Assembly: GCA_029548865.1 (NCBI GenBank)
Contig: JAKPMO010000004.1
Span: 172,747 to 236,746, forward strand
Length of the DNA stretch: 64,000 nucleotides
Direction: 5' to 3'
Source: Caldisericota bacterium
Lineage (GTDB): Bacteria; Caldisericota; Caldisericia; JAAYUI01
In this document: one piece after another, positions 1-64,000 of the stretch
Layout: each line of letters opens with the position of its first letter
How positions within the stretch are numbered: position 1 is the stretch's first letter
The notes under the pieces: model-generated
Told to the model about the DNA's origin: nothing
Databases searched by the model: none
Seen by the model: only the letters and a program-made list of their open reading frames with translations
Translations under genes and position numbers: made by a program

Positions 1-1103
1 GTTTTGCTCAATCCCTTGAAGTGGTTTAGGGTTGTTCCACCTCTTCTTATTTTTACAACCTTAATTACGGAGAACACTGCGATGTTCATGAGCGCATAGG
101 CGGTAACATACATAAGTATGCCCCTGGCACCCTCTGACCTGATTGCTGCTTCAGGAGAGAATGCTATTACAACAATGCCTATGAGCATGTAACCTATCTG
201 CGCAATCGAGCTGTAGGCCATAATCCTTTTTACTTCAGTCTGCCAGATCGCAGTGAGGTTACCATATGTCATGGAGAGTGCCGAGATGGCAGCTATTGAC
301 CATTTTACCAGATTGGTGAAATTGTCGCTTGCCGCTGGGTTGATGCCCATTGATATAAATCTTGAAAGAACTATCAAGGCACCAATTTTTGGGGCAACAG
401 AAATGAATGCAGTTGATATTGGCGGTGAACCTTCGTAAACATCCGGGGCCCAGAAATGAAACGGAACTGCCGCTATTTTGAAAGAAAGGCCTGCGAGTAC
501 AAATATGAACCCGACCATTTCAAGCGGAGTGCCCTTTATGCTGTTGAAAAGCTCTACAAAGCTGAATGTACCTGCTGTTGTGTAGATGAGGGATATTCCA
601 TAGATCGTCATTGCAGATGCAAATGCGCCAAGCAGGAAGTATTTTACGACGGCCTCTTTTGATTTGGGATCGTGTGATTTCAGGCCTGCCAGCATGTATA
701 GGGGTATTGAAGACAGCTCTATTCCCAAATAGAGCGAGAGCATGTGTGACGACTGGACCAGGAGCATCAAGCCGGTGACGGAGATGAGCATGAGGAATAC
801 GAATTCTCCCTGGCGCTTTGAGGCATCGTTGAACATGTCAAGCGAGGAGAGCAGTATTGGCACGGAGATGACCAGAAGCAGTCCCCTGGCAAAATTGGAG
901 AAATCATTTTGCACAAAAAGGTTGCCTGCTGGTTCCCTGATTCCTGGAACAGTCTGCATGACAATAAACGAAACCACGACAGTCAGGATAGCCAACAAGC
1001 CAAGCATATACTTCCTTAGCGGAAACTTGAATACCGACAGGAGTAGTATTATGCAGGCCCCAACAAGAAGGACCATCTCTGGATAAAATGAAGCAAAGTT
1101 CAT
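1..1103 (-). CDS. nuoN: NADH-quinone oxidoreductase subunit N (3' end runs off window)
   Basis: Not in ORF track. Manual translation: ATG at 1103 with AGGAG SD; motifs EAVVKYFLLGAFASA and FKIAAVPFHFWAPDVYEGSP; follows nuoM. Confidence 0.95.
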   Translation of the reverse strand, partial: MNFASFYPEMVLLVGACIILLLSVFKFPLRKYMLGLLAILTVVVSFIVMQTVPGIREPAGNLFVQNDFSNFARGLLLVISVPILLSSLDMFNDASKRQGEFVFLMLISVTGLMLLVQSSHMLSLYLGIELSSIPLYMLAGLKSHDPKSKEAVVKYFLLGAFASAMTIYGISLIYTTAGTFSFVELFNSIKGTPLEMVGFIFVLAGLSFKIAAVPFHFWAPDVYEGSPPISTAFISVAPKIGALIVLSRFISMGINPAASDNFTNLVKWSIAAISALSMTYGNLTAIWQTEVKRIMAYSSIAQIGYMLIGIVVIAFSPEAAIRSEGARGILMYVTAYALMNIAVFSVIKVVKIRRGGTTLNHFKGLSK

Positions 1104-1112
1104 CTCGTCTCC

Positions 1113-2603
1113 TTAAACTATTGGAAGTGTTGGCAGTGTGGTGATTGCATGTTGTATCATATTGAGGAGCGGCATCGGGAATATTCCAATGAAGAATATG
1201 AATCCAAGAAGCGGGGTTGCGGCGAAAAATTCCCTGAAGCTTGCGTCCCTGAGCTCCTTGAAATGCGGGTCTGCAACAGTGCCGAACAACACTCTTTGCA
1301 TCATCCAGAGCATGACACCACCGTTTATGATCATTCCAACAACGGAGACCCAGGCCCACCAGTTGACTGCCTGATATGCCGCAGTCATTGAAAGGAACTC
1401 ACTGACAAAACCAGCAAGAGCTGGCAAACCGATTGATGCAAATGATGCGATGATGAGCATTATCGAGATGATTGGAATGATTGATGCCATTCCCGGGAGC
1501 TTTGCAATTTCCCTTGTGTGGGTTCTGTCATAGATGTAGCCGACCAAAAGGAAGAGGAGGCCTGTTGTGATGCCGTGGTTGAACATTACAAGCACGGCCC
1601 CCTGGAGAGCAGCCACAGCACCTGTTTTGAGGAATGCCGCTACAGCCAGGAGAACAAAGCCCATGTGGTTCACTGAAGTGTATGCAACAAGTTTTTTGAG
1701 GTCTTTCTGGACAAGCGAACAGAATGCTCCGTAAACAATGCCTATTACTCCAAGAATACCGATGATGTCTGCCCACCATGTTGCAGCATACGGCATGATA
1801 CCTACTCCGATACGGATGAGGCCGTAGCCTCCCATTTTAAGCAGGACGCCTGCAAGGAGGATTGATATTGGGGCCGGTGCTTCGACGTGTGCATCAGGAA
1901 GCCAGGTATGGAATGGGAAAGACGGTACCTTGATTGCGAAACCGAGGAAGAGTGCTCCAAACACTGGGAGTCCAAGGGCCCACCCTCTCAGGTTGGCACT
2001 TGTCTCGATCAACTGTGGTATCGAGAAGGTGTTTTGCCCGGAAGCAAAATATATTGCAAGCACACCGACCAGCATGAACAGGGAGCCAACCAAAGTGTAG
2101 ATGAAGAACTTGATCGATGCGTAGAGCTTTCTGGGGCCACCCCAGATACCGATCAGGAAGTACATCGGTACAAGCACAAGTTCCCAGAACACATAGAAAA
2201 GCACCAGGTCAAGCGAAACAAAGACGCCTATAAGACCGGTTTCAAGAAGCAGGAACAGTGAATAGTACTCCTTGTTTCTGTGGTCGATGTTGAACGATGC
2301 AAGACAGGCAACAAAGGAAAGGAGGGTTGTGAGGAAGAGCATGAGCATTGACATGCCATCGACACCAAAGAAGTAGGTAATGCCAACACTTTCAACCCAT
2401 GGCACCTTGTCGATCAGCTGGAAACCAGGAACTGAAGTTTTAAACTGTGTCCAGATGAATATGGAAATGATTAGGTTGGCTACTGTAAAGCCAAGAGCGG
2501 TCCATTTGATCCAGCCTGCCCATTTTTTCGGGAAGAGCAGAAGCAAGAGCGAACCGAGGAGCGGAAGAAACGTTACGATTGTAAGCAATCCATTGAATTC
2601 CAT
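1113..2603 (-). CDS. nuoM: NADH-quinone oxidoreductase subunit M
   Basis: FWELVLVP, AIKVPSFPFHTWLPDAHVEAP, LLKMGGYG, FVSEF motifs; AGGAGG SD. Confidence 0.97.
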   Translation of the reverse strand: MEFNGLLTIVTFLPLLGSLLLLLFPKKWAGWIKWTALGFTVANLIISIFIWTQFKTSVPGFQLIDKVPWVESVGITYFFGVDGMSMLMLFLTTLLSFVACLASFNIDHRNKEYYSLFLLLETGLIGVFVSLDLVLFYVFWELVLVPMYFLIGIWGGPRKLYASIKFFIYTLVGSLFMLVGVLAIYFASGQNTFSIPQLIETSANLRGWALGLPVFGALFLGFAIKVPSFPFHTWLPDAHVEAPAPISILLAGVLLKMGGYGLIRIGVGIMPYAATWWADIIGILGVIGIVYGAFCSLVQKDLKKLVAYTSVNHMGFVLLAVAAFLKTGAVAALQGAVLVMFNHGITTGLLFLLVGYIYDRTHTREIAKLPGMASIIPIISIMLIIASFASIGLPALAGFVSEFLSMTAAYQAVNWWAWVSVVGMIINGGVMLWMMQRVLFGTVADPHFKELRDASFREFFAATPLLGFIFFIGIFPMPLLNMIQHAITTLPTLPIV

Positions 2604-2612
2604 TCATTCCTC

Positions 2613-4676
2613 CTAATTTAGGACGGCAAACCATGCCACAAGTATCAATACCAGTGCTATTGAGGCAAACATTATTGTCGCGTAGTTTGGAAGGTAGCCG
2701 GTTTGCACCTTCCTGACCTTTGAGCCAATGAATCCAGTCAACGCAGCAACGCCATTGACGGCACCATCTATGACATTTTCATCAAACCATTTGACAAGTT
2801 CTGACACCTTGACGGTCAGATACCCTACCAGGTTGACCAGACCGTCAACTATTCCGGCATCGAACCAATAAACGATGTTGCCAAGAACAACCGAGAGCCA
2901 TGCCATTCCATTGACTGCCCCGTCAATGACTGTCCGATCAAACCAGTGGCAAAATTCACTCACATAGAAAAGCGGCTTCACTGCGATGAAAGTCCAGGCC
3001 TCATCAATAAACCACTTATTCTTGAAAAAGAGGTAAAGTGGTTTGAGGACCCTTATGAGTGTTTCTTTTTTGAACCAGCCCCAGGCGTAGATTGCGAGCC
3101 CAAGGAAGATGCCTGCAAGAACAAGCCCTGTGGAGCCAAAAATGAGCGTCCAGTTGACTGCTTCGGATTCGAACTCATGGAAGAATATAAACCTCTGGAA
3201 GAGTTCACCAAAGAACGGTGCCCCGACGAAGCCTATCACCACTGAAAGCACGGCCAGTATTATTAGCGGAAGGGTTGTCTTCCACGAGGCTTCGTGGACA
3301 TGGTTTTCTTTTCTGGGTTTTCCAAAGAAGGTCAGCCAGACACATCTTGTCATGTAGTATGGGGTGAGGAAGGCGGTTATCAGTGCGAGGATAAGCGGTA
3401 TGGTCGAGTGGGTTGCCTCTGCCCCGACAAGTATTGCGTCTTTACTCCAAAACCCGGCAAACGGGAAGAGTCCCGCAAGGGCAAGCGATCCAAGTATGAA
3501 AGTCCACGCGGTGATGGGCATTTTTTTGAACAGTCCGCCCATTTCATGCATGTTTTGGGTATGTGTTGCGTGAATGACCGAGCCTGAGCCAAGGAAGAGC
3601 AAACCTTTGAACATTGCGTGGGTCATGAGGTGGAAGAGTGCAGCAGTGTAGCCAAATTTGCCGAAACCCAGCGCCATTACCATGTAACCCAGTTGACTGA
3701 TGGTTGAATAGGCAAGAACCTTTTTGATGTCATCCTGCACCGTGGCTATTGTTGCAGCAAAAATTGCCGTGAAAGAGCCAACATAAGTGACGACCTTCAA
3801 AGCAATCCCACTGGAATCAAGTGTGAACAGCCCCATACACCTTGCAACAAGATATATACCGGCCGCGACCATAGTTGCGGCATGGATAAGCGCAGAAACT
3901 GGTGTCGGGCCTTCCATGGCGTTGGGGAGCCAGACGTGGAGCGGGAACTGGGCAGATTTGCCCATTGCGCCCATAAAAATCAGGAGTGGTATTATTATGA
4001 GAAGAGCAGGGGCGAGTGATGCAATTGCAGATGGCAGGGCCTCAAGGTTGAGCGTATGAGGGTTTGAGAGTATGAGGCACATTATTATGCCTGTGAAGAG
4101 GCCAATATCTCCAACTTTTGTAACAAAAAAAGCCTTCTTTGCGGCCTGGTATGCGGACCTCTTGTGGAACCAGAAGCCTATGAGAAGATATGAACAGAGA
4201 CCAACCAACTCCCAAAAAGCAAAGAGCTGGAGAAGGTTTGATGCGGTAACTACGCCGAGCATTGCAGTCGTGAAGAGCTGGAGTTCGGCATAGAACCTTG
4301 CAATTCCAGGATCACCGTGCATGTAGTCCTGGGAGAACAGGTGCACAAGGAACGATACCAGCGTGACCACACAAAGCATCATTGCACAGAGCTGGTCGAC
4401 CCTAAACCCGAAATCAAGCGTCAGGTTGCCAGACTGGAGCCAGACAAAGCTGACTGTTGGTGCTGGCCCGTTTGCGATAACGAGTCCAAGCACCACAATC
4501 GAGGTTATCAATGAAATAAAGATGCTTATTGTTGCGAGCTTTGGTCCCCACTCCTTTGCTATTTTTCCGCAGAGGCCAACAATGATGAATCCCAGAAGTG
4601 GAAAGGCCATCGTTAAAACAGCGAGGATCGAGGTGAGGGTCCAGGAACCGGCAAGGGAAGCTACAGTGTGTTCCAT
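2613..4676 (-). CDS. nuoL: NADH-quinone oxidoreductase subunit L with elongated lateral helix
   Basis: FWELVGLCSYLLIGFW, MGKSAQFPLHVWLP, IHAATMV, FWSKD; start placed at ATG 4676 behind AGGAGG. Confidence 0.97.
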   Translation of the reverse strand: MEHTVASLAGSWTLTSILAVLTMAFPLLGFIIVGLCGKIAKEWGPKLATISIFISLITSIVVLGLVIANGPAPTVSFVWLQSGNLTLDFGFRVDQLCAMMLCVVTLVSFLVHLFSQDYMHGDPGIARFYAELQLFTTAMLGVVTASNLLQLFAFWELVGLCSYLLIGFWFHKRSAYQAAKKAFFVTKVGDIGLFTGIIMCLILSNPHTLNLEALPSAIASLAPALLIIIPLLIFMGAMGKSAQFPLHVWLPNAMEGPTPVSALIHAATMVAAGIYLVARCMGLFTLDSSGIALKVVTYVGSFTAIFAATIATVQDDIKKVLAYSTISQLGYMVMALGFGKFGYTAALFHLMTHAMFKGLLFLGSGSVIHATHTQNMHEMGGLFKKMPITAWTFILGSLALAGLFPFAGFWSKDAILVGAEATHSTIPLILALITAFLTPYYMTRCVWLTFFGKPRKENHVHEASWKTTLPLIILAVLSVVIGFVGAPFFGELFQRFIFFHEFESEAVNWTLIFGSTGLVLAGIFLGLAIYAWGWFKKETLIRVLKPLYLFFKNKWFIDEAWTFIAVKPLFYVSEFCHWFDRTVIDGAVNGMAWLSVVLGNIVYWFDAGIVDGLVNLVGYLTVKVSELVKWFDENVIDGAVNGVAALTGFIGSKVRKVQTGYLPNYATIMFASIALVLILVAWFAVLN
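2712..2945 (-). repeat. Three tandem 26-codon repeats (WFDxx(V/I)(I/V)DGxVN...) inside nuoL
   Basis: Trp codons at 2945, 2867 and 2789, exactly 78 nt apart. Confidence 0.93.
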
Positions 4677-4684
4677 TGTCCCTC

Positions 4685-4984
4685 CTACCACTTGAGCAGG
4701 CTGAACTGCTCGAGAGTTACCCAGCCCTTTGCCCTGTACATTGCCACAATTGCACCGAGTCCGACAATGGTTTCAGCTGCTGCAATTGCTATGGCAAACA
4801 CGACCATTGACTGCGCCATGCCTGGATCGGGGAGCTGGCTTGCCGTAGCGATGAAGGTGAGGTTGGCCCCATTGAGCATCAACTCAATGCACATAAGTAT
4901 CCTGATGGCGTTTCTCAGGGTGAGGGCGCCGAGGACACCAAAGCTGAATATTGCAGCACCAAGGATAAGCAAGAGGTAGTTCAT
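4685..4984 (-). CDS. nuoK: NADH-quinone oxidoreductase subunit K
   Basis: RNAIRILMCIELMLNG, AAAETIVGL; 3 TM; operon position. Confidence 0.95.
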   Translation of the reverse strand: MNYLLLILGAAIFSFGVLGALTLRNAIRILMCIELMLNGANLTFIATASQLPDPGMAQSMVVFAIAIAAAETIVGLGAIVAMYRAKGWVTLEQFSLLKW

Positions 4985-5526
4985 ACCTCGTCCTCCTTTT
5001 TCTTTGCCATCTCTATTCCGCCAACAACAGCCGCAAGCAGAAGGAAAGAGGCCATTTCAACAGGCACCATGTAAGGTGTGGAAGCATTGTCTGAATAAAG
5101 TGCGTCACCAACTGCCATCAATGATGTTTTTGGTGGGAGGGCCATTTGTCCCTGGAAGTTAGTTGTTAACTGGCTTTCCGAGGTGTTCATGATGAAGAAG
5201 GAGATTGCACCAAAGAGCGCAAGGGCGACAAAAACACCAAGGACGGCTTGGCGGTTCAGGTGGCTCATCTGCTTTCCAGAGACATCATGCGTGAACATGA
5301 TCGAGAACAGGATGAGTATGGCTATAGCGCCAACGTAGATGGCTATCTGTGCTGCAGCGATAAAATCGGCATGCAACCCTACATAGATTGCCGCAATTGA
5401 CAGGAGGCAACCAATCAGACATATGGCCGCATGGACAATATTTTTTACAGTTACAGTTAGGGCCGCAAAGACAAGTGCGGGGAAGGCGAGTGCCATGTAA
5501 AGAGCCTGTGACATTGTTACATTCAC
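4981..5526 (-). CDS. nuoJ: NADH-quinone oxidoreductase subunit J
   Basis: NIVHAA..L, AQIAIYVGAIAILILF; operon position. Confidence 0.95.
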   Translation of the reverse strand: MNVTMSQALYMALAFPALVFAALTVTVKNIVHAAICLIGCLLSIAAIYVGLHADFIAAAQIAIYVGAIAILILFSIMFTHDVSGKQMSHLNRQAVLGVFVALALFGAISFFIMNTSESQLTTNFQGQMALPPKTSLMAVGDALYSDNASTPYMVPVEMASFLLLAAVVGGIEMAKKKEDEV

Positions 5527-5939
5527 TGTGCACCCCCAAACGGAAGAAGGAGCTCTTCTTTCTCGTGTATCATCCCTTCCCTTGTGTATGAGGAAAGCTC
5601 ATATTTGTGACCAACCTGCAGTGCACCAAACGGGCAAACCTCGACGCATATCCCACAGAATATACACTGCTGGACATTTACACTGTACTTAACCGGGAAA
5701 GGCGTGTTGTCTTCCCTTTTGCCTTTTTCAATGGTGATCGCGTGTGTTGGGCAATTGTTTGCGCAAATTCCGCAGGCGGTGCATTTTTCCCTGCCGTTTT
5801 CATCGCGGACCATTCTCATCAGGGCAAAAAACCTTGGCACCATCGCCTGCTTTTGCTTTGGGTAGCGGAGCGTTATTTTGACCCTGAATATATTTTTAAA
5901 AGTGACCCAGAGAGAGCTTGCTATTCCTGTTCCGTACAT
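5523..5939 (-). CDS. nuoI: NADH-quinone oxidoreductase subunit I (2x[4Fe-4S])
   Basis: CTACGICANNCP and CIFCGICVEVCP. Confidence 0.96.
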   Translation of the reverse strand: MYGTGIASSLWVTFKNIFRVKITLRYPKQKQAMVPRFFALMRMVRDENGREKCTACGICANNCPTHAITIEKGKREDNTPFPVKYSVNVQQCIFCGICVEVCPFGALQVGHKYELSSYTREGMIHEKEELLLPFGGAQ

Positions 5940-5946
5940 GATCACC

Positions 5947-6966
5947 TCATTTCACAAAAACCTTGAGCCAGTTTTCATTTAAAACAACATATGCGGTCAA
6001 GATTATATTGACGAGAGAGAGCGGTAGCATGACTTTCCATGCCATGTTCATGAGCTGGTCAGCCCTGACCCTTGGCAGCGACCTGGAGAACCAGAGGATG
6101 AAACCAACCATAGCAAAGGACTTCAGGAGGAACCAGAACAGTGAAGACAGACCCCATGGAAGGAACTCTGGGCCTGAACCCCCACCAAGATAGAGCGCAG
6201 TAATGATTGCTGAAGTCACAAAGAGATATGTGTATTCTGCAAAGAAAAAGAACGCAAACCTGATGCCGGAGAATTCAACGTTATATCCGGCCACAAGCTC
6301 CGATTCACCTTCTGCAAGGTCAAATGGTATCCTGAATATCTCAGCAAGTGAAGAAACGAAAAATACCAGGAAACCAATGAATTGTGGGGCGATAAACCAA
6401 ACTCTTTGTATCGAAGAGATGTGATATACATTCATACTGCCGGCGAGCATTACCACTGCGATAATCGCCAGTGTTTTTGGGATTTCATAGCTGATTTCCT
6501 GGGCAGCAGTCCTGACAGCACCGAGGAGCGAGAACTTGTTTCCGGATGACCACCCGCCAAGGATTATGCCGATGACAGACAGCGCCATGACGGCCGAGAT
6601 CATCAGAACACCGATTTCAGTGTCCGCGGCAACAAGCTTTATTCCGCCAACAAGTCCAAACGGAATGAAGGCAAAGGTGATAAAAGATGGGGTGAATGCT
6701 ATGAGGGCAGAGTATGAATAGAAAAATTTGTCAGCTGCCTTTGGGATAACATCACCTTTTGTCAGAAGCTTTATCATGTCGGCGAAAGGCTGGAAGAGAC
6801 CCCATGGCCCAACTTCCATCGGGCCAAGTCGCTGGTGCATCCAGCCAAGCAGTTTTCTTTCGGCAAGGGTCAGAAGTAGTGCATTTACCATTACGAACCC
6901 GAAAATGCCTAGCGATATTGCTACCTGGATAAGTGCTACAATCAGATATGGGACGAAGTTTTCCAT
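5947..6966 (-). CDS. nuoH: NADH-quinone oxidoreductase subunit H
   Basis: ERKLLGWMHQRLGP, QPFADMIKL, PFDLAEGESELVAG; start placed at MENFV. Confidence 0.96.
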   Translation of the reverse strand: MENFVPYLIVALIQVAISLGIFGFVMVNALLLTLAERKLLGWMHQRLGPMEVGPWGLFQPFADMIKLLTKGDVIPKAADKFFYSYSALIAFTPSFITFAFIPFGLVGGIKLVAADTEIGVLMISAVMALSVIGIILGGWSSGNKFSLLGAVRTAAQEISYEIPKTLAIIAVVMLAGSMNVYHISSIQRVWFIAPQFIGFLVFFVSSLAEIFRIPFDLAEGESELVAGYNVEFSGIRFAFFFFAEYTYLFVTSAIITALYLGGGSGPEFLPWGLSSLFWFLLKSFAMVGFILWFSRSLPRVRADQLMNMAWKVMLPLSLVNIILTAYVVLNENWLKVFVK

Positions 6967-6970
6967 TTTG

Positions 6971-8077
6971 TCACCTGTCCGAATCGCCCATTGTTGGCGC
7001 CAGCGATGCAAATGCGGCGACGACATCAGGCATGGAGATATTTTGGGCAATATGTGGGAACGACATCAGATTGCTGAAGCTTGGTGAACGGAGTTTTACT
7101 CTATATGGCTTTGAAGAGCCATCAGAAACAAGGTAAACGCCAAATTCACCGATTGGAGCTTCAACCCTGCAGTATATTTCACCGGCCGGGGGCTTGATCA
7201 CCTTTGGCACTTTGGCCATTACAGGCCCTTCCGGAAGGTTTGGCATTATCTGCTCGATGATCCTAACGGACTGCTCTATCTCCTTGAATCTCACCAGGAA
7301 GCGTCCGTATGAATCGCATGTATTTTCACTTATTACATCAAAATCCAGCGTGGGGTATATCTCGTATGGCTCGTCTTTCCTGAGGTCCCTTGCAATGCCA
7401 CAACCCCTGAGGGTAGGCCCCATGCAGGAGAGCTTGAGGGCAGTTTCGGGTTTCAGGATTCCTATGTTTTTTGTCCTTGCCTGGAATATCTCGTTTTTAT
7501 GGAGCATTGAAGCGTATTCTGGGAGTCTGTCTTTGAAGTAGTGAATGAACCTGTCGAGTTTTGAGAGGTATCCTTCTGGAAGGTCGAACTTGACGCCGCC
7601 GAACCTGAAGTAGTTGAAGGTCATCCTTGATCCGGAAACCTCTGCCATCAGCTCCAGGATGTACTCCCTTTCCCTGAGGCAGTAGACCATCGGGGTCATC
7701 GATGCCAGGTCGAGTCCCTGCGCGCCAACGTTTACAAGGTGCGCCGCAATGCGGTTAAGTTCCATCATCAGGACTCTTATGTATTGTGCCCTGATTGGCA
7801 CCTCGATCCCCATGAGTTTTTCAACGGCCTTTACATAGGGATACTCATTGAGGAAACCAGAGATGTAATCAAGCCTGTCTAGATAAGGAATAAATTGTTG
7901 GTAAGTCAGTCTTTCGGCAATCTTTTCTATTCCCCTGTGGAGATAGCCAAGCACTGGTTTGCACCCGACCACAATTTCACCGTCAAGGGTGAGGACTGCT
8001 CTAAAAACACCGTGAGTGGCAGGGTGCTGGGGGCCAAAGTTCACTTCAAGCAGGTCAGTTCTGATTTTTTCTTCCAT
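6971..8077 (-). CDS. nuoD: NADH-quinone oxidoreductase subunit D
   Basis: NFGPQHPATHGV, GYLHRGIEK, RLDY; no NiFe-binding CxxC motifs. Confidence 0.96.
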   Translation of the reverse strand: MEEKIRTDLLEVNFGPQHPATHGVFRAVLTLDGEIVVGCKPVLGYLHRGIEKIAERLTYQQFIPYLDRLDYISGFLNEYPYVKAVEKLMGIEVPIRAQYIRVLMMELNRIAAHLVNVGAQGLDLASMTPMVYCLREREYILELMAEVSGSRMTFNYFRFGGVKFDLPEGYLSKLDRFIHYFKDRLPEYASMLHKNEIFQARTKNIGILKPETALKLSCMGPTLRGCGIARDLRKDEPYEIYPTLDFDVISENTCDSYGRFLVRFKEIEQSVRIIEQIMPNLPEGPVMAKVPKVIKPPAGEIYCRVEAPIGEFGVYLVSDGSSKPYRVKLRSPSFSNLMSFPHIAQNISMPDVVAAFASLAPTMGDSDR

Positions 8078-8086
8078 TTTCCCTCC

Positions 8087-8518
8087 TCAGTCAGTATCTG
8101 TGAAATCTTTGCGGAGAGGATGCCCTGTGAAATTCTCCGGTGTTATTATTCTTTGGAGGTTTGGATGGCCCTCAAACACTATTCCAAACATGTCATAGAC
8201 TTCGCGTTCCAGCCAATCTGCCGCTTCCCAGTCAGGCGTCAGGCTCTTGATTTTTGGGTCCTGTGCAAGCAGTGGAGCGAAAATAAAGACCCTTTCCTTG
8301 GTTTCCCAGTTGTCCAGCATGTAGACCATTTCAAAACCATTGTCTTTGCATTTTGCGGTCAACATCGAGAGGATACTGAAACCAGATTCGCGGAGCTTCA
8401 GGCATGTCTCGGCCGCCTTTGAGCTGTCTACATTGATCATCAGGGCTGTTTCTGGGGCAGGCATTGGAGAGAGGTCAATACCAAATTTTTGCTTTGCAAT
8501 GTCTTTGGAGGTGCTCAT
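8087..8518 (-). CDS. nuoC: NADH-quinone oxidoreductase subunit C (short form)
   Basis: [26 protein letters not shown]. Confidence 0.95.
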
Positions 8519-9018
8519 GGTTGCCTCCCAAGATTGGCTCTTTCTTTCATGATTTTTTTCTCAAGCTCAAGAATGGCAAACTGGAGGGCCTCTGGCCTTG
8601 GTGGACACCCTGGGACATACACATCGACAGGAATTATCTTGTCGACGCCTTTAACTACGGAATAACTGTCAATGAAAGGCCCGCCAGAACAGGCGCAGGC
8701 ACCCATTGCAATGACCCACTTCGGGTTGGGGATCTGCTCATAAAGGAGTCTTGTAGGTTCTGCCATCTTTTTTGTTACAGTTCCTGCAACGATCATGACA
8801 TCGCACTGTCTTGGAGTTGGTCTGAAGAAGCAGCCATGCCTGTCGAAGTCGTATCTTGGCATCCATGCCTGCATCATTTCGAATGCGCAGCAGGCTGTTG
8901 CGTAAGTGAGTGGCCAAAGGGAATTCTTTCTGGCCCAGCCCACCAGCCAGTCCAGTGGTGCAAGAAGAACAGTTGATTTTTCAAGTTCTGTTGGTGCAGG
9001 TGTTTGTGTCAATCCCAT
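8515..9018 (-). CDS. nuoB: NADH-quinone oxidoreductase subunit B
   Basis: [27 protein letters not shown] (N2 cluster ligands). Confidence 0.96.
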
Positions 9019-9377
9019 TTCAACAGCCCCCTTCCCCAAGCATAGAAATATCCAACGAGGAGTATCGCTATGAAGAGTGTTACTTCAAAAATGGCGTAAG
9101 TTCCGAGTTCTTTTACTTTTACGGCCCATGGGTAGAGAAAAACAGCTTCCACATCAAATGCGACGAATATCAATGCAAAAACGATATACCTGATGTTGAA
9201 TTTTATTTTTGAATCTGTCTTTGGCGGTATTCCGCACTCGTAGGACGTTGTTGCGAGGTCACTATCGATTCTCTTTGGTCTTAATGCAAAGGCGAGGAAG
9301 AATGCTATAAGACCCATGGCCAGACCAACCAGGGCGAAGATGCCCACAAACAGGTAACCGAAAGAATAATCGTTCAA
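9009..9377 (-). CDS. nuoA: NADH-quinone oxidoreductase subunit A
   Basis: [22 protein letters not shown] start with GGAGGT SD. Confidence 0.95.
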
Positions 9378-9409
9378 AGCTTACCTCCAAAAGTTGCACA
9401 CTTTTGCAA

Positions 9410-9437
9410 ATTATATAAGCGTAAACACGATAAGCAA
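9410..9437 (-). promoter_or_regulatory. Sigma70-type promoter of nuo operon
   Basis: TTGCTT-16nt-TATAAT on minus strand, 33 nt upstream of nuoA start. Confidence 0.6.
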
Positions 9438-9562
9438 TGTCTTTACAGTGAGCATAGACAACACACTTTATAAAAAAGTTACACCGTAAGAACAAAGAAG
9501 AATAAATTAAGGATGGGCAAAAACTTATGTTTTATAAAACCAGAAAATAACCTCGATTTAAA

Positions 9563-9580
9563 AAGTTAATAAATTCACAA
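9563..9580. promoter_or_regulatory. Rex-like operator upstream of nuo operon
   Basis: Minus strand TTGTGAA-TTTA-TTAACTT versus Rex consensus TTGTGAA-N4-TTCACAA. Confidence 0.45.
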
Positions 9581-9645
9581 ATTGTGTTAAGAATGAATTT
9601 TTTGTGAAATTGCCTTGGATGTTGGTTTATTGGGCTAAAACTACC

Positions 9646-11547
9646 CTACTGGGCAGAAATTGCGGACAACTCTTCAGAAAGTTCGGCCCATTCATTCTCG
9701 GTTTCTGCAAGCTGTGTTTTTGTCTTGTCATACTCATCAAGATCGAGTTTTGTCTGCTCTCCCCGAGAATAGAAATCTGGGTTTGACATTGACTGTTCAA
9801 TGTCATTTTTCCTTGATTCCAGCATGCTTATCTTGTCTTCAAGGTTTTTAAGTTTGTCCTGCATTGATTTTATCTGGTTCTTTGATGGGCCCTGGTCTTT
9901 TTTCTTTTGTTTCTGCTGGATTTTTTGGTCGCTCTTGTCTGTCTGTTTTTCAGGTTTTCTCTGCAGGTACTCCTCGAGGTTACCCCTTGTATCAACAATT
10001 GTGTTTCCGTCAAATGCCCATATTGTGGCGCCGATGTTGTTTATAAAATATCTATCATGGGAGACCAAAAGCACGCTCCCGGAATAATTTTTTATGGTAT
10101 CTTCCAGAGAAGCCCTGGCATTTATGTCGAGATGATTTGTGGGCTCGTCAAAGATGATGAAATTGGCGTCAATGAGGGCTAACTTGGCCAGAATAAGCCT
10201 GCTTATCTCTCCGCCGGAGAGTGATTTGCACGGTTTTGAGACCTCGTCGCCGACAAAGAGGAATGTTGCCAGATGGTCTCTGGCTTCCTGGGGCTTGAGG
10301 TCGGAATTATTCATTATCTCTTCGATAACAGTTGCTTCGGGATTGAAACTGCCGAGTTCCTGTTCGAGATAGGCCATAGAAACATTGTAGCCAAGCCACA
10401 CCTCTCCACCTGAAGGCTCCTCTTCGCCAATTACTGTCTTCAGGAAAGTGGTTTTCCCGCAACCATTAGGGCCCATCAGGGCTATCTTCTGCCCTCTTTT
10501 CATTTCAAGATTGAGCTCACCAAAGAGCTCTCTGTCTCCAAAAGATTTCGACAAGCCTTTTGTCCTGAAGACGATCTCGCCAGTTCTTCCAGATGATTCA
10601 AGGTTGAGTTGGACTTTTTTCTCCCGGGGTAAAGCCTCGACCTGGACGACCCTCTCAAGGCGCCTTTCCATGCTCCTTGCTCTCTTGGCGGCCACTTCCG
10701 TTCCATACCCCTTGAACCTTTTTATAAAGCGGGTTGCTCTCTCGATGAATTCCTGTTGCTCCTGCAATTTTTCGAGAGAGTGTTCCCTCTCAAGGTCATA
10801 CTGGGCCCTTGCCTGTGTGAAATTGCCGGTAAAATCAAAGGATTTTCCGTCAATGAGTATCACGGTATGGTTGCAAACCTTGTCCAGAAGGTACCTGTCA
10901 TGGGAGACAATGAGCACTGAGCCCTTGAATTCCTGAAGGAAGCCTTCGAGCCAGATGGTTGCCTCAAGATCGAGGTGGTTTGTAGGCTCGTCGAGCACCA
11001 GCGTGTCAGGCTCTGTGGCCAGTATTGTCGCCAGTTGCAGGCGTGACCTTTCACCGCCAGAGAGGGAAACAACGGGCCTTTTCCAGTCTTCCTTTGAGAA
11101 GCCAAGGCCGGACAGGATTCGTTCTATCCTGTGGTCTATGTCGTATCCGCCAAGCGCTTCATACTGGTGCTGGAGTTTTTCAAACTTGGCAAGAAGCTGT
11201 GAGTTGTGGGGATCTTTTGCAACCTCTGAAGAGATCTCTTCAAGCTGCCTACCGGTTTCATATATGTTTTTGAAAGCTGACCTGACCTGGTCAAACAAAA
11301 TGACGTCCGAGACATCAAGTGACCTGTCCTGTGCAAAATAGCCAATGACCTTGTCGGGTTCTTTGAAGACCTTTCCGCCGTCCGGCTCCATCTGGTCCAT
11401 GATTATCTTTATCAGTGTGGATTTGCCGGTGCCATTTGCGCCAACAAGCGCCAGCCTGTCGTTGCCGCCAAGCGTGAATGATATGCCATCAAGAACGGCC
11501 CTCACACCAAAATATTTTGTTATGTTCTGAACCTGGATCTGCCCCAT
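9646..11547 (-). CDS. ABC-F family ribosome-associated ATPase
   Basis: Two NBDs (GANGTGKS, GPNGCGKT; LSGGE; DEPTNHLD twice), no TM, C-terminal coiled coil. Confidence 0.93.
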   Translation of the reverse strand: MGQIQVQNITKYFGVRAVLDGISFTLGGNDRLALVGANGTGKSTLIKIIMDQMEPDGGKVFKEPDKVIGYFAQDRSLDVSDVILFDQVRSAFKNIYETGRQLEEISSEVAKDPHNSQLLAKFEKLQHQYEALGGYDIDHRIERILSGLGFSKEDWKRPVVSLSGGERSRLQLATILATEPDTLVLDEPTNHLDLEATIWLEGFLQEFKGSVLIVSHDRYLLDKVCNHTVILIDGKSFDFTGNFTQARAQYDLEREHSLEKLQEQQEFIERATRFIKRFKGYGTEVAAKRARSMERRLERVVQVEALPREKKVQLNLESSGRTGEIVFRTKGLSKSFGDRELFGELNLEMKRGQKIALMGPNGCGKTTFLKTVIGEEEPSGGEVWLGYNVSMAYLEQELGSFNPEATVIEEIMNNSDLKPQEARDHLATFLFVGDEVSKPCKSLSGGEISRLILAKLALIDANFIIFDEPTNHLDINARASLEDTIKNYSGSVLLVSHDRYFINNIGATIWAFDGNTIVDTRGNLEEYLQRKPEKQTDKSDQKIQQKQKKKDQGPSKNQIKSMQDKLKNLEDKISMLESRKNDIEQSMSNPDFYSRGEQTKLDLDEYDKTKTQLAETENEWAELSEELSAISAQ

Positions 11548-13862
11548 CAGCTCACCCAGGCAAGTCCTACTCTTTGTGCCATTTTTCCTTCAATACCTGT
11601 CCTAAGTTCTCTATTTTCTTTGAACCTCAACTCCGGGTCATGTTTAATGATATCCTCTGCGATTTCCCTTGCCAAGGAAAGAAGCGGGAAATTTGAAGGA
11701 GTGATGAGTCTTGATGAAGCAAGCATCGGCAGTCCAGACTGCATTGTTCCGCCAATGTCTCCGGGTCCGCGCAATTTGAGGTCTTCCTCAGCAACCTCAA
11801 GGCCATTTGCTGTTCTTTCCAGAACTTGCAGTGAAACTGTCGGTCTTGACGGTATCAGGAAGCAATAGCTTTTGTGCTCGCCCCTTCCAACCCTGCCCCT
11901 CAACTGGTGGAGCTGGGCCAGCCCGAACCTTTCAGCGTTTTCAATTATCATGACCGTTGCATTCGGGACGTCTATTCCAACCTCAATGACGGTTGTCGAG
12001 ACAAGAACCTTTAACTCCCTGTCCCTGAACTTGCACATTGTTTCATCCTTCTCTTTTGCCGGCATCCTGCCATGGAGCAGCCCGCACGGAATGCCTTTGA
12101 AATGTGACTCGGTAAGCTCAACGAACTGCTTTGTGGCGGCTTTTGCGGAGAGTTTTTCTGACTCTTCGACAAGAGGGCAGACAACGTAGACCTGCCTGCC
12201 TTTTTCTATTTCGGCGAGGGCCGTTTTGTAGGCGAGACTGCCTGCACCTGTGAGCACTTTTGTTTCTATAGTTGCCCTGCCCTTTGGCATTTCATCAACC
12301 ACAGAGACGTCCAGATCACCGTAGATCGTCATGGCAAGCGTCCTCGGGATCGGGGTGGCACTCATGACGAGCACATGCGGGCAGAAGCCCTTTTTTGCTA
12401 GCCTGGCCCTCTGCAGGACGCCAAACCTGTGCTGTTCGTCAACAACCACAAGCCCGAGGTTTTCAAACTTCACCCAGTCCTCAAGGAGCGCATGTGTCCC
12501 AAAGAGGACGCATGGCTCTCCAGAGGAAAGCAGCTCAAATATCTTTTCCCTTGCCATTTTTTTTGATGAACCGGAGAGGTACGCAGTGTTGAACGGAAGT
12601 AATTTTCTGGCGACATTGTAGGTCTGGCTTGCAAGGATTTCTGTCGGCGCAATCCATGCAACCTGGTAGCCCAGCTTTGCGGCAGAGCTGCATGCACTCA
12701 AACCAACAACCGTCTTCCCAGAGCCAACATCTCCATGCAGGAGCCTGTTCATCGGCCTTCCCGACTCCAGGTCTTTTGCTATTTCCAGACAACATCTCTT
12801 CTGGGCTATGGTCGGCTCGAACGGAAGTTTTGAAAGGAAATCCTTTGAAGATTTTTGTGCACCCTTGATGATTGGAGCATCCTGCTGCCTGTACTCTGCC
12901 CTGCGGAGCAGGAGAGCCGTTTCCATGAGCAAAAATTCGTCCAACACGAGCCTTTTTTCGCAGAGTTTGAGTTGCTCAAAGTTGTCAGGGAAATGCACTT
13001 TCTCGTAGGATTCACGGAGGGATGGCAAAGACATGCTCTTCTTTACGGCATTAGGAAGGTAGCCATCACCAATCTCCGGCATGTTGTCGACGATTTTTTT
13101 GATTACGCTTCTTATGACCCACTGTGGGAGCCCAGTAGTCAGTGGATAGACCGGCACAATCCCCATGTCCTGTATGTCAGTGTCCAGATCGGGGTTTGTC
13201 ATGTGTGGGCCGCCATAATCGCCCACTTTCCCATAGAGTGCCACTGTTTTCCCGATGGCAAGCTTTTTCAGGACGTATGGGTTGTTGAACCATGTGGCCA
13301 TTATTTTGCCGGTCGAGTCGCCAAAAAGCGCCTGCACAAAATTCCTTCCGGCACGCGGTTCCCTGACATCAAGCACTTTTGCAAAGACAGTCGCTTCCGT
13401 TCCGGTGGAGAGCTGTGCAATAGGCAAGACCTTTGTTCTGTCTATAAATCTGATGGGAAAATGGTTTAGGGCGTCCAGGACAGTCACAAGTCCAAGTTTT
13501 TTTAAGAGTTTTGCCCTCTCGGGGCCGATTCCTGGAATGGAAGCGAGAGACATTTCTGTACCCAGATGTATTTTTTGTTGCCTGGGTACCGGTTTCTGCC
13601 TGACATAATGGCCCCTGGCAAACTTTAACAGGTCATTTACGGCCTTTTCCCTTGATGTGATATCCAGGGAGGTATAACTGGAAAAAACCTCAATAGCCCT
13701 TTTTATGCTGGCATTTTGACTGGGTTCGTCTTTTGCCCACTGGTCGAGCTTTGCCAGAACAAATTTTGAAAACCCGCCAAACACCGCCCTGTCATCGCAA
13801 CCCCTCTCAAGCTCGGCCATTGCAGGGCCAAGGATGAGCGTTCTGACAGGAGAAAGACTCAT
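11547..13862 (-). CDS. recG: ATP-dependent DNA helicase RecG
   Basis: MNRLLHGDVGSGKT, DEQHRFG, MSATPIPRTL, QLHQLRGRVGRG, DLKLRGPG. Confidence 0.97.
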   Translation of the reverse strand: MSLSPVRTLILGPAMAELERGCDDRAVFGGFSKFVLAKLDQWAKDEPSQNASIKRAIEVFSSYTSLDITSREKAVNDLLKFARGHYVRQKPVPRQQKIHLGTEMSLASIPGIGPERAKLLKKLGLVTVLDALNHFPIRFIDRTKVLPIAQLSTGTEATVFAKVLDVREPRAGRNFVQALFGDSTGKIMATWFNNPYVLKKLAIGKTVALYGKVGDYGGPHMTNPDLDTDIQDMGIVPVYPLTTGLPQWVIRSVIKKIVDNMPEIGDGYLPNAVKKSMSLPSLRESYEKVHFPDNFEQLKLCEKRLVLDEFLLMETALLLRRAEYRQQDAPIIKGAQKSSKDFLSKLPFEPTIAQKRCCLEIAKDLESGRPMNRLLHGDVGSGKTVVGLSACSSAAKLGYQVAWIAPTEILASQTYNVARKLLPFNTAYLSGSSKKMAREKIFELLSSGEPCVLFGTHALLEDWVKFENLGLVVVDEQHRFGVLQRARLAKKGFCPHVLVMSATPIPRTLAMTIYGDLDVSVVDEMPKGRATIETKVLTGAGSLAYKTALAEIEKGRQVYVVCPLVEESEKLSAKAATKQFVELTESHFKGIPCGLLHGRMPAKEKDETMCKFRDRELKVLVSTTVIEVGIDVPNATVMIIENAERFGLAQLHQLRGRVGRGEHKSYCFLIPSRPTVSLQVLERTANGLEVAEEDLKLRGPGDIGGTMQSGLPMLASSRLITPSNFPLLSLAREIAEDIIKHDPELRFKENRELRTGIEGKMAQRVGLAWVS

Positions 13863-14668
13863 AAGATAATCTGGGCTACAACAAAGAGGGCAACGCAGTA
13901 GGCCGCAAAGATGTAGAAATTGAATTTCTGGATGACCTTGAAGAACAGGAAAAATGATAAGTAGCCAACAACGGCGGCCACCACAAAGCCAACTATGGAA
14001 GGCATCCAGTCAATCTGCATCCCTGAACTGGCCACCATTTTATAAACATCATAGAGTGTTTTTGCTGTTGCAGCGCCGACTGCAGGAATTGCAACAAGAA
14101 AAGCCAGTTTGGAAGATGATTTTTTGCCAAACCCCAACAGCCTGGCTGCGGTTATTGTGGCGCCTGACCTTGATATGCCAGGAAACATGGCAATCGCCTG
14201 GGCACAGCCAACAGTTAGTGCATCGATCCATGTTGTTTCTTCAAGTTTGCGTTTGCCACTCATGAGAGAAGCAACTATGAGGAAAGCTGCAGTAACAAGC
14301 AAAAGGTAAGAGGTAGTTTTTGGGTCCTGGAAAACAGATTCAATCCTGCTTTCAAAGAGCAGGCCGAAGATGATTGCCGGTACAACTGAAAGTATGAGGT
14401 TGTATGAAAAAATCGAATCTGGCGGGAGACCCCTGCCAATCTTTGGCAAACCAGCAAAAAAGGCCTTTACATATTTGACTACTTCCGGCCAGAAAAAGAC
14501 GATTATTCCAAGGAGCGTTCCAGCATGAAGGAACACATCGAACCACATCGGTGGTTTGCCCCACCCCAAAAAAGCGGGAACAAGGACAAGATGGGCAGAA
14601 GACGAGACCGGAATAAACTCTGTGAGACCCTGGACAAAGCCGAGGACCAATGCTTCAATGATTCCCAC
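13859..14668 (-). CDS. uppP: Undecaprenyl-diphosphate phosphatase
   Basis: QGLTEFIPVSSSAH, PGISRSGAT. Confidence 0.96.
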   Translation of the reverse strand: MGIIEALVLGFVQGLTEFIPVSSSAHLVLVPAFLGWGKPPMWFDVFLHAGTLLGIIVFFWPEVVKYVKAFFAGLPKIGRGLPPDSIFSYNLILSVVPAIIFGLLFESRIESVFQDPKTTSYLLLVTAAFLIVASLMSGKRKLEETTWIDALTVGCAQAIAMFPGISRSGATITAARLLGFGKKSSSKLAFLVAIPAVGAATAKTLYDVYKMVASSGMQIDWMPSIVGFVVAAVVGYLSFFLFFKVIQKFNFYIFAAYCVALFVVAQIIL

Positions 14669-15417
14669 TATTTTGCCTCCAGAATGGACCTGCAGAATTC
14701 GAGGTCCTCTATTTTATCAACATCGACGCCCAGCTCCGGGCACTGCAATATTGGTGCTTTTATGGTAACGCCAAGCATTTTTGAAATTCTCTTTTCAAGC
14801 TCGGGTATTTCGACATTTTTGAACAAAAGCAATCTCAGAAGGAACGGCACACCAAGCTGGAGGGCCTGTTTTATGGCGGACTTTCTCCTCTTTGATGTTT
14901 CCTCGACTATTGGCTCCACCTTTTTGTAGGCGGTTTTGCTGATGTAGAAGAGGTTTCCGATTTTGACATTTCCCTCTTTGATGCGGAGAAAAGTGCGCTT
15001 TGTTCCGGGGAACATCCTCAGGGTGTCTTCTTTGGTTATGATTGGCAAACCAAGATCACACCCTGTTTTCTGGAGTGCAGAAACCACCATGTCAAAGGTT
15101 TTTTCGGTTACCAGCGGGATGTCGTTTGTTGTCACAACGAGATACTCTGTCTCTGAGGCATCCACAAGGCGATCTATGTTTGCCTTCTGGCTGTCGCCCT
15201 CTTCCAGCATCAGGTCCACTTTTGATTTTATGGAATCCGGATAGCCGTTGCCAACAAGGATGATCCTGTTCGTGAGGGAAGCCTTGCGAAGCGCATCGAT
15301 GACGTACTCAATCGATGGTTTTCCTGCAAATGAAAGCATGCCCTTGTTGGGCACGCCCTCATTTGCGAACCACGGCTCTACTCCGCCGCCGCCTAATATT
15401 GCAAAATCGATTTTCAT
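14668..15417 (-). CDS. MobA-like nucleotidyltransferase (NTP_transf_3-type) protein
   Basis: ILGGG, NKGML..AGKP, NDIPLV, DVDK.EDL. Confidence 0.8.
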   Translation of the reverse strand: MKIDFAILGGGGVEPWFANEGVPNKGMLSFAGKPSIEYVIDALRKASLTNRIILVGNGYPDSIKSKVDLMLEEGDSQKANIDRLVDASETEYLVVTTNDIPLVTEKTFDMVVSALQKTGCDLGLPIITKEDTLRMFPGTKRTFLRIKEGNVKIGNLFYISKTAYKKVEPIVEETSKRRKSAIKQALQLGVPFLLRLLLFKNVEIPELEKRISKMLGVTIKAPILQCPELGVDVDKIEDLEFCRSILEAK

Positions 15418-17747
15418 TTTGGATATGTCAGCGTTATCTTTCTTGTGGCGCCTTCCCAGGCCACACCTGCCCCAAGAGCCTCTCCGACAAATCTTAGCGG
15501 TAACATGGTTTTTGCGCTAATGATTGTTGGATAGAGCTTTTGGGCCTTTGAGTCGATGAAGACCTCTTTGCCATTTATCTTGGCGGTTTTCTTGCCAATC
15601 CACAACTCAACGATGTTTTTCCCATTCCAGAGCGATTGCGTCAGGGTGACCTTTTTTTCTGCACCATCATAGCCAACCTGTGCTCCAAGGGCCTCTGCGA
15701 CTTCCCTTATTGGCATGTATGTGCTCCCGCCAAGTTCTTTCGGAAGCGGTGGCGAGGAAGATGTTGGAGCAGTTTTGAGTGTCACCTTCAGGCCGTTTAT
15801 AGTGATGTCTGTTTTGTCCAGCCATAATTCTATTGTGACGGCATAAATTACATCGACCGTTATTTTTTTGTTCTGGCTGCCCAGTGTCGCCGAGATCTCG
15901 AACTTGTTGAGTCCTGGGATAAGTATTACTGAGTAGTTAGCCTTTCCATTCTGATCCACGGTTGCCGGCTTGCCACCAACCATCACTGTTGCTCCCTTTG
16001 TTGTGGAGATAGGGATTGTGTAGCTTGGAGAAGTGGTTCTCAATGGAGTACCAGAGGAACCATTGACCGAGAGATCAAGAAGTGCTGCAGACTCGACCAA
16101 TACTTTAACAGGAACAACAATTTTTCCTGCGTTGGAGTCAATTGTCACTTCGCCTGTCAAGGCACCTTCCGTGTTCGGCTCTAACGTGATGTTTATCTTG
16201 CATCTGTCACACTTGAATGATGAAGGATCAACTTTTATCCATGGAGCGCTCGCAGTAATTGTTCCCTCGAGCATTCCGCCTTCGCCAGCCTGCTCGATGA
16301 TTTCGATCTGGAGTGATTTTTTTGTGTTCTTTGGTATTTTGCCAAAATCCAGCTCTGAAGGCTCCACCTTCAGAATCATTCCGGATTTTTTGTAGGTGAA
16401 ATTTACCGCAATTTCTGAATTTCCGCCGTTGCTTCCAATCGACAGCTTCCCTGAATATGGTCCCGGTTCGAGACCAAGTGGGTCAACGGTCATGATTGTT
16501 TCAAAAGAACCATCTGGCTCGATCTCGAATTCCGAATTTTCAGTCCTGAGCCATGACTCTGAAGACTTGATGGTCGCTGAAAGTTTTCCGGTTCCAACGT
16601 TTTTGAAAGCGAGCTTTTTGGTTATGGTTGTCGAAATCTCACCGAGGTCAAACGATTTTTCTGCGACTTCAAGCTTTGGCTCTTCGGCCACTTTTTCGCA
16701 TTCAAACTTCCAGATGATGTTGCCAATCAGTTTTTCGCCTGATTTTGATTTTATGCCGGACTGGCCGCTTTTTGCGTAGAGCGTATACTTCTTGCCCTCT
16801 TCAAAAGCCTTGTTTGGAGCAAACGTGCACTTTGACCCTGAGACAGACGCTTTTCCAGGAACAGCGAGGCCATTCTGGTCAACCAGGAGCACCGTGCCCT
16901 CGTTGAATGTTGCAGGGTCCATATCCTTGTCAAATGGTAGCGAAAGTGGCGAGTTTGGCGATACCTTGCCAGGAAGCGGACTGGTGAGATGCGGTGCTTT
17001 GATTTTCCATGCGCCATAGGCATAAACCTCGAATGTGTCCTGATCGAATATCGCAACCGCGGCACCTAATTCTTCTTTTGTCCAGTCTTCTTTGAGATCA
17101 AAACTGGCTGTGAGCTTCTTGGTTTCGCCATTTTTGATGCGCATGGTTGAACCCTTTGCAGAGGGCTTGATTGCATGCACGACATGTTGGAAATACTGGT
17201 CTTCCCTGTCCACATTGTCTTCAAAGAGGAAGAAGGTATATCTGAGTGTTGCCTGGTCGAGAGGACCAAACTGCTCAACCATGGCCTCAAAATCGATCTT
17301 TTGCCCTGCGGCTTCTTCCTTCAGTTTCCCATTCAGCGAAATATTGAAGCTCAAGGGTGAAGAGCGGACCTTTGAAACCGTGTCCTCAACTTCCTTTTCA
17401 GTCATACCCGACCTCTTTATGAAATTGCCATTAAAAGCTATCGTCGGATAAGACTTTCTTTCGTACATCTGCCCCCTTTTGTCGACTTCTTCAATGTAAA
17501 ACTCGTCGTTGGGGTTTGAATGCAGCCTTAATTTGATAATAGAGTCCGAGCCAAGTTCAGACTCGAGTTTGTCCATACTGCGCACGGCAGTGTGACACTT
17601 CGTTCAGTTCGGCTCCACAAAAATTTCGCAGAATGCTGCACGTTTCGGAGTGAAATCTGAAACGGAGAGCGGCATTGTCCTCGAGTAGACCTGGACGGTC
17701 TGTGAAAGTATGAGAGAAAGCAGAACAATTACTGACAGTTTTTTCAC
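15414..17747 (-). CDS. Secreted probable selenoprotein: Omp28-like thioredoxin fold (UxxC) + Ig-like domains + copper-amine-oxidase-N/stalk domain, 777 aa
   Basis: GTG at 17747 (GTGA overlap with alr stop, AGGAGG SD), signal peptide MKKLSVIVLLSLILSQ, in-frame TGA at codon 48 in EIFVEPN-U-TKC, open through to 15414; YPTIAFNG cis-Pro motif; C-terminal TYMPIREVAEALGA/TMLPLRFVGEALGA. Confidence 0.85.
17570..17597 (-). promoter_or_regulatory. Candidate bacterial SECIS hairpin
   Basis: UGUC-A-C-ACUGC[CGUGC]GCAGU-A-U-G-GACA beginning 7 nt after the UGA; loop 17 nt from UGA with G as second loop base. Confidence 0.7.
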
Positions 17748-18874
17748 AGCTCGGCCTCCTTTCCTGATTGTTTGTAAACAAATTTAGTCCTGCCACCAAG
17801 ACCAGTCAAGATTTCATATGGGGTGGTTCTCAGGACCTCAGATAAATCTTTTACAGTAACAGCCTCATCGGTATCTTTTCCAATGAGCGTTACCCTGTCT
17901 CCAACCTCAACTCCTGGAATATCTGTTACGTCAATCATGAACTGGTCCATGCAGATTCTTCCTACTATTTTGGTTTTTTTGCCCTGAACCAGCACGAAAC
18001 CACCATTTTTTAGGTTCCATCTCCATCCATCGGCGTATCCTACGGGCACAGTTGCGATGACTCTTGTAGAATCAGCGATAAAATCCCTGCCGTAGCCGAC
18101 ACTTTCACCCTTGTGGATGACTTTCATGTCGCAAACAACGGAAGTCCATGAAAGAATCGGCAGAAGTTCCTGGTCGAACCTGCCGCCAACTGGCACCCCG
18201 TAGAGCATCATGCCTGGCCTGACCATGTCAAAATGATACTCCGGATAGTTCATTGTTGCAGATGATGCAGAAGCATGAAGCATTGGTGATGCCCCCATTG
18301 CCTTTGCCTCAAGGGCCACTGCAGTGAACAGGTCAGCCTGGCGCTTTGTGAATTCAGGATCAGAATCAGCCACAGCAAAGTGGGTAAACAGACCACTGAT
18401 CCTTATTTTTGGGAGCTTCATTACACTTTTTATGAACGGCACCGAGTCCTTGACCGATATTCCGGCCCAGCACATGCCTGTATCAACCTTTATGTGTACC
18501 GGTACCGGAGCAGGTGTTAGCCTGTCAAGTTCCACTGCAAGCTGGTAGTCAAAAATGGTTGGGGTGATCTGGTAATGGAGTATGTCAGAAGCATAGGCAG
18601 AGTGGGTATAGCCAAGTATGAGTATTGGGCAGACAACACCCCCTGCCCTTAATTTGATTGCCTCCTCCGGGGTCTGGACGGCAAGCCAGTCTGCCCCGTT
18701 ATGGGCAAGAGCCTGCGCGATTGCGACATCACCGTGCCCATAGGCATTGGCTTTGACAACAGCCATCACCTTTGGCGCCCGGGAGATCCTCCTCACCAGG
18801 CCAAGGTTTGATATCAGCCTGTCGATATCTACCGTTGCCAGTGATGGCAATACTTTCTCTGGTGCAAGACTCAT
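17744..18874 (-). CDS. alr: Alanine racemase
   Basis: AVVKANAYGHG (PLP Lys), HIKVDTGM, VGYADG, GRICMDQ. Confidence 0.97.
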   Translation of the reverse strand: MSLAPEKVLPSLATVDIDRLISNLGLVRRISRAPKVMAVVKANAYGHGDVAIAQALAHNGADWLAVQTPEEAIKLRAGGVVCPILILGYTHSAYASDILHYQITPTIFDYQLAVELDRLTPAPVPVHIKVDTGMCWAGISVKDSVPFIKSVMKLPKIRISGLFTHFAVADSDPEFTKRQADLFTAVALEAKAMGASPMLHASASSATMNYPEYHFDMVRPGMMLYGVPVGGRFDQELLPILSWTSVVCDMKVIHKGESVGYGRDFIADSTRVIATVPVGYADGWRWNLKNGGFVLVQGKKTKIVGRICMDQFMIDVTDIPGVEVGDRVTLIGKDTDEAVTVKDLSEVLRTTPYEILTGLGGRTKFVYKQSGKEAEL

Positions 18875-20208
18875 TGGCTTGTTACTTTTATCCCTTCGAA
18901 CCTGATGCTCGGCGTGATTACCGAGATCAGATCTTCAACATCACTTGATACACCGCTTATGTTTTTGATCATCTCGAATACATTTCCAGCAATCATTGTG
19001 CCAAGGAGAGGTGTTGTTATCTTTCCATTTTCGATCAGGTAGCCACCCTTTACAACCCCAGAGAAATCACCGGAAGAAGGATCAATGTTTCCAGAATATC
19101 TTTTCACAAGAAGGCCAAGTTTTGTGTCTGCGATGAGCTCTTCGAGCGTGGTTTTGCCAGTTTCCACAATTATGTTGGTTGTAGAGACGGAGGGAGTTGA
19201 GGAGGGTGATCCTGCGGCATGGCCATTTGATATGGTTTTGTCCCTCGCCGCCGTCCTTGCGTTGTGGAAAGGCTCTGTGAAAATGCCATTTTTTATTGGC
19301 CACATGATCTTTGGTGCGATGCCTTCCCTGTCAAAGTTTGTTGATTCAAACCTGCCAGGGCGCCTTCCATCATCAAGAATGGACAGTTTTTCAGAAGCAA
19401 CCTGTTTCCCCTGCATTCCGGCAAACCTTGACTCGCCCATCTGGATGGAATTGGCATTGCAAGACCACAAGACAGTTGAAAGTATAAGCTCGCTTAGTGC
19501 ATCCCCAAAGAGGATTACCGGGCCTTCGAAGCTCTTTCCGCTCTTTGCGCCAAGTGACTCTATGACGTTTTTTGAGAATTTCCTTGCCACTTCTGAAACA
19601 TTGATCTTTTGAGGGTCGGTTGTGGCACCAAAGGCACCATCCATTGAAGAGACTGTTTCACCTTCCTTTGCCATGCCATAGACAAAATAGAAAATCCCGG
19701 TCCTCTCCTGGGAAAGATTTATCCCTTTTGTGTTTGCAAGCGTTGAAACAGTGGAAGCCAGGTTGAATTTGGCCATGTCAACTGAAATCCTGCTGTCGTA
19801 GGTTTTGCATTCCAGGAGCATCTGTTTGGCGTAGCCAACAACCTTGTCAAGACCCATTTCAGCAAGGCTCTGATTGTGGAGGTCGCCAATTGAGATTGTT
19901 TCTCCGGGGTCCGGAAGGACATTCGAATCGTCAGGTGGAGAGGATTTGGCAATTGCCATTGCCTCCTCGATGGCCATCTGCACTTTTGAGTCTTCGAAGG
20001 AATTTACGCATGAAAAGCCCTGTGAATGGGAATTGATGACCCTTACGCCAAGCCAGCTGCCTTTGTCCGAAGTCGCGACGTGTATCTCGTTGTCCTGGGC
20101 ACTGACAGAGACATTTTTGCTGTGGGAAACGGCCACCTCGGCATTTTGCGCACCGGCTTTTTTGCACATTCCAAGCGTGCGTTCTGCTATTTCTTTCGTG
20201 TCCATCAT
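18871..20208 (-). CDS. tldE: TldE/PmbA family protein
   Basis: FDREG, SGDFS, MIAGN; lacks HExxxH; ATGA overlap with tldD. Confidence 0.9.
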   Translation of the reverse strand: MMDTKEIAERTLGMCKKAGAQNAEVAVSHSKNVSVSAQDNEIHVATSDKGSWLGVRVINSHSQGFSCVNSFEDSKVQMAIEEAMAIAKSSPPDDSNVLPDPGETISIGDLHNQSLAEMGLDKVVGYAKQMLLECKTYDSRISVDMAKFNLASTVSTLANTKGINLSQERTGIFYFVYGMAKEGETVSSMDGAFGATTDPQKINVSEVARKFSKNVIESLGAKSGKSFEGPVILFGDALSELILSTVLWSCNANSIQMGESRFAGMQGKQVASEKLSILDDGRRPGRFESTNFDREGIAPKIMWPIKNGIFTEPFHNARTAARDKTISNGHAAGSPSSTPSVSTTNIIVETGKTTLEELIADTKLGLLVKRYSGNIDPSSGDFSGVVKGGYLIENGKITTPLLGTMIAGNVFEMIKNISGVSSDVEDLISVITPSIRFEGIKVTSQ

Positions 20209-21593
20209 CTGCCTCCAAGCATTGCCTTGCATTTGATCGAGGGCCCGCCGCCATCGACTTTGGCAGGCTGTATTTTCCCACAAGCACCGGAACCCATTGC
20301 AAACTCAAAGTCGTTTCCGACCATGTCCACACTTTTCAAAACATCAAAAGCCTGGCCGGAGATGGTAACGTTCTTCACAAGCCTGCCGACCTTTCCTTTG
20401 GCTATTTCGTAGGCCTCACCGCATCCGAACATGAATTCTGCGTTTGCGTCTGCTTCGCCGTTTTCAGGGTTGACCAGAAGGTAGCCCTTGTCTACCGAGC
20501 CAATGATCTCATCAAAACTGTTTTTGCCAGGTTTTATGTAGGTGTTTCTCATTCGTATTATCGGGACATCGGTGTAGCCCCATGCCCTTGCATTGCCAGT
20601 GGGTTCTACACCGAACAACTCGGCGGTTTCCCTGCTGTGGAGATATGAAGACAAAATGCCGTCTTTTATGATGACCGTTCCCCCGGCCTCTACACCCTCA
20701 TCGTCAACCTCGATGTAGCCTGCAGGATTGCCAATCTTCATCAAATTTGGCCCGTCATCAACCATCGTGATTAAGTCTGAAGCTATTTTCTGGCCAATCT
20801 TGCCTGCCGTTATCGACCCTGACAATACAAAATCCGCCTCGACCGTGTGCCCTATTGCCTCATGCGCAAGGATGCCAACCATGCCCGGTTTTAGAACAAC
20901 GTCGTGCATCCCGCCTTCCACATAAGGTGCATCTAGTTTGTCAACGGCTATCCTGGCAGCTTTTTCGGCCATCTGCTCTGGCGTCCTGGAATCAAAGAGT
21001 TCATCAAAGCCGCCAACGACGCCACTGGATTCAAACGAGCTTTGCATCTGGCTATCTTTTGAGGCAACAGCGATGCAGTAAAAATCAGGCTTTGAAAGCC
21101 TGCTGTGGCACTTTGCCCCGTCATTTGTCATTACCCATTTGCTTTCTGTTGTTTCGGAGTAATAAGTCGTAGCAGTAACGATAAACTGAGAGCTTTTCCG
21201 GATCAGCGACTCGATCCTTATGGCCAAGGCTATTTTTTCTTCAAACGGGATGTCTTCGAGGTCTCTTTTTGTTTTGTATTTGTAGTCTTTTTTGGCCAGC
21301 CTCTTTGGGGATAGCACTGGCACTTTCTTTTGTGATTGCGAGCCAATTGTAATAGCTGCTATCTCGGCATCTTTCAGGGCCTTGGCAAGAGAATCCGGAT
21401 CGAGGTCAGATGTTGAAGCAAAGCCCCATGCGCCGTTCCTGAGCACTCTTATGCCTGCCCCAATGCTCCTTTTGGAGCTGGATGTTTCAAGCAGGCCGTT
21501 TTTTATTGCCACGCCGCGGCTCGTCTTGTCAGAAATCCTTATTTCGCAGAAACCATTGCTCAAAGACAATGTTTTTCCAATCAGATCAAACAT
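20205..21593 (-). CDS. tldD: TldD family metalloprotease
   Basis: HEAIGHTVEAD, DDEG, RMRNTY, CGK..P. Confidence 0.94.
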   Translation of the reverse strand: MFDLIGKTLSLSNGFCEIRISDKTSRGVAIKNGLLETSSSKRSIGAGIRVLRNGAWGFASTSDLDPDSLAKALKDAEIAAITIGSQSQKKVPVLSPKRLAKKDYKYKTKRDLEDIPFEEKIALAIRIESLIRKSSQFIVTATTYYSETTESKWVMTNDGAKCHSRLSKPDFYCIAVASKDSQMQSSFESSGVVGGFDELFDSRTPEQMAEKAARIAVDKLDAPYVEGGMHDVVLKPGMVGILAHEAIGHTVEADFVLSGSITAGKIGQKIASDLITMVDDGPNLMKIGNPAGYIEVDDEGVEAGGTVIIKDGILSSYLHSRETAELFGVEPTGNARAWGYTDVPIIRMRNTYIKPGKNSFDEIIGSVDKGYLLVNPENGEADANAEFMFGCGEAYEIAKGKVGRLVKNVTISGQAFDVLKSVDMVGNDFEFAMGSGACGKIQPAKVDGGGPSIKCKAMLGGR

Positions 21594-22984
21594 CAGTCCT
21601 CCTTTTGTCCAGTAGCGGCCGCTTTCCTGATAATAATTATTGGAGTCTGGTCATCCTCGTTGCCAGCGGGATTATCGGCCATGAATTGCTCAAGCTCTTT
21701 CTTGTCTACGCCGTCAGAGGCGCCAACCGCCCAGGCTATTCCCATGTCGTTGGCATCAATGATTGCGGCCTCAAAACCAGTTTTTTCCTTTATTATCTGG
21801 GCAAGCTTGTCGCTGTTGTATGGCCCTGGTATGACAAAATAATCGTAGGGTGCCATTGATGCCGGCATGTCATCTATCATTGCGACCTCGGGTCCTGCCA
21901 CCATATAAAACCAGCCCTTTTTGCCAATCAATTTACCCAAAGCGCCGCAGAACGTTGCAAAAAGTATTTTTAGGAGTCCTGCTATTTCAATTGCCACCTG
22001 GAAGGAGAGCGGATTTGCAAGGGGCGAAGTTGTGGCAAAAGAATTTTTTGATGAAGCTGTTACGAAACCAGAAAGCATCCTCGCGATCCTTGTGGGTTGG
22101 ATTGTTTCCGCAGAGTAGATCCTTGCCTGTGTTATTGCAGCCACAGCAGAAGCAAATGTTACTATGTCACCTTTTTGGGCAATGCCTTTTATTGATTCTA
22201 TAATAACTTGTGCTGCATCATCTTCCTCGGTGATGATTTTTGTTTTTACGGGTATCTTTACCGAGCCAGGTTTTGACGGAAGAGGCGGTTTCAGGATTAT
22301 CATTTTTGCCTCATCCGGAAACACCCTCTCGATCTCTTTTAGACATTTTCTGCCTTTTCTTCTCCTGGTACCCTCTTTCCAGATTTCCAGGGCTTTTTCT
22401 TTCTGGCCAGTTTTTTCGTAGCATTGGCCAAGCAGAACAAAGTCGGTCTCATAGAAATTTGATGGTTCGAGTCTTTTGAACTCCTCGAAATACCAGATTA
22501 CATCCTTGAAACGACCAAGCTCAAAAAGGCAATGCGAAATCCTTTTTAAAAGGTACCTGTAAATTGAGAGTATGTCTCTCCTGAGGTGCTCCTTGCCAAT
22601 GTCCATCCCTTTCACATACACCTGAAAGGCGGCCTCAAGGTCCTTTTTATGGTAGTAATAAACATCGCCCATTGAAAGGTAATACCAGTACTGCGTTGGT
22701 CTCTGGTCAAAGGTTTTTTGTAGCAGGTCAATGGCCTTCTGGTATTCACCAGAAACACTGTAGATTCTGGCCAGCAATCTCACCGAACGCGGATAGTTGC
22801 AACCACCACGGTCAACCACCTTTTCAAGAAAAGCTGTGGCTTGTTTTTCCTTTCCAGTCTTTCTCAGTGCTTTGCAGTACAGCTCTGCATCTCTGTCCGA
22901 GGTTCTTGCTGGGTCTGGGTTTCGATAGGCTTTGACAATATTTTCATAATCATTTGATTCGAGATATTTTCTATACGATGGCAT
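21593..22984 (-). CDS. TPR-repeat protein fused to CofE/F420-0:gamma-glutamyl-ligase-like domain
   Basis: N-terminal TPR-like helices (LARIYSVSGEYQKAIDLL, LGQCYEKTGQKEKALEIW); C-terminal IPVKTKII, GWFYMVAG, IDANDMG, DNPAGN..QTP. Confidence 0.75.
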   Translation of the reverse strand: MPSYRKYLESNDYENIVKAYRNPDPARTSDRDAELYCKALRKTGKEKQATAFLEKVVDRGGCNYPRSVRLLARIYSVSGEYQKAIDLLQKTFDQRPTQYWYYLSMGDVYYYHKKDLEAAFQVYVKGMDIGKEHLRRDILSIYRYLLKRISHCLFELGRFKDVIWYFEEFKRLEPSNFYETDFVLLGQCYEKTGQKEKALEIWKEGTRRRKGRKCLKEIERVFPDEAKMIILKPPLPSKPGSVKIPVKTKIITEEDDAAQVIIESIKGIAQKGDIVTFASAVAAITQARIYSAETIQPTRIARMLSGFVTASSKNSFATTSPLANPLSFQVAIEIAGLLKILFATFCGALGKLIGKKGWFYMVAGPEVAMIDDMPASMAPYDYFVIPGPYNSDKLAQIIKEKTGFEAAIIDANDMGIAWAVGASDGVDKKELEQFMADNPAGNEDDQTPIIIIRKAAATGQKED

Positions 22985-23525
22985 CCTGATCTTCCTGCGC
23001 CAGTCCTGTTCTTTCAACCAGCTCAAATAATTTTATCAAAACATTTTTTACAGATTTCTTGTCCTTGGCAACACATGATACAACCTCAACACTGTCATCA
23101 ATTCCGAGCATCTGCCCGACCTGCTCCGGGTTTAGGGAACCTGTGACATCTTGTTTGTTTGCCGCAACAACACACGGTATCTGGAGTTTTGGCAAAAAGA
23201 ATGAAAGATAACGCCTTGCTTCTATAATTGACTTGTAATCTGCAGAATCAACAATCAGCACCATACCTACGGCCCCGACGGAAAGGACATCCCACATGTA
23301 TGAAAATCTCTCCTGCCCTGGTGTTCCAAAGATATAAAGCACAAGATCATCATCAATTGTCAGCCTTCCAAAATCAAGTGCGACTGTTGTCTGGTTTTTT
23401 ATAACCCTTGTTTCGTCTGTTACTGCCTTCTCTGTTGAAACAACAGGTATTTCAGAAACCGATTTAATTAAACTTGTTTTGCCGGATGAGAACGGCCCGG
23501 TCACAAGTATTTTGATTCTTTTCAT
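22971..23525 (-). CDS. MglA/CvnD-like small GTPase
   Basis: GPFSSGKT, TTVALDFG, FGTPGQERF, NKQD. Confidence 0.9.
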   Translation of the reverse strand: MKRIKILVTGPFSSGKTSLIKSVSEIPVVSTEKAVTDETRVIKNQTTVALDFGRLTIDDDLVLYIFGTPGQERFSYMWDVLSVGAVGMVLIVDSADYKSIIEARRYLSFFLPKLQIPCVVAANKQDVTGSLNPEQVGQMLGIDDSVEVVSCVAKDKKSVKNVLIKLFELVERTGLAQEDQDAIV

Positions 23526-24163
23526 AGTTTCCTGAGATAATCAATAATTTTTGATATGAATGATGGTTTGGATTTTGGATCGTTTGGTTTTGGCTGAACC
23601 GTGTCTGTTCTTTGTTTGACCGCAGCCCTTCTTATGACTCCAACCTGCAAAAGTGAATAAAAAATTCTGATTGCATCAAATTCTGGCCAACCAAGGTCTT
23701 TGCTGATGTCGCCCAGGGATTTCTCGCCATCTATGAGCCCGATCACCTGCCACTGCTTTGAATCAAAAACGAGATCATAGGTTTCGAACTCCAACGAAAG
23801 TGAATAAATGATGTTGGTGGAGGGAATTTCACGCCTCAGGGTCTCGTAAAGTTTTATTCTTCCAGAGGCCTCCAGTAGTAGCTGGTCCATTGAAACAATG
23901 ATGTTTGTTTCAGGACTGTTTTCATCACTTATGAACCTGAAGCTGCCGTTTTCCGCCTCGCATATCGCGAAAAAGGCCTCCTTGCCGTTCTGGTTGTCCG
24001 CAAAAGCGGCTGTTATGCCGCCATTCATAAAAAAAACTGATGCTTCAAACCTTCTTCCGGACTGCTCCAGAAAAAGCTGGAGCTTGCCGGTTCGTTTTGA
24101 AATCCAAATAAACTGGCATATTTCTATGACTGAAAAATCTTTGATGTTGCCTGCAAGTTCCAT
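23522..24163 (-). CDS. DUF4388 (PATAN-like) domain protein with C-terminal wHTH-like region
   Basis: LAGNIKDFSVIEICQFI..KRTGKL, GSFRF, QLLLEA; IDGEKSLGDI. Confidence 0.8.
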   Translation of the reverse strand: MELAGNIKDFSVIEICQFIWISKRTGKLQLFLEQSGRRFEASVFFMNGGITAAFADNQNGKEAFFAICEAENGSFRFISDENSPETNIIVSMDQLLLEASGRIKLYETLRREIPSTNIIYSLSLEFETYDLVFDSKQWQVIGLIDGEKSLGDISKDLGWPEFDAIRIFYSLLQVGVIRRAAVKQRTDTVQPKPNDPKSKPSFISKIIDYLRKL

Positions 24164-24170
24164 CTACACC

Positions 24171-26504
24171 TCACTTTAGAAAAACAATTGTTACAGCATC
24201 ACCACCCTCGTCTGGCTGGGCGAGGTTGAACCTGTCAACACGCGGGCAGTGCGGCAGATAGTCTTGGATGGCCTTTCTCAGGACCCCAGAACCCCTGCCA
24301 TGAACGATATATACGAATGGCATACCAGCGGAATAGGCGCTGTCAAGATACCTCTCAAGTTTTACCAGCGCATCTTCTATGGGCATGCCAAAGAGTTCCA
24401 ATTTTATCGGCACTGATTGGACTTCCGGTCTTACCTCCGGTTTTCCGATTTCTTCTCCTTCCACGGGTTCATTCACCAGCTCTACGCTGCTTGCCGGTAA
24501 TTGCACCCTTGCCGTTCCAACTTGGACAAGAACCTTGCCCTTTTCAGGATAAACGTCCATTACAACACCCTGCGATTTGAACCTTGGGACATAAACGATG
24601 TCCCCTGCTTTTATGCCTTCAACATCGACAGGAGTTGTGCTTGGCTGTTCTTCCTCTGCTTTTGCGACCTCTTCGTGGATCTCCTGGAGGCGCTTCTGGA
24701 GAGTGTCTGTCTCCTTGTTTTGTCTCGAGGCTTTGGCAAGTCTTTTGACTATCTCGTCAGCTTCGGCAAGCTTTTCGCCAAAAAATTTCCTGGCTTTCAG
24801 GAGCTCGCGGTCAAGCATTGATTTGCGGTTTTGTTCTATCTCAACAAGTTCTACTTCGCGCTTTCTCAGGAGCTCCTCGGCTTCCATCCTAGCCTTGCTG
24901 ACCTGCTCCCTTTCTTCCATTATCATCTTGGCGTCTTCGGCCATTTTTGAAATTATGTCTGCGCTGTTTTTGTCCTCCGGCCTCATGAGCGCCCTTGCTC
25001 TTGATATGACCAAATCGGGGAGGCCCGTCCTCTCGGCTATTTCAAAGGCATGAGAAGAACCTGGTGTACCTATATGGATTTTGTAGGTTGGCATGAGGGT
25101 CTCATGGTCAAATCCAACCGAGGCATTTACAGCGTTTATATTGTTGTATGCAAAACCCTTCATCTCGCCGATGTGCGTCGTAATAATTGTTGGACAGCCA
25201 ACGGCATAAAAATGCTCGGCAATTGCATAGGCAAGAGAGGCACCTTCTGTTGGGTCAGTTCCAGCGCCGAGTTCGTCCAGCAGGACAAGCTTGGAGGATG
25301 AGGCATCCCCAATTATCAGCGATATGTTTTTCAGATGTGAGGAGAATGTTGAAAGGTTTTGAGTAAGGCTTTGTTCATCACCAATATCAAGAAGGACATC
25401 ATCAAGGATGCCCATCTCTGTACCATCTTCGCATGGGAGGTGAAGGCCACACTGTGCCATGACCACAAAAAGACCGACAGTCTTCAGCGAAGCTGTTTTT
25501 CCTCCAGTGTTTGGCCCGGTGAGTATGATCATTTTGAAGTCAGAGCCAATTCTTATGTCGATTGGTATTGGTTCGCTTATCAGAGGATGCCTCCCACCCC
25601 TGATGTTTAGCCTGTGGCCATCTTCCATGGCCGGCTCGGTGCAGTTCCATCTTATTGATAATTCTGCCCTCGCGAACATGAAGTCCAGACCGGAAAGCGC
25701 CTCATCGATCACTTCCATGTCTTCGGACCTCATGGATATTTCATCAGATATTCTCCGCAATATTTCTGCAATTTCCTCGCGCTCCCTGAGGCGAAGGTTT
25801 CTGAGGTCATTGTTTAGCGGGATAACAGAAAGAGGCTCCACATAGAGTGTTTGCCCTGATGCGGAAGAATCATGGACTATGCATGGGAAGTGGTTCTTGT
25901 ATTCGCTTTTGAGCGGGATTACATACCTGTCGTCACGGATTGTGATTATCGGGTCCTGTATCATCTTGGAGTATGAAGACGATCTCATTATCTCCCCGAG
26001 CTTGGACTGTATCTTTGTGTGTACCAGCCTCATCTGGACCCTTATCGAAGCAAGCCTTTCCGAGGCAGAATCAAGGACTTCTCCGTGCTCATCAACCGTC
26101 TTTGCAATCATCTGTTCAATTGCCTGTTGTGTTTTTATTCTTGAGGCAACCACCCAGACATCAGGAATGTCCTCCCTTGAACCCTCCAGCGATGATTTCA
26201 CAGACCTTGAGCACCTGAGGGTTTTCAATACCTCAAGCAATTCCTCTGGCGAGAGCGGTGAGCCGATGACACATGATTTGATATAGTCGGTTATCGATTT
26301 TGCGTCAATGAACGGCAATGGGCCATATCGCAGTAGTTGATTCTTGCACTGGGATGTTTCCCTCTGCAATCTAGCAACTTCTTCAGCCGAATTTGTGGGA
26401 AGCATGACAAAAACAAGATCCCTGCCACCCTGGGTGTGCGCAAATTCGGTGAGTTTCTCTTTTATTTTCTCAAACTCAAGCACCCTAAGGGCATGATCGT
26501 TCAC
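24171..26504 (-). CDS. mutS2: Endonuclease MutS2
   Basis: TGPNTGGKT, LSTFSSH, DELGAGTDP; C-terminal Smr (IVHGRGSG). Confidence 0.96.
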   Translation of the reverse strand: MNDHALRVLEFEKIKEKLTEFAHTQGGRDLVFVMLPTNSAEEVARLQRETSQCKNQLLRYGPLPFIDAKSITDYIKSCVIGSPLSPEELLEVLKTLRCSRSVKSSLEGSREDIPDVWVVASRIKTQQAIEQMIAKTVDEHGEVLDSASERLASIRVQMRLVHTKIQSKLGEIMRSSSYSKMIQDPIITIRDDRYVIPLKSEYKNHFPCIVHDSSASGQTLYVEPLSVIPLNNDLRNLRLREREEIAEILRRISDEISMRSEDMEVIDEALSGLDFMFARAELSIRWNCTEPAMEDGHRLNIRGGRHPLISEPIPIDIRIGSDFKMIILTGPNTGGKTASLKTVGLFVVMAQCGLHLPCEDGTEMGILDDVLLDIGDEQSLTQNLSTFSSHLKNISLIIGDASSSKLVLLDELGAGTDPTEGASLAYAIAEHFYAVGCPTIITTHIGEMKGFAYNNINAVNASVGFDHETLMPTYKIHIGTPGSSHAFEIAERTGLPDLVISRARALMRPEDKNSADIISKMAEDAKMIMEEREQVSKARMEAEELLRKREVELVEIEQNRKSMLDRELLKARKFFGEKLAEADEIVKRLAKASRQNKETDTLQKRLQEIHEEVAKAEEEQPSTTPVDVEGIKAGDIVYVPRFKSQGVVMDVYPEKGKVLVQVGTARVQLPASSVELVNEPVEGEEIGKPEVRPEVQSVPIKLELFGMPIEDALVKLERYLDSAYSAGMPFVYIVHGRGSGVLRKAIQDYLPHCPRVDRFNLAQPDEGGDAVTIVFLK

Positions 26505-28180
26505 TGACCCCTCCAGCAGAGCTCGCGGACCTGTTCATATGATTTGCAGTTTAACAAATTTTCCCGGGAAACGCCAGCCCTTCGCGCAAGCTTCACCCCT
26601 GAAGGCAGTTCTTTCAGGTGCAATGCATAATGGGCATCACTTCCAAGCGCAAACATGCACCCATGTTTCATGGCAATCCTTGCCACCTGCCAGGGAGGAT
26701 CAAGCTTGTCAGGAGCATAATTCAGCTCCACTGCAACACCTGCTTTTGAACATTCCGAAAAAATCATGTCCCAGTCTATTTCTATAGGTGGCCTGACAAG
26801 GAGTCTCCGGAGCGTCGGGTGCGCCACGATATCAATTGCACCAGAGCTTATTGCCCTCAAATAGCGGTTTTCCAGGATGGATGGATCGTCACCGAGCCCG
26901 GAGTGTAGTGCTCCAATCCTCATGATTTTTTGCCTTGTCTGGAAATCGACATGGCCATCGGCATCAATGTTATATTCAATGCCGGGAACTATCTTTACCG
27001 TTCCTTTGAAAGCGTTCATTTTTCTTATTTTGTCTGTCTGAGCCTCAAGGTCTTGCGCTGAAAGTCCTTTTGTTACAGATATTCCTTGAGCGTGATCAGT
27101 GACTGTTAAGTATTCAAGACCCATCTGCTCTGCCTGTCTTACAAGCTCCGAAAGCCTTGATCTGCCATCACTCCATGGCGTATGTGCGTGAAGATCGCCC
27201 AGGATGTCATCTTCTTCAACGATGTCCCAGCCGAGTTTGCCTTCGGAAAGCTCTATGCAGTCCGGCCATTCGCGTATTTCTGGCGGAATGTATGGCAAAC
27301 CAAGCTGTTTGTAGAAAGATTCTTCGTCACCTTTTACAAGCAAAAAACCAGCAACTGATCTGTTTTTGAATGCTGTCCTCGAGCAGAGCTTCTGGTAGTG
27401 GTCGCCGGGGCCAGTGGCAAGGCACATTGCAGAGCCAGTATACTCTTGTCTGCACAGATGTACTCTCACCTGGACACCTGAAACCTGGCCTTCGCAGCCA
27501 TATTTTGTAATGATGCACTCACCAAATTCCAGATATTTTGATATCTCTTGTGCTGTTTTTACGGTTGGCTTGGAAACGACAACAAGCAGATCAATTTTTT
27601 CTATCAGCTCCCTACCCCGCCTTATGTCGCCAGCAACAAATACTTTTGACGCCTCTTCAAAATGTTTTACTTTTCTTTGCAGAAGATTTGCCAGATGTAT
27701 TGCGTTTGAAAGCGGGAGGGTCCTCCTTCCGGAGAGGGTCTGCGTCACCATTCCCTCTACTTGTTTTGAAAATCTCTCACCAAAACCTTTTCTTGAGGAA
27801 AGCAGACCACCTCTTGATGCTTTTCTGAGCTCCTCAAGTGTTTCTATTCCACAATCCTCATAGAGTCTTGCGATATTTGAGATACTAAGGCCTGAAATCT
27901 GCAGAAGACTCTGCACGCCTTTTGGAGTTTTTTTCAGCAATGCCTGCTCAAGACTTGAACTGCCAGTCTTTATCATCTCTGAAATTGCAGAAGCTGTTGT
28001 TTCAGAAAGCAACCCTTGCGCCAAAAGGAAACCGACCATTTGGAGTTCGACTTCATCGACGTCCAGGTGTCTGATTGTTGTCGAGGCATCAAGAAACTGG
28101 TTCGAGCCAATACCAGTATTTGTGTATCTTGCAAGCCTTGCCAAAAAATTGAGCTTTTCCGCAAGCTCCCAAGAGTTCAT
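26501..28180 (-). CDS. polX: Family X DNA polymerase/PHP fusion with degenerate polymerase site
   Basis: HhH region, AGDIRR, LPYIPPEIRE; PHP motifs DLHAHT..SDG, TDH, AHP, GSDAH. Confidence 0.88.
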   Translation of the reverse strand: MNSWELAEKLNFLARLARYTNTGIGSNQFLDASTTIRHLDVDEVELQMVGFLLAQGLLSETTASAISEMIKTGSSSLEQALLKKTPKGVQSLLQISGLSISNIARLYEDCGIETLEELRKASRGGLLSSRKGFGERFSKQVEGMVTQTLSGRRTLPLSNAIHLANLLQRKVKHFEEASKVFVAGDIRRGRELIEKIDLLVVVSKPTVKTAQEISKYLEFGECIITKYGCEGQVSGVQVRVHLCRQEYTGSAMCLATGPGDHYQKLCSRTAFKNRSVAGFLLVKGDEESFYKQLGLPYIPPEIREWPDCIELSEGKLGWDIVEEDDILGDLHAHTPWSDGRSRLSELVRQAEQMGLEYLTVTDHAQGISVTKGLSAQDLEAQTDKIRKMNAFKGTVKIVPGIEYNIDADGHVDFQTRQKIMRIGALHSGLGDDPSILENRYLRAISSGAIDIVAHPTLRRLLVRPPIEIDWDMIFSECSKAGVAVELNYAPDKLDPPWQVARIAMKHGCMFALGSDAHYALHLKELPSGVKLARRAGVSRENLLNCKSYEQVRELCWRGQ

Positions 28181-30594
28181 GCCTTTCTGACAGAAGCACC
28201 AATTTTTTCTAGGGCCAGATCAATTTTCTCGATTATAGCGTCAATCTGGCTGCCAAGGAGCGTCCCTTCGGGATCATAGAAAGACAGCGAGAATGCCAGC
28301 GAACGCTTGCCCTCTCTTGCAAATCCGCCAACAAACTGGTCAAAAAGCCTTATCGATGAAAGATTGTTGCCGGCGTGGTCTTTGATTGTTGATTCGATCT
28401 GGGAGCAAGGGACTGTTTCCGGTGCAAGAACCGCTATGTCCCTCAGGACCATTGGAAACCTCGGAACAGGTTTTGCAACAATCACTTCCGGAACGTGTGG
28501 AAGAAGGTTTTCTATGTTTATGTTCGCAATTGTTATGGGAGTTGCAACCTGCAGTCTCTCGTTTACTTCCGGGTCAAGCTGGCCGATATAGCCTATTGGG
28601 TTGCCAGAGATTGCTATTTCAGCTTGCCTGTACTGGTGCAAGTGGGGGTGGGGTTTATTTAAAGGTCTGTACGAGACACCACAAACGCAAAGCAGATCAA
28701 ACAGCGCCTCAAGTGAGCCTTTCAGGTCAAAAAAGTCATAATTCTCGATATTGTCTTTCTTGCCTTCGGTTTCTTTGGCTTTGAGCTGGGAGTCCCATCC
28801 GGAAGGCCTTTTGCCGGTCATAATCATGACCAGCCTGCGGCATTCAGGTCCAAACTGTGAACCCACCTCAAATAGCGCCATGGTAGAATTGCCCTGTCTG
28901 GCGTTGTATGAAGATGCCGCAAGAACACCCAACTCGCAAACAGGCCTCATGATTGTTGAATCTGTTGTCATCGGATTGAGGACCTTCGGGGCGTTTGGGA
29001 CAAGCGTTTCGAGCTTCATCAATTTGAGCTCGTCCTCGCAGGTCATTGGTTTTGAGACGCACTCGTAAAGGCCCATTCCGGACAAGATTTTTTTGAGCCT
29101 TCTCTCAAGAAGGAAAATCGGGGTTTCGGTGACTATCTTCTCCTCGATTATTGGAAAAGTGGTGGGGATTGTGTCATATCCTATGACTCTTATTGCTTCC
29201 TCGATAAGGTCGATTTCGTCCCTGAGGTCATTGTCCCTGAACCCCGGGATAGTGGCCAATAGAGGATCTCCAACCTTGATGTCAATTCCAAGGGTGCCAA
29301 GGCCTTCTTTTATTTTCTCCGAATCAAGATCAAAACCCAGTATCTTTTTCATTCTCTTGACCCTTACCTGGACCTGGCGCCTTTCTTTTTTGTTGTAGCT
29401 TTCCACTGGGGCACATCCGCTTGTTCCAATCATCGAGATGACTTTCCAGGCGGTGTCCTCGGCGACCTCCACATCTGCGCCCTTCTCGAACCTTGTTGAA
29501 GCCTCGCTCCTTATTCCAAGGATCGAGCTGGATTTGGCTATAAGAAGAGGGTTGAAGTTCGCAGATTCGAGGAAAATCCTTTTTGTTGCAGAAGTGACTT
29601 CCGAGTCCTGTCCACCCATGATGCCGGCTATCCCAACCGGTTTCTCGCCGTCCCAGATCATAAGGGTGCCAACCGGAAGGTCGCGTTCCTTGTCATCAAG
29701 GGTTTTGAATTTCATTGGTGCTTTTGTTCTTGCGACCCTTACCACGCCACTCTTTATTTTGTCTGCATCAAAGGCGTGGGTTGGCTGTCCGTCCTCATAC
29801 ATGGAAAGATTGGAGGCATCGACAACATTGTTTATTGGCCTTGTGCCTGAAGCCAGTAATTTTCTTCTGGTCTCAAATCCTGAGGGCGCAACGCTTACAT
29901 TTGCAAGCATTCCGATGTATCTCTGGCAATCCTCATAATCTTCTATGTCAACTCTAAATTCCAAGCAGGTGTTTTCAGCAGAGATATTTTTTGATGTCTC
30001 AAGCGATGGGACTTCATGTATCTTGCCGGTTTTCCTCCAAAGGATTGCGGCAACCTCGTGAAGGAGCCCGCGGAGCGACAGCCATTCCGGATGATTTGGC
30101 GTTATCTTGATGTCCAGTATCGAGTCTGAGAGCCAGAATGATTCTGCCGGGTCTGTAAACAGCGGAGTATCATCGGGCATCTGCCACGGGCCTTCCCTCT
30201 CTGCCTGTGGAAGGATTTCTGGATCAACGCCAAAATCCTGGGCGGAAAGGATTGCCCCTTCTGAAGCGAATCCCCTTATGTTTCTTGGCTCGACTGTAAC
30301 ATCGCCAATGCGCGTTCCATGGATTGCGACCGGATAAATCTGGCCTGGTTTCACCCTATCAGAGTTGATCACAACCTCGATGGTTTTTCCTGGAGCAATC
30401 TCAATTTTTGCTATGTGCAGTTTTTCTGTTGCCTGCCTTATTTCAGTTATTTTTCCAAAAACCGAGCCCCTGACCCTGTCTCTTTTTTGAAGGTCCTCGA
30501 CTTCAAGGCCCAATATTTTGAAACCTTCCTGGATGGTTTCCAGGTCGATGTCCCACGGAACAACACTTTTCAGATAGCGATACGAGAGTTTCAT
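28177..30594 (-). CDS. pheT: Phenylalanine-tRNA ligase beta subunit
   Basis: ITPNHP, RPINNVVD, GQPTHAFD, DLIEE, C-terminal FDX-ACB (RDIAV..RSLAF). Confidence 0.96.
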   Translation of the reverse strand: MKLSYRYLKSVVPWDIDLETIQEGFKILGLEVEDLQKRDRVRGSVFGKITEIRQATEKLHIAKIEIAPGKTIEVVINSDRVKPGQIYPVAIHGTRIGDVTVEPRNIRGFASEGAILSAQDFGVDPEILPQAEREGPWQMPDDTPLFTDPAESFWLSDSILDIKITPNHPEWLSLRGLLHEVAAILWRKTGKIHEVPSLETSKNISAENTCLEFRVDIEDYEDCQRYIGMLANVSVAPSGFETRRKLLASGTRPINNVVDASNLSMYEDGQPTHAFDADKIKSGVVRVARTKAPMKFKTLDDKERDLPVGTLMIWDGEKPVGIAGIMGGQDSEVTSATKRIFLESANFNPLLIAKSSSILGIRSEASTRFEKGADVEVAEDTAWKVISMIGTSGCAPVESYNKKERRQVQVRVKRMKKILGFDLDSEKIKEGLGTLGIDIKVGDPLLATIPGFRDNDLRDEIDLIEEAIRVIGYDTIPTTFPIIEEKIVTETPIFLLERRLKKILSGMGLYECVSKPMTCEDELKLMKLETLVPNAPKVLNPMTTDSTIMRPVCELGVLAASSYNARQGNSTMALFEVGSQFGPECRRLVMIMTGKRPSGWDSQLKAKETEGKKDNIENYDFFDLKGSLEALFDLLCVCGVSYRPLNKPHPHLHQYRQAEIAISGNPIGYIGQLDPEVNERLQVATPITIANINIENLLPHVPEVIVAKPVPRFPMVLRDIAVLAPETVPCSQIESTIKDHAGNNLSSIRLFDQFVGGFAREGKRSLAFSLSFYDPEGTLLGSQIDAIIEKIDLALEKIGASVRKA

Positions 30595-31616
30595 CTGACA
30601 CCTCCGAACTGGGAAAGGAACCTGAGGTCATTTGTGGTGAAGTCCCTTATGTCGCTGATGCCAAATTTCAGCATTGCTATCCTCTCGATTCCCCAGCCAA
30701 AAGCGAAGCCCTGATATTCTTCCGGATCGTAGCCAACATTTTTCAGTACCTTCGGGTTCACCATTCCGGATCCGCCCATTTCAATCCAGCCACTGTTCTG
30801 GCAGACCCTGCACCCCTTTCCATCACAGAATGGGCACGAAGCCAGAGTCTCTGCGCCAGGTTCGACGAACGGGAAAAACGATGGAAGGAATTTTACCTTT
30901 ACGTTGCCACCAAAAACGTTTGAAAGGATGATAGACAATATCCCTGCGAGATCAGAAAAAGAGATGTGACGGTCAATCATCAGACCCTCGACCTGATGAA
31001 AAAATGGCGAGTGGGAGGCATCCGTTGCGTCCCTGCGATGACAGAGCCCCATGGCAATCATCCTTATTGGCGGTTTTTCGCTCTCCATTGTCCTTATCTG
31101 GACAGGTGAGGTGTGGGTCCTCAGGAGCCTGTTGCCTTCAATATAGAATGTGTCCTGCATGGCCCTTGCCGGGTGCCATTGCGGAATGTTCAGGGCCTCA
31201 AAATTGTACCAGTCAGATTCGATTATTGGCCCCTGCCTCACGACAAAACCAAGTTTGTGGAACACTTCGGTTATGTCTTCGGCAACAATGGACAGGGGGT
31301 GCATGGCGCCCTTCATTACGGGCCTGCCTGGCATTGTAATGTCTATCTTTTCTGCAAAAAGCTTCTCCTGCATCTCTTTTCTTGATATGTCGGAGAGTCT
31401 GGATTCAATTTTTGCTTCGATCTCTTCCTTGGCGCTGTTGAGGTTTGCGCCGGCAGATTTTCTTTCTTCTGGAGAGAGGTTGCCAAGCTCCCTGAGGAGT
31501 GAGGTCAGCTCGCCCTTTCTGCCAAGGAACCTTACCCTTATATCTTCAAGCTCTTTGGAGCTTTTTGACTGCTCAACGAGATTTAACGCTTCCTGCTTTA
31601 TCTTTTCTATGTCCAC
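30591..31616 (-). CDS. pheS: Phenylalanine-tRNA ligase alpha subunit
   Basis: HPARAMQDTFY, LLRTHTSPVQ, FPFVEP, GFAFGWGIER; GTG start behind GGAGG. Confidence 0.97.
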   Translation of the reverse strand: MDIEKIKQEALNLVEQSKSSKELEDIRVRFLGRKGELTSLLRELGNLSPEERKSAGANLNSAKEEIEAKIESRLSDISRKEMQEKLFAEKIDITMPGRPVMKGAMHPLSIVAEDITEVFHKLGFVVRQGPIIESDWYNFEALNIPQWHPARAMQDTFYIEGNRLLRTHTSPVQIRTMESEKPPIRMIAMGLCHRRDATDASHSPFFHQVEGLMIDRHISFSDLAGILSIILSNVFGGNVKVKFLPSFFPFVEPGAETLASCPFCDGKGCRVCQNSGWIEMGGSGMVNPKVLKNVGYDPEEYQGFAFGWGIERIAMLKFGISDIRDFTTNDLRFLSQFGGVR

Positions 31617-32994
31617 GCCTTGCCTCCGAGAAGTATCGGGCCGTGAAGCAACCATAATCTGGCCCCATCAAGTTTCCTTTTGCAACTGCCCTTGCTCTGC
31701 ATCCCCCGCAATCTATGGAATGTGCGCATTCGCCACAAAAACCGGTCAGCTTTGTCCTGTCCCACATGACATTAAAGCCCTTCCAGGCCTCCTTGAAGCT
31801 CTGTCTTGTGAGATTTCCAACCACCGGATCAAATGGCGAGAACATGCATGGGGTCAAGTCGCCGTTTGGCTGTATGTTGCAGTAGAGCCTTCCCGCAGGG
31901 CAGCCCCCAAGGATGTCCTTGAACGCCCTGAAGAATTTTCTGGAAGGCCCCATGTCAAAGAATGCCGTTATCGGGAAACAGTTTGAGGCAGGAAGTTTTT
32001 GCTGGCAGTCCCCGCCAATCATGGATGTCTCAGTTGCATAGTGGGGTGTTTCAGACATTATCTCGATGTCCGGGTCCTGCATTCTGGCCAGTTTTTCCAT
32101 GGCCTCGGCGCGGGCTTTTGGCGTAAGATCGAGGTCTGATATCTCTTCACCCCTTCCAACGGGTATGAGATGGTAGAAAACAATCCTGTTGAAAGAGTGC
32201 TTTTTTGCTAGCGCAACAAAATCATCTATGAGCCCAATATTGTTTGAGGTGAGGGTCACGCCCATTGAAACAAAGAGCCCTGCTTTCTTCATCGCCTTCA
32301 CGCCTCGCATGGAAAGGTCGAATGCGCCCTTCATGCACCTGAATTCATCGTGCTTTTCAGGGAATGGTGAATCAATCGAGACTTGGGCAGACCTTAAACC
32401 TGCTTTGAAGAGCTTTTCAGCAACGCTGTCATCAATAAGGGTGCCATTTGTGTCTATTGAGCAGTAGATTCTGTTTTCTGTGGCATATCTGACACAGTCC
32501 CAGAAATCTGGCGAGAGGAGCGGCTCTCCACCGGAGAATGTTATGGCCGCTGTTCCAAGATCGGCCATCTGCTTGATAATGGAGAATTTTTGCTCTTTTG
32601 TCATAAGGTCGCCAAGCGAGGAGTCTGCGCTCTGGAAGCAGTGGACGCACCTCAAGTTGCACTTGTTTGTCAGATTGTAGACCACCGAAAATGGCGCAGA
32701 AAGAACAATCGGTTTTTTGAGGCCATATTCGATGACGCTTTTTACAACAAGATCGAAGCAACGTGCAATCCCTGGATCGGAAAGAGTTTTCTTTACTTCA
32801 CTCCATGACACTCCAAGGGAGGCCATGTAGGACCTCATGATCGCCGAGAAAGCCCAGACATAAGCTTTCTGGAGTCCTTTCGGTTTTCTTCTTCCGCCAA
32901 TGCTGTCGATGGCAAGCTTTGAAAGAGGATAGCTTGCCCTGAGGATAGACCTGGCAAAACCACTAGAAACAAATGTTGATGCAATGCTTGACAT
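31573..32994 (-). CDS. Radical SAM protein with SPASM domain
   Basis: CNLRCVHC (CX3CX2C), SGGEP; SPASM CPAG..GDLTPC..CGECAHSIDCGGCRARA..C; start placed at MSSIA. Confidence 0.9.
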   Translation of the reverse strand: MSSIASTFVSSGFARSILRASYPLSKLAIDSIGGRRKPKGLQKAYVWAFSAIMRSYMASLGVSWSEVKKTLSDPGIARCFDLVVKSVIEYGLKKPIVLSAPFSVVYNLTNKCNLRCVHCFQSADSSLGDLMTKEQKFSIIKQMADLGTAAITFSGGEPLLSPDFWDCVRYATENRIYCSIDTNGTLIDDSVAEKLFKAGLRSAQVSIDSPFPEKHDEFRCMKGAFDLSMRGVKAMKKAGLFVSMGVTLTSNNIGLIDDFVALAKKHSFNRIVFYHLIPVGRGEEISDLDLTPKARAEAMEKLARMQDPDIEIMSETPHYATETSMIGGDCQQKLPASNCFPITAFFDMGPSRKFFRAFKDILGGCPAGRLYCNIQPNGDLTPCMFSPFDPVVGNLTRQSFKEAWKGFNVMWDRTKLTGFCGECAHSIDCGGCRARAVAKGNLMGPDYGCFTARYFSEARRGHRKDKAGSVKSR

Positions 32995-33052
32995 ATTCCA
33001 AAGAATTATAATAGGGCGTCGATAAAATGAAAGGACAAAACGAGGTCGGGGC

Positions 33053-33081
33053 TTGACTATGAAAAAAGAATCGCATAAGAT
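33053..33081 (+). promoter_or_regulatory. Sigma70-type promoter of roadblock operon
   Basis: TTGACT-17nt-TAAGAT. Confidence 0.55.
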
Positions 33082-33112
33082 GTGCGATATCACCAATATG
33101 AAGGAGGACAAA

Positions 33113-33475
33113 GTGGAACTGGACACAATTCTTGAAGGATTGAAGGACGAGCTCCCCGAATTCGTTGCTGCGGCCGTTGCAGGTAGTGATGGCCTGACAA
33201 TCTCGACCCTCGCAAAAGATAGCTCGGTTGACATGAGTATGGTAGGGGCCGAATTTGCCTCGATTGTCTCGATGGTTTCAAAGGCAGGGAGAGAAATAAA
33301 CGCAGGGAAGCTTCACAGTTCAATCTTCTCGACAGAAAATTATCACATCCTGACTTCACAAATTGGTGAAACTCCATTCTTCCAGATAGTCTGCCTCAAA
33401 TCCGATGGGAACATTGGAAAAGCAAGATATTTAATGGGAAAGGTTGAGGCTAGAATCAAGGAAGCAATTCTATGA
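33113..33475 (+). CDS. Roadblock/LC7 (MglB-like) protein
   Basis: AAAVAGSDGLTI, GNIGKAR; GTG start behind AAGGAGG. Confidence 0.85.
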   Translation: MELDTILEGLKDELPEFVAAAVAGSDGLTISTLAKDSSVDMSMVGAEFASIVSMVSKAGREINAGKLHSSIFSTENYHILTSQIGETPFFQIVCLKSDGNIGKARYLMGKVEARIKEAIL

Positions 33476-34722
33476 GTGAGATAAACGGGCTACTGTCAGA
33501 GGCTTTTTCAAAGATTCAGTATTGCGACAAGATACTTGTAGCATCATCAGACGGCCTCATTATAACGGCATACCCTGACTACAATCCGGACAAAAACGAT
33601 TCCCTCGCTGCATCATCAACATCTGTCCTTGGGCTTACCGCTGCAACATCCGAGCTTGCTGGAAAAGGTGATGCCGAGTACGTCCTCATAAGGTCAAACA
33701 ACGGCTTCATGATGACACTGGGTCAACAGAATTTCTCTGTGCTTGTAATGGCCGGGCAAAAAGCAAACCTCGGCATGCTCCTGCTTCAGGGGCAGAAACT
33801 TGTTGAAAAGCTCAGTGGTATAATTGATGAACACATTGCACCAAAAAAACTTGAACACCCAAGAATTTATGCCAGAGAGCTTGGCACCATTGAAACTGAG
33901 AGTGTTGAAGAAATACACCCTGAAGAGGTTTCTTACACTTCCACAAAATCCAGGGATTCACAGCCTGAATCAGAATCTCCCGAACAGGGCATAGGCATAC
34001 CTGCCTTTTCAAAACCGTTTTCTGATTATTCCAAAGAACCTGGCGACAGCTTTTTGGCCGGTTCACAGGGTTATGAAGAAGAACCCATCGCCATAGAACC
34101 CAATTTCAAACCAAAAATGGAAGATGTGCAGGATGTCTTGCAACAACCTGTCGAGGAAATTACCTGTCATGAAGAGTGCAACGAATGCGAAGAATGCGAA
34201 GAACCGGATGAATCGGAGCACTTCCTGACAGAACCCGAGGAGATAAAAGCAAAATTCTGGCCGGAAGAGCCAACCAGAATTGATGAACATCCAGAACACA
34301 CTCCAGATATTGAAATTGAGGAAAAATCCTCGGAGAGCATTTATTCTGACCGGGATCTCCAGGCGCCAGAAGAAAATCCAACAGAGCCAATGGAAGAGCC
34401 GATAATAGAACCAACGGAGGAGAATCCAGAAGAAACGCACGAAAACATGACAACATCTCCAATCGTTGACCTCGTTCTGCCTAAAGGCATTTACATAAAC
34501 GATGTAGTCTTATACTCGAATAAACAGGGGCTGGAAAACCTGGTTGTCCATAAAGAAGAGGAACAGTCCACACAACAAGAAGATCAACAACAGGAAGAAG
34601 AACAAAAACCTCCTGAAGCCATGCCATGGTTTAACTTTAATAATAATGGCGAGAACAAGACTCAAAACCCGGAAGAAGACGAAAAGCCCCAAAAAGAAGG
34701 AGACCTGTTCGATTCTTACTGA
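33472..34722 (+). CDS. Roadblock/LC7 domain protein with long acidic disordered tail
   Basis: LVASSDGLII..SLAA..ANLGMLL in first ~120 aa; E/P-rich remainder. Confidence 0.85.
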   Translation: MSEINGLLSEAFSKIQYCDKILVASSDGLIITAYPDYNPDKNDSLAASSTSVLGLTAATSELAGKGDAEYVLIRSNNGFMMTLGQQNFSVLVMAGQKANLGMLLLQGQKLVEKLSGIIDEHIAPKKLEHPRIYARELGTIETESVEEIHPEEVSYTSTKSRDSQPESESPEQGIGIPAFSKPFSDYSKEPGDSFLAGSQGYEEEPIAIEPNFKPKMEDVQDVLQQPVEEITCHEECNECEECEEPDESEHFLTEPEEIKAKFWPEEPTRIDEHPEHTPDIEIEEKSSESIYSDRDLQAPEENPTEPMEEPIIEPTEENPEETHENMTTSPIVDLVLPKGIYINDVVLYSNKQGLENLVVHKEEEQSTQQEDQQQEEEQKPPEAMPWFNFNNNGENKTQNPEEDEKPQKEGDLFDSY

Positions 34723-35434
34723 TCAAGTCAAAACAAGACTGAACAGGTATATTGCGTCTTCGGGCCTGTGTTCGAGAAGAAATGCCGACCAGCTCATATT
34801 GGCTGGTCGGGTTTTTGTTGACGGGACTCTTGAAACAAACCCTGGAACAATGGTCACTTTACAAAATATTGTAAAGGTTGATGGAAAAATCATAAAGCCA
34901 GTCGAGGAAAAGGTCTACATTGCCCTGAACAAACCAAAGCTTGTGATCACAAGCAAAAGTGACGAGCAGGGAAGAAATACTGTAATGGACTTTCTTCCGG
35001 AAAAATTCCTTCACCTTAATCCTGTCGGAAGGCTTGATTTTGATTCAAGCGGCCTCGTAATAATGACAAACGATGGCGAACTGGCCAATTTCCTGACCCA
35101 TCCCAAATTCAGCTTTCCAAAAACCTATCAGGTCAGGGCAAACCCTCCCTTCGAAAGGGAAGACGTTGATGCAATTCTTAGTGGTGTGCAGATCGCAGAA
35201 GACGTTTGGGTGAGGGCCGACAAGGCAATCCTGTCCGGCGAGGTGCTCACATTGACCATCCACGAGGGCAAGTACCATCATATCAAAAGAATGGCAGAAT
35301 CACTTGGCAAAAAAGTATGTTTCCTCCGGAGAGTAGCCATTGGTCCCGTAAAGATTGATGGATTATTGTCCGGACAATGGAGAATGTTAACAGATAAAGA
35401 ACTTTTAGCGTTGCTGGAAAAAACAGGGAGATAA
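34712..35434 (+). CDS. rluB: rRNA pseudouridine synthase (RluB/RsuA family); start uncertain
   Basis: RLNRYIASSGLCSRR (S4), NKP, VGRLDFDSSG, HEGKYH. Confidence 0.85.
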   Translation: MLTDQVKTRLNRYIASSGLCSRRNADQLILAGRVFVDGTLETNPGTMVTLQNIVKVDGKIIKPVEEKVYIALNKPKLVITSKSDEQGRNTVMDFLPEKFLHLNPVGRLDFDSSGLVIMTNDGELANFLTHPKFSFPKTYQVRANPPFEREDVDAILSGVQIAEDVWVRADKAILSGEVLTLTIHEGKYHHIKRMAESLGKKVCFLRRVAIGPVKIDGLLSGQWRMLTDKELLALLEKTGR

Positions 35435-35573
35435 TTTGGAACGCCCAGAAAGACTCCCTTAAAAAGAGAGAGTCTTGACATCCCCGCTTTATTCGCTTTA
35501 ATGGTTTTTCGATGGTTAACACCATCGTCTGGTTTTAAAACACCTATCATATAGGAGACATGCACGGTCGTAC

Positions 35574-35647
35574 GGGACCATAGCTCAGTCGGTCAGAGCA
35601 GCTGGCTCATAACCAGCGGGTCGTAGGTTCGAGTCCTACTGGTCCCA
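35574..35647 (+). tRNA. tRNA with CAT anticodon, probably tRNA-Ile2 (CCA not encoded)
   Basis: GGGACCA..TGGTCCC-A acceptor stem, GCTGG-CTCATAA-CCAGC anticodon arm, GGTTCGAGTCC; resembles Ile2 more than Met. Confidence 0.9.
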
Positions 35648-35661
35648 GACTCCAAGAAAAC

Positions 35662-36375
35662 ATGCAAGGATTTTCCGAACTCGTCCAACTGTCTTTGATT
35701 GATTGGCAAATCCGGTCCACCCAGAACGAAATAGACACACTTGATGACGGAAGGGCCTGCAAAAAAGAATTGGAAGTTATCAATCAGAAACTTTCCCTGG
35801 CACTAGCAAAGAAGAAACAAATATCGTCGCTGCTTGATGATTTGAAATTCAAATATGACAAGGCCCTGGCCGAAAAAAAGAAAATGGAGACCCAGCTCTT
35901 CTCGCAGGGTGTTTCGCCAAAAACAATATCTGAAATACAGACAAGGCTTGCATCCATAAACTCCCACATAGACGAAGTTGAAACAGGACAGCTCGAGGCA
36001 ATGGAAGCTTTTGAAAAAATCACTGCTTCCTGTGATAAACTGCAGGCAATGTCAGACCAGAAAACCCAGGAACTGGAAACTATAACCCAAAAATTCAAAA
36101 ATATGACCGTTAAAGGCCAGATTAAACTCAAAGAGCTTGGTCTGGAAAGAGATTCAATACGGAAAGTCATAGATCCTTCCCTTCTTACCAAGTATGACAG
36201 GCTTGCTGAACAAAAAATGGGCCTCGCAATGGTTGAAGTAATCAACAACCTTTGTACAGGTTGTCAGCAACCAATCTCCATTACACTGTGCGACTCGATA
36301 AAATCGGAACCGGAAGAAATCCACTATTGTAACAATTGCGGAAGGATGGTTTTTATCAGGAGGACCCAGATTTGA
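35662..36375 (+). CDS. Coiled-coil C4 zinc-ribbon protein (CT398/DUF164-like)
   Basis: Long coiled coil, CTGC..CNNCGR; upstream of RNase H. Confidence 0.85.
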   Translation: MQGFSELVQLSLIDWQIRSTQNEIDTLDDGRACKKELEVINQKLSLALAKKKQISSLLDDLKFKYDKALAEKKKMETQLFSQGVSPKTISEIQTRLASINSHIDEVETGQLEAMEAFEKITASCDKLQAMSDQKTQELETITQKFKNMTVKGQIKLKELGLERDSIRKVIDPSLLTKYDRLAEQKMGLAMVEVINNLCTGCQQPISITLCDSIKSEPEEIHYCNNCGRMVFIRRTQI

Positions 36376-36791
36376 AAAAAGTGGAAGTTTTTACTGATGG
36401 GGCATCGAGAGGCAATCCAGGAAAGGCTTCGTTCGGGGTTGTAATTACTGTGGATGGGGACACTGTCATTGAAGAATCACACGAAATAGGTATCAAAACA
36501 AACAATACCGCTGAATACGCCGGGCTCATTTTTGCACTGTCGATGCTTCTGGCGCTAAAACTGGAAAAGGAACAGATAACATTAAATTCAGATTCTGAAT
36601 TCATGGTCAAACAGATACACGGCCAGTACAGGCTTAAAAAAGAAGAACTGGCCGAATATTACCTGGTTGCGAAAAACCTCTTGATGAGGTTTCCAAAAAT
36701 AGAGATCAAACACGTTAAACGTGAGAAAAACGCCAAGGCTGACAAACTTGCCAACCTGGCGCTTGATGAAGGAGGACTATGGAAGATTTAG
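36372..36791 (+). CDS. rnhA: Ribonuclease HI
   Basis: FTDGASRGNPG, TNNTAEY, SDSE, REKNAKADKLAN. Confidence 0.93.
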   Translation: MKKVEVFTDGASRGNPGKASFGVVITVDGDTVIEESHEIGIKTNNTAEYAGLIFALSMLLALKLEKEQITLNSDSEFMVKQIHGQYRLKKEELAEYYLVAKNLLMRFPKIEIKHVKREKNAKADKLANLALDEGGLWKI

Positions 36792-38326
36792 TTAGAGTAT
36801 ATACAGCCGAAGAGCTTGAGGACAAAACTGCAAGACAACTTTATGACATTTGCAAGGCCCTCAAAATCAAGAACTACACGAGCTTCAAAAAAGACGATCT
36901 TATAAACGAGATCGTTCTTGTCTCAAGAGGCGAGAAAGTCATAGTCCGCAAAAAAAGAGGCAGAAAATCCAAAGCAGAACTCGAAGCGATGAGAAAAGCT
37001 GCTGAACAGGCATCAAAAACCGAAGTCAAGAAAGAAACGCTTTTTACGCCGACCCAACAGCCAGAAAAAAAATACGAATACAAGACACAGGAACAAACAT
37101 ACAAAACCAGCGAACAGTCGCAGTATCGTAAACCTGAATACAGCCAAACTTTTTCGAGCGAACCACAAAGCGAAACACCGCCAAGGGGCGACCAGTCAAT
37201 GGGCCAGGGCGGCGGAGTTCTGGAGATACATCCTGATGGGTATGGTTTCCTCAGGCTCAACTACGTGCCAAACCCCAAGGATATTTACCTTGCACCTTCA
37301 CAAATAAGGCGTTTTGGTCTCAGGAATGGTGATTTTGTAGAAGGCTCTGTAAGATACCCAACAAAACCCGGCGAGAAATATGCTGCAATGTTAAAGCTTG
37401 ACTCGGTAAACGGGATGGACCCCGAATACATACGCAACAGACCCCATTTTGAAAACCTCATTCCGATTTTTCCTGATGAGAGGATAAAGCTGGAGCTCAG
37501 GGGCGTAAACGACACCACACTTAGACTCATCGAGTTGACTTCCCCGATAGGCAAGGGCCAGCGTGGCATGATAGTTTCACCACCAAAAGTTGGAAAAACC
37601 ACCATCATCAAAAAGATTGCGAAAGCAATCTCGATTAACAGTCCCGATACCGTCCTCATGATCCTCCTTGTTGACGAGCGTCCAGAGGAAGTAACAGACA
37701 TGCAAAGGTCCGTAAGGGCACAGATCATATCATCAACCTTCGACCAGCTCCCGGAAAACCACATCAGGGTCGTCGAGCTTGCAATTGAAAGGGCAAAACG
37801 CCTTGTCGAAATGAAGAAGGATGTTGTTGTCCTCATGGATGGTATTACAAGGCTAACAAGGGCGTACAACCTTGTCATGAGCCCAACTGGAAGGACGCTC
37901 ACCGGTGGACTTGATACGTCAGCAATCCACGGACCAAAAAAGATCCTCGGAGCCGCAAGGAACATTGACAATGGTGGCTCACTGACCATCCTGGCCACAT
38001 GCCTTGTTGAAACCGGTTCAAAAATGGACGAGGTCATATACGAAGAATTCAAGGGTACAGGTAACATGGAGCTCGTCCTCGATCGAAAGCTTGCAGAAAG
38101 AGGCCTCTTCCCTGCCATAGACGTCAAGAGATCAGGAACAAGAAGAGATGAATTGCTTTATGGCGAAGAGGAAAGAAAGAGAATATGGAGCCTCAAGAGG
38201 TTCCTCTCCAACCTCGAAAATTATGAGGCGCTTGAAAAGATACTCAAGTGGCTCAGCGACACACACAACAACGAGCAGTTCCTCAGGAGCATAGTGCCGG
38301 AGGAGAACCCGAAGGGAAGGGTCTAA
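36779..38326 (+). CDS. rho: Transcription termination factor Rho with N-terminal insertion
   Basis: GYGFLR, PIGKGQRG, PPKVGKT, DERPEEVTD, EEFKGTGNME. Confidence 0.97.
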   Translation: MEDLVRVYTAEELEDKTARQLYDICKALKIKNYTSFKKDDLINEIVLVSRGEKVIVRKKRGRKSKAELEAMRKAAEQASKTEVKKETLFTPTQQPEKKYEYKTQEQTYKTSEQSQYRKPEYSQTFSSEPQSETPPRGDQSMGQGGGVLEIHPDGYGFLRLNYVPNPKDIYLAPSQIRRFGLRNGDFVEGSVRYPTKPGEKYAAMLKLDSVNGMDPEYIRNRPHFENLIPIFPDERIKLELRGVNDTTLRLIELTSPIGKGQRGMIVSPPKVGKTTIIKKIAKAISINSPDTVLMILLVDERPEEVTDMQRSVRAQIISSTFDQLPENHIRVVELAIERAKRLVEMKKDVVVLMDGITRLTRAYNLVMSPTGRTLTGGLDTSAIHGPKKILGAARNIDNGGSLTILATCLVETGSKMDEVIYEEFKGTGNMELVLDRKLAERGLFPAIDVKRSGTRRDELLYGEEERKRIWSLKRFLSNLENYEALEKILKWLSDTHNNEQFLRSIVPEENPKGRV

Positions 38327-39303
38327 AAAGGCCCTCTCCAGACAACTTGCCCTGACTGGGCCCCATTTGTACTCATTAGGGGTTGATTGTTAAACATCTC
38401 AAGCTCGCCGATTTTTCCACCAAGCAGGCGGACACAATTAGCAACAACACAATAAAATGGCTCATGGCCTTCGCCCGATTCCATCTTGAGGGCAAGGCCT
38501 TTTTTATTTGCCGAGATGCAATTGACTCCTTCTGCACCCGATTTGATGGCAAAATCGGGATTGTCTTTCATGGCAATAGTGTCGACCCTGTCAATGCCCG
38601 CAACAAGTTCCTGGTTCTTTGTCATCGCCTTAAACACCATTTTTGCAGGTTCCTGGAGATCGAGTGGTGCAGATTCCGGATTGGAAAATCTCGCAAAACC
38701 CTGAGCCATATTGACGAGCGGCACACCAAAAACTTGGACACCACAACCATCTATTGCCACAACGACATCTGAAACTGGCAAACCACACATGCCGGCCACA
38801 ATTTCAAGGGACAATTTCTGGATGGGGTGGGTCGGCTCAAGGTAGGTTTTTGTGTCCCAACCCATTTTTTTGCATACCGCCAGCATTGCGGAATGCTTGC
38901 CGGAACAATTGTGATTTAATTGGGAGAGTGGTTTACCATTCAGCTCTGCTTTTGCTGCAGCAGAGATTGGCTCATGAGTTCCACACAGGAGGTCTCTTTC
39001 TGACAAGCTAGCTTTCGAAAGTATCTCAAGGACAGCTTTGGTATGTTCGGCTTGTCCGTTGTGGGAACCACACGCTATGGCCAAATGTTCTAGTTCTAGT
39101 CCAAAATATTCATAAGTCCCAGTTAAAATGAGTGTCATTGCCTGAAAGGGTTTGGCCGAGCTCCTGAAATAGGTGATGTAATAGGGATTACCAAAGCTCT
39201 GGGCTATATTGCCAAAGCCATCCGCAACAACAATGTGCCCCCTGAAGATTGATTCATCCAGAGGCCCTCTTTTTTTGACGGCAAGTATGGGTGGACAGTT
39301 CAT
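38323..39303 (-). CDS. L-asparaginase II family protein
   Basis: RSSAKPFQA, HNCSGKH, IDGCG, KSGAEG. Confidence 0.88.
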   Translation of the reverse strand: MNCPPILAVKKRGPLDESIFRGHIVVADGFGNIAQSFGNPYYITYFRSSAKPFQAMTLILTGTYEYFGLELEHLAIACGSHNGQAEHTKAVLEILSKASLSERDLLCGTHEPISAAAKAELNGKPLSQLNHNCSGKHSAMLAVCKKMGWDTKTYLEPTHPIQKLSLEIVAGMCGLPVSDVVVAIDGCGVQVFGVPLVNMAQGFARFSNPESAPLDLQEPAKMVFKAMTKNQELVAGIDRVDTIAMKDNPDFAIKSGAEGVNCISANKKGLALKMESGEGHEPFYCVVANCVRLLGGKIGELEMFNNQPLMSTNGAQSGQVVWRGPF

Positions 39304-39376
39304 GATGTAGAGTCTATATCACGCCATAACAGCTTCAAGATTGACCGTTTTCTTTTGCTTTCCTATACTTTTACAC
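39304..39376. promoter_or_regulatory. Back-to-back promoters, each -10 box 7 nt from an ATG (leaderless)
   Basis: Minus: TTGAAG-16-TAGACT-7-ATG(39303). Plus: TTGACC-17-TATACT-7-ATG(39377). Confidence 0.65.
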
Positions 39377-40513
39377 ATGAAGAGACAATATTGGACTGAT
39401 CCGGAACGGCTTGATTTTGAGGTCGACCTTATCCCAATAGGTGGGAATGAATTTATTATGGAACCAGTTGTGTTCCATCCAGACGAGGGAGGGCAACCCC
39501 CAGATCGTGGAACTGTCGATGATGCAAACGTTCTGGATGTTCAGTTCAAAAATGGAAAGGTTTGCGTAAAACTGGACAAAGACCTCGCACCTGGAAAACA
39601 CATGGCAAAAGTTGACTCCCATACAAGGTTAGAGAACAGCAGACAACACACCGCCCAGCACATAATCTCGGCAATTGCAGAGAGAGAATACAAGGCTCCC
39701 ACCCATGGGTTCCATATTGGAGATGCCACATCAACTCTCGACCTGAAAAATCCAATAAATCTCATTCAGGCCGAAGATATTGAGATGCAGGCAAACAGGA
39801 TTGTCATGATGGACATCCAAGTCACAACGACTTTTGGTGCTCCAAGTGATGGAACAAGGGTAAGGGAAGACCTGCTGGGTGAAAACAAGGACGATTTGAG
39901 GATTGTGAGCATAGGAGATATTGACACATCTGCCTGCTGTGGGACCCATTGCGTCTCAACCGGAAAGGTTGGCCCGATAAAAATCATCTCTATTGAAGGC
40001 CACAAAGGTGGCTCCAGAATAACCTATCTTGCCGGAGAGAGATGTATCGCCTACCTACAGAAACAGGACAGAATAATCAGACAACTGAAAGAAATATCCA
40101 CAACAGGTACTGAGGAATTGCCCCAGGCGTTCCAGAAATATATCGACCAGACCCAATCATTTCAAAAAGAATTAAACAGGCTCTGGGAAGTTCTGCTCCC
40201 AACCGAAGCCGAAAAAGCAGAAAAACATCAAACAAGATTTGGCGAGCTGGCTGTACTGAAAACTGACACACCATCAAAGCTCCTGGGCAAGCTGTCTGCA
40301 ATCATTGCCAACAATACGAAACTCCCGGTGGTTGTTCTTACCAGTTCCCAACCGCAGCAGATAAGCATTGTCTCACAAAATGGGAATGCAAAAGAGATAA
40401 TTGCTGCAGTTATGGCAAGTTTTGATGGCAAGGGTGGAGGTTCTCCAAACTCGGCTTCCGGGCAAACAGGCAAGCTGGCTGATACAGATGGAATCATCAA
40501 ATGTCTGTCTTAA
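39377..40513 (+). CDS. AlaX-type aminoacyl-tRNA editing protein with DHHA1 domain
   Basis: GGQPPD, HTAQH, CCGTH, GKGGG. Confidence 0.88.
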   Translation: MKRQYWTDPERLDFEVDLIPIGGNEFIMEPVVFHPDEGGQPPDRGTVDDANVLDVQFKNGKVCVKLDKDLAPGKHMAKVDSHTRLENSRQHTAQHIISAIAEREYKAPTHGFHIGDATSTLDLKNPINLIQAEDIEMQANRIVMMDIQVTTTFGAPSDGTRVREDLLGENKDDLRIVSIGDIDTSACCGTHCVSTGKVGPIKIISIEGHKGGSRITYLAGERCIAYLQKQDRIIRQLKEISTTGTEELPQAFQKYIDQTQSFQKELNRLWEVLLPTEAEKAEKHQTRFGELAVLKTDTPSKLLGKLSAIIANNTKLPVVVLTSSQPQQISIVSQNGNAKEIIAAVMASFDGKGGGSPNSASGQTGKLADTDGIIKCLS

Positions 40514-40702
40514 TACCAAATTAAACTAGGAATATGGATAGTTTTGGCATTTGATTTTTTTTGGCAATCAAAACCGTCCATCTTCACCAGAGGGCTTCGA
40601 AAATTCTAATTATTTCTTTGATAGGCATCACCTCTATCAAAAAGTACCAGTAAAACTCTCTGATGAAAACGGTTGGGGCAGATCTAGGAGCTATAAAACC
40701 AG

Positions 40703-41014
40703 TTAGCCTTTTGAACTCCTGGAATTGAAGCCGTAGCTTCTTTCTTCCTGTATGGTCCCATCAAGCTTGTGCACTCTCAAGGAGCCACCACCATGGTTTT
40801 TTATATAATCGGAGGCTTTTTTCAAAAGATCGTCTTTTGTCGACGCATGCATCATAACTTTTTCTGTATCAACCTTTTTAACAATCCATTTCTTTTCTTT
40901 GTCCGGAACGAGATGGTACTGAGTATGTTTTACACTCGCATTGTGTGCCACTTGTAAAGCTGGCTTTGTAGAAGTTTTTGTTTTCCTTTTTAAAACTCTG
41001 CTTTTCTGGACCAT
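40703..41014 (-). CDS. DUF2188-like small protein
   Basis: YHLVP..WIVK, RVHKLDGTIQEERSYG; GGAGG SD. Confidence 0.75.
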   Translation of the reverse strand: MVQKSRVLKRKTKTSTKPALQVAHNASVKHTQYHLVPDKEKKWIVKKVDTEKVMMHASTKDDLLKKASDYIKNHGGGSLRVHKLDGTIQEERSYGFNSRSSKG

Positions 41015-41312
41015 TACCCCCTCCTTTGGAGTGATATGCTAGATTGTACACATCTGACAGGGACAAGTTGTTACCGAAAAATCACTTATTGATTCACGCC
41101 AAATCTTTTGCTAGACTCTGTCCGTGTTTTGAATAAAACTGCAAAAACCACTCTTTCTTGTATTTTTGTGATAAATCATACAAAAAGATCATTGATATGC
41201 CAGTATTTTAATTGTGACAATTTTATGGTGCATGGCCACAAGAAACAATCTGCTATTAATACTATTTGTATCCAGAAATTTTATTACAATGTTGACAAGG
41301 AGAGGTGCCCAA

Positions 41313-41756
41313 ATGGAAGAGTCTTTTTTGAAACTAATTGACCCAAATGATGTACCAGACACCAACAAAATTGAAAAATTCTTAGGCAAAACATTTGTTT
41401 TCTGGAAACAGATATCAGACCTGATTGATCAAAAATACCCTGGTATTTTCACCCCTGAATGGTTATATGCTGGCAAAAAACACGGTTGGTCACTTCGATA
41501 CAAAAAGAATAAATCATTCTGCACGATGATTCCAGGAAAAGATCGACTAGCCATTCAGATCGTATTTGGCAAAGATGAGCGTTCCAAGGTTGAAGAAATA
41601 AAAGAAAATTTGTCCAGCAGAACAAAAAATGCCTACGAGAGCGCAACAACATACCACGATGGGAAGTGGCTCTTGCTGAATGTCGATGGCGAAGATGTCA
41701 TCCATGACATAGAGGTTCTTCTTGCCACAAAAAGGAAACCGAAGAATTCGAAATGA
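41313..41756 (+). CDS. DUF3788 family protein
   Basis: GKKHGWSLRYKK..FC, YHDGKWL; AGGAG SD. Confidence 0.8.
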   Translation: MEESFLKLIDPNDVPDTNKIEKFLGKTFVFWKQISDLIDQKYPGIFTPEWLYAGKKHGWSLRYKKNKSFCTMIPGKDRLAIQIVFGKDERSKVEEIKENLSSRTKNAYESATTYHDGKWLLLNVDGEDVIHDIEVLLATKRKPKNSK

Positions 41757-41906
41757 AATGCTTGTGTTTGTTTCAATGGCTGGCAAAATGCAACACGAAA
41801 AGTCGCTGGCCAATTATTAATGTATTTTTCTTACAAAAAAATGGGGTTATCTTTTTGGGGAATAAATATTGTGACCGATGAGCAATTGAGGAACTCCTAC
41901 TAGTAC

Positions 41907-41981
41907 TGGCTCCCCGACGAGGATTCGAACCTCGAACCTACTGGTTAACAGCCAGCCGCTCTGCCGTTGAGCTATCGGGGA
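41907..41981 (-). tRNA. tRNA-Asn (GTT)
   Basis: TCCCCGA..TCGGGGA-GCCA, CTGG-CTGTTAA-CCAG, GGTTCGAATCC. Confidence 0.96.
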
Positions 41982-41993
41982 GTAGCGTAGGGC

Positions 41994-42021
41994 ATTATAT
42001 CCACCGAGGGCACCATGTCAA
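41994..42021 (-). promoter_or_regulatory. Consensus promoter of tRNA-Asn
   Basis: TTGACA-16nt-TATAAT ending 12 nt before the tRNA. Confidence 0.85.
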
Positions 42022-42091
42022 GAATGAAAGGTTATAAAACAATTATTGGCATGAACGCGAGCCTCTGGCAGCTTTATTTCGACCCTCAGGT

Positions 42092-42805
42092 TCAGCTTCC
42101 TCCTGGATCGAAACAGTATCCTACTTTGTGGATTGTCCTTATCATTGAGGATGAAAACGACTTGTCTTCAATCTTTTTTCTGAGCTTGTTCACATGAACA
42201 TCGACTGTCCTGCAATCCACGAGAGACTGTTTTTTCCAAATCTTGGTAAAAAGCTCTTCGCGTGTGAAAACCCTTCCAGGGTTACTCATCAGGAGCCACA
42301 ACAGTTCGAACTCCTTGACGGTTAGATGTATGCGTCTGTTGCCTTTGAGGACAGAGTGTGCCTTTGAATCAACAACCATGTCATCAAAAACGATTTCTTC
42401 TTTTGATTTTGCTGGGGCAGAAAGATAGTGACAGCGTCTAATAAGACCCCTTATTCTGGCAACCAATTCGTTAAGGGAAAAAGGTTTGGTCAAATAATCA
42501 TCGGCACCCGATGAAATGCCAAGGACTTTGTCTACTTCAGAGCTTTTTGCTGTGAGCATAAGGACAGGGGTATTTGAACGCTTCCTGACCTGCCTGCATA
42601 TTTCAATACCATCCATGTCTTGAAGCATCAGGTCGAGTATGAGAACGTCAGGTTCATTCTGGCTGAATTTAAAAAGACCATCTTGCCCTGTTTCTGAATG
42701 GAGGACTTCAAATCCTTCGGATTTAAGTCTCAGTTCTACAAGTCGGGCAATCTCCCTGTCATCCTCGATAATTAATATCCGATTATGTAACTTTCTGTCC
42801 GTCAC
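42092..42805 (-). CDS. Orphan OmpR/PhoB-family response regulator
   Basis: IIEDD, ILDLML, ADDYLTKPF; wHTH RTVDVHV..LRKK..GY. Confidence 0.93.
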   Translation of the reverse strand: MTDRKLHNRILIIEDDREIARLVELRLKSEGFEVLHSETGQDGLFKFSQNEPDVLILDLMLQDMDGIEICRQVRKRSNTPVLMLTAKSSEVDKVLGISSGADDYLTKPFSLNELVARIRGLIRRCHYLSAPAKSKEEIVFDDMVVDSKAHSVLKGNRRIHLTVKEFELLWLLMSNPGRVFTREELFTKIWKKQSLVDCRTVDVHVNKLRKKIEDKSFSSSMIRTIHKVGYCFDPGGS

Positions 42806-43044
42806 ATGTATAAATTTATGTTACAATAATAAGATGTCAAGTGACCGTCGATATTTCTTTGTTTCTGCAAGATTTTAATAAATATGACTACTTAGATACC
42901 TGGCAAAGCATATAATCACTCTGCCATTTTTAGGCCAAGCATGAACAATCCAATATTTGGCCTACCTTGACAAAATGACTGTAGAAAATTGATCAAGATT
43001 TTGTGAGAGCCGCACCACACCTATAACCTCACAGGACAGGATAA

Positions 43045-44301
43045 ATGGTAGAAAACATGGAAGATAAGAAAAACAAAAGGGCCATTACCAAAATAGTGGA
43101 TTTTTTTGGTCTTAAAAAAAGCATTGTTGGGATGCTTTCGATGGTTGTTCTGGTTGGGGTCGGCGAGCACATGGCAGAGAAATTCCTGCCGCTCTACATG
43201 GTTTTTCTTGGTGGTGGTTTCATTTCAGTTGGTGTTCTCAACTTCATGGACAATTTTCTTGGGGCCATCTATTCATTTCCAGGCGGCTATCTTGCGGACA
43301 GAATGGGCACAAAGAAATCCCTCCTTGTTTTCAATCTCATTGCAATAGCTGGATATTCGCTTGTGATAATTTTTCCTTACTGGCCGGTAGTTCTGATTGC
43401 GGCAACGCTTTTTCTTTCATGGACAGCCATATCGCTTCCAGCCACAATGGGCCTGGTCTCAAAGGCACTGCCAAAAAACAAAAGAACGATGGGTGTGTCG
43501 TTACATTCGCTCGTCAGAAGATTGCCAATGATATTTGGCCCAATGCTTGGCGGGTTGCTGATAAAAATATATGGCACGGAGCTTGGTGTAAGATACTCAT
43601 TCACAGTGGCGCTAATACTTGCGCTGGTTGCCGCTGTGCTACAGCAAATCCTGATCGAAGAGGACAACGGCAAAAAGAAAGAAGAAATGACTTCTTCGGG
43701 TCTCAGGTATTTGTACAAGCTGATGAGCCCAGAATTGAAGAAACTGCTTGTTTCAGATATTTTGATCAGGATTTGCGAACAGATACCACAAGCTTTTGTT
43801 GTTCTGTATGTTGTTGGGGCTGCCGGGAAAGTTGGCATAACCGATTCGCTTGGGTTTGGTTTTTTGACTGCAATCGAAATGGTAACAGCAATCCTTATCT
43901 ACATTCCTGTCGCCTACTTTGCTGACAAAACCAGAAAGAAACCATTTGTTGTGGCAACCTTTGCTTTCTTCACTCTGTTCCCGGTCATTCTCCTTGGCTC
44001 AAAATCTTTCCCGATGCTCGTTGCTGCATTTATAATCAAGGGACTCAAGGAATTTGGCGAACCAACTAGGAAGGCGCTTATAATGGATTTGGCACCGGAG
44101 AATCACAAAGCAGGGATGTTTGGTCTCTATTACCTTATAAGAGACTTGATCGTGTCTGTCTTCGCGTTTCTAGGCGGAATACTGTGGATGATAAATCCGA
44201 CTCTTAATCTCATAACAGCAGCATCTTTCGGGGTTCTCGGCACACTCTGGTTTGCTTTCTATGGGTCTGACCTGCCCTCTGCGCAAACTGGTATCCCCTG
44301 A
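43045..44301 (+). CDS. MFS transporter
   Basis: About 12 TM; GYLADRMGTKK and ADKTRKKP motifs. Confidence 0.9.
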   Translation: MVENMEDKKNKRAITKIVDFFGLKKSIVGMLSMVVLVGVGEHMAEKFLPLYMVFLGGGFISVGVLNFMDNFLGAIYSFPGGYLADRMGTKKSLLVFNLIAIAGYSLVIIFPYWPVVLIAATLFLSWTAISLPATMGLVSKALPKNKRTMGVSLHSLVRRLPMIFGPMLGGLLIKIYGTELGVRYSFTVALILALVAAVLQQILIEEDNGKKKEEMTSSGLRYLYKLMSPELKKLLVSDILIRICEQIPQAFVVLYVVGAAGKVGITDSLGFGFLTAIEMVTAILIYIPVAYFADKTRKKPFVVATFAFFTLFPVILLGSKSFPMLVAAFIIKGLKEFGEPTRKALIMDLAPENHKAGMFGLYYLIRDLIVSVFAFLGGILWMINPTLNLITAASFGVLGTLWFAFYGSDLPSAQTGIP

Positions 44302-44419
44302 AGCCAAATAATCTTGCAATCACAATGTTTCTTTTCACAAAATCATTTTGGTTTTGCTTGACTTTATCCCCCGTGACGTGATAATTATTTATTCAAGGTC
44401 ACGAAAGGAGGCACACAAT

Positions 44420-44947
44420 ATGCGTATACAGGTAACCGGTAGAAACGTAACGGTAGGCGATGAGCTCAGTTCGTACGCGCAGGAGAAGATTGGAAAACTC
44501 GAGAGGTATTTCGATGGCATTCAGGACGCCCAGGTTCTTTTCACCGAACAAAAAACAGTCAAAATTTGTGAGGTGACGATGAAAGCGTCCGGCAAAATCA
44601 TCCGTGCCGAGTACAGAGGCTCAGAGTTTTTGGAAGCGGTAGACTTCGTGGCCGAGAAGCTTGAAAGGCAAATCCGCCGTTACAAAGAGAAGTTCCAGGA
44701 GAGGAGAAAAGAAGGCTCAAAAGATGTAGAACCAGTTTTTGTGAAACAGGAGCAGGCGTCACAGTCGAAGATTGTAAGGGTAAAAGAAGTGCCGGTAAAA
44801 CAGATGAACTTCGAAGAAGCAATAATGCAGATGGAATTGCTGTCACACGACTTCTTCGTGTTCTACAATCCTGATTCCAAGAGGTTGAACATCCTTTACA
44901 GAAGGAAAGACGGCGATTTGGGAATCCTTGAGCCGATTGAAGCTTGA
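44420..44947 (+). CDS. hpf: Long-form ribosome hibernation promoting factor
   Basis: IQVTGRN, KLERQIRRYK, EEAIMQMELLSHDFFVF, LYRRKDG. Confidence 0.95.
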   Translation: MRIQVTGRNVTVGDELSSYAQEKIGKLERYFDGIQDAQVLFTEQKTVKICEVTMKASGKIIRAEYRGSEFLEAVDFVAEKLERQIRRYKEKFQERRKEGSKDVEPVFVKQEQASQSKIVRVKEVPVKQMNFEEAIMQMELLSHDFFVFYNPDSKRLNILYRRKDGDLGILEPIEA

Positions 44948-45423
44948 TGAAGTTAAGAGAGCTTGTTAAGAAACTAAATTTTTGGGATAGCATAATAGTT
45001 GGTTTTGTAGTGCTGACAGTGGGTCTGTTTGGATACAGCGTTTATGTGAAAGCGGTCCAGCCACCAGCAAAAACAATCGAAATCAAAGTAAAGGCTGGCA
45101 ACCTCTACCAGGAGGTTGCCTACTCCATCTCTGCCGGAGACTTCATTGTGGACAGGGATGGAAGGCCTTTCTTCAAAATCAGCCAGATTGACGAGCTGAG
45201 GAATGCAAAACAGGCTGTGGTCAAATGGGATGGGCAGATGATTTCTGCTGACAATCCCGAACTTTACTCTGTCGAATTCACCGCCCAGTCTGTAAACCCT
45301 AAATTCAAGGGAAGCAATTTATTTTACAACTGGGAACTAGTCAAGCCCGGAAGGACTATGTATATGGAGACGGAGAAAACCGGGTTTATGGCGGTAATCA
45401 TCTCAGTTGGTGAGGAAAAATAG
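44944..45423 (+). CDS. Membrane-anchored hypothetical protein (DUF4330-like)
   Basis: KLNFWD + N-terminal TM; fills the gap between hpf and secA. Confidence 0.6.
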   Translation: MMKLRELVKKLNFWDSIIVGFVVLTVGLFGYSVYVKAVQPPAKTIEIKVKAGNLYQEVAYSISAGDFIVDRDGRPFFKISQIDELRNAKQAVVKWDGQMISADNPELYSVEFTAQSVNPKFKGSNLFYNWELVKPGRTMYMETEKTGFMAVIISVGEEK

Positions 45424-45426
45424 TAA

Positions 45427-48006
45427 ATGAGCATACTGTCGAAGTTATTCGACTCGTCCGAAAAGTTCCTCGGGCGGGCAAGACCACTTGTGTCACGAAT
45501 CAGCGCACTGGAACCAGAATATGAAAAACTTTCCGACGAGGAAATAAGGGCAAGAATAAGCGAAATAAGGCAACAGGTCGCAAACGGCCAGAGGCTTGAT
45601 GATGTACTTATTCCAACCTTCGCATTCGTAAGGGAAGCCGCAAAAAGGACCCTCAGCCAAAGACCATTTGACACACAAATGATCGGTGGAATGGTCCTCC
45701 ACTCGGGAAGAATAGCCGAAATGAAAACCGGTGAGGGAAAAACCCTTACCGCAACCTTTGCCGCAACACTTAATGCCCTGGAAGGCAAAGGGGTCCATGT
45801 TGTTACCGTAAACGACTACCTTGCAAAACGTGACAGGGAATGGATGGGCAAGGTATACGAATTCCTGGGGCTAACCGTAGGCTGCATCTACCACGACGCG
45901 TCATACGACGAACGCAGGAAATCTTATAGAAGCGACATCACCTATGGGACCAACAACGAGTTTGGTTTTGACTACCTCAGGGACAACATGGCAAGGCATG
46001 TTTCCCAGCTTGTCCAAAGGGAACTCCATTACGCCATCGTCGATGAAGTCGACAGCATTCTCGTCGATGAGGCAAGGACACCGCTCATTATTTCAGGGCC
46101 TTCTGAAGAATCCACCGACCTTTACGAGAAAGCCGACAAGGTCGTCAGACAGCTCAGGGAAGAAGACTACAACATCAACGAAAAGGACAAAAACGTCACC
46201 CTGACCGAGGCTGGTGTTGAAAGGGCCGAACATATATTGAACGTAAGCAACCTTTATGGTCCAGAGAATGTTGAAGTCAACAGGCACATCAGTCAATCAT
46301 TAAAGGCGCACCATCTCTTCAAGAATGAAGTCGATTACATCGTAAAAGATGGTGAAGTAATAATCGTCGACGAGTTCACCGGAAGGTTGATGTTCGGCAG
46401 AAGATACAGCGATGGCCTCCATCAGGCCATAGAAGCAAAGGAAGGTCTGAAAGTGAGGGAAGAAAATCAAACCCTTGCCACAATAACCTTCCAGAATTAC
46501 TTCAGGCTGTTTGATAAACTGGCCGGCATGACAGGAACCGCAAAAACCGAGGAAGATGAACTAAGGGAAATCTATGGGCTCGAAGTTGTTGTTGTACCAA
46601 CCAATAAACCCATGATAAGAAAAGACCTCCCGGACATCATCTGGAAAACAGAGGACGGAAAATACAAGCACATCATTGACGAGATAGTGGATTGCTACAA
46701 AAGGGGCCAGCCGGTCCTTGTCGGAACAAGGTCAATCGAGAAATCCGAGAAGCTCTCGTCAATGCTCCACAAGAAAATGATCCCCCATGAAGTGTTGAAT
46801 GCGAAATACCACGAGAAAGAAGCTGCGATAATTGCCAAGGCAGGCCAGATGAACGCCGTGACCATAGCCACCAACATGGCCGGTCGTGGCGTCGACATAG
46901 CGCTTGGCCCTGGAGTGGTTGAACTCGGCGGCTTGCATATTCTGGGAACTGAACGCCACGAATCAAGACGTATTGACAACCAGCTCAGGGGAAGGTCGGG
47001 CAGGCAGGGTGATCCGGGTTCATCAAGGTTCCACCTTTGCCTTGATGACGAGCTCCTTAGAATCTTTGGCGGTGAAAGACTCAAATCGATGTTCAACTTC
47101 CTCAAGATAGAGGAAGACATGCCTCTTGAGCACCCACTTCTCACAAAAACAATAGAGAATGCCCAGCGCAAAGTTGAAACCCACAACTTTGACATAAGAA
47201 AATACGTTTTGGAATATGACAACGTACTCAACAAGCAAAGAGAGATAATATATGCGGAACGCCAGAAGGTACTGCACGGTGAAGACCTCATAGAAACCGT
47301 GCTTGCAAACCTTGACAGGGCCTGTGAGGACATGGTCGCAAACCATGCCTCCACAGAGCTTGCCGTGCAGGACTGGGACATCAAGACACTCCACTCAGAA
47401 CTCATGGACCTGACTGCCGGTGTGGTCAGGGATGTTGAGTTCAAAGACAGGCAAGAGCTCCTTGAGAACCTGAAAGAGTCTGTCAAGACCGCCTACAATG
47501 ACAGGGAAACCAGGTTTGGTCATGAAACAATGCGCGAAATCGAGAGATTCGTGCTGCTCTATGTGGTTGACCAGAAGTGGAAAGACCATCTCTACAATAT
47601 GGACATCCTCAGGGAAGGAATCGGATTGAGGAGCTACGCGCAGAAAAATCCGGTCCAGGAATACCAGAATGAGGCATTCCTGATGTTCCAGAGGATGCTC
47701 AACTCGATTTGGGAAGACACAATCAAGTATCTGTTCAGGGTAGAGCTCCAGGCCGACTCAAACCAGCAACAGAAGCAAACAAGAACACGAACCAATGAAG
47801 ATGATATAAAAACCGCTCCAGCAAAATCATCCAGAGGCGATGAGCCAGAGAGACAAGGCGAGACATCAAGAACAATGAGACCTTCGTCTGGCGGTCATAC
47901 TGCCAATGAGCCAATAAGAAGGCATGGTGACAAAGTCGGCAGAAATGATCCGTGCCCCTGTGGTTCAGGAAAAAAATACAAACACTGCTGCGGTGCAGGA
48001 CAATAG
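45427..48006 (+). CDS. secA: Preprotein translocase ATPase SecA
   Basis: [53 protein letters not shown]. Confidence 0.98.
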
Positions 48007-48027
48007 CAGACAGGCAAGGAAACAAGA

Positions 48028-49123
48028 ATGTTGATAGACGAAATACAGAGGTCCATAGATCAGGTAAAAGAACGGCTCAACCAGGCCAAGGAGTTTCTTT
48101 GACCCGCTAAAGGCTGAACGGGAAAAACTTTCAAAACAGCTGGAGTCTCCAGAGGTCTGGAATGACCAGCAAAAAATTGCCGAGACCAACAAAAAAATTG
48201 CCATATTCGATATCAAACTCAATGACCTGGAACAGGCCGAACATTTCATTGGCGAAGCCGAAGTTTACATGGAGTTTGTCCAGATGGGCGAGGGCTCAGA
48301 GAAAGAGCTTCTTGGCGCAATAAAACAGGCCGAGGCAAAGATACAGGAAATAGAGCTCAAAAACCTCCTCTCCATGGAGCATGACCAGCTCAATGCCTTT
48401 GTTTCATTCAGCTCCGGTGCAGGCGGAGTCGACGCCCAGGACTGGACTGAAATGCTCATGAGGATGTACACAAGGTGGGCAACCAACAAGGGTTTCAAGG
48501 TTACTGTTGCTGAATACAGCCCTGGCGATGAGGCTGGTGTCAAATCAGCAACCCTCCACATCGAGGGCCCGTATGCCTTTGGTTTCCTCAAGAGCGAAAA
48601 GGGTGTCCACAGACTGGTCAGGATTTCCCCGTTTGACGCTAACCACAGAAGGCACACCTCATTTTCACTCGTTGAGGTGCTCCCGGAGCTCCCGCCTGCA
48701 GAAGATATTGAAATAAACCCCGATGATTTGAGGATTGACACGTTCAATGCTTCAGGCCACGGTGGTCAAAACGTCCAGAAGAACGATACTGCTGTCAGGA
48801 TAACGCATATACCAACCGGCCTTGTGGTGGCATGCCAGAATGAACGTTCACAGGGTCTCAACAGGGCCATGGCCATGAAAATCCTCTCATCAAGATTACA
48901 GGACCTGGCAAATGTCCAGCTTGCAGAGGAAGAGAAAAAACTCAGGGGGCCAAGGGTCTCAATTGAGTGGGGCAACCAGATACGCTCCTATGTTCTTCAG
49001 CCTTACACTCTCGTAAAAGACAACAGGACAGGCTATGAGGTAGGAAGTGTCGACAGAGTTCTTGAGGGTGACCTGGATGAACTTATCTGGGCCTACCTGA
49101 AATGGGCGGTAAAAAACAAATGA
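48028..49123 (+). CDS. prfB: Peptide chain release factor 2 with programmed +1 frameshift
   Basis: ATG 48028; AAGGAG-TTT-CTT-TGA-C at 48088-48103; +1 frame continues into the 48269 ORF with SPF and GGQ motifs. Confidence 0.96.
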
Positions 49124-50982
49124 CCAAAAGGAGCTTTATTGTCGGAACAGCAGGACACGTTGACCACGGGAAATCAACCCTTGTCACAAGACTGACCGGT
49201 ACTGATCCCGACAGGCTCCCTGAAGAAAAAGCCAGACAGATGACGATCGAGCTTGGTTTTGCAAAGCTTGACCTCCCCTCCGGAAGGATGTGTGGAATCG
49301 TTGATGTGCCAGGCCACGAGAAACTGGTCAAACAGATGCTCATGGGCGCACAAGGGTTTGACCTGGTAATGTTCACTGTTGCATGTGATGAAGGACCAAA
49401 ACGCCAGACCTATGAACATCTATCAATCCTGGATATGATTGGGATCCGGGTTGGTGTCATTGTGCTGACAAAATGTGATTTGCCCCACGACGATGCAGTT
49501 TTGCAATCACAACTCGATTCAATGCTTACAAACACCTCTCTCGAGGCAATGCCAAGAATAAAGGTTTCAGCCTACACTGGGGAAGGGATCGACGAACTCA
49601 GGCAAACTATCGATGATCTGCTTGACCATGCTATCCCAAGACCTCTTAATATGCCAGCGTTCTATCCAGTTGATAGAGTATTTACAGTCAAGGGATTTGG
49701 AATAGTGACCACCGGCACCCTCTGGCAGGGCCAGGTGAAAAAGGGTGAAGAGCTGGAGATATTCCCTTCAAGGAAAAAAGGCAAATTGAGAGGGATAGAG
49801 AGTTTTGATGCCCAGATTGAAACTGGTGATGCTGGTTCAAGGCTTGCCCTCAATTTTCAAAACCTCGATAAGGAAGACATTTCAAGGGGAAACATTCTTG
49901 CCACCCCTGGGAGATTTGACCCGACAACAGAATTTGATGCAAAAATTCGCCTCATTGAAAAAGTGAAAAGGCGTACAAGGCTAAAGTTCCATTATGCAAC
50001 TATCGAGCAGGAAGTTGATTACAGCGATATAGGAGGTGGTTTTGCAAGAATAAAATTGGAAGGGCCGCTCCCCCTCACAAAGGGTTCCAGATTTATCCTG
50101 AGGTCGATTGCCCCGGCAGATACGGTTGGCGGTGGTGAAGTGGTAGACCTCCACCCAGAGGGTAAGCTCAATGCCCCGGAAACGCTCCAGAGACTTGAAA
50201 ATATCGGCCAGATTGATGATGAAAGCTATCTTTCAACGATGGTTTTTGAGCGTAGGAAATCAGGTTTTGAAGTGTCCAGGCTCAGAGGGCTTGTAAACTG
50301 GCCAGATGACAGATTTGCATTGTTTCTCAAAAATGGCCCCCATAAGACAATATCCGGCAATCTCTATGACAACAATGTTTTTGATTCATCATCAGCAAAA
50401 TTGAGCAAATTGCTGACAGATTTCTTCAAATCGAACCCGTCCAGGAATTCCATTTCAAAAAGCGAGGCAAAAGCCAAGCTGATGCCGGAGATAAACGAGA
50501 ATCTTTTTTCAGAAATCCTTTTGACTGCCATAAAAGAGCCATTGCACATGATTGGTCAGGATATATCCCTTTCAAATCAGACCATACAAAAATCACAAAC
50601 CGAGGTTGGAATAGAAAGAGAACTCCTGAGAGAGATGTTCTCCCCTCCAACTCTCTCGGAGCTCAGAAAAATACCTGCTTTTTCCAGAAACCTGCGTGAA
50701 ACCGAAGCAGCAATTTCAAAAATGATCGCGGAGAAAATAATAATCAAATCTGTAGATGATCTTTTCTTTCACAAAAAAGCTGTGGTAAAGGCTTATCTAA
50801 TAATGAAAGCACTCATAGAAAAAGATGGTTCAGCCAAACTCGCACAGTACAGGGACGAAGTAGGTACAACTAGAAAGTATGCCCAGGCAATGCTGGAGCT
50901 ACTTGATGCCCTTGGCTTAACAAGAAGAGTAGGTGAAACCAGAGTGCTCGGTTATAAGACTCTTGACATTGGTGGTAAATAG
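49120..50982 (+). CDS. selB: Selenocysteine-specific elongation factor SelB
   Basis: GTAGHVDHGKS, MTIELGF, DVPGHE, TKCD; C-terminal winged helix TRKYA..LELLD..TRRVG. Confidence 0.96.
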   Translation: MTKRSFIVGTAGHVDHGKSTLVTRLTGTDPDRLPEEKARQMTIELGFAKLDLPSGRMCGIVDVPGHEKLVKQMLMGAQGFDLVMFTVACDEGPKRQTYEHLSILDMIGIRVGVIVLTKCDLPHDDAVLQSQLDSMLTNTSLEAMPRIKVSAYTGEGIDELRQTIDDLLDHAIPRPLNMPAFYPVDRVFTVKGFGIVTTGTLWQGQVKKGEELEIFPSRKKGKLRGIESFDAQIETGDAGSRLALNFQNLDKEDISRGNILATPGRFDPTTEFDAKIRLIEKVKRRTRLKFHYATIEQEVDYSDIGGGFARIKLEGPLPLTKGSRFILRSIAPADTVGGGEVVDLHPEGKLNAPETLQRLENIGQIDDESYLSTMVFERRKSGFEVSRLRGLVNWPDDRFALFLKNGPHKTISGNLYDNNVFDSSSAKLSKLLTDFFKSNPSRNSISKSEAKAKLMPEINENLFSEILLTAIKEPLHMIGQDISLSNQTIQKSQTEVGIERELLREMFSPPTLSELRKIPAFSRNLRETEAAISKMIAEKIIIKSVDDLFFHKKAVVKAYLIMKALIEKDGSAKLAQYRDEVGTTRKYAQAMLELLDALGLTRRVGETRVLGYKTLDIGGK

Positions 50983-50991
50983 TATTAGTGT
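50963..50991 (+). promoter_or_regulatory. Promoter for selC/trk overlapping the selB 3' end
   Basis: TTGACA-17nt-TAGTGT, 15 nt before the tRNA. Confidence 0.6.
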
Positions 50992-51006
50992 CTCCCTTCT
51001 GATCGC

Positions 51007-51098
51007 GGGAGCGGTTGGGCTCTGGTGGGCCTCCTGGACTTCAAATCCAGTGTGGGGTGAACTCCCCGGGTAGGTTCGATTCCTATGCGCTCCCGCCA
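51007..51098 (+). tRNA. selC: tRNA-Sec (TCA)
   Basis: CTGGA-CTTCAAA-TCCAG anticodon arm, 6-bp D stem with TGGT loop, long variable arm, GCCA end, next to selB. Confidence 0.96.
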
Positions 51099-51117
51099 AT
51101 TACACTAGAGGTGAAGC

Positions 51118-51768
51118 ATGAACATCATTGTGATTGGTTGTGGAAGGGTCGGTTCGGCGCTTGCAACCATATTGTCTGTGGACGGTCACAACGTTTCAGT
51201 TATAGATGAAGACGAGTCTGCATTTGACAAACTTCCTCAAAGTTTTTGTGGTAAAAAAGTCGTTGGCATTGGTTTTGATTCACAAACGCTCATAGAAGCA
51301 GGGATAGAAAAAACAGATGCAGTCGCAATCGTGACCCCATCTGATAATACCAACATCATGGTTGCAGAAACCGTGAGGTCAGTCTTTGGCGTAAAAAATG
51401 TTGTCGCAAGAATTTATGCACCCAGAAAGAAAAGAACCTATGACAGATTGAATCTAAGGTCTGTTTGCCCGACAACTTTGGGCGCCTACCAGATATACGC
51501 AGAACTCCTCAGTTCCATGGTTGAATCAAAATTGCCACTCAACAATGGCGATTTTGAGCTGCTTGAGATACCAGCATCCTCAGTGGATGAAGAAGAAACG
51601 AGGAGTTTTGAGAAGGAAAGCGGATCAAAGATAGTCGGCGCAAGAACAGACACAAGGGTTGTTTTTCCCTGGCTTGGTGAAAAACTTGATGACGTTAGAT
51701 CGTGGATAATCCTTGCACCTACAAGTCACCTTCGTTCAATAGTTGATTCGATTGTGGGAGGTGCATGA
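51118..51768 (+). CDS. trkA: TrkA family potassium uptake regulatory subunit
   Basis: IVIGCGRVG, DNTNI. Confidence 0.9.
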   Translation: MNIIVIGCGRVGSALATILSVDGHNVSVIDEDESAFDKLPQSFCGKKVVGIGFDSQTLIEAGIEKTDAVAIVTPSDNTNIMVAETVRSVFGVKNVVARIYAPRKKRTYDRLNLRSVCPTTLGAYQIYAELLSSMVESKLPLNNGDFELLEIPASSVDEEETRSFEKESGSKIVGARTDTRVVFPWLGEKLDDVRSWIILAPTSHLRSIVDSIVGGA

Positions 51769-52436
51769 TGTATATGATTATTGTTGGTGGAGGGAAAGTA
51801 GGCTCCAATCTGGCAAAAATTCTCATTGCACACAAACACCAGGTTGCCGTCATAGAGGCCGATGAAGACCACTGTAAAAAAATTGTCCAGTCAACGAGTG
51901 CCCTTGTGATTCGCGGTGACGGAACAGAAATAAAATACCTGGAAGAAGCAAACGCTGGGGCAGCAGATATTCTTGTTGCAGTAACCGGTTCCGATGAGGA
52001 CAACCTCGTTGCCTGCCAGCTTGCGAAGGCAGCTTTTGGAATCAAAAAAGTCATCGCAAGGGTAAACAACCCATTAAATGACCCCGTGTTCCAGGCACTC
52101 AAGATTGATGTTATATTTGATAGCACTCTTATTCTGGCAAAACTCATTCACGAGGGGCTTGGTATTCAAGACCTCATCAACCTTACTCCCATTGCAAAAG
52201 GCAAACTGAGGGTCCTCGAAACAACCATATGCAACCGCCAGATTGAAGATATACCACTCATTGAACTTGGGTTGATAAAAAAAGGTATCCTTGTAGTCTC
52301 AGTAGTAAGGGGTGACGAAGTTTTCATACCCCATGGTGCAACAAAGCTGAAAGCTGGTGACCAAATCACTGTTGTTCTTTCACCAGAAGCAGAACCAGAA
52401 TTGACGGAGATCCTTACAACATGCAAGACGAACTGA
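51765..52436 (+). CDS. trkA: TrkA family potassium uptake regulatory subunit (second copy)
   Basis: IVGGGKVG, GDG, DEDNL, RCK-C PHGATKL. Confidence 0.92.
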   Translation: MMYMIIVGGGKVGSNLAKILIAHKHQVAVIEADEDHCKKIVQSTSALVIRGDGTEIKYLEEANAGAADILVAVTGSDEDNLVACQLAKAAFGIKKVIARVNNPLNDPVFQALKIDVIFDSTLILAKLIHEGLGIQDLINLTPIAKGKLRVLETTICNRQIEDIPLIELGLIKKGILVVSVVRGDEVFIPHGATKLKAGDQITVVLSPEAEPELTEILTTCKTN

Positions 52437-52603
52437 TATTAAAAAATGGCAGCAATCAAAACAGAGTGGGAAAATCGACAAAAAAATATGAAGCCATAAG
52501 AAATATCGCTGTAGGATTTTCAAGTGAAATCCTCTTTCTATCATGTTTATTTCTCTGGCTAGCATTGTTGTCGGCCCTGTTTTTCTTCACTTTATTCAAA
52601 TAG
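52421..52603 (+). CDS. Small single-TM protein in trk operon
   Basis: 60 aa, C-terminal hydrophobic helix, fills the trkA-trkH gap. Confidence 0.5.
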   Translation: MQDELILKNGSNQNRVGKSTKKYEAIRNIAVGFSSEILFLSCLFLWLALLSALFFFTLFK

Positions 52604-52606
52604 ACC

Positions 52607-54127
52607 ATGCTTAGAAAACTGACAATATTCGATCTTAAGGTAATCCTGTACTATACGGGGAAGATAATTTTTGGGCTCGCCCTAACCATGATCATTCCGC
52701 TGGCGATAGCGCTTATCTACAAGGAATTCGACAGTGCGCTTGATTTCGCATTGGGCATGAGCGTATCCATAATATTTGGCCTTGTTTGCATGAGACTCAT
52801 GAAAACCAACAAGTCGCCAAATTTGTTTCAATCAATGACCATTGCGGCTTTGACATGGATATTTGCTTGCTTGTTCTCTTCCATACCATTTTATCTTTCT
52901 GGTCATTTTCAATCATATCTGGATGTACTTTTTGATCTGATGTCTGGTTTCACAACTACAGGGTATTCATTGATACAGGATTTGGATCATGTAAGTAATG
53001 CCTTAAACATGTGGAGGCACTTGATCCACTATATTGGTGGTCAGGGTATTGTGGTAATGGCTCTGAGTTTTCTCATAAAGAATTCAGGTGGTGCGTTCCA
53101 ACTTATGGTTGGTGAGGCCAAAGATGAACCACTTGAACCTTCAATCACAAAAACAGCCCAGAATATATGGATAATATCACTTGTTTGCCTTTTTATGGGA
53201 ACAGCTATGGCAGCAATTGCTGCTTACTATGATGGTCTTGCATGGGACAGAAGCATCCTTCATGGTTCATGGATGTTCATGTCGGCTTGGAGCACCGGCG
53301 GTTTCGGGCCTTGTACCCAAAATTTGCTCTTTTATCATTCGTATGCTTTTGAAATTATCTTGTGTATCTTCATGATGATGGGATCAATCAATTTCTCATT
53401 GCATTATATTGTCTGGAAAGGCAAACCCAAGGAACTCCTCAAAGATATAGAAATCAAATCATTGGTCGTTACTTTGTCGATTACTACCATGCTTGTTGCC
53501 TGGGGACTCTCATCCACGGGCATTTTTACAAACCTTAATGCAGTATTGAGAAGAGGAATAGTGCTTGTTGTCTCTGGTCATACGGGTACCGGCCAAATGA
53601 CGGTATACGCAAAACAGTTGGTTCATAGCTGGCATCCTCTTGCCTATATGGGGATATGTATAGCTATGATGCTTGGCGGGTCCGCGGCATCAACTGCTGG
53701 TAGTTTCAAGGCCCTTCGAATCGGGATTTTTTTCAAAGGATTGATCCATGAAACAAAGAGATTGATTCTGCCAGAATCAGCAGTTTTCAAGATGACTTTT
53801 CACCATATCAAAGATCAGATAATTGAATCTGGGATGGTGAAAATGGCAGGTTTGATTATTTTGTGCTATTGTTTTATCTATCTTTTCGGCGCAGTGGTTG
53901 GAGTGGCTTGTGGCTATCCGTTAAGTCAGGCAACTTTTGAGTCCATATCTGCCGGAGCAAATGTCGGATTGACAATGGGTGTCGTATCACCATCCATGCC
54001 GGCCATTTTGAAAATAACCTACATTATAACGATGTGGCTTGGCAGGCTTGAGTTCCTGTCCATCTTTGTACTCATTGGAAGCGTCGGGCTGGCGATTGGC
54101 CAGGCTTTCAAGGGGGGTAGAAAATGA
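52607..54127 (+). CDS. trkH: TrkH family potassium uptake membrane subunit
   Basis: Four pore loops SGFTTTG, SAWSTGG, SGHTGTG, SAGANVG; GRLE. Confidence 0.93.
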   Translation: MLRKLTIFDLKVILYYTGKIIFGLALTMIIPLAIALIYKEFDSALDFALGMSVSIIFGLVCMRLMKTNKSPNLFQSMTIAALTWIFACLFSSIPFYLSGHFQSYLDVLFDLMSGFTTTGYSLIQDLDHVSNALNMWRHLIHYIGGQGIVVMALSFLIKNSGGAFQLMVGEAKDEPLEPSITKTAQNIWIISLVCLFMGTAMAAIAAYYDGLAWDRSILHGSWMFMSAWSTGGFGPCTQNLLFYHSYAFEIILCIFMMMGSINFSLHYIVWKGKPKELLKDIEIKSLVVTLSITTMLVAWGLSSTGIFTNLNAVLRRGIVLVVSGHTGTGQMTVYAKQLVHSWHPLAYMGICIAMMLGGSAASTAGSFKALRIGIFFKGLIHETKRLILPESAVFKMTFHHIKDQIIESGMVKMAGLIILCYCFIYLFGAVVGVACGYPLSQATFESISAGANVGLTMGVVSPSMPAILKITYIITMWLGRLEFLSIFVLIGSVGLAIGQAFKGGRK

Positions 54128-54675
54128 GGCACTACATCGCGATATTGACTCTGGCAATCATTGTTCTGGTGCCGCAAATAGCTTTCGCTTCTTCACCAGT
54201 CTATTCCCCAACGGATCTGATCACAAAAGCCCTTGAGCTTGATGGAAAAACCATCACCGTGCGTGGAGAAGCAATCACCGAGGCCCTGGAACGCAATAAT
54301 GGCTACTCATGGGTAAATATATTTGACGGTTCTTCTGCGATAGGCATCTGGATGAAAAATGACCTAAAGGACCAGATAAAAAATTATGGGACAAATCTTG
54401 TCAAAGGCGATATCGTAGAGATTACAGGCAAATTTTTCAGAAACGATCCAGAGGCAGATGGCGAGCTTGATCTAAGGGCAGATTCACTGAAGATTGTGGA
54501 AAGTGGCTATCCTACGCCAGAAAAAATAAATCCATTAAAAGTTATCATTCTGGTGATATTGTCTCTTGTTGCCCTGCTTCTTTTTGCCGACAACATATAC
54601 AAAAACAAGAAAAAAACACAGGAGAAAAAAGAAGATTTCGAGATAGAAAATGCTATCCACGAAGAACTGGAATAA
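54124..54675 (+). CDS. Exported OB-fold protein with C-terminal TM anchor
   Basis: Signal peptide; DGKTITVRGE, KGDIVEITGKF; C-terminal TM. Confidence 0.7.
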   Translation: MRHYIAILTLAIIVLVPQIAFASSPVYSPTDLITKALELDGKTITVRGEAITEALERNNGYSWVNIFDGSSAIGIWMKNDLKDQIKNYGTNLVKGDIVEITGKFFRNDPEADGELDLRADSLKIVESGYPTPEKINPLKVIILVILSLVALLLFADNIYKNKKKTQEKKEDFEIENAIHEELE

Positions 54676-54676
54676 A

Positions 54677-54883
54677 TCATTCTTCTTCGATTGATTTCCT
54701 GATTCTCTCGGCGTCCTCTTCGGTTATCTTTCCTTCTTTTAGCGCTCTCTCAACATTTTCAAATATTTCCTTGTTCTCTGGTTCTTCTTTTGGGTTTCTC
54801 CTGCCATACCAGAGAACAAATGCGAGTGCTACAGCAATTGGCACGATTATCAACGGTAATATCCAGAGTATCATCATGATCAA
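54677..54883 (-). CDS. Small TM protein with SHOCT-like C-terminus
   Basis: N-terminal TM; LKEGKITEEDAERIR. Confidence 0.5.
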   Translation of the reverse strand: MIMMILWILPLIIVPIAVALAFVLWYGRRNPKEEPENKEIFENVERALKEGKITEEDAERIRKSIEEE

Positions 54884-54921
54884 ATTAAAACGGGCCCTGA
54901 CCTTGTGGTCAAGGGCCCGTT
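54884..54921 (-). terminator. Intrinsic terminator
   Basis: AACGGGCCCT..AGGGCCCGTT stem followed by a T-rich run on the minus strand. Confidence 0.8.
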
Positions 54922-54946
54922 GGAAATTATTTCTTCTACTCTTGAA

Positions 54947-55417
54947 TCAGGCAACATTCATCTGGTCTTTTATCCAGGCAAACACGGCCCCAAAAACACC
55001 AAGGCCAATGATATAGAAAATGGTAAGGATAACCAGCCATATATCATTTCCAATGCCGAGACCCACTCCTGCCATTGCATGTCCGAACGGCGTAAAACCA
55101 AAATGAAGAAGAAGTCCAAAAATCAAATCAAGTATAAAAAACACCACACCATACAAGATTCCCACCATGGCGCCCTTGTCCCAGCCTTTGCTTATGTCTT
55201 TCCAGCAATACATAAGCCCACCCCAAGTCAGAGCGGTCATAAACAGGGCAGAAAAAGCCGTACCAACATAGGACCCAAAAACACTAAACAATCTCGAAAT
55301 AAGCATCAGTCCAAAACCAAGTATCAGGGCCTTTATGATATGAATGGTACCCTTTTTTATATGAATGTCTGTTGTACCCTTGCTCATAAACTCTTCTTTC
55401 ATTGTATCGACGTCCAT
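54947..55417 (-). CDS. Hypothetical 4-TM membrane protein (paralog of 55568-55951)
   Basis: AAGGAGG SD; four hydrophobic segments. Confidence 0.75.
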   Translation of the reverse strand: MDVDTMKEEFMSKGTTDIHIKKGTIHIIKALILGFGLMLISRLFSVFGSYVGTAFSALFMTALTWGGLMYCWKDISKGWDKGAMVGILYGVVFFILDLIFGLLLHFGFTPFGHAMAGVGLGIGNDIWLVILTIFYIIGLGVFGAVFAWIKDQMNVA

Positions 55418-55510
55418 AAATTCCTCCTTATTCGGTTTGTATTGTTAAATAATATGGGAAATAACCCTGAACATAATTTACAAAGAATTTACAAGTATGG
55501 GCAATTTGAT

Positions 55511-55546
55511 AAAAAAATGGGTCGCCATTTTTTGGCGACCCATTTT
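55511..55546 (-). terminator. Intrinsic terminator
   Basis: AAAATGGGTCGCCA..TGGCGACCCATTTT perfect stem with T tail. Confidence 0.85.
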
Positions 55547-55567
55547 GTGCTTCTAGGATATTTCGAA

Positions 55568-55951
55568 TTACTTCTGCTCGTTTATCCAGCCAAGCATTCC
55601 GCCGAAGAGTGCGATACCAACGAGATCGCCCCACCATCCTGGCCAGCCAAAGAACGCGCCATAATCGCCAGCAAATTTCATGAATGGGAAGGTCCCGCCC
55701 CAGTTAATGTAAGAGAAGATTATCGTTACGATAGCAAAAATTATCGCATAGATAAGGCCAGTGACAACACCATCTGCAAGTCCCTTAACATCCTTCATTG
55801 CATACACAAGGAGACCATAAATCCAGATGAACATGAGGAGTTTGTTTAAAAATTCGCCAATCCCCGGAATCTGTGCAAAAATCCAGCTCAAAACAATCCA
55901 CCCGATAGAGATCAACAGTGCATAAATAATGTGCTTTACGTCAAATTTCAT
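55568..55951 (-). CDS. Hypothetical 4-TM membrane protein (paralog of 54947-55417)
   Basis: GAGG SD; four hydrophobic segments. Confidence 0.75.
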   Translation of the reverse strand: MKFDVKHIIYALLISIGWIVLSWIFAQIPGIGEFLNKLLMFIWIYGLLVYAMKDVKGLADGVVTGLIYAIIFAIVTIIFSYINWGGTFPFMKFAGDYGAFFGWPGWWGDLVGIALFGGMLGWINEQK

Positions 55952-56172
55952 TTCAATAAACCTCCTCTTATTTTTATTTCAGAGCTTTCTACCCTGATAC
56001 CACCTTTGATGTTCTTAACTTTCAAAAGGTTACACTTAATGATCACGTTGCCAAAAAATACTTGAAATGATATTTGGCCATTGGGCCCCCAAAGAGGACT
56101 CATTTCAATAAAAGATATTAACCAACCTTGTTTGAGAAGGTCATTTAATGTTATATAATTATCCGGGCTCAT

Positions 56173-57750
56173 ATGAAAAAAATCTCGACAGCGATACTAC
56201 TTACAGCAATCTTTCTTGCAGGCTGTGTTGCTCCAGGCCAGGAAACACCCGTAAAACCGGCAACAAGCCCAAAAATCGCCACCAATGATTTCTTCCCGCT
56301 TGGTTGGTTCACCTCTCTTAGCAAAGATGAAATTGGCGGCCTTAAAGATGTTGGGGCCAATTTCGCCATTACCTATGTCCTCTCTGGAAGGCTAAAAAAA
56401 GAACTGCTCTCTGATGTACTTGATGAGGCCGAGAGAAAAAATATAAAAGTGCTCCTGGATGTCACATCGGACTGGAAGTGGTTTGATGATGACATGCCAA
56501 TACCTAACGATCCTATTGGCGACTGGAACTGGAGCCTGGACCACGCCTACTCGAAAAGGGCAAGCCACCACGGCGGATGGAACGACGAACTGAACAATCA
56601 TGGTTTCGTCATGCCCGAAGCTGGTTACCCGGCAATGAATGTCCAGGACCACGACATGATAGAACAGTGGGTCTATATACCATCAAAAAATGACGTGAAA
56701 GAATTGATGATCGAGTTTTACGCTTCAAAGAGTGGTCCATCATTCAGCTGGAACCACAGGGTATATTGGGGCGAAGATCTCATAAAAAGGGGCGACCCAA
56801 AAGATAAAGAAATTGTCAGCCCTTTCAGGGCCGGCGATCTCCCAAAAGAAAGAGATAAGTGGGTAAAGCTGACTTTCAGGGCCAATGACATCAATCTTGA
56901 CGCCACGCTAGTTCGCGGCGTCAATTTCATCAATTACGGCTCACAGGTCTATTGGGACCTGATGACCAGAAGGACCGGCAAAGAGCGCATACAAGAGAGG
57001 GTCAACTATCTAAAAGGCAAAAAAGCCCTTTTTGGCTGGTATCTTTGCGATGAGCCAGAGCTGAGGAATATTGACCCACCAAGGCTCAAAGAGATTTATG
57101 ACCAGATAAAGGAAGTTGATCAGGAGCATATAATTGCCCCTGTCTTTCAGGATTGGAAGGTCATGGAGCAATACAGGGACTCATGTGATATCTTCTTCCT
57201 GGATTGTTACCCGGTGACAGTAAAAAGCAGGAGCATGGACTGGATGACCCAATGGGTAGTGGAAGGTGCAAGGGTCGCTGCAAAATATAAAAAACCGTTT
57301 GTTTTCGTGCCTCAGGGGTTTGGTGATGCGCCAGAATACCCACTATGGACAATGCCAACAAAACACGAGCTCAGGTGGATGACCTGGACGCCCATTATCC
57401 TTGGCGCAAGAGGCGTCTGCTACTGGGCCTATTACAAAGCATCGAAAGAAATCGTTGAAGAATCGGGAAAGCTTTTCAAAGAGATTGGTTTGTACAAGGA
57501 TTTTTTGACAAAAGGCACACCAGTGACCGGTCTTTCTTCAAGCATCACCTCAGACAGTGATTTTGATGGAAACCCCGACCTCATGTACAGCGCCTACGAT
57601 TTTGCAGGGAGACGTCTCTTAATGGTTTCAAATGGGACATCAAGAAGGTTCGACAATGTGAAGTTGGTGGGGCCAGGATACGAGAAAGATTTTGATCTTG
57701 AGCCTTATGGGGTCAAGATAATCATGGAGAATTTGGAGGACAACAGATGA
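56173..57750 (+). CDS. Lipoprotein, glycoside-hydrolase-like barrel with inserted beta domain
   Basis: Lipobox LAGC; FFPLGWF, LFGWYLCDEP, DCYP, GARGVCYWAY. Confidence 0.7.
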   Translation: MKKISTAILLTAIFLAGCVAPGQETPVKPATSPKIATNDFFPLGWFTSLSKDEIGGLKDVGANFAITYVLSGRLKKELLSDVLDEAERKNIKVLLDVTSDWKWFDDDMPIPNDPIGDWNWSLDHAYSKRASHHGGWNDELNNHGFVMPEAGYPAMNVQDHDMIEQWVYIPSKNDVKELMIEFYASKSGPSFSWNHRVYWGEDLIKRGDPKDKEIVSPFRAGDLPKERDKWVKLTFRANDINLDATLVRGVNFINYGSQVYWDLMTRRTGKERIQERVNYLKGKKALFGWYLCDEPELRNIDPPRLKEIYDQIKEVDQEHIIAPVFQDWKVMEQYRDSCDIFFLDCYPVTVKSRSMDWMTQWVVEGARVAAKYKKPFVFVPQGFGDAPEYPLWTMPTKHELRWMTWTPIILGARGVCYWAYYKASKEIVEESGKLFKEIGLYKDFLTKGTPVTGLSSSITSDSDFDGNPDLMYSAYDFAGRRLLMVSNGTSRRFDNVKLVGPGYEKDFDLEPYGVKIIMENLEDNR

Positions 57751-57932
57751 CCAGGTGGACACTCATAGTTGCTTCATTGGTAATGATGGCAGGCGGTATA
57801 TTGATGATGGTCATCAAGGATATAAACGGCCACCCAATTGGCGTTCCAAGTCAAATTGCACCCGTAGTTGGCTGGATAGTGATAATACTTGGATTTCTGT
57901 TCCTGATGTTGTCGATGATAAGAAGTGAGTAG
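57747..57932 (+). CDS. Small 2-TM membrane protein
   Basis: GGAGG SD, overlaps both neighbours. Confidence 0.7.
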   Translation: MTRWTLIVASLVMMAGGILMMVIKDINGHPIGVPSQIAPVVGWIVIILGFLFLMLSMIRSE

Positions 57933-58461
57933 CGACAAAAGCGAAGAAAAAAACCTCGTAGAGAGGGCAAAAAAAGGCGAAGAATCTGCCTTTACAGAAA
58001 TTGTTGAACTTTACGCTGACAAGGTTTTCTCTGAAGCCTACTATATCATGAACAATCGCGAGGACGCGCTTGACGCTTCCCAGCTTGTTTTTTTAAGGGT
58101 ATTCCAGAACATAAAACATTTCAAAGGTGAGTCACTCCTTTCAACATGGATTTACAGGATAACAGTAAACACATGTTTAAGGGAATTGAAAAAAAGAAAC
58201 AGGAAACCACCTGAACCGGATGACGATGACCCAGACCCGCAAGATGAAGTCATAAGGAATGAAGAGGAAAAGATCGCCATGGAAATACTGGCGAAACTTC
58301 CTGAGCCTTACAGAGTCATATTGATTATGAGGGAGATGAATGACATGCCCTTCAAGGACATCTCAGATGTGCTAGGCATCTCCGTCAACCTGGCCAAAGT
58401 AAGGGCTTTCAGAGCCAAGGCCAGGTTCAAACAACTTTTGGAGGAACAAGAGAATGGGTAA
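57925..58461 (+). CDS. ECF RNA polymerase sigma factor
   Basis: DALDASQ, STWIYRITVN (region 2); region 4 LP..YR..LGIS..RAK. Confidence 0.92.
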   Translation: MSSDKSEEKNLVERAKKGEESAFTEIVELYADKVFSEAYYIMNNREDALDASQLVFLRVFQNIKHFKGESLLSTWIYRITVNTCLRELKKRNRKPPEPDDDDPDPQDEVIRNEEEKIAMEILAKLPEPYRVILIMREMNDMPFKDISDVLGISVNLAKVRAFRAKARFKQLLEEQENG

Positions 58462-59353
58462 TACGGCTTTTTTGATGCCAGGCCAGGGCTCCCAATATGT
58501 CGGGATGCTTGGCAAGCTGGACGCGTATCCAAAGGCCCAGCAGATCATATCAAAAGTGAACGGCATTCTTGGTTTCGACCTCGTAAAATTGATGAAGGAA
58601 GGACCAATCGAGGAGCTCACACAAACCGAGAACACACAACCAGCATTGGTGGCCTGCTCCGCAGCCTGGCTGGAAATTGCAAAAGAAAAAGGCCTCTCGT
58701 GCCAGTTTGCTCTTGGACACAGTCTTGGTGAGTATTCGGCTCTCTACGCTGCAGAAGCAATTGACCTCGAAACGGCCCTGAGGCTTGTCAGAAGAAGGGG
58801 CGAGCTCATGAGGGACGCAACATCAAAGATCCCTGGAACAATGGGTGCCATTATCGGCCTTCCTGCTGAAAAAGTGAAAGAAATCTGCCAGGAAGCCTCA
58901 AAAATTGGCGTGTGTGAGATGGCCAATTTTAATTCGTCCGGCCAGATAGTTGTCTCCGGCGAAGTGGAAGCTGTAAAAAGGGCCATGGAGCTGGCAAAAG
59001 AAGCCAAGGCAAGGCTGGCAAGATTACTCCAGGTATCTGCACCATTCCATTCGTCCATGATGGACCCAGTGGCCGAACTTTTTGCAAAAGACCTTCAGGC
59101 TGCAAATATAAGTGACGCAAAGTTCCCGGTAGTCGCAAATGTTAATGCAAAACCGGTCCAGAAGACATCAGAAATCAGGGAAAACCTCACAAAACAAATC
59201 AATTCACCTGTCTTGTGGGAAAAATCAATCCTGCAGGTTGTTGCGATGGGTGTCGACAACTTCGTTGAAGTTGGTGCCAAAAATGTACTCACGGGATTGA
59301 ATGGTCAGATTGTGCCGAACCTGACCACCTCAAACACCGAAGCGATGTTCTAG
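58454..59353 (+). CDS. fabD: Malonyl-CoA:ACP transacylase
   Basis: PGQGSQ, TQPAL, GHSLGEY, SAPFHS. Confidence 0.96.
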   Translation: MGNTAFLMPGQGSQYVGMLGKLDAYPKAQQIISKVNGILGFDLVKLMKEGPIEELTQTENTQPALVACSAAWLEIAKEKGLSCQFALGHSLGEYSALYAAEAIDLETALRLVRRRGELMRDATSKIPGTMGAIIGLPAEKVKEICQEASKIGVCEMANFNSSGQIVVSGEVEAVKRAMELAKEAKARLARLLQVSAPFHSSMMDPVAELFAKDLQAANISDAKFPVVANVNAKPVQKTSEIRENLTKQINSPVLWEKSILQVVAMGVDNFVEVGAKNVLTGLNGQIVPNLTTSNTEAMF

Positions 59354-59366
59354 AACCAAGCCTATT

Positions 59367-59398
59367 AAAAAAGCCCCCTCGGTTGAGGGGGCTTTTTT
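59367..59398. terminator. Bidirectional intrinsic terminator
   Basis: AAAAAA-GCCCCCTC-GGTT-GAGGGGGC-TTTTTT between convergent genes. Confidence 0.92.
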
Positions 59399-59415
59399 GT
59401 TTCTGGTAAAACTTT

Positions 59416-60291
59416 CTATCTGGAAAGTAATATATTTCTGATTTTTTCTGTCAGCTCAAGCGATTTTTCAATCGGCCTCTGCCACATGTTTCTGCCAAAT
59501 ATGAAACCTGCAACGCCAGCATCAACAGACATCTGGACTTTCTTCAACAGATCATCGTCCGATATTTTTTCACCACCAGATATTATAACTGCAGCTTTTC
59601 CTGCGGATTTTACGACCCTCTTTATTGCATCTGCTTCGGCTTCCCTCAGGGACTTGTATGGTTCAGGCTGTTTTTCAGAAACGGTAGGCAAAACGTTTGG
59701 AAAGTTTACTTTTATGACATCGGCACCAACCTCAAGGGCAGTCCTTGCCGCATAGTCAATTGAATAGAGGCAGTCCTTGCCACCTTTTACATCAACAAAC
59801 TTACCTCTTGGATATGACCACACGATCAGCGGCATCCCAAACCTGTCGCACTCTTGCCTCACATGGCAGAGTTGCGCTATGTCATCGTCCTGCCTTGGTG
59901 AACCTACAAAGAGTGTGTATCCTACAGCATCAGCGCCGATTCTTACTGCATCCTCGACAGTTGATGTAAGTGAAGAGAAGGCCTCATCGTCTGGTGGGAT
60001 GTTTGTTTTCCCGTTCAGTTTAAGTACAAGCGGGACTTTCCCTGCATAATCGCACATATACTTATCTGCAAGGCCAATGTGCAAGGCTATTGCAGAATAA
60101 GCACCTCTCAAGGCAAGCTCGAATTCAAACTTTGGATCAAGGCTTTCCGGATTGGCAAAAAAATCTTTTGGGCCATGTTCCAGGCCCTGGTCGATTGGGA
60201 GGATCATCAATTTACCGTTTCCAGGCCCGTGCTCAAACGCCATCCTTATCATTCTGACTTTTTTGCCTGTTGAAAGACTGGATAGATTCAT
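59416..60291 (-). CDS. Class I (DhnA/FbaB-type) fructose-bisphosphate aldolase
   Basis: PIDQGLEHGP, WSYPRG, GADVIKV (Schiff-base Lys), FGRN. Confidence 0.92.
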   Translation of the reverse strand: MNLSSLSTGKKVRMIRMAFEHGPGNGKLMILPIDQGLEHGPKDFFANPESLDPKFEFELALRGAYSAIALHIGLADKYMCDYAGKVPLVLKLNGKTNIPPDDEAFSSLTSTVEDAVRIGADAVGYTLFVGSPRQDDDIAQLCHVRQECDRFGMPLIVWSYPRGKFVDVKGGKDCLYSIDYAARTALEVGADVIKVNFPNVLPTVSEKQPEPYKSLREAEADAIKRVVKSAGKAAVIISGGEKISDDDLLKKVQMSVDAGVAGFIFGRNMWQRPIEKSLELTEKIRNILLSR

Positions 60292-60377
60292 ATTACACAC
60301 CTCTTCTTCAACTGGGTCTTGGTCACAAGAGCCCTTCGTTGTTGTATAAAATCCTTGAAGCTAAACCTGGCAGAAAT

Positions 60378-60788
60378 TTAAATCAGTTTGAAGCCAAGGA
60401 CGCTGACGATCCATGATGGCCAGATGAGCCAGAGAATGAGAACTACGATGACAGCAACTGCGATCGGTAAGAGCCATCCTACAATTGCCTTGCTCCAGCT
60501 GTAGCCGCAAAGGAACTTTACCTCAAAATACCATGCCACAGCAGTAAAAATGGTGGCCAGAAGAGGCATCTGGAAGAATATGAGACTAAAAACAATGTTT
60601 GTGCAGAGAAGCAGGAGAGCGCCATAAAGTATTCTTCCCCAACCCGGATACGCGGGCTTCATAAGTTTGGAAGATAACCAATTGCCCAGCATGAAGCAAA
60701 CAAAAATAACAATGTACATCAACATGGCCCCATAGCCAATCCAGGAACTATCGGAGCCAGCAAAACCAACGAGATTGTAATTAATCAT
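60378..60788 (-). CDS. Hypothetical membrane protein
   Basis: Four hydrophobic segments; AGGTGG SD before ATG 60788. Confidence 0.65.
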   Translation of the reverse strand: MINYNLVGFAGSDSSWIGYGAMLMYIVIFVCFMLGNWLSSKLMKPAYPGWGRILYGALLLLCTNIVFSLIFFQMPLLATIFTAVAWYFEVKFLCGYSWSKAIVGWLLPIAVAVIVVLILWLIWPSWIVSVLGFKLI

Positions 60789-60877
60789 TTGCGCACCACC
60801 TTTCAGCAACCATTGTAATTCCGGCAAAAATCCAGTCAAGCCTTGATTTGCCAACTGCAAGACCTTATCAATTGGGT

Positions 60878-61318
60878 ATGGAAAGAAAAACTTTCAGATA
60901 TTTTGTCAGTGTCGACTGGGAAAAGGGCAAGCAAGGATTTTTCTCAGGCATAAACAACGAAAAATTCGCCTTTTCCTGTCCGCCGGAATTTGGAGGACCA
61001 GAAGGTTTCATGTCCCCAGAGGAGATATTTGTTGCCTCAATTGCAACATGCGTCATGGCAACATTCATTAATGTCTGCTCAAGAAATAAAATAGGAATTG
61101 AATCGTACAATTCAAAGGCCGAGGGGGTAATGGAACACATCGAAGGCAACTACAGGATAACAAAGGTTTTCCTGCGGCCGCAAATAATAATCAAAGACCC
61201 GGAGCAAAAGGAAGAATGCGAGAGGATACTTGAAGATGCTCATCAAACCTGCCCGGTTGGCAAATCGGTTGTTTCCCAGGTCATACTGGAACCAGAGCTG
61301 AGTGTGTCAGAGATGTAA
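60878..61318 (+). CDS. OsmC family protein
   Basis: PPEFGG, SPEE..ATC, CPV. Confidence 0.88.
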   Translation: MERKTFRYFVSVDWEKGKQGFFSGINNEKFAFSCPPEFGGPEGFMSPEEIFVASIATCVMATFINVCSRNKIGIESYNSKAEGVMEHIEGNYRITKVFLRPQIIIKDPEQKEECERILEDAHQTCPVGKSVVSQVILEPELSVSEM

Positions 61319-62542
61319 CGACACCCACCAGGTAAGTATTCCAAGCGCCATCTGTGCAATCGCAGGAAACAGCATCAACTTGAATACCTTGAAGAGGGTC
61401 GTCCTGAAATAGTCGCATGTGAGCACTATGCACAGATGCATTGGCGAGAAAAGCACACCAATCACGCCAGATGTAAAGGCGAGCGCAAAGATTCCGTATG
61501 ACGAATTTCCGGCAATTGCCAATATGATCGGGAAAGAAACGCCTACAAAACCAGGAGTTGCACCAATCAACATGCCGAGGATCATGGGCAAAACGATGGC
61601 AACAAAAACCGGTGGGATACCAGTTGAATTGAACCAGACAGAAAGCTCCCCAAAAGCCGTGCTGTTTTGCAGGACCTGGTTCAACAGTATGGAGCCAAGC
61701 AGGATTATGAAGTAGTTTGGCCTGAAAGATTCCTTGACTGAATCCACAAAAACCCTGCCAGCGAACTTGCCCTCCACCTGGCCTTTTTCAACCTTTACGA
61801 TTATTACAATCCACAGTATTGCAATACTCAGAAGAATTGAAACGACGATTTCGGTAGGAAGTGCCAGCACAAATATGATTGCAAGCAAGATTGGCCAGGC
61901 GTCCTTGAGAAACTCCAGGACCCTTTTGGAAATCTGCCCTTTCTCGCCTTGGGTACGCTTCACACCTTTATAGGCAACAGCAAAACCGGTAAAAGCCCCA
62001 AGAATTGTGACCGGGAACTGGAAAGCCATGACCTTTGGGATCGAGAAACCTGTGATTGCGGAAGCCATGAAAATGCCCGGATAGAGTGGAATGGAGCTCT
62101 CCCAAATATGCCTGAACCAATAATTGATGAAGGCCTTTTTTTCTTTCGAGATGTCCATGTCCTTGGCAATCTCATGAACAAGCGGAGCTGAGAAATATGC
62201 GCCACCAACAGAGGGCATGAAACCAATTACAGAAGGGAGGACCGCACAGGCATACCTTCTGTCGGTAAACATCTTCACGGATGAAGATGCAAGCGACTTG
62301 AGCATACCCATCTTGTTTAGCGATCCTTCAAGCAAAAGGACCGCCCAGAGTGCCAGAACGTACTTCCATGTGTCCCAAGAAAAAATTATCTTAAGAAATG
62401 TCAAAGGGATCTTTTCAAGCGGCATGAAAAGAAACCCTGCCGCAACAGCTGCCACAATTAGCGTTATCGAAATGGGTACCTTTTTGGCAGATGCGATTAT
62501 GACTGCTATCAGCAGCCCGCAAATTTTGAGGAATGCGATCAT
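61307..62542 (-). CDS. DUF401 family membrane protein
   Basis: PSVGGAYFSAP, NYWFRHIWE..PLYPG, SPMHLC. Confidence 0.85.
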   Translation of the reverse strand: MIAFLKICGLLIAVIIASAKKVPISITLIVAAVAAGFLFMPLEKIPLTFLKIIFSWDTWKYVLALWAVLLLEGSLNKMGMLKSLASSSVKMFTDRRYACAVLPSVIGFMPSVGGAYFSAPLVHEIAKDMDISKEKKAFINYWFRHIWESSIPLYPGIFMASAITGFSIPKVMAFQFPVTILGAFTGFAVAYKGVKRTQGEKGQISKRVLEFLKDAWPILLAIIFVLALPTEIVVSILLSIAILWIVIIVKVEKGQVEGKFAGRVFVDSVKESFRPNYFIILLGSILLNQVLQNSTAFGELSVWFNSTGIPPVFVAIVLPMILGMLIGATPGFVGVSFPIILAIAGNSSYGIFALAFTSGVIGVLFSPMHLCIVLTCDYFRTTLFKVFKLMLFPAIAQMALGILTWWVSLHL

Positions 62543-63696
62543 TTTACTTTGTCCAGTGCCTGTTTGAGATCTTCTATGAGATCAGAATTGTCTTCAATTC
62601 CAACGGAAAGCCTGAGCATTCCGCTGGTTATGTCTGCTTCTTTGAGGGCCGCCTCATCAAGGTGATGGTGCGACATCAGGACCGGGATTGATATACAGCT
62701 TTCAATACCACCCAGACTTCCCGCTCTGAAAATTAACTGAAGGTTGTCAAAAAGAGCGCTCGCCCCTTCAAACCCACCCTTCATCTCGAATGTTACCATG
62801 CCGCCCCAGCCCTTCATCTGTGTCAGGGCAAGTTCCCTCTCAGGCGAGTTCCACAGACCCGGGTAGAACACCCTTGCCACTTTTGGGTGATTGGCAAGAA
62901 AACGTGCAATTTCCATTGCGGTGCTCTGCGCCTTGTTCATTCTGAGCTCGAGGGTCTTTAACCCTCTTGCCAGAAGGAAGCACGAGAAAGGATCAAGTGG
63001 CGATCCAAACTGTTTCATGAGCCTGTATGCTTTTTCTACCAGGTCCTTCCTGCCAGTTATCGCACCGGCAAGGCAATCACTGTGGCCTGCCATGAATTTT
63101 GTTGCTGAATAGACAACCAGATCAGCACCTAGACTTGCCGGTTTCTGGAGATAGGAAGTGGCAAAAGAATTGTCTGCAACAACCAGCATGTCTCTGCCAT
63201 GCGCCGCAGTGCATGTTGCCCTGATGTCTGTTATTCCAAGTGTTGGATTGGATGGTGTTTCGATATAGGCAACCTTTGCTTCTTTTGGTGCCCATGATAG
63301 ATTGTAAAGCTTCTCTTTGGGGACAAAAAGTGTTTTTACTCCAAACTTTGGCAGTACATTGACAACCAGGTCGTAGGTCCCTCCATAAAGTGAGTTCTGT
63401 GCTACTATTATGTCGCCTGCAGAAAGGCAGGACATAAGGCCAACACTTACTGCAGCCATTCCGGACGAGAGTGCGACGGCACTTTCACAGTCATCAAGCG
63501 AGGCTATCTTCTCTTCAAGCGATTTTCTTGTTGGATTGGAGATCCTTGAATATATGTAACCATCCCAGCCCTCAAGCGACTTCGCGTTTGGTATTACATA
63601 AGTCGTGCTTGGCGAGATATCACCTGTAACAGCCTGGTTGAACCATTCTGGATGTTCACCGGAGTGTATCGCTTTTGTTCCGTAACGTTTTTTCAT
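62539..63696 (-). CDS. PLP-dependent trans-sulfuration enzyme (cystathionine gamma-lyase/synthase family)
   Basis: YSRISNPT, SGMAA, YGGT, ETPSNP, SATKFMAGHSD, SLGG, RLSVGIE. Confidence 0.92.
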   Translation of the reverse strand: MKKRYGTKAIHSGEHPEWFNQAVTGDISPSTTYVIPNAKSLEGWDGYIYSRISNPTRKSLEEKIASLDDCESAVALSSGMAAVSVGLMSCLSAGDIIVAQNSLYGGTYDLVVNVLPKFGVKTLFVPKEKLYNLSWAPKEAKVAYIETPSNPTLGITDIRATCTAAHGRDMLVVADNSFATSYLQKPASLGADLVVYSATKFMAGHSDCLAGAITGRKDLVEKAYRLMKQFGSPLDPFSCFLLARGLKTLELRMNKAQSTAMEIARFLANHPKVARVFYPGLWNSPERELALTQMKGWGGMVTFEMKGGFEGASALFDNLQLIFRAGSLGGIESCISIPVLMSHHHLDEAALKEADITSGMLRLSVGIEDNSDLIEDLKQALDKVK

Positions 63697-63970
63697 GCCA
63701 AATCTCCTTGCAAGGAAAAAAGTGAGGATTGTAAAAAAACATCATGGCAAGAATGTTCGTGCCACTAATAAAGATAACCAAGAGCCACTTTTTGACTTTG
63801 CAAAGAAGATTGTGAACATTTTTGCATTAAGTGTCCACCGTTGTTATACTTCTATCACAAAGTTGCAGCAAAAAATGACAGGGTGCCAAAAAAATAAATG
63901 GCCCCAAAACAACAAAACCACACTTGAAACCTTGAACACATAGGCTAAGATTGTTGACCAATAGGAGGTC

Positions 63971-64000
63971 TTGATGAAGGAAAATGAAAATTTACCAGAG
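63971..64000 (+). CDS. Start of a gene running off the window
   Basis: TTGAAA-16-TAAGAT promoter, AGGAGG SD, TTG/ATG start. Confidence 0.55.
   Translation, partial: MMKENENLPE

Follow-up and report, generated by a model that had tools for sequence, protein, structure and literature searches.

A 26-residue extension of NuoL in 2M complex I was reportedly described by Chadwick et al. in 2018. For comparison we used portions of PMC9040806, PMC7419157, PMC5938582, PMC7117926, PMC8357420, PMC3046159, PMC13144422 and PMC11238625. In the portions concerned (PMC9040806, PMC7419157, PMC7117926), the 2M enzymes of Nitrospira and Chloroflexota carry the 26-residue insert in the lateral helix (HL) of NuoL, where it is proposed to make room for an extra pump, and combine one extra unit with two nuoM genes. 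The same portion of PMC9040806 describes three further complexes of Ca. Manganitrophaceae. Complex_I_1 and Complex_I_2 have one HL insert with canonical gene content and no additional nuoM, in genomes that also hold a five-pump cluster, while five antiporter-like subunits are proposed for Complex_I_3, encoded by five genes (two MrpD-like, two NuoM and NuoN) with one insert. A single 26-residue insert, even in clusters without an extra nuoM, is thus already published. Headless enzymes are represented by the 11-subunit complex I of Desulfitobacterium hafniense, which has no N-module and for which ferredoxin from POR is the proposed donor and menaquinone the acceptor; NuoL and NuoM are not mentioned in that paper (PMC11238625).

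The window analysed here, a stretch of 64,000 nucleotides from a Caldisericota bacterium, contains a nuoA-B-C-D-H-I-J-K-L-M-N operon with a single nuoM (Table 1), directly followed by an F-type ATP synthase (atp) operon (L001:8136-14400). The headless complex with plain L-M-N order proposed in an earlier note on this DNA is borne out by these 11 subunits, the same number as in D. hafniense. No NuoEFG is encoded in the operon, and the NuoF family PF01512 has no match across the genome (93% complete). NuoD is of the true NuoD type rather than a NiFe hydrogenase large subunit, as it scores above the NF004739 and TIGR01962 cut-offs and is not among the PF00374 matches. NuoM retains the equivalents of E144, K173, K234, K265 and E407. 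Unlike 2M complex I, the locus combines two extra HL units with one nuoM, and a second nuoM gene is lacking. It likewise differs from Complex_I_1 and Complex_I_2 in having two inserts in a genome without further antiporter-like genes, and from Complex_I_3 in having two inserts and only three PF00361 genes, without the two MrpD-like and two nuoM genes.

Table 1. Features of the nuo operon and of the NuoL lateral helix in the window.
Feature	Position	Strand	Remarks
nuoN, 5' part	1..1103	-	484 aa in total; gene end outside window
nuoM	1113..2603	-	496 aa; sole nuoM in genome
nuoL	2613..4676	-	687 aa; above TIGR01974 cut-off
QTG motif and last NuoL transmembrane helix	2613..2705	-	residues 658-687
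HL unit 3	2712..2789	-	NuoL W630-R655; D632 and D637/G638
HL unit 2	2790..2867	-	NuoL W604-K629; D606 and D611/G612
HL unit 1	2868..2945	-	NuoL W578-Y603; D580 and D585/G586
HL start (WFIDE...VKP)	2946..3014	-	residues 555-577; part common to one-unit NuoL
nuoK	4685..4984	-	
nuoJ	4981..5526	-	
nuoI	5523..5945	-	
nuoH	5947..6966	-	
nuoD	6971..8077	-	above NuoD cut-offs NF004739 and TIGR01962
nuoC	8087..8518	-	
nuoB	8515..9018	-	
nuoA	9009..9377	-	first gene of operon

The HL array comprises three tandem, in-phase units spanning NuoL residues 578-655 of 687 (2945-2712, minus strand), and exact translation of this strand returns all three units quoted in the earlier note, confirming the original observation. 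The distance from WxxD to QTG is 103 residues, compared to 48 in E. coli and 51-52 in Anaerolineae NuoL with one unit; hence the net gain in HL is 52 residues, the insertion that had been predicted. The fold is shared with solved NuoL/NdhF/ND5 structures (6HUM, 8QBY, 8E9G, 4HE8, 3RKO; best Foldseek E 6e-36) and the core pumping residues are largely retained, but the aligned examples have one HL unit where the query NuoL has three. By phmmer, 6hum_F and 7eu3_F each match one unit and 8e9g_L matches unit 3, while the single DG stretch of Paracoccus 8qby_L matches both unit 1 and unit 3, in agreement with the view that canonical NuoL contains one such stretch. Separately, it was found that NuoL of this Caldisericia family has Lys at the position of E. 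coli R175 and Thr at that of E359 (9/9 proteins).

Within NuoL, the units share 10, 15 and 11 of 26 residues in pairwise comparison (36, 45 and 35 of 78 nt at the DNA level). When each unit is compared to its counterpart in other genera, across 13 family proteins, identity rises to 53-56%, as against 33-44% to neighbouring units, which indicates that the unit duplications are old and that each unit has been kept separately. Both Asp residues of every unit are invariant in all 39 three-unit NuoL proteins compared (117/117 unit positions; 36-94% identity to the query NuoL), the second Asp being selected by the DNA search pattern in most rows and the first lying outside it. D558 at the HL start is invariant in the same 39 proteins. 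By reading of the spacing after VKP, the first Asp of a unit appears to fall near E. coli D563, which we take to be a residue in contact with NuoM. D563 is named in the title of a reference cited by PMC5938582, in the portion used. The hydrophobic moment of the array reaches its maximum at 96-97 degrees and is almost nil at 100, which fits 26 residues per 7 turns and thus implies that all units face one way. An assembly artefact is countered by the three-unit DNA pattern in 11/11 family genomes, together with an RNA-library contig that covers both the array and the junction of nuoL and nuoM, with a single mismatch and no gap; these RNA runs consist of contigs only, from which no gene ranking or co-transcription can be read.

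The array is accompanied by one nuoM in all 11 genomes of this Caldisericia family (one split over two contigs), and no off-grid array length occurs in any of them. A tblastn and PF00361 search of this genome (93% complete) returned no antiporter-like gene beyond L, M and N, with one additional PF00361 match falling below the cut-off and containing a stop. A PF00361 scan of five family relatives, two of them single-contig, likewise returned only L, M and N in 5/5. The earlier suggestion that extra subunits are encoded past nuoN or elsewhere is therefore unsupported, given that the atp operon lies past nuoN and only L, M and N exceed the PF00361 cut-off in the six genomes. Since these six genomes hold no other antiporter-like gene, the family makes a clean test case; a close NuoL was absent from 30 genomes sampled in other families of the class. 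A fused M-M protein, a candidate raised by open frames of ~1000 aa at nuoM, was rejected: family ORFs are ~500 aa, and the ~1000-aa frames, found in three GC-rich loci, are upstream run-on with one M domain each.

As the reading that we favour, we propose that HL may serve as a ruler, in which one 26-residue docking unit (about 39 Å, 7 turns) would accommodate each NuoM. Three units and one nuoM gene would then lead to the same NuoM being placed head-to-tail up to three times (L-M-M-M-N), and the outcome would be a headless enzyme carrying five antiporter-like subunits, the number proposed for Complex_I_3. In our estimation the chance that a single NuoM fills all three slots is close to even. 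We infer the docking of units to NuoM and the stoichiometry from three regularities that docking on like surfaces predicts, namely length change in whole-unit steps, separate conservation of the units and unit counts never below gene counts, and from NuoM being the only candidate docking surface encoded.

Whole-unit steps are evident in the wider survey, where lengths of 77-78, 103 or 129 account for 102 of 112 measurable homologues (from 120 ranked by likeness to the query, 8 not measured); the 10 off-grid values were mis-anchored by the regex. A strict three-unit pattern yielded 74 metagenomic loci. Both M and N are present in 33 of these, 7 belonging to this Caldisericia family, and nuoM is single in 33/33. 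A further 8 loci show one M followed by the contig end, one has N-like frames immediately behind L, 14 lack such a NuoL, and 18 are without M and N, two of them cut short. The remaining 16 of these 18 encode NuoL-like proteins with 3-6 units, with dabA on the same locus for 15/16. The premise that helix length predicts the number of pump genes fails widely: it is contradicted by the 33 single-M loci, by the Anaerolineae clusters described below and by the portion of PMC9040806 used. Among the other searches, a strict two-unit pattern gave 4 matches in 301 genomes of one phylum, a loose three-unit DNA pattern gave at least 120 loci, with 0/120 of those listed matching NuoL, M or N, and a profile search of representatives gave 2020 matches without gene context. 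One 2.5-kb contig (L205:1-2553), possibly misassembled, carries a three-unit nuoL, a 160-aa N-like frame and nuoN, with no nuoM. A second three-unit lineage (L163, L165, L178, L194, L196, L208, L210) has a long NuoL of 775-822 aa and NuoM frames of 607-631 aa (start codons as predicted) with an insert after TM5.

The DabA-linked arrays are the strongest counter-example to a ruler, unless those proteins recruit NuoM from elsewhere. In 12 that were measured, unit identity reaches 0.92 and the Asp is retained in 55/55 units; hence free slippage and Asp retention both occur without a neighbouring nuoM. They lend weight to an ordinary L-M-N arm with unchanged pumping, in which two units, once present, would expand by slippage in 78-nt steps, a single unit would dock NuoM and the surplus would be tolerated as a surface loop or hairpin. 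Two identical units in one protein (L199) point the same way, and short insertions are tolerated by HL of E. coli. The inserts in canonical clusters reported in the portion of PMC9040806 used are also consistent with such slack. The family array itself speaks against it: the units are old and separately conserved, the Asp outside the search pattern is retained throughout, and array length keeps to the grid where slack would be free to drift. Tolerated slack, the main rival of the ruler, is in our view a real but somewhat doubtful explanation. As regards the DabA-linked proteins themselves (L169, L175, L177, L195, L209, L212 and ten more), their HL is complete, with 3-6 units, the last helix is present, and Gln occupies the E. 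coli K399 position in the 12 aligned. Solved DabB2 differs from them in its short HL, according to the portion of PMC13144422 used.

Multiple use of NuoM might be expected to leave traces, and the absence of such traces again favours slack over a ruler. None of the NuoM columns sets multi-unit lineages apart from one-unit ones, an equally high score being reached in 11/60 shuffles of the 12 labels for lineage; this comparison took in 20 regions solely as extra NuoM sequences, 19 of them from one class-level search. In their ribosome sites, nuoM and nuoL do not differ (-10.6 and -10.4 kcal/mol, 9 genomes), a measure of little power given that it fails to single out atpE too, and a scan found no promoter-like site before nuoM. 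As far as can be judged from these data, neither the sequence of NuoM nor its ribosome site bears a mark of multiple use. Two AlphaFold monomer models of NuoL display a helix at 555-621, a low-confidence break at ~622-628, a further helix and the last transmembrane segment. The break counts for slack and against a ruler, yet whether HL runs straight or folds back cannot be read from these models. Complex prediction with two NuoM copies scored 0.00 in two runs whose controls were not folded, and was counted for neither side.

To relate repeat number to nuoM copy number we used Anaerolineae clusters, taking 60 of the 141 matches listed for 91 genomes, of which 57 reach nuoN; they were selected for similarity to the query and are related to one another, and several unit counts were corrected by eye. 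The unit/nuoM combination in these 57 clusters is 1/1 in ten, 2/1 in thirty-five, 2/2 and 3/1 in five each, and 3/2 and 4/1 in one each, so that the unit count is never below the nuoM count. Among two-unit proteins, unit-to-unit similarity is higher for single-M operons (28.6, n = 34) than for 2M operons (17.0, n = 5), a difference too weak to build on (p = 0.07, with non-independent kin). Close relatives differ in having two, three or four units, and in one relative (L227) a loop is inserted within a unit; both observations count against a ruler. In a NuoL tree (FastTree, 89 sequences, E. coli as root), 2M operons appear at three places within a large multi-unit, single-M clade, as expected if repeated NuoM precedes gene duplication. 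The second NuoM proteins of the six 2M operons form one old, divergent clade, which leaves room for either order of gain and loss of the second nuoM. All six of these proteins (L255, L278, L282, L287, L297, L239) have Leu in the K234 column.

That single old clade makes repeated loss possible, and with it the array as a relic of an ancestor with two or three nuoM genes. One cluster with three units and two M genes (L239) beside three-unit single-M relatives, as well as the transition states suggested in the portion of PMC9040806 used, would agree with such a history. We regard it as very improbable, as no operon with three nuoM genes was found among the metagenomic loci and Anaerolineae clusters surveyed, no decay is seen across three genera at ~67% NuoL identity, and 36 single-M Anaerolineae genomes yielded no stray second-type nuoM.

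The gene neighbourhood raises the question of a different binding partner for the extra units, for instance a further complex I or the ATP synthase encoded alongside, or of a role in carrying the last helix towards NuoH. The atp operon directly follows nuoN in 10/10 family genomes whose nuoN flank was read. Furthermore, in Anaerolineae (L238-L297) atp linkage was found for 10/11 clusters with at least three units or 2M, compared to 1/33 two-unit single-M and 0/10 one-unit clusters, counts that are weakened by the clusters being kin picked by query likeness. Other three-unit lineages have no adjacent atp genes, the extra units retain the motif of the canonical unit, and a fixed second anchor would forbid the observed change between two, three and four units among close relatives. 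We consider such a partner or role unlikely, if a shade less so than a relic.

No report of a three-unit HL or of a repeated single NuoM was found in the literature searched, a body that leaves most subscription journals outside it, and the portion of PMC9040806 used contains no proposal of a repeated NuoM. The conserved three-unit variant of a known HL feature reflects either a hidden assembly principle or a broken published rule of thumb. Taken more generally, complex I may set its pump number by a repeat ruler rather than by gene copies, with one NuoM polymerising head-to-tail under HL, a tentative proposal that we think slightly likelier to be wrong than right. If true, it would imply three NuoM here and two in the products of the many operons, in various phyla, that combine two units with one M. 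Complexes with four, five or six pumps would then be common yet escape notice when genes are counted, and 2M operons would represent a late specialisation of repeated NuoM. Gene content is the basis from which the H+/2e- ratio of complex I is derived, and this approach would fail for many anaerobes if NuoM repeats. One 78-nt unit change would in that case tune the ratio, the two-step problem of 2M origin (a longer helix plus a second gene) would vanish, and arms of three to six pumps would occur naturally, as a series in which coupling along the arm could be tested. Should the additional units prove to be slack, a 26-residue insert would be unsafe as the published sign of an extra pump.

With respect to energetics, the genome encodes POR, HdrABC-MvhADG, a hydrogenase of group 3b type and MenA-like genes; searches of it for NuoF, FeFe hydrogenase and the futalosine family gave no match. 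This gene content fits a putative ferredoxin:menaquinone enzyme, and a five-pump headless complex would probably operate between these two substrates with a higher H+/2e- ratio. Computed from redox potentials, the span permits 3.8-7.1 H+ per 2e-, varying with ferredoxin and pmf. On the same basis, translocation of six H+ would need a pmf of ~0.12-0.14 V in the forward direction, or would be enough to drive reverse transfer. Six H+ per 2e- is thus possible, close to the limit.

Several neighbouring systems were observed in addition. The c subunit of the ATP synthase (L001:12806-13069) contains Q...ES..Y, and an alternate F1F0 c model is among its best matches, below cut-off; this motif resembles a Na+-binding motif, but with Leu in place of Thr. 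A further cluster (G000:C17:11434-17821; L304:434-6821) encodes a Rieske protein, a cytochrome b with an Fe-S tail, an MvhD-like protein, an Fe-S protein, sulfhydrogenase beta- and gamma-like subunits and a second cytochrome b, and could form a quinol-NAD(P) link. Its first cytochrome b occurs in 10/10 family genomes and in 7/7 of one other family. The HdrABC-MvhADG cluster (G000:C19:227879-238471; L298:6879-17471) includes a 1014-aa HdrA, two MvhD-like genes and a NirB-like flavoprotein.

Follow-up and report, generated by a model that had tools for sequence, protein, structure and literature searches.

The window analysed here, a stretch of 64,000 nucleotides from a Caldisericota bacterium, carries on its reverse strand, between alr and a gene for an NTP transferase, a reading frame that is interrupted by one TGA codon. 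This frame begins with GTG at position 17747, contains its sole in-frame TGA at 17606-17604 (codon 48) and ends with a terminal TGA at 15416-15414; the ORF obtained with translation table 11 begins at 17585, 54 codons past the GTG. The initial annotation had proposed that the frame reaches through this single TGA up to the GTG, and our re-reading of the sequence confirmed it. With the internal TGA given as U, the surrounding residues are KRAAFCEIFVEPN-U-TK-C-HTA (EIFVEPN-U-TK-C-H). The gene and its features are:

15414..17747 (-), complete gene, coding for 777 aa with UGA48 as selenocysteine
17755..17760 (-), Shine-Dalgarno motif AGGAGG in the final part of alr and 7 nt upstream of the GTG
17676..17747 (-), predicted signal peptide, approximately residues 1-24, with two basic residues, a hydrophobic core and no Cys
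17604..17606 (-), in-frame TGA, predicted Sec48 of U-T-K-C (Cys51 resolving), from UGA conservation and Cys alignment
17577..17591 (-), upper stem-loop of the predicted SECIS, 5-bp stem and 5-nt loop N-G-U-N-N, with the first loop base 18 nt past the UGA
16998..17660 (-), Omp28/HBP35-type module, thioredoxin fold (residues ~38-128) and Ig beta-sandwich (~134-248)
16704..16967 (-), Big_5 Ig-like domain, residues 261-348 (Pfam)
16113..16679 (-), two BACON / choice-of-anchor-D-like Ig repeats, residues 357-448 above cut-off and 461-545 below
15432..15731 (-), copper amine oxidase N-terminal domain (Cu_amine_oxidN1), residues 673-772 (Pfam)

The AGGAGG motif had been described as overlapping the stop codon of alr. 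The motif is present in the last alr codons, and the overlap with the TGA stop is made by the start codon instead (GTGA); the gene's own stop in turn overlaps the start of the next gene. In all 11 family genomes the start codon is found exactly 47 codons before U, and the N-terminus shows two basic residues among the first five and a best 11-residue hydropathy of 2.8-3.5. This signal-peptide-like start is conserved, and export of the protein is predicted. A lipoprotein signal was considered and rejected, since the first 39 residues contain no Cys that could be lipidated. Gene callers lose both the export signal and the active site and list the protein as one of about 720 aa without catalytic residues. 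Such truncation by standard annotation had been anticipated and is borne out by five database proteins (P0017-P0020 and P0022; 716-724 aa) that match the head domain only from beyond the UGA.

The gene order tldD-pmbA-alr-gene-NTP transferase-bacA was kept in 10 of 10 records, and the neighbouring genes (pmbA, tldD, alr, NTP transferase, bacA, recG) gave no redox or functional clue. Upstream of tldD the window encodes a DUF4388 protein, an MglA-like small GTPase and a TPR protein that in part resembles F420 ligase (21593-24163, minus strand), likewise kept in 10/10 records, and a Roadblock/LC7 protein is encoded elsewhere (33472-34722, plus strand). A complex I-like cluster with NuoA, B, C, D, H, I, J, L and M-type subunits occupies positions 1113-9377 (minus strand) and runs to the window edge; the NADH-input subunit was not seen in the window. 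Two plus-strand ORFs at 54905-55849 (314 aa) and 56173-57750 (525 aa) had no Pfam match and no NCBIfam match better than E 0.46.

Pfam searches recovered the Big_5/BACON-like repeats and the copper-amine-oxidase-N domain that the initial annotation had suggested, with a BACON_2/HYDIN-like Ig domain at residues 357-448 and a weak BACON match at 498-545. The copper-amine-oxidase-N domain was found at dozens of places in this genome. A model of the head domain based on a 75-sequence alignment (pLDDT 92.8, pTM 0.90) shows a thioredoxin fold followed by an Ig sandwich, the order seen in HBP35, with U48 directly preceding the first helix and the UxxC motif thus at its start; a single-sequence model of the full protein reached a pLDDT of 34.8. 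The best PDB match of the head model in Foldseek was HBP35 (5Y1A; E 1e-12, TM 0.80), followed by 2AXO and Omp28. All aligned domains (30/30 and 75/75) keep the resolving Cys and the Pro of the YPT/FPT loop, as catalytic thioredoxins do. The residues ahead of CxxC are TW in 146 of 191 domains; in the Sec proteins the Trp is replaced by Asn, Glu or Gly, and therefore the chemistry of the site may differ from that of the usual TWCxxC.

The TGA occurs at the same codon in 11/11 family genomes, which belong to three genera and have head-domain identities of 35-100%. Other homologous loci encode Cys (TGT/TGC) at this position in 18 of the 18 loci displayed, one more locus (L017) lying outside the display. 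This alignment agrees with the initial proposal that the TGA stands at the first Cys of a thioredoxin CxxC. The TGA is repeated in all four metagenome loci, and contigs from four of four public runs span it; three of the bridging records are without any other letter nearby, and the fourth has two other letters at positions that are not given. Public runs with the gene are mostly from sludge, biogas and biofilm samples. A read error, raised earlier as a possible explanation, is contradicted by both the conservation and the bridging contigs.

The machinery for selenocysteine insertion is partly encoded in the same window, where selB and the tRNA-Sec gene were found as initially noted:

49102..50982 (+), selB, Sec-specific elongation factor with GTP_EFTU, Beta-barrel_SelB and SelB-wing_3 domains
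51007..51094 (+), selC, tRNA-Sec with anticodon TCA

The initial annotation had named selA and selD as genes to look for, and both, the latter with a TGA of its own, are present in the genome outside the window, which completes the selABCD set. Strong selA matches were obtained in 11/11 family genomes, compared to two weak matches among the 82 other genomes of the phylum, and selD with a TGA occurs in 11/11 family genomes versus 0/82 others, so that over 93 genomes of the phylum the UGA of our gene tracks selA and selD. Genome G006 carries two selD copies, both with TGA (C1:1000572-1001486 and 1657703-1658614). In the window secA, prfB, selB and selC stand in a row (45427-51094, plus strand). 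In prfB the first 24 codons are followed by CTT-TGA-C (48097-48103), preceded by an SD-like AAGGAG, which we take to be the usual RF2 frameshift site.

In our gene the UGA is followed by a hairpin with a stem of 5 bp, a loop of 5 nt, G at loop position 2 and 17 nt between UGA and loop. Its stem is paired in 55 of 55 cells across the 11 genomes, with two-sided changes in four of five pairs, and none of 500 shuffles reached its pairing or covariation score; slid controls were 15-42% paired. Shuffles did as well on two of five measures of covariation (pairs changed on both sides and further pair types), and the 11 genomes are kin. RNAalifold predicted this hairpin as the sole helix on 105 columns, and the residues that it codes for vary (HTAV, HPIV, PPTV, HPAV) while the base pairs are kept. 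The geometry of the bacterial SECIS consensus model in PMC13188914 (loop of 3-9 nt, stem of 4-16 bp, G at loop position 1-2, 16-37 nt after the UGA) is present in 11/11 genomes. The gene thus resembles the bacterial genes with in-frame SECIS treated there in loop, stem, loop G and UGA spacing, but the energy limit of the same model, -7.5 kcal/mol, is reached in only 7 of 11 genomes (40-nt folds): the hairpin folds with -9.4 kcal/mol in this genome, with -4.7 to -5.9 kcal/mol in genus g3 and with -7.4 kcal/mol in one g2 genome. In this genome selD, too, carries a hairpin in the equivalent place. Judged by geometry and pairing, the hairpin of our gene is very probably a SECIS, and the gene offers a well-supported SECIS candidate with natural compensatory changes.

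Taken together, the gene is real and very probably encodes a selenoprotein with Sec at residue 48. Since the UGA is kept and followed by a co-varying hairpin, SelB likely inserts selenocysteine at this residue, which would give a single protein of 777 residues. The thioredoxin-plus-Ig model and the match to HBP35, a protein of known activity, lead us to read the product as an exported thiol-disulfide oxidoreductase on Ig repeats. The signal peptide would be cleaved on export, the C-terminal copper-amine-oxidase-N domain would hold the protein in the envelope, and three or four Ig domains would raise the head off it. Sec48 would then attack a substrate disulfide and Cys51 resolve the intermediate. 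Electrons would most likely come from a CcdA/DsbD-type membrane protein (DsbD_TM was present in 5/5 genomes tested), and the likeliest clients would be the numerous exported proteins with cysteines in that envelope. We consider this full mechanism, a cell-surface oxidoreductase with SelB-inserted Sec48, fairly probable.

An exported selenoprotein might also use its U-x-x-C for another purpose, be it oxidant scavenging, DsbA-like oxidative folding, or the holding of heme or soft metals during uptake. HBP35, the closest structure, is described in PMC2907840 as binding hemin and supporting growth when hemin is short; in addition the motif departs from the usual TWCxxC and the gene does not adjoin ccdA. 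Against such functions stand the invariance of the resolving Cys and the loop Pro as well as the presence of a transmembrane reducing route of the CcdA/DsbD type, and we regard them as unlikely. Much less plausible is a reading of the UGA as Trp, Cys or another standard residue, in a recoded genome or at a leaky stop. The weak hairpins of g3 and of one g2 genome would fit it, as would propeller proteins of the family (see below) whose UGA stands at a position that in other repeats is never Cys and at times Trp, but frames in this genome most often end in TGA (449 of 1018 long frames), hence the code is not reassigned, RF2 (prfB) is encoded in the window, the UGA aligns with the catalytic Cys, and its presence follows that of selA and selD. 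That the TGA is a nonsense mutation or assembly error, leaving a cytoplasmic fragment of 723 aa or nothing, has next to no probability: databases do list truncated forms, but the same TGA recurs in all family genomes and metagenome loci, the truncated start (17585) sits within the hairpin loop, and over codons 26-47, ahead of the TGA, synonymous differences outnumber non-synonymous ones in each of the three genus groups (15/3, 56/46 and 23/8). By these comparisons the UGA codon is under selection.

We also compared the protein to known families. The best NCBIfam match is NF045500, 'Omp28-related selenoprotein', over residues 3-249, with a score of 35.4 bits for the full length and 37.0 for the domain, which does not reach the curated cut-off of 200. 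Cys forms scored 33 (a paralog in the same genome) and up to 96 (homologs elsewhere), and none of 66 reached the cut-off. Table 1 of PMC13188914 equates NF045500 with GOS_C, a predicted UxxC selenoprotein; a 2008 paper on marine reads had introduced GOS_C as a UxxC protein of thioredoxin-like fold to which no function was assigned (PMC2398784). The GOS_C sequences in supplement file 4 of that paper follow the pattern E/D-x-F-x-x-x-N-U-x-x-C with Sec at the same site. Both proteins thus carry an Omp28-related thioredoxin domain in which U takes the place of the first Cys of CxxC, and they share the Asn before U, a residue that is also present in a Cys paralog. In contrast to the marine GOS_C, the present protein has 777 aa, Big_5/BACON repeats and a copper-amine-oxidase-N domain, and comes from Caldisericia of sludge. 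The initial annotation had left the novelty of the family as a selenoprotein unverified: GOS_C/NF045500 is a precedent for Sec in such an Omp28-related domain of thioredoxin type, but the present proteins form, by sequence comparison, a distant Omp28-type UxxC group with a new architecture (the Ig stalk) and a new host lineage.

Membership in the Omp28 family lipoproteins was rejected, with NF033782 scoring 21.6-22.7 bits against a cut-off of 150 and no PF11551 match (cut-off 34.9) at E <= 1. HBP35 of P. gingivalis (PDB 5Y1A) shares the thioredoxin and Ig module in both sequence and structure matches, and Omp28 of P. gingivalis (PDB 2R2C) matches the Ig half of the module. Both differ from our protein in having Cys instead of Sec, an identity of 12-17% and another surface-attachment domain. 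HBP35 is reported in PMC2907840 to be surface-located, to bind hemin and to have a thioredoxin activity that needs its two Cys. Closer to the host, Omp28-Big_5 proteins of the Cys type from other Caldisericia families (~545 aa, WCGWC) have the same order of head and Big_5, but lack the SECIS-like hairpin and the copper-amine-oxidase-N domain, and their hosts lack selD. Six of 12 such loci in a sister family adjoin an alr homolog, as the present gene does, which hints at a local change from Cys to Sec; the arrangement with alr is tail-to-tail there. Phylogenetic trees, in which GOS_C was absent, unite the Sec proteins in a single long-branched clade (support 1.0 and 100) but do not resolve its sister group, and thus do not place the Cys-type Omp28-Big_5 proteins in that position.

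Paralogous UxxC stalk proteins, for which a genome scan had been suggested, were not found: U occurs only in this gene among five Omp28-like domains in G000 and five in G006. The other four Omp28-like thioredoxin domains of G000 are of the Cys type and belong to further large proteins, of which three have a copper-amine-oxidase-N-like domain at the end:

C16:75610-80853, Cys-type Omp28-like domain
C19:157016-159151, Cys-type Omp28-like domain
C19 near 145158, Cys-type Omp28-like domain
C20 near 152760, Cys-type Omp28-like domain

Our literature searches found no paper pairing Omp28 with selenoprotein and, judged by title and abstract, nothing on the subject for Caldiseric* combined with selenocysteine, selenoprotein or selenium. 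The input set of BSepDB, as described in PMC13326102, includes Caldisericota genomes. A second Omp28-type selenoprotein group, far from GOS_C, provides a test case for how often Cys becomes Sec.

Screens of G000 (93% complete) and the single-contig G006 for further Sec candidates, which were not exhaustive, gave SelD, the present gene and two additional kinds:

G000:C23:79995-80528 (L157:3996-4529) (+), small Ig protein, 177 aa, with orthologs L158-L167 and L169
L177-L185, e.g. G006:C1:599142 (+) and 1895193 (-), PQQ-type beta-propellers with in-frame TGA

The small Ig protein consists of a signal peptide, a G-U-C(-P) or G-U-(Gly/Ser)5-C motif, a Pro-rich linker and an Ig domain that is weakly similar to Mo-co_dimer/Big_13, with no curated family above cut-off. 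All 11 family genomes have its TGA, one of them in a fragment at the end of a contig; a SECIS-like hairpin follows in each of the 10 examined. A search for a Cys homolog found none. The propellers have the motif x-U-D-x-x-L-Y-C-L-D-G, with the TGA in the penultimate blade and followed by a fixed hairpin, and occur at nine loci in seven of the 11 family genomes, none of them G000, and in 0/82 others. The codons of C-L-D-G are identical in all nine loci. In a comparison of 47 propeller repeats from G000 and G006, the strongest hairpins were those of the two repeats with UGA, and the other 45 never have Cys at this position. Signal peptides are visible where the start lies within the locus analysed; several starts lie outside. 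A literature search on propeller selenoproteins found no related paper.

Genes for selU and yqeB were found in none of the 11 family genomes (0/11 each), and molybdopterin oxidoreductases such as formate dehydrogenase in none of five genomes. In five genomes no TGA was found inside matches to NiFe hydrogenase, MvhD or thioredoxin (20, 15 and 49 matches). G000 encodes a NiFe hydrogenase with MvhD-type genes in the Cys form (C19 near 229000-235000) and a ccdA gene beside two thioredoxin-like genes (C17:147600-148960). The Sec candidates found in the family besides SelD, namely this gene, the small Ig protein and the propellers, are all predicted to be exported. It is an evenly balanced proposition that the family might keep its Sec machinery only for selenium at the surface. 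The stalked thioredoxin would then have gained Sec independently of GOS_C, the small G-U-C Ig protein would have no Cys homolog, the propellers would have gained Sec where the repeats never have Cys, and cytoplasmic selenoenzymes would be absent or in the Cys form. A UGA at a non-cysteine position, as in the propellers, would be missed by searches that rely on Cys/Sec pairs. In this lineage, selenium would thus seem to have its use at the cell surface and not in core metabolism.
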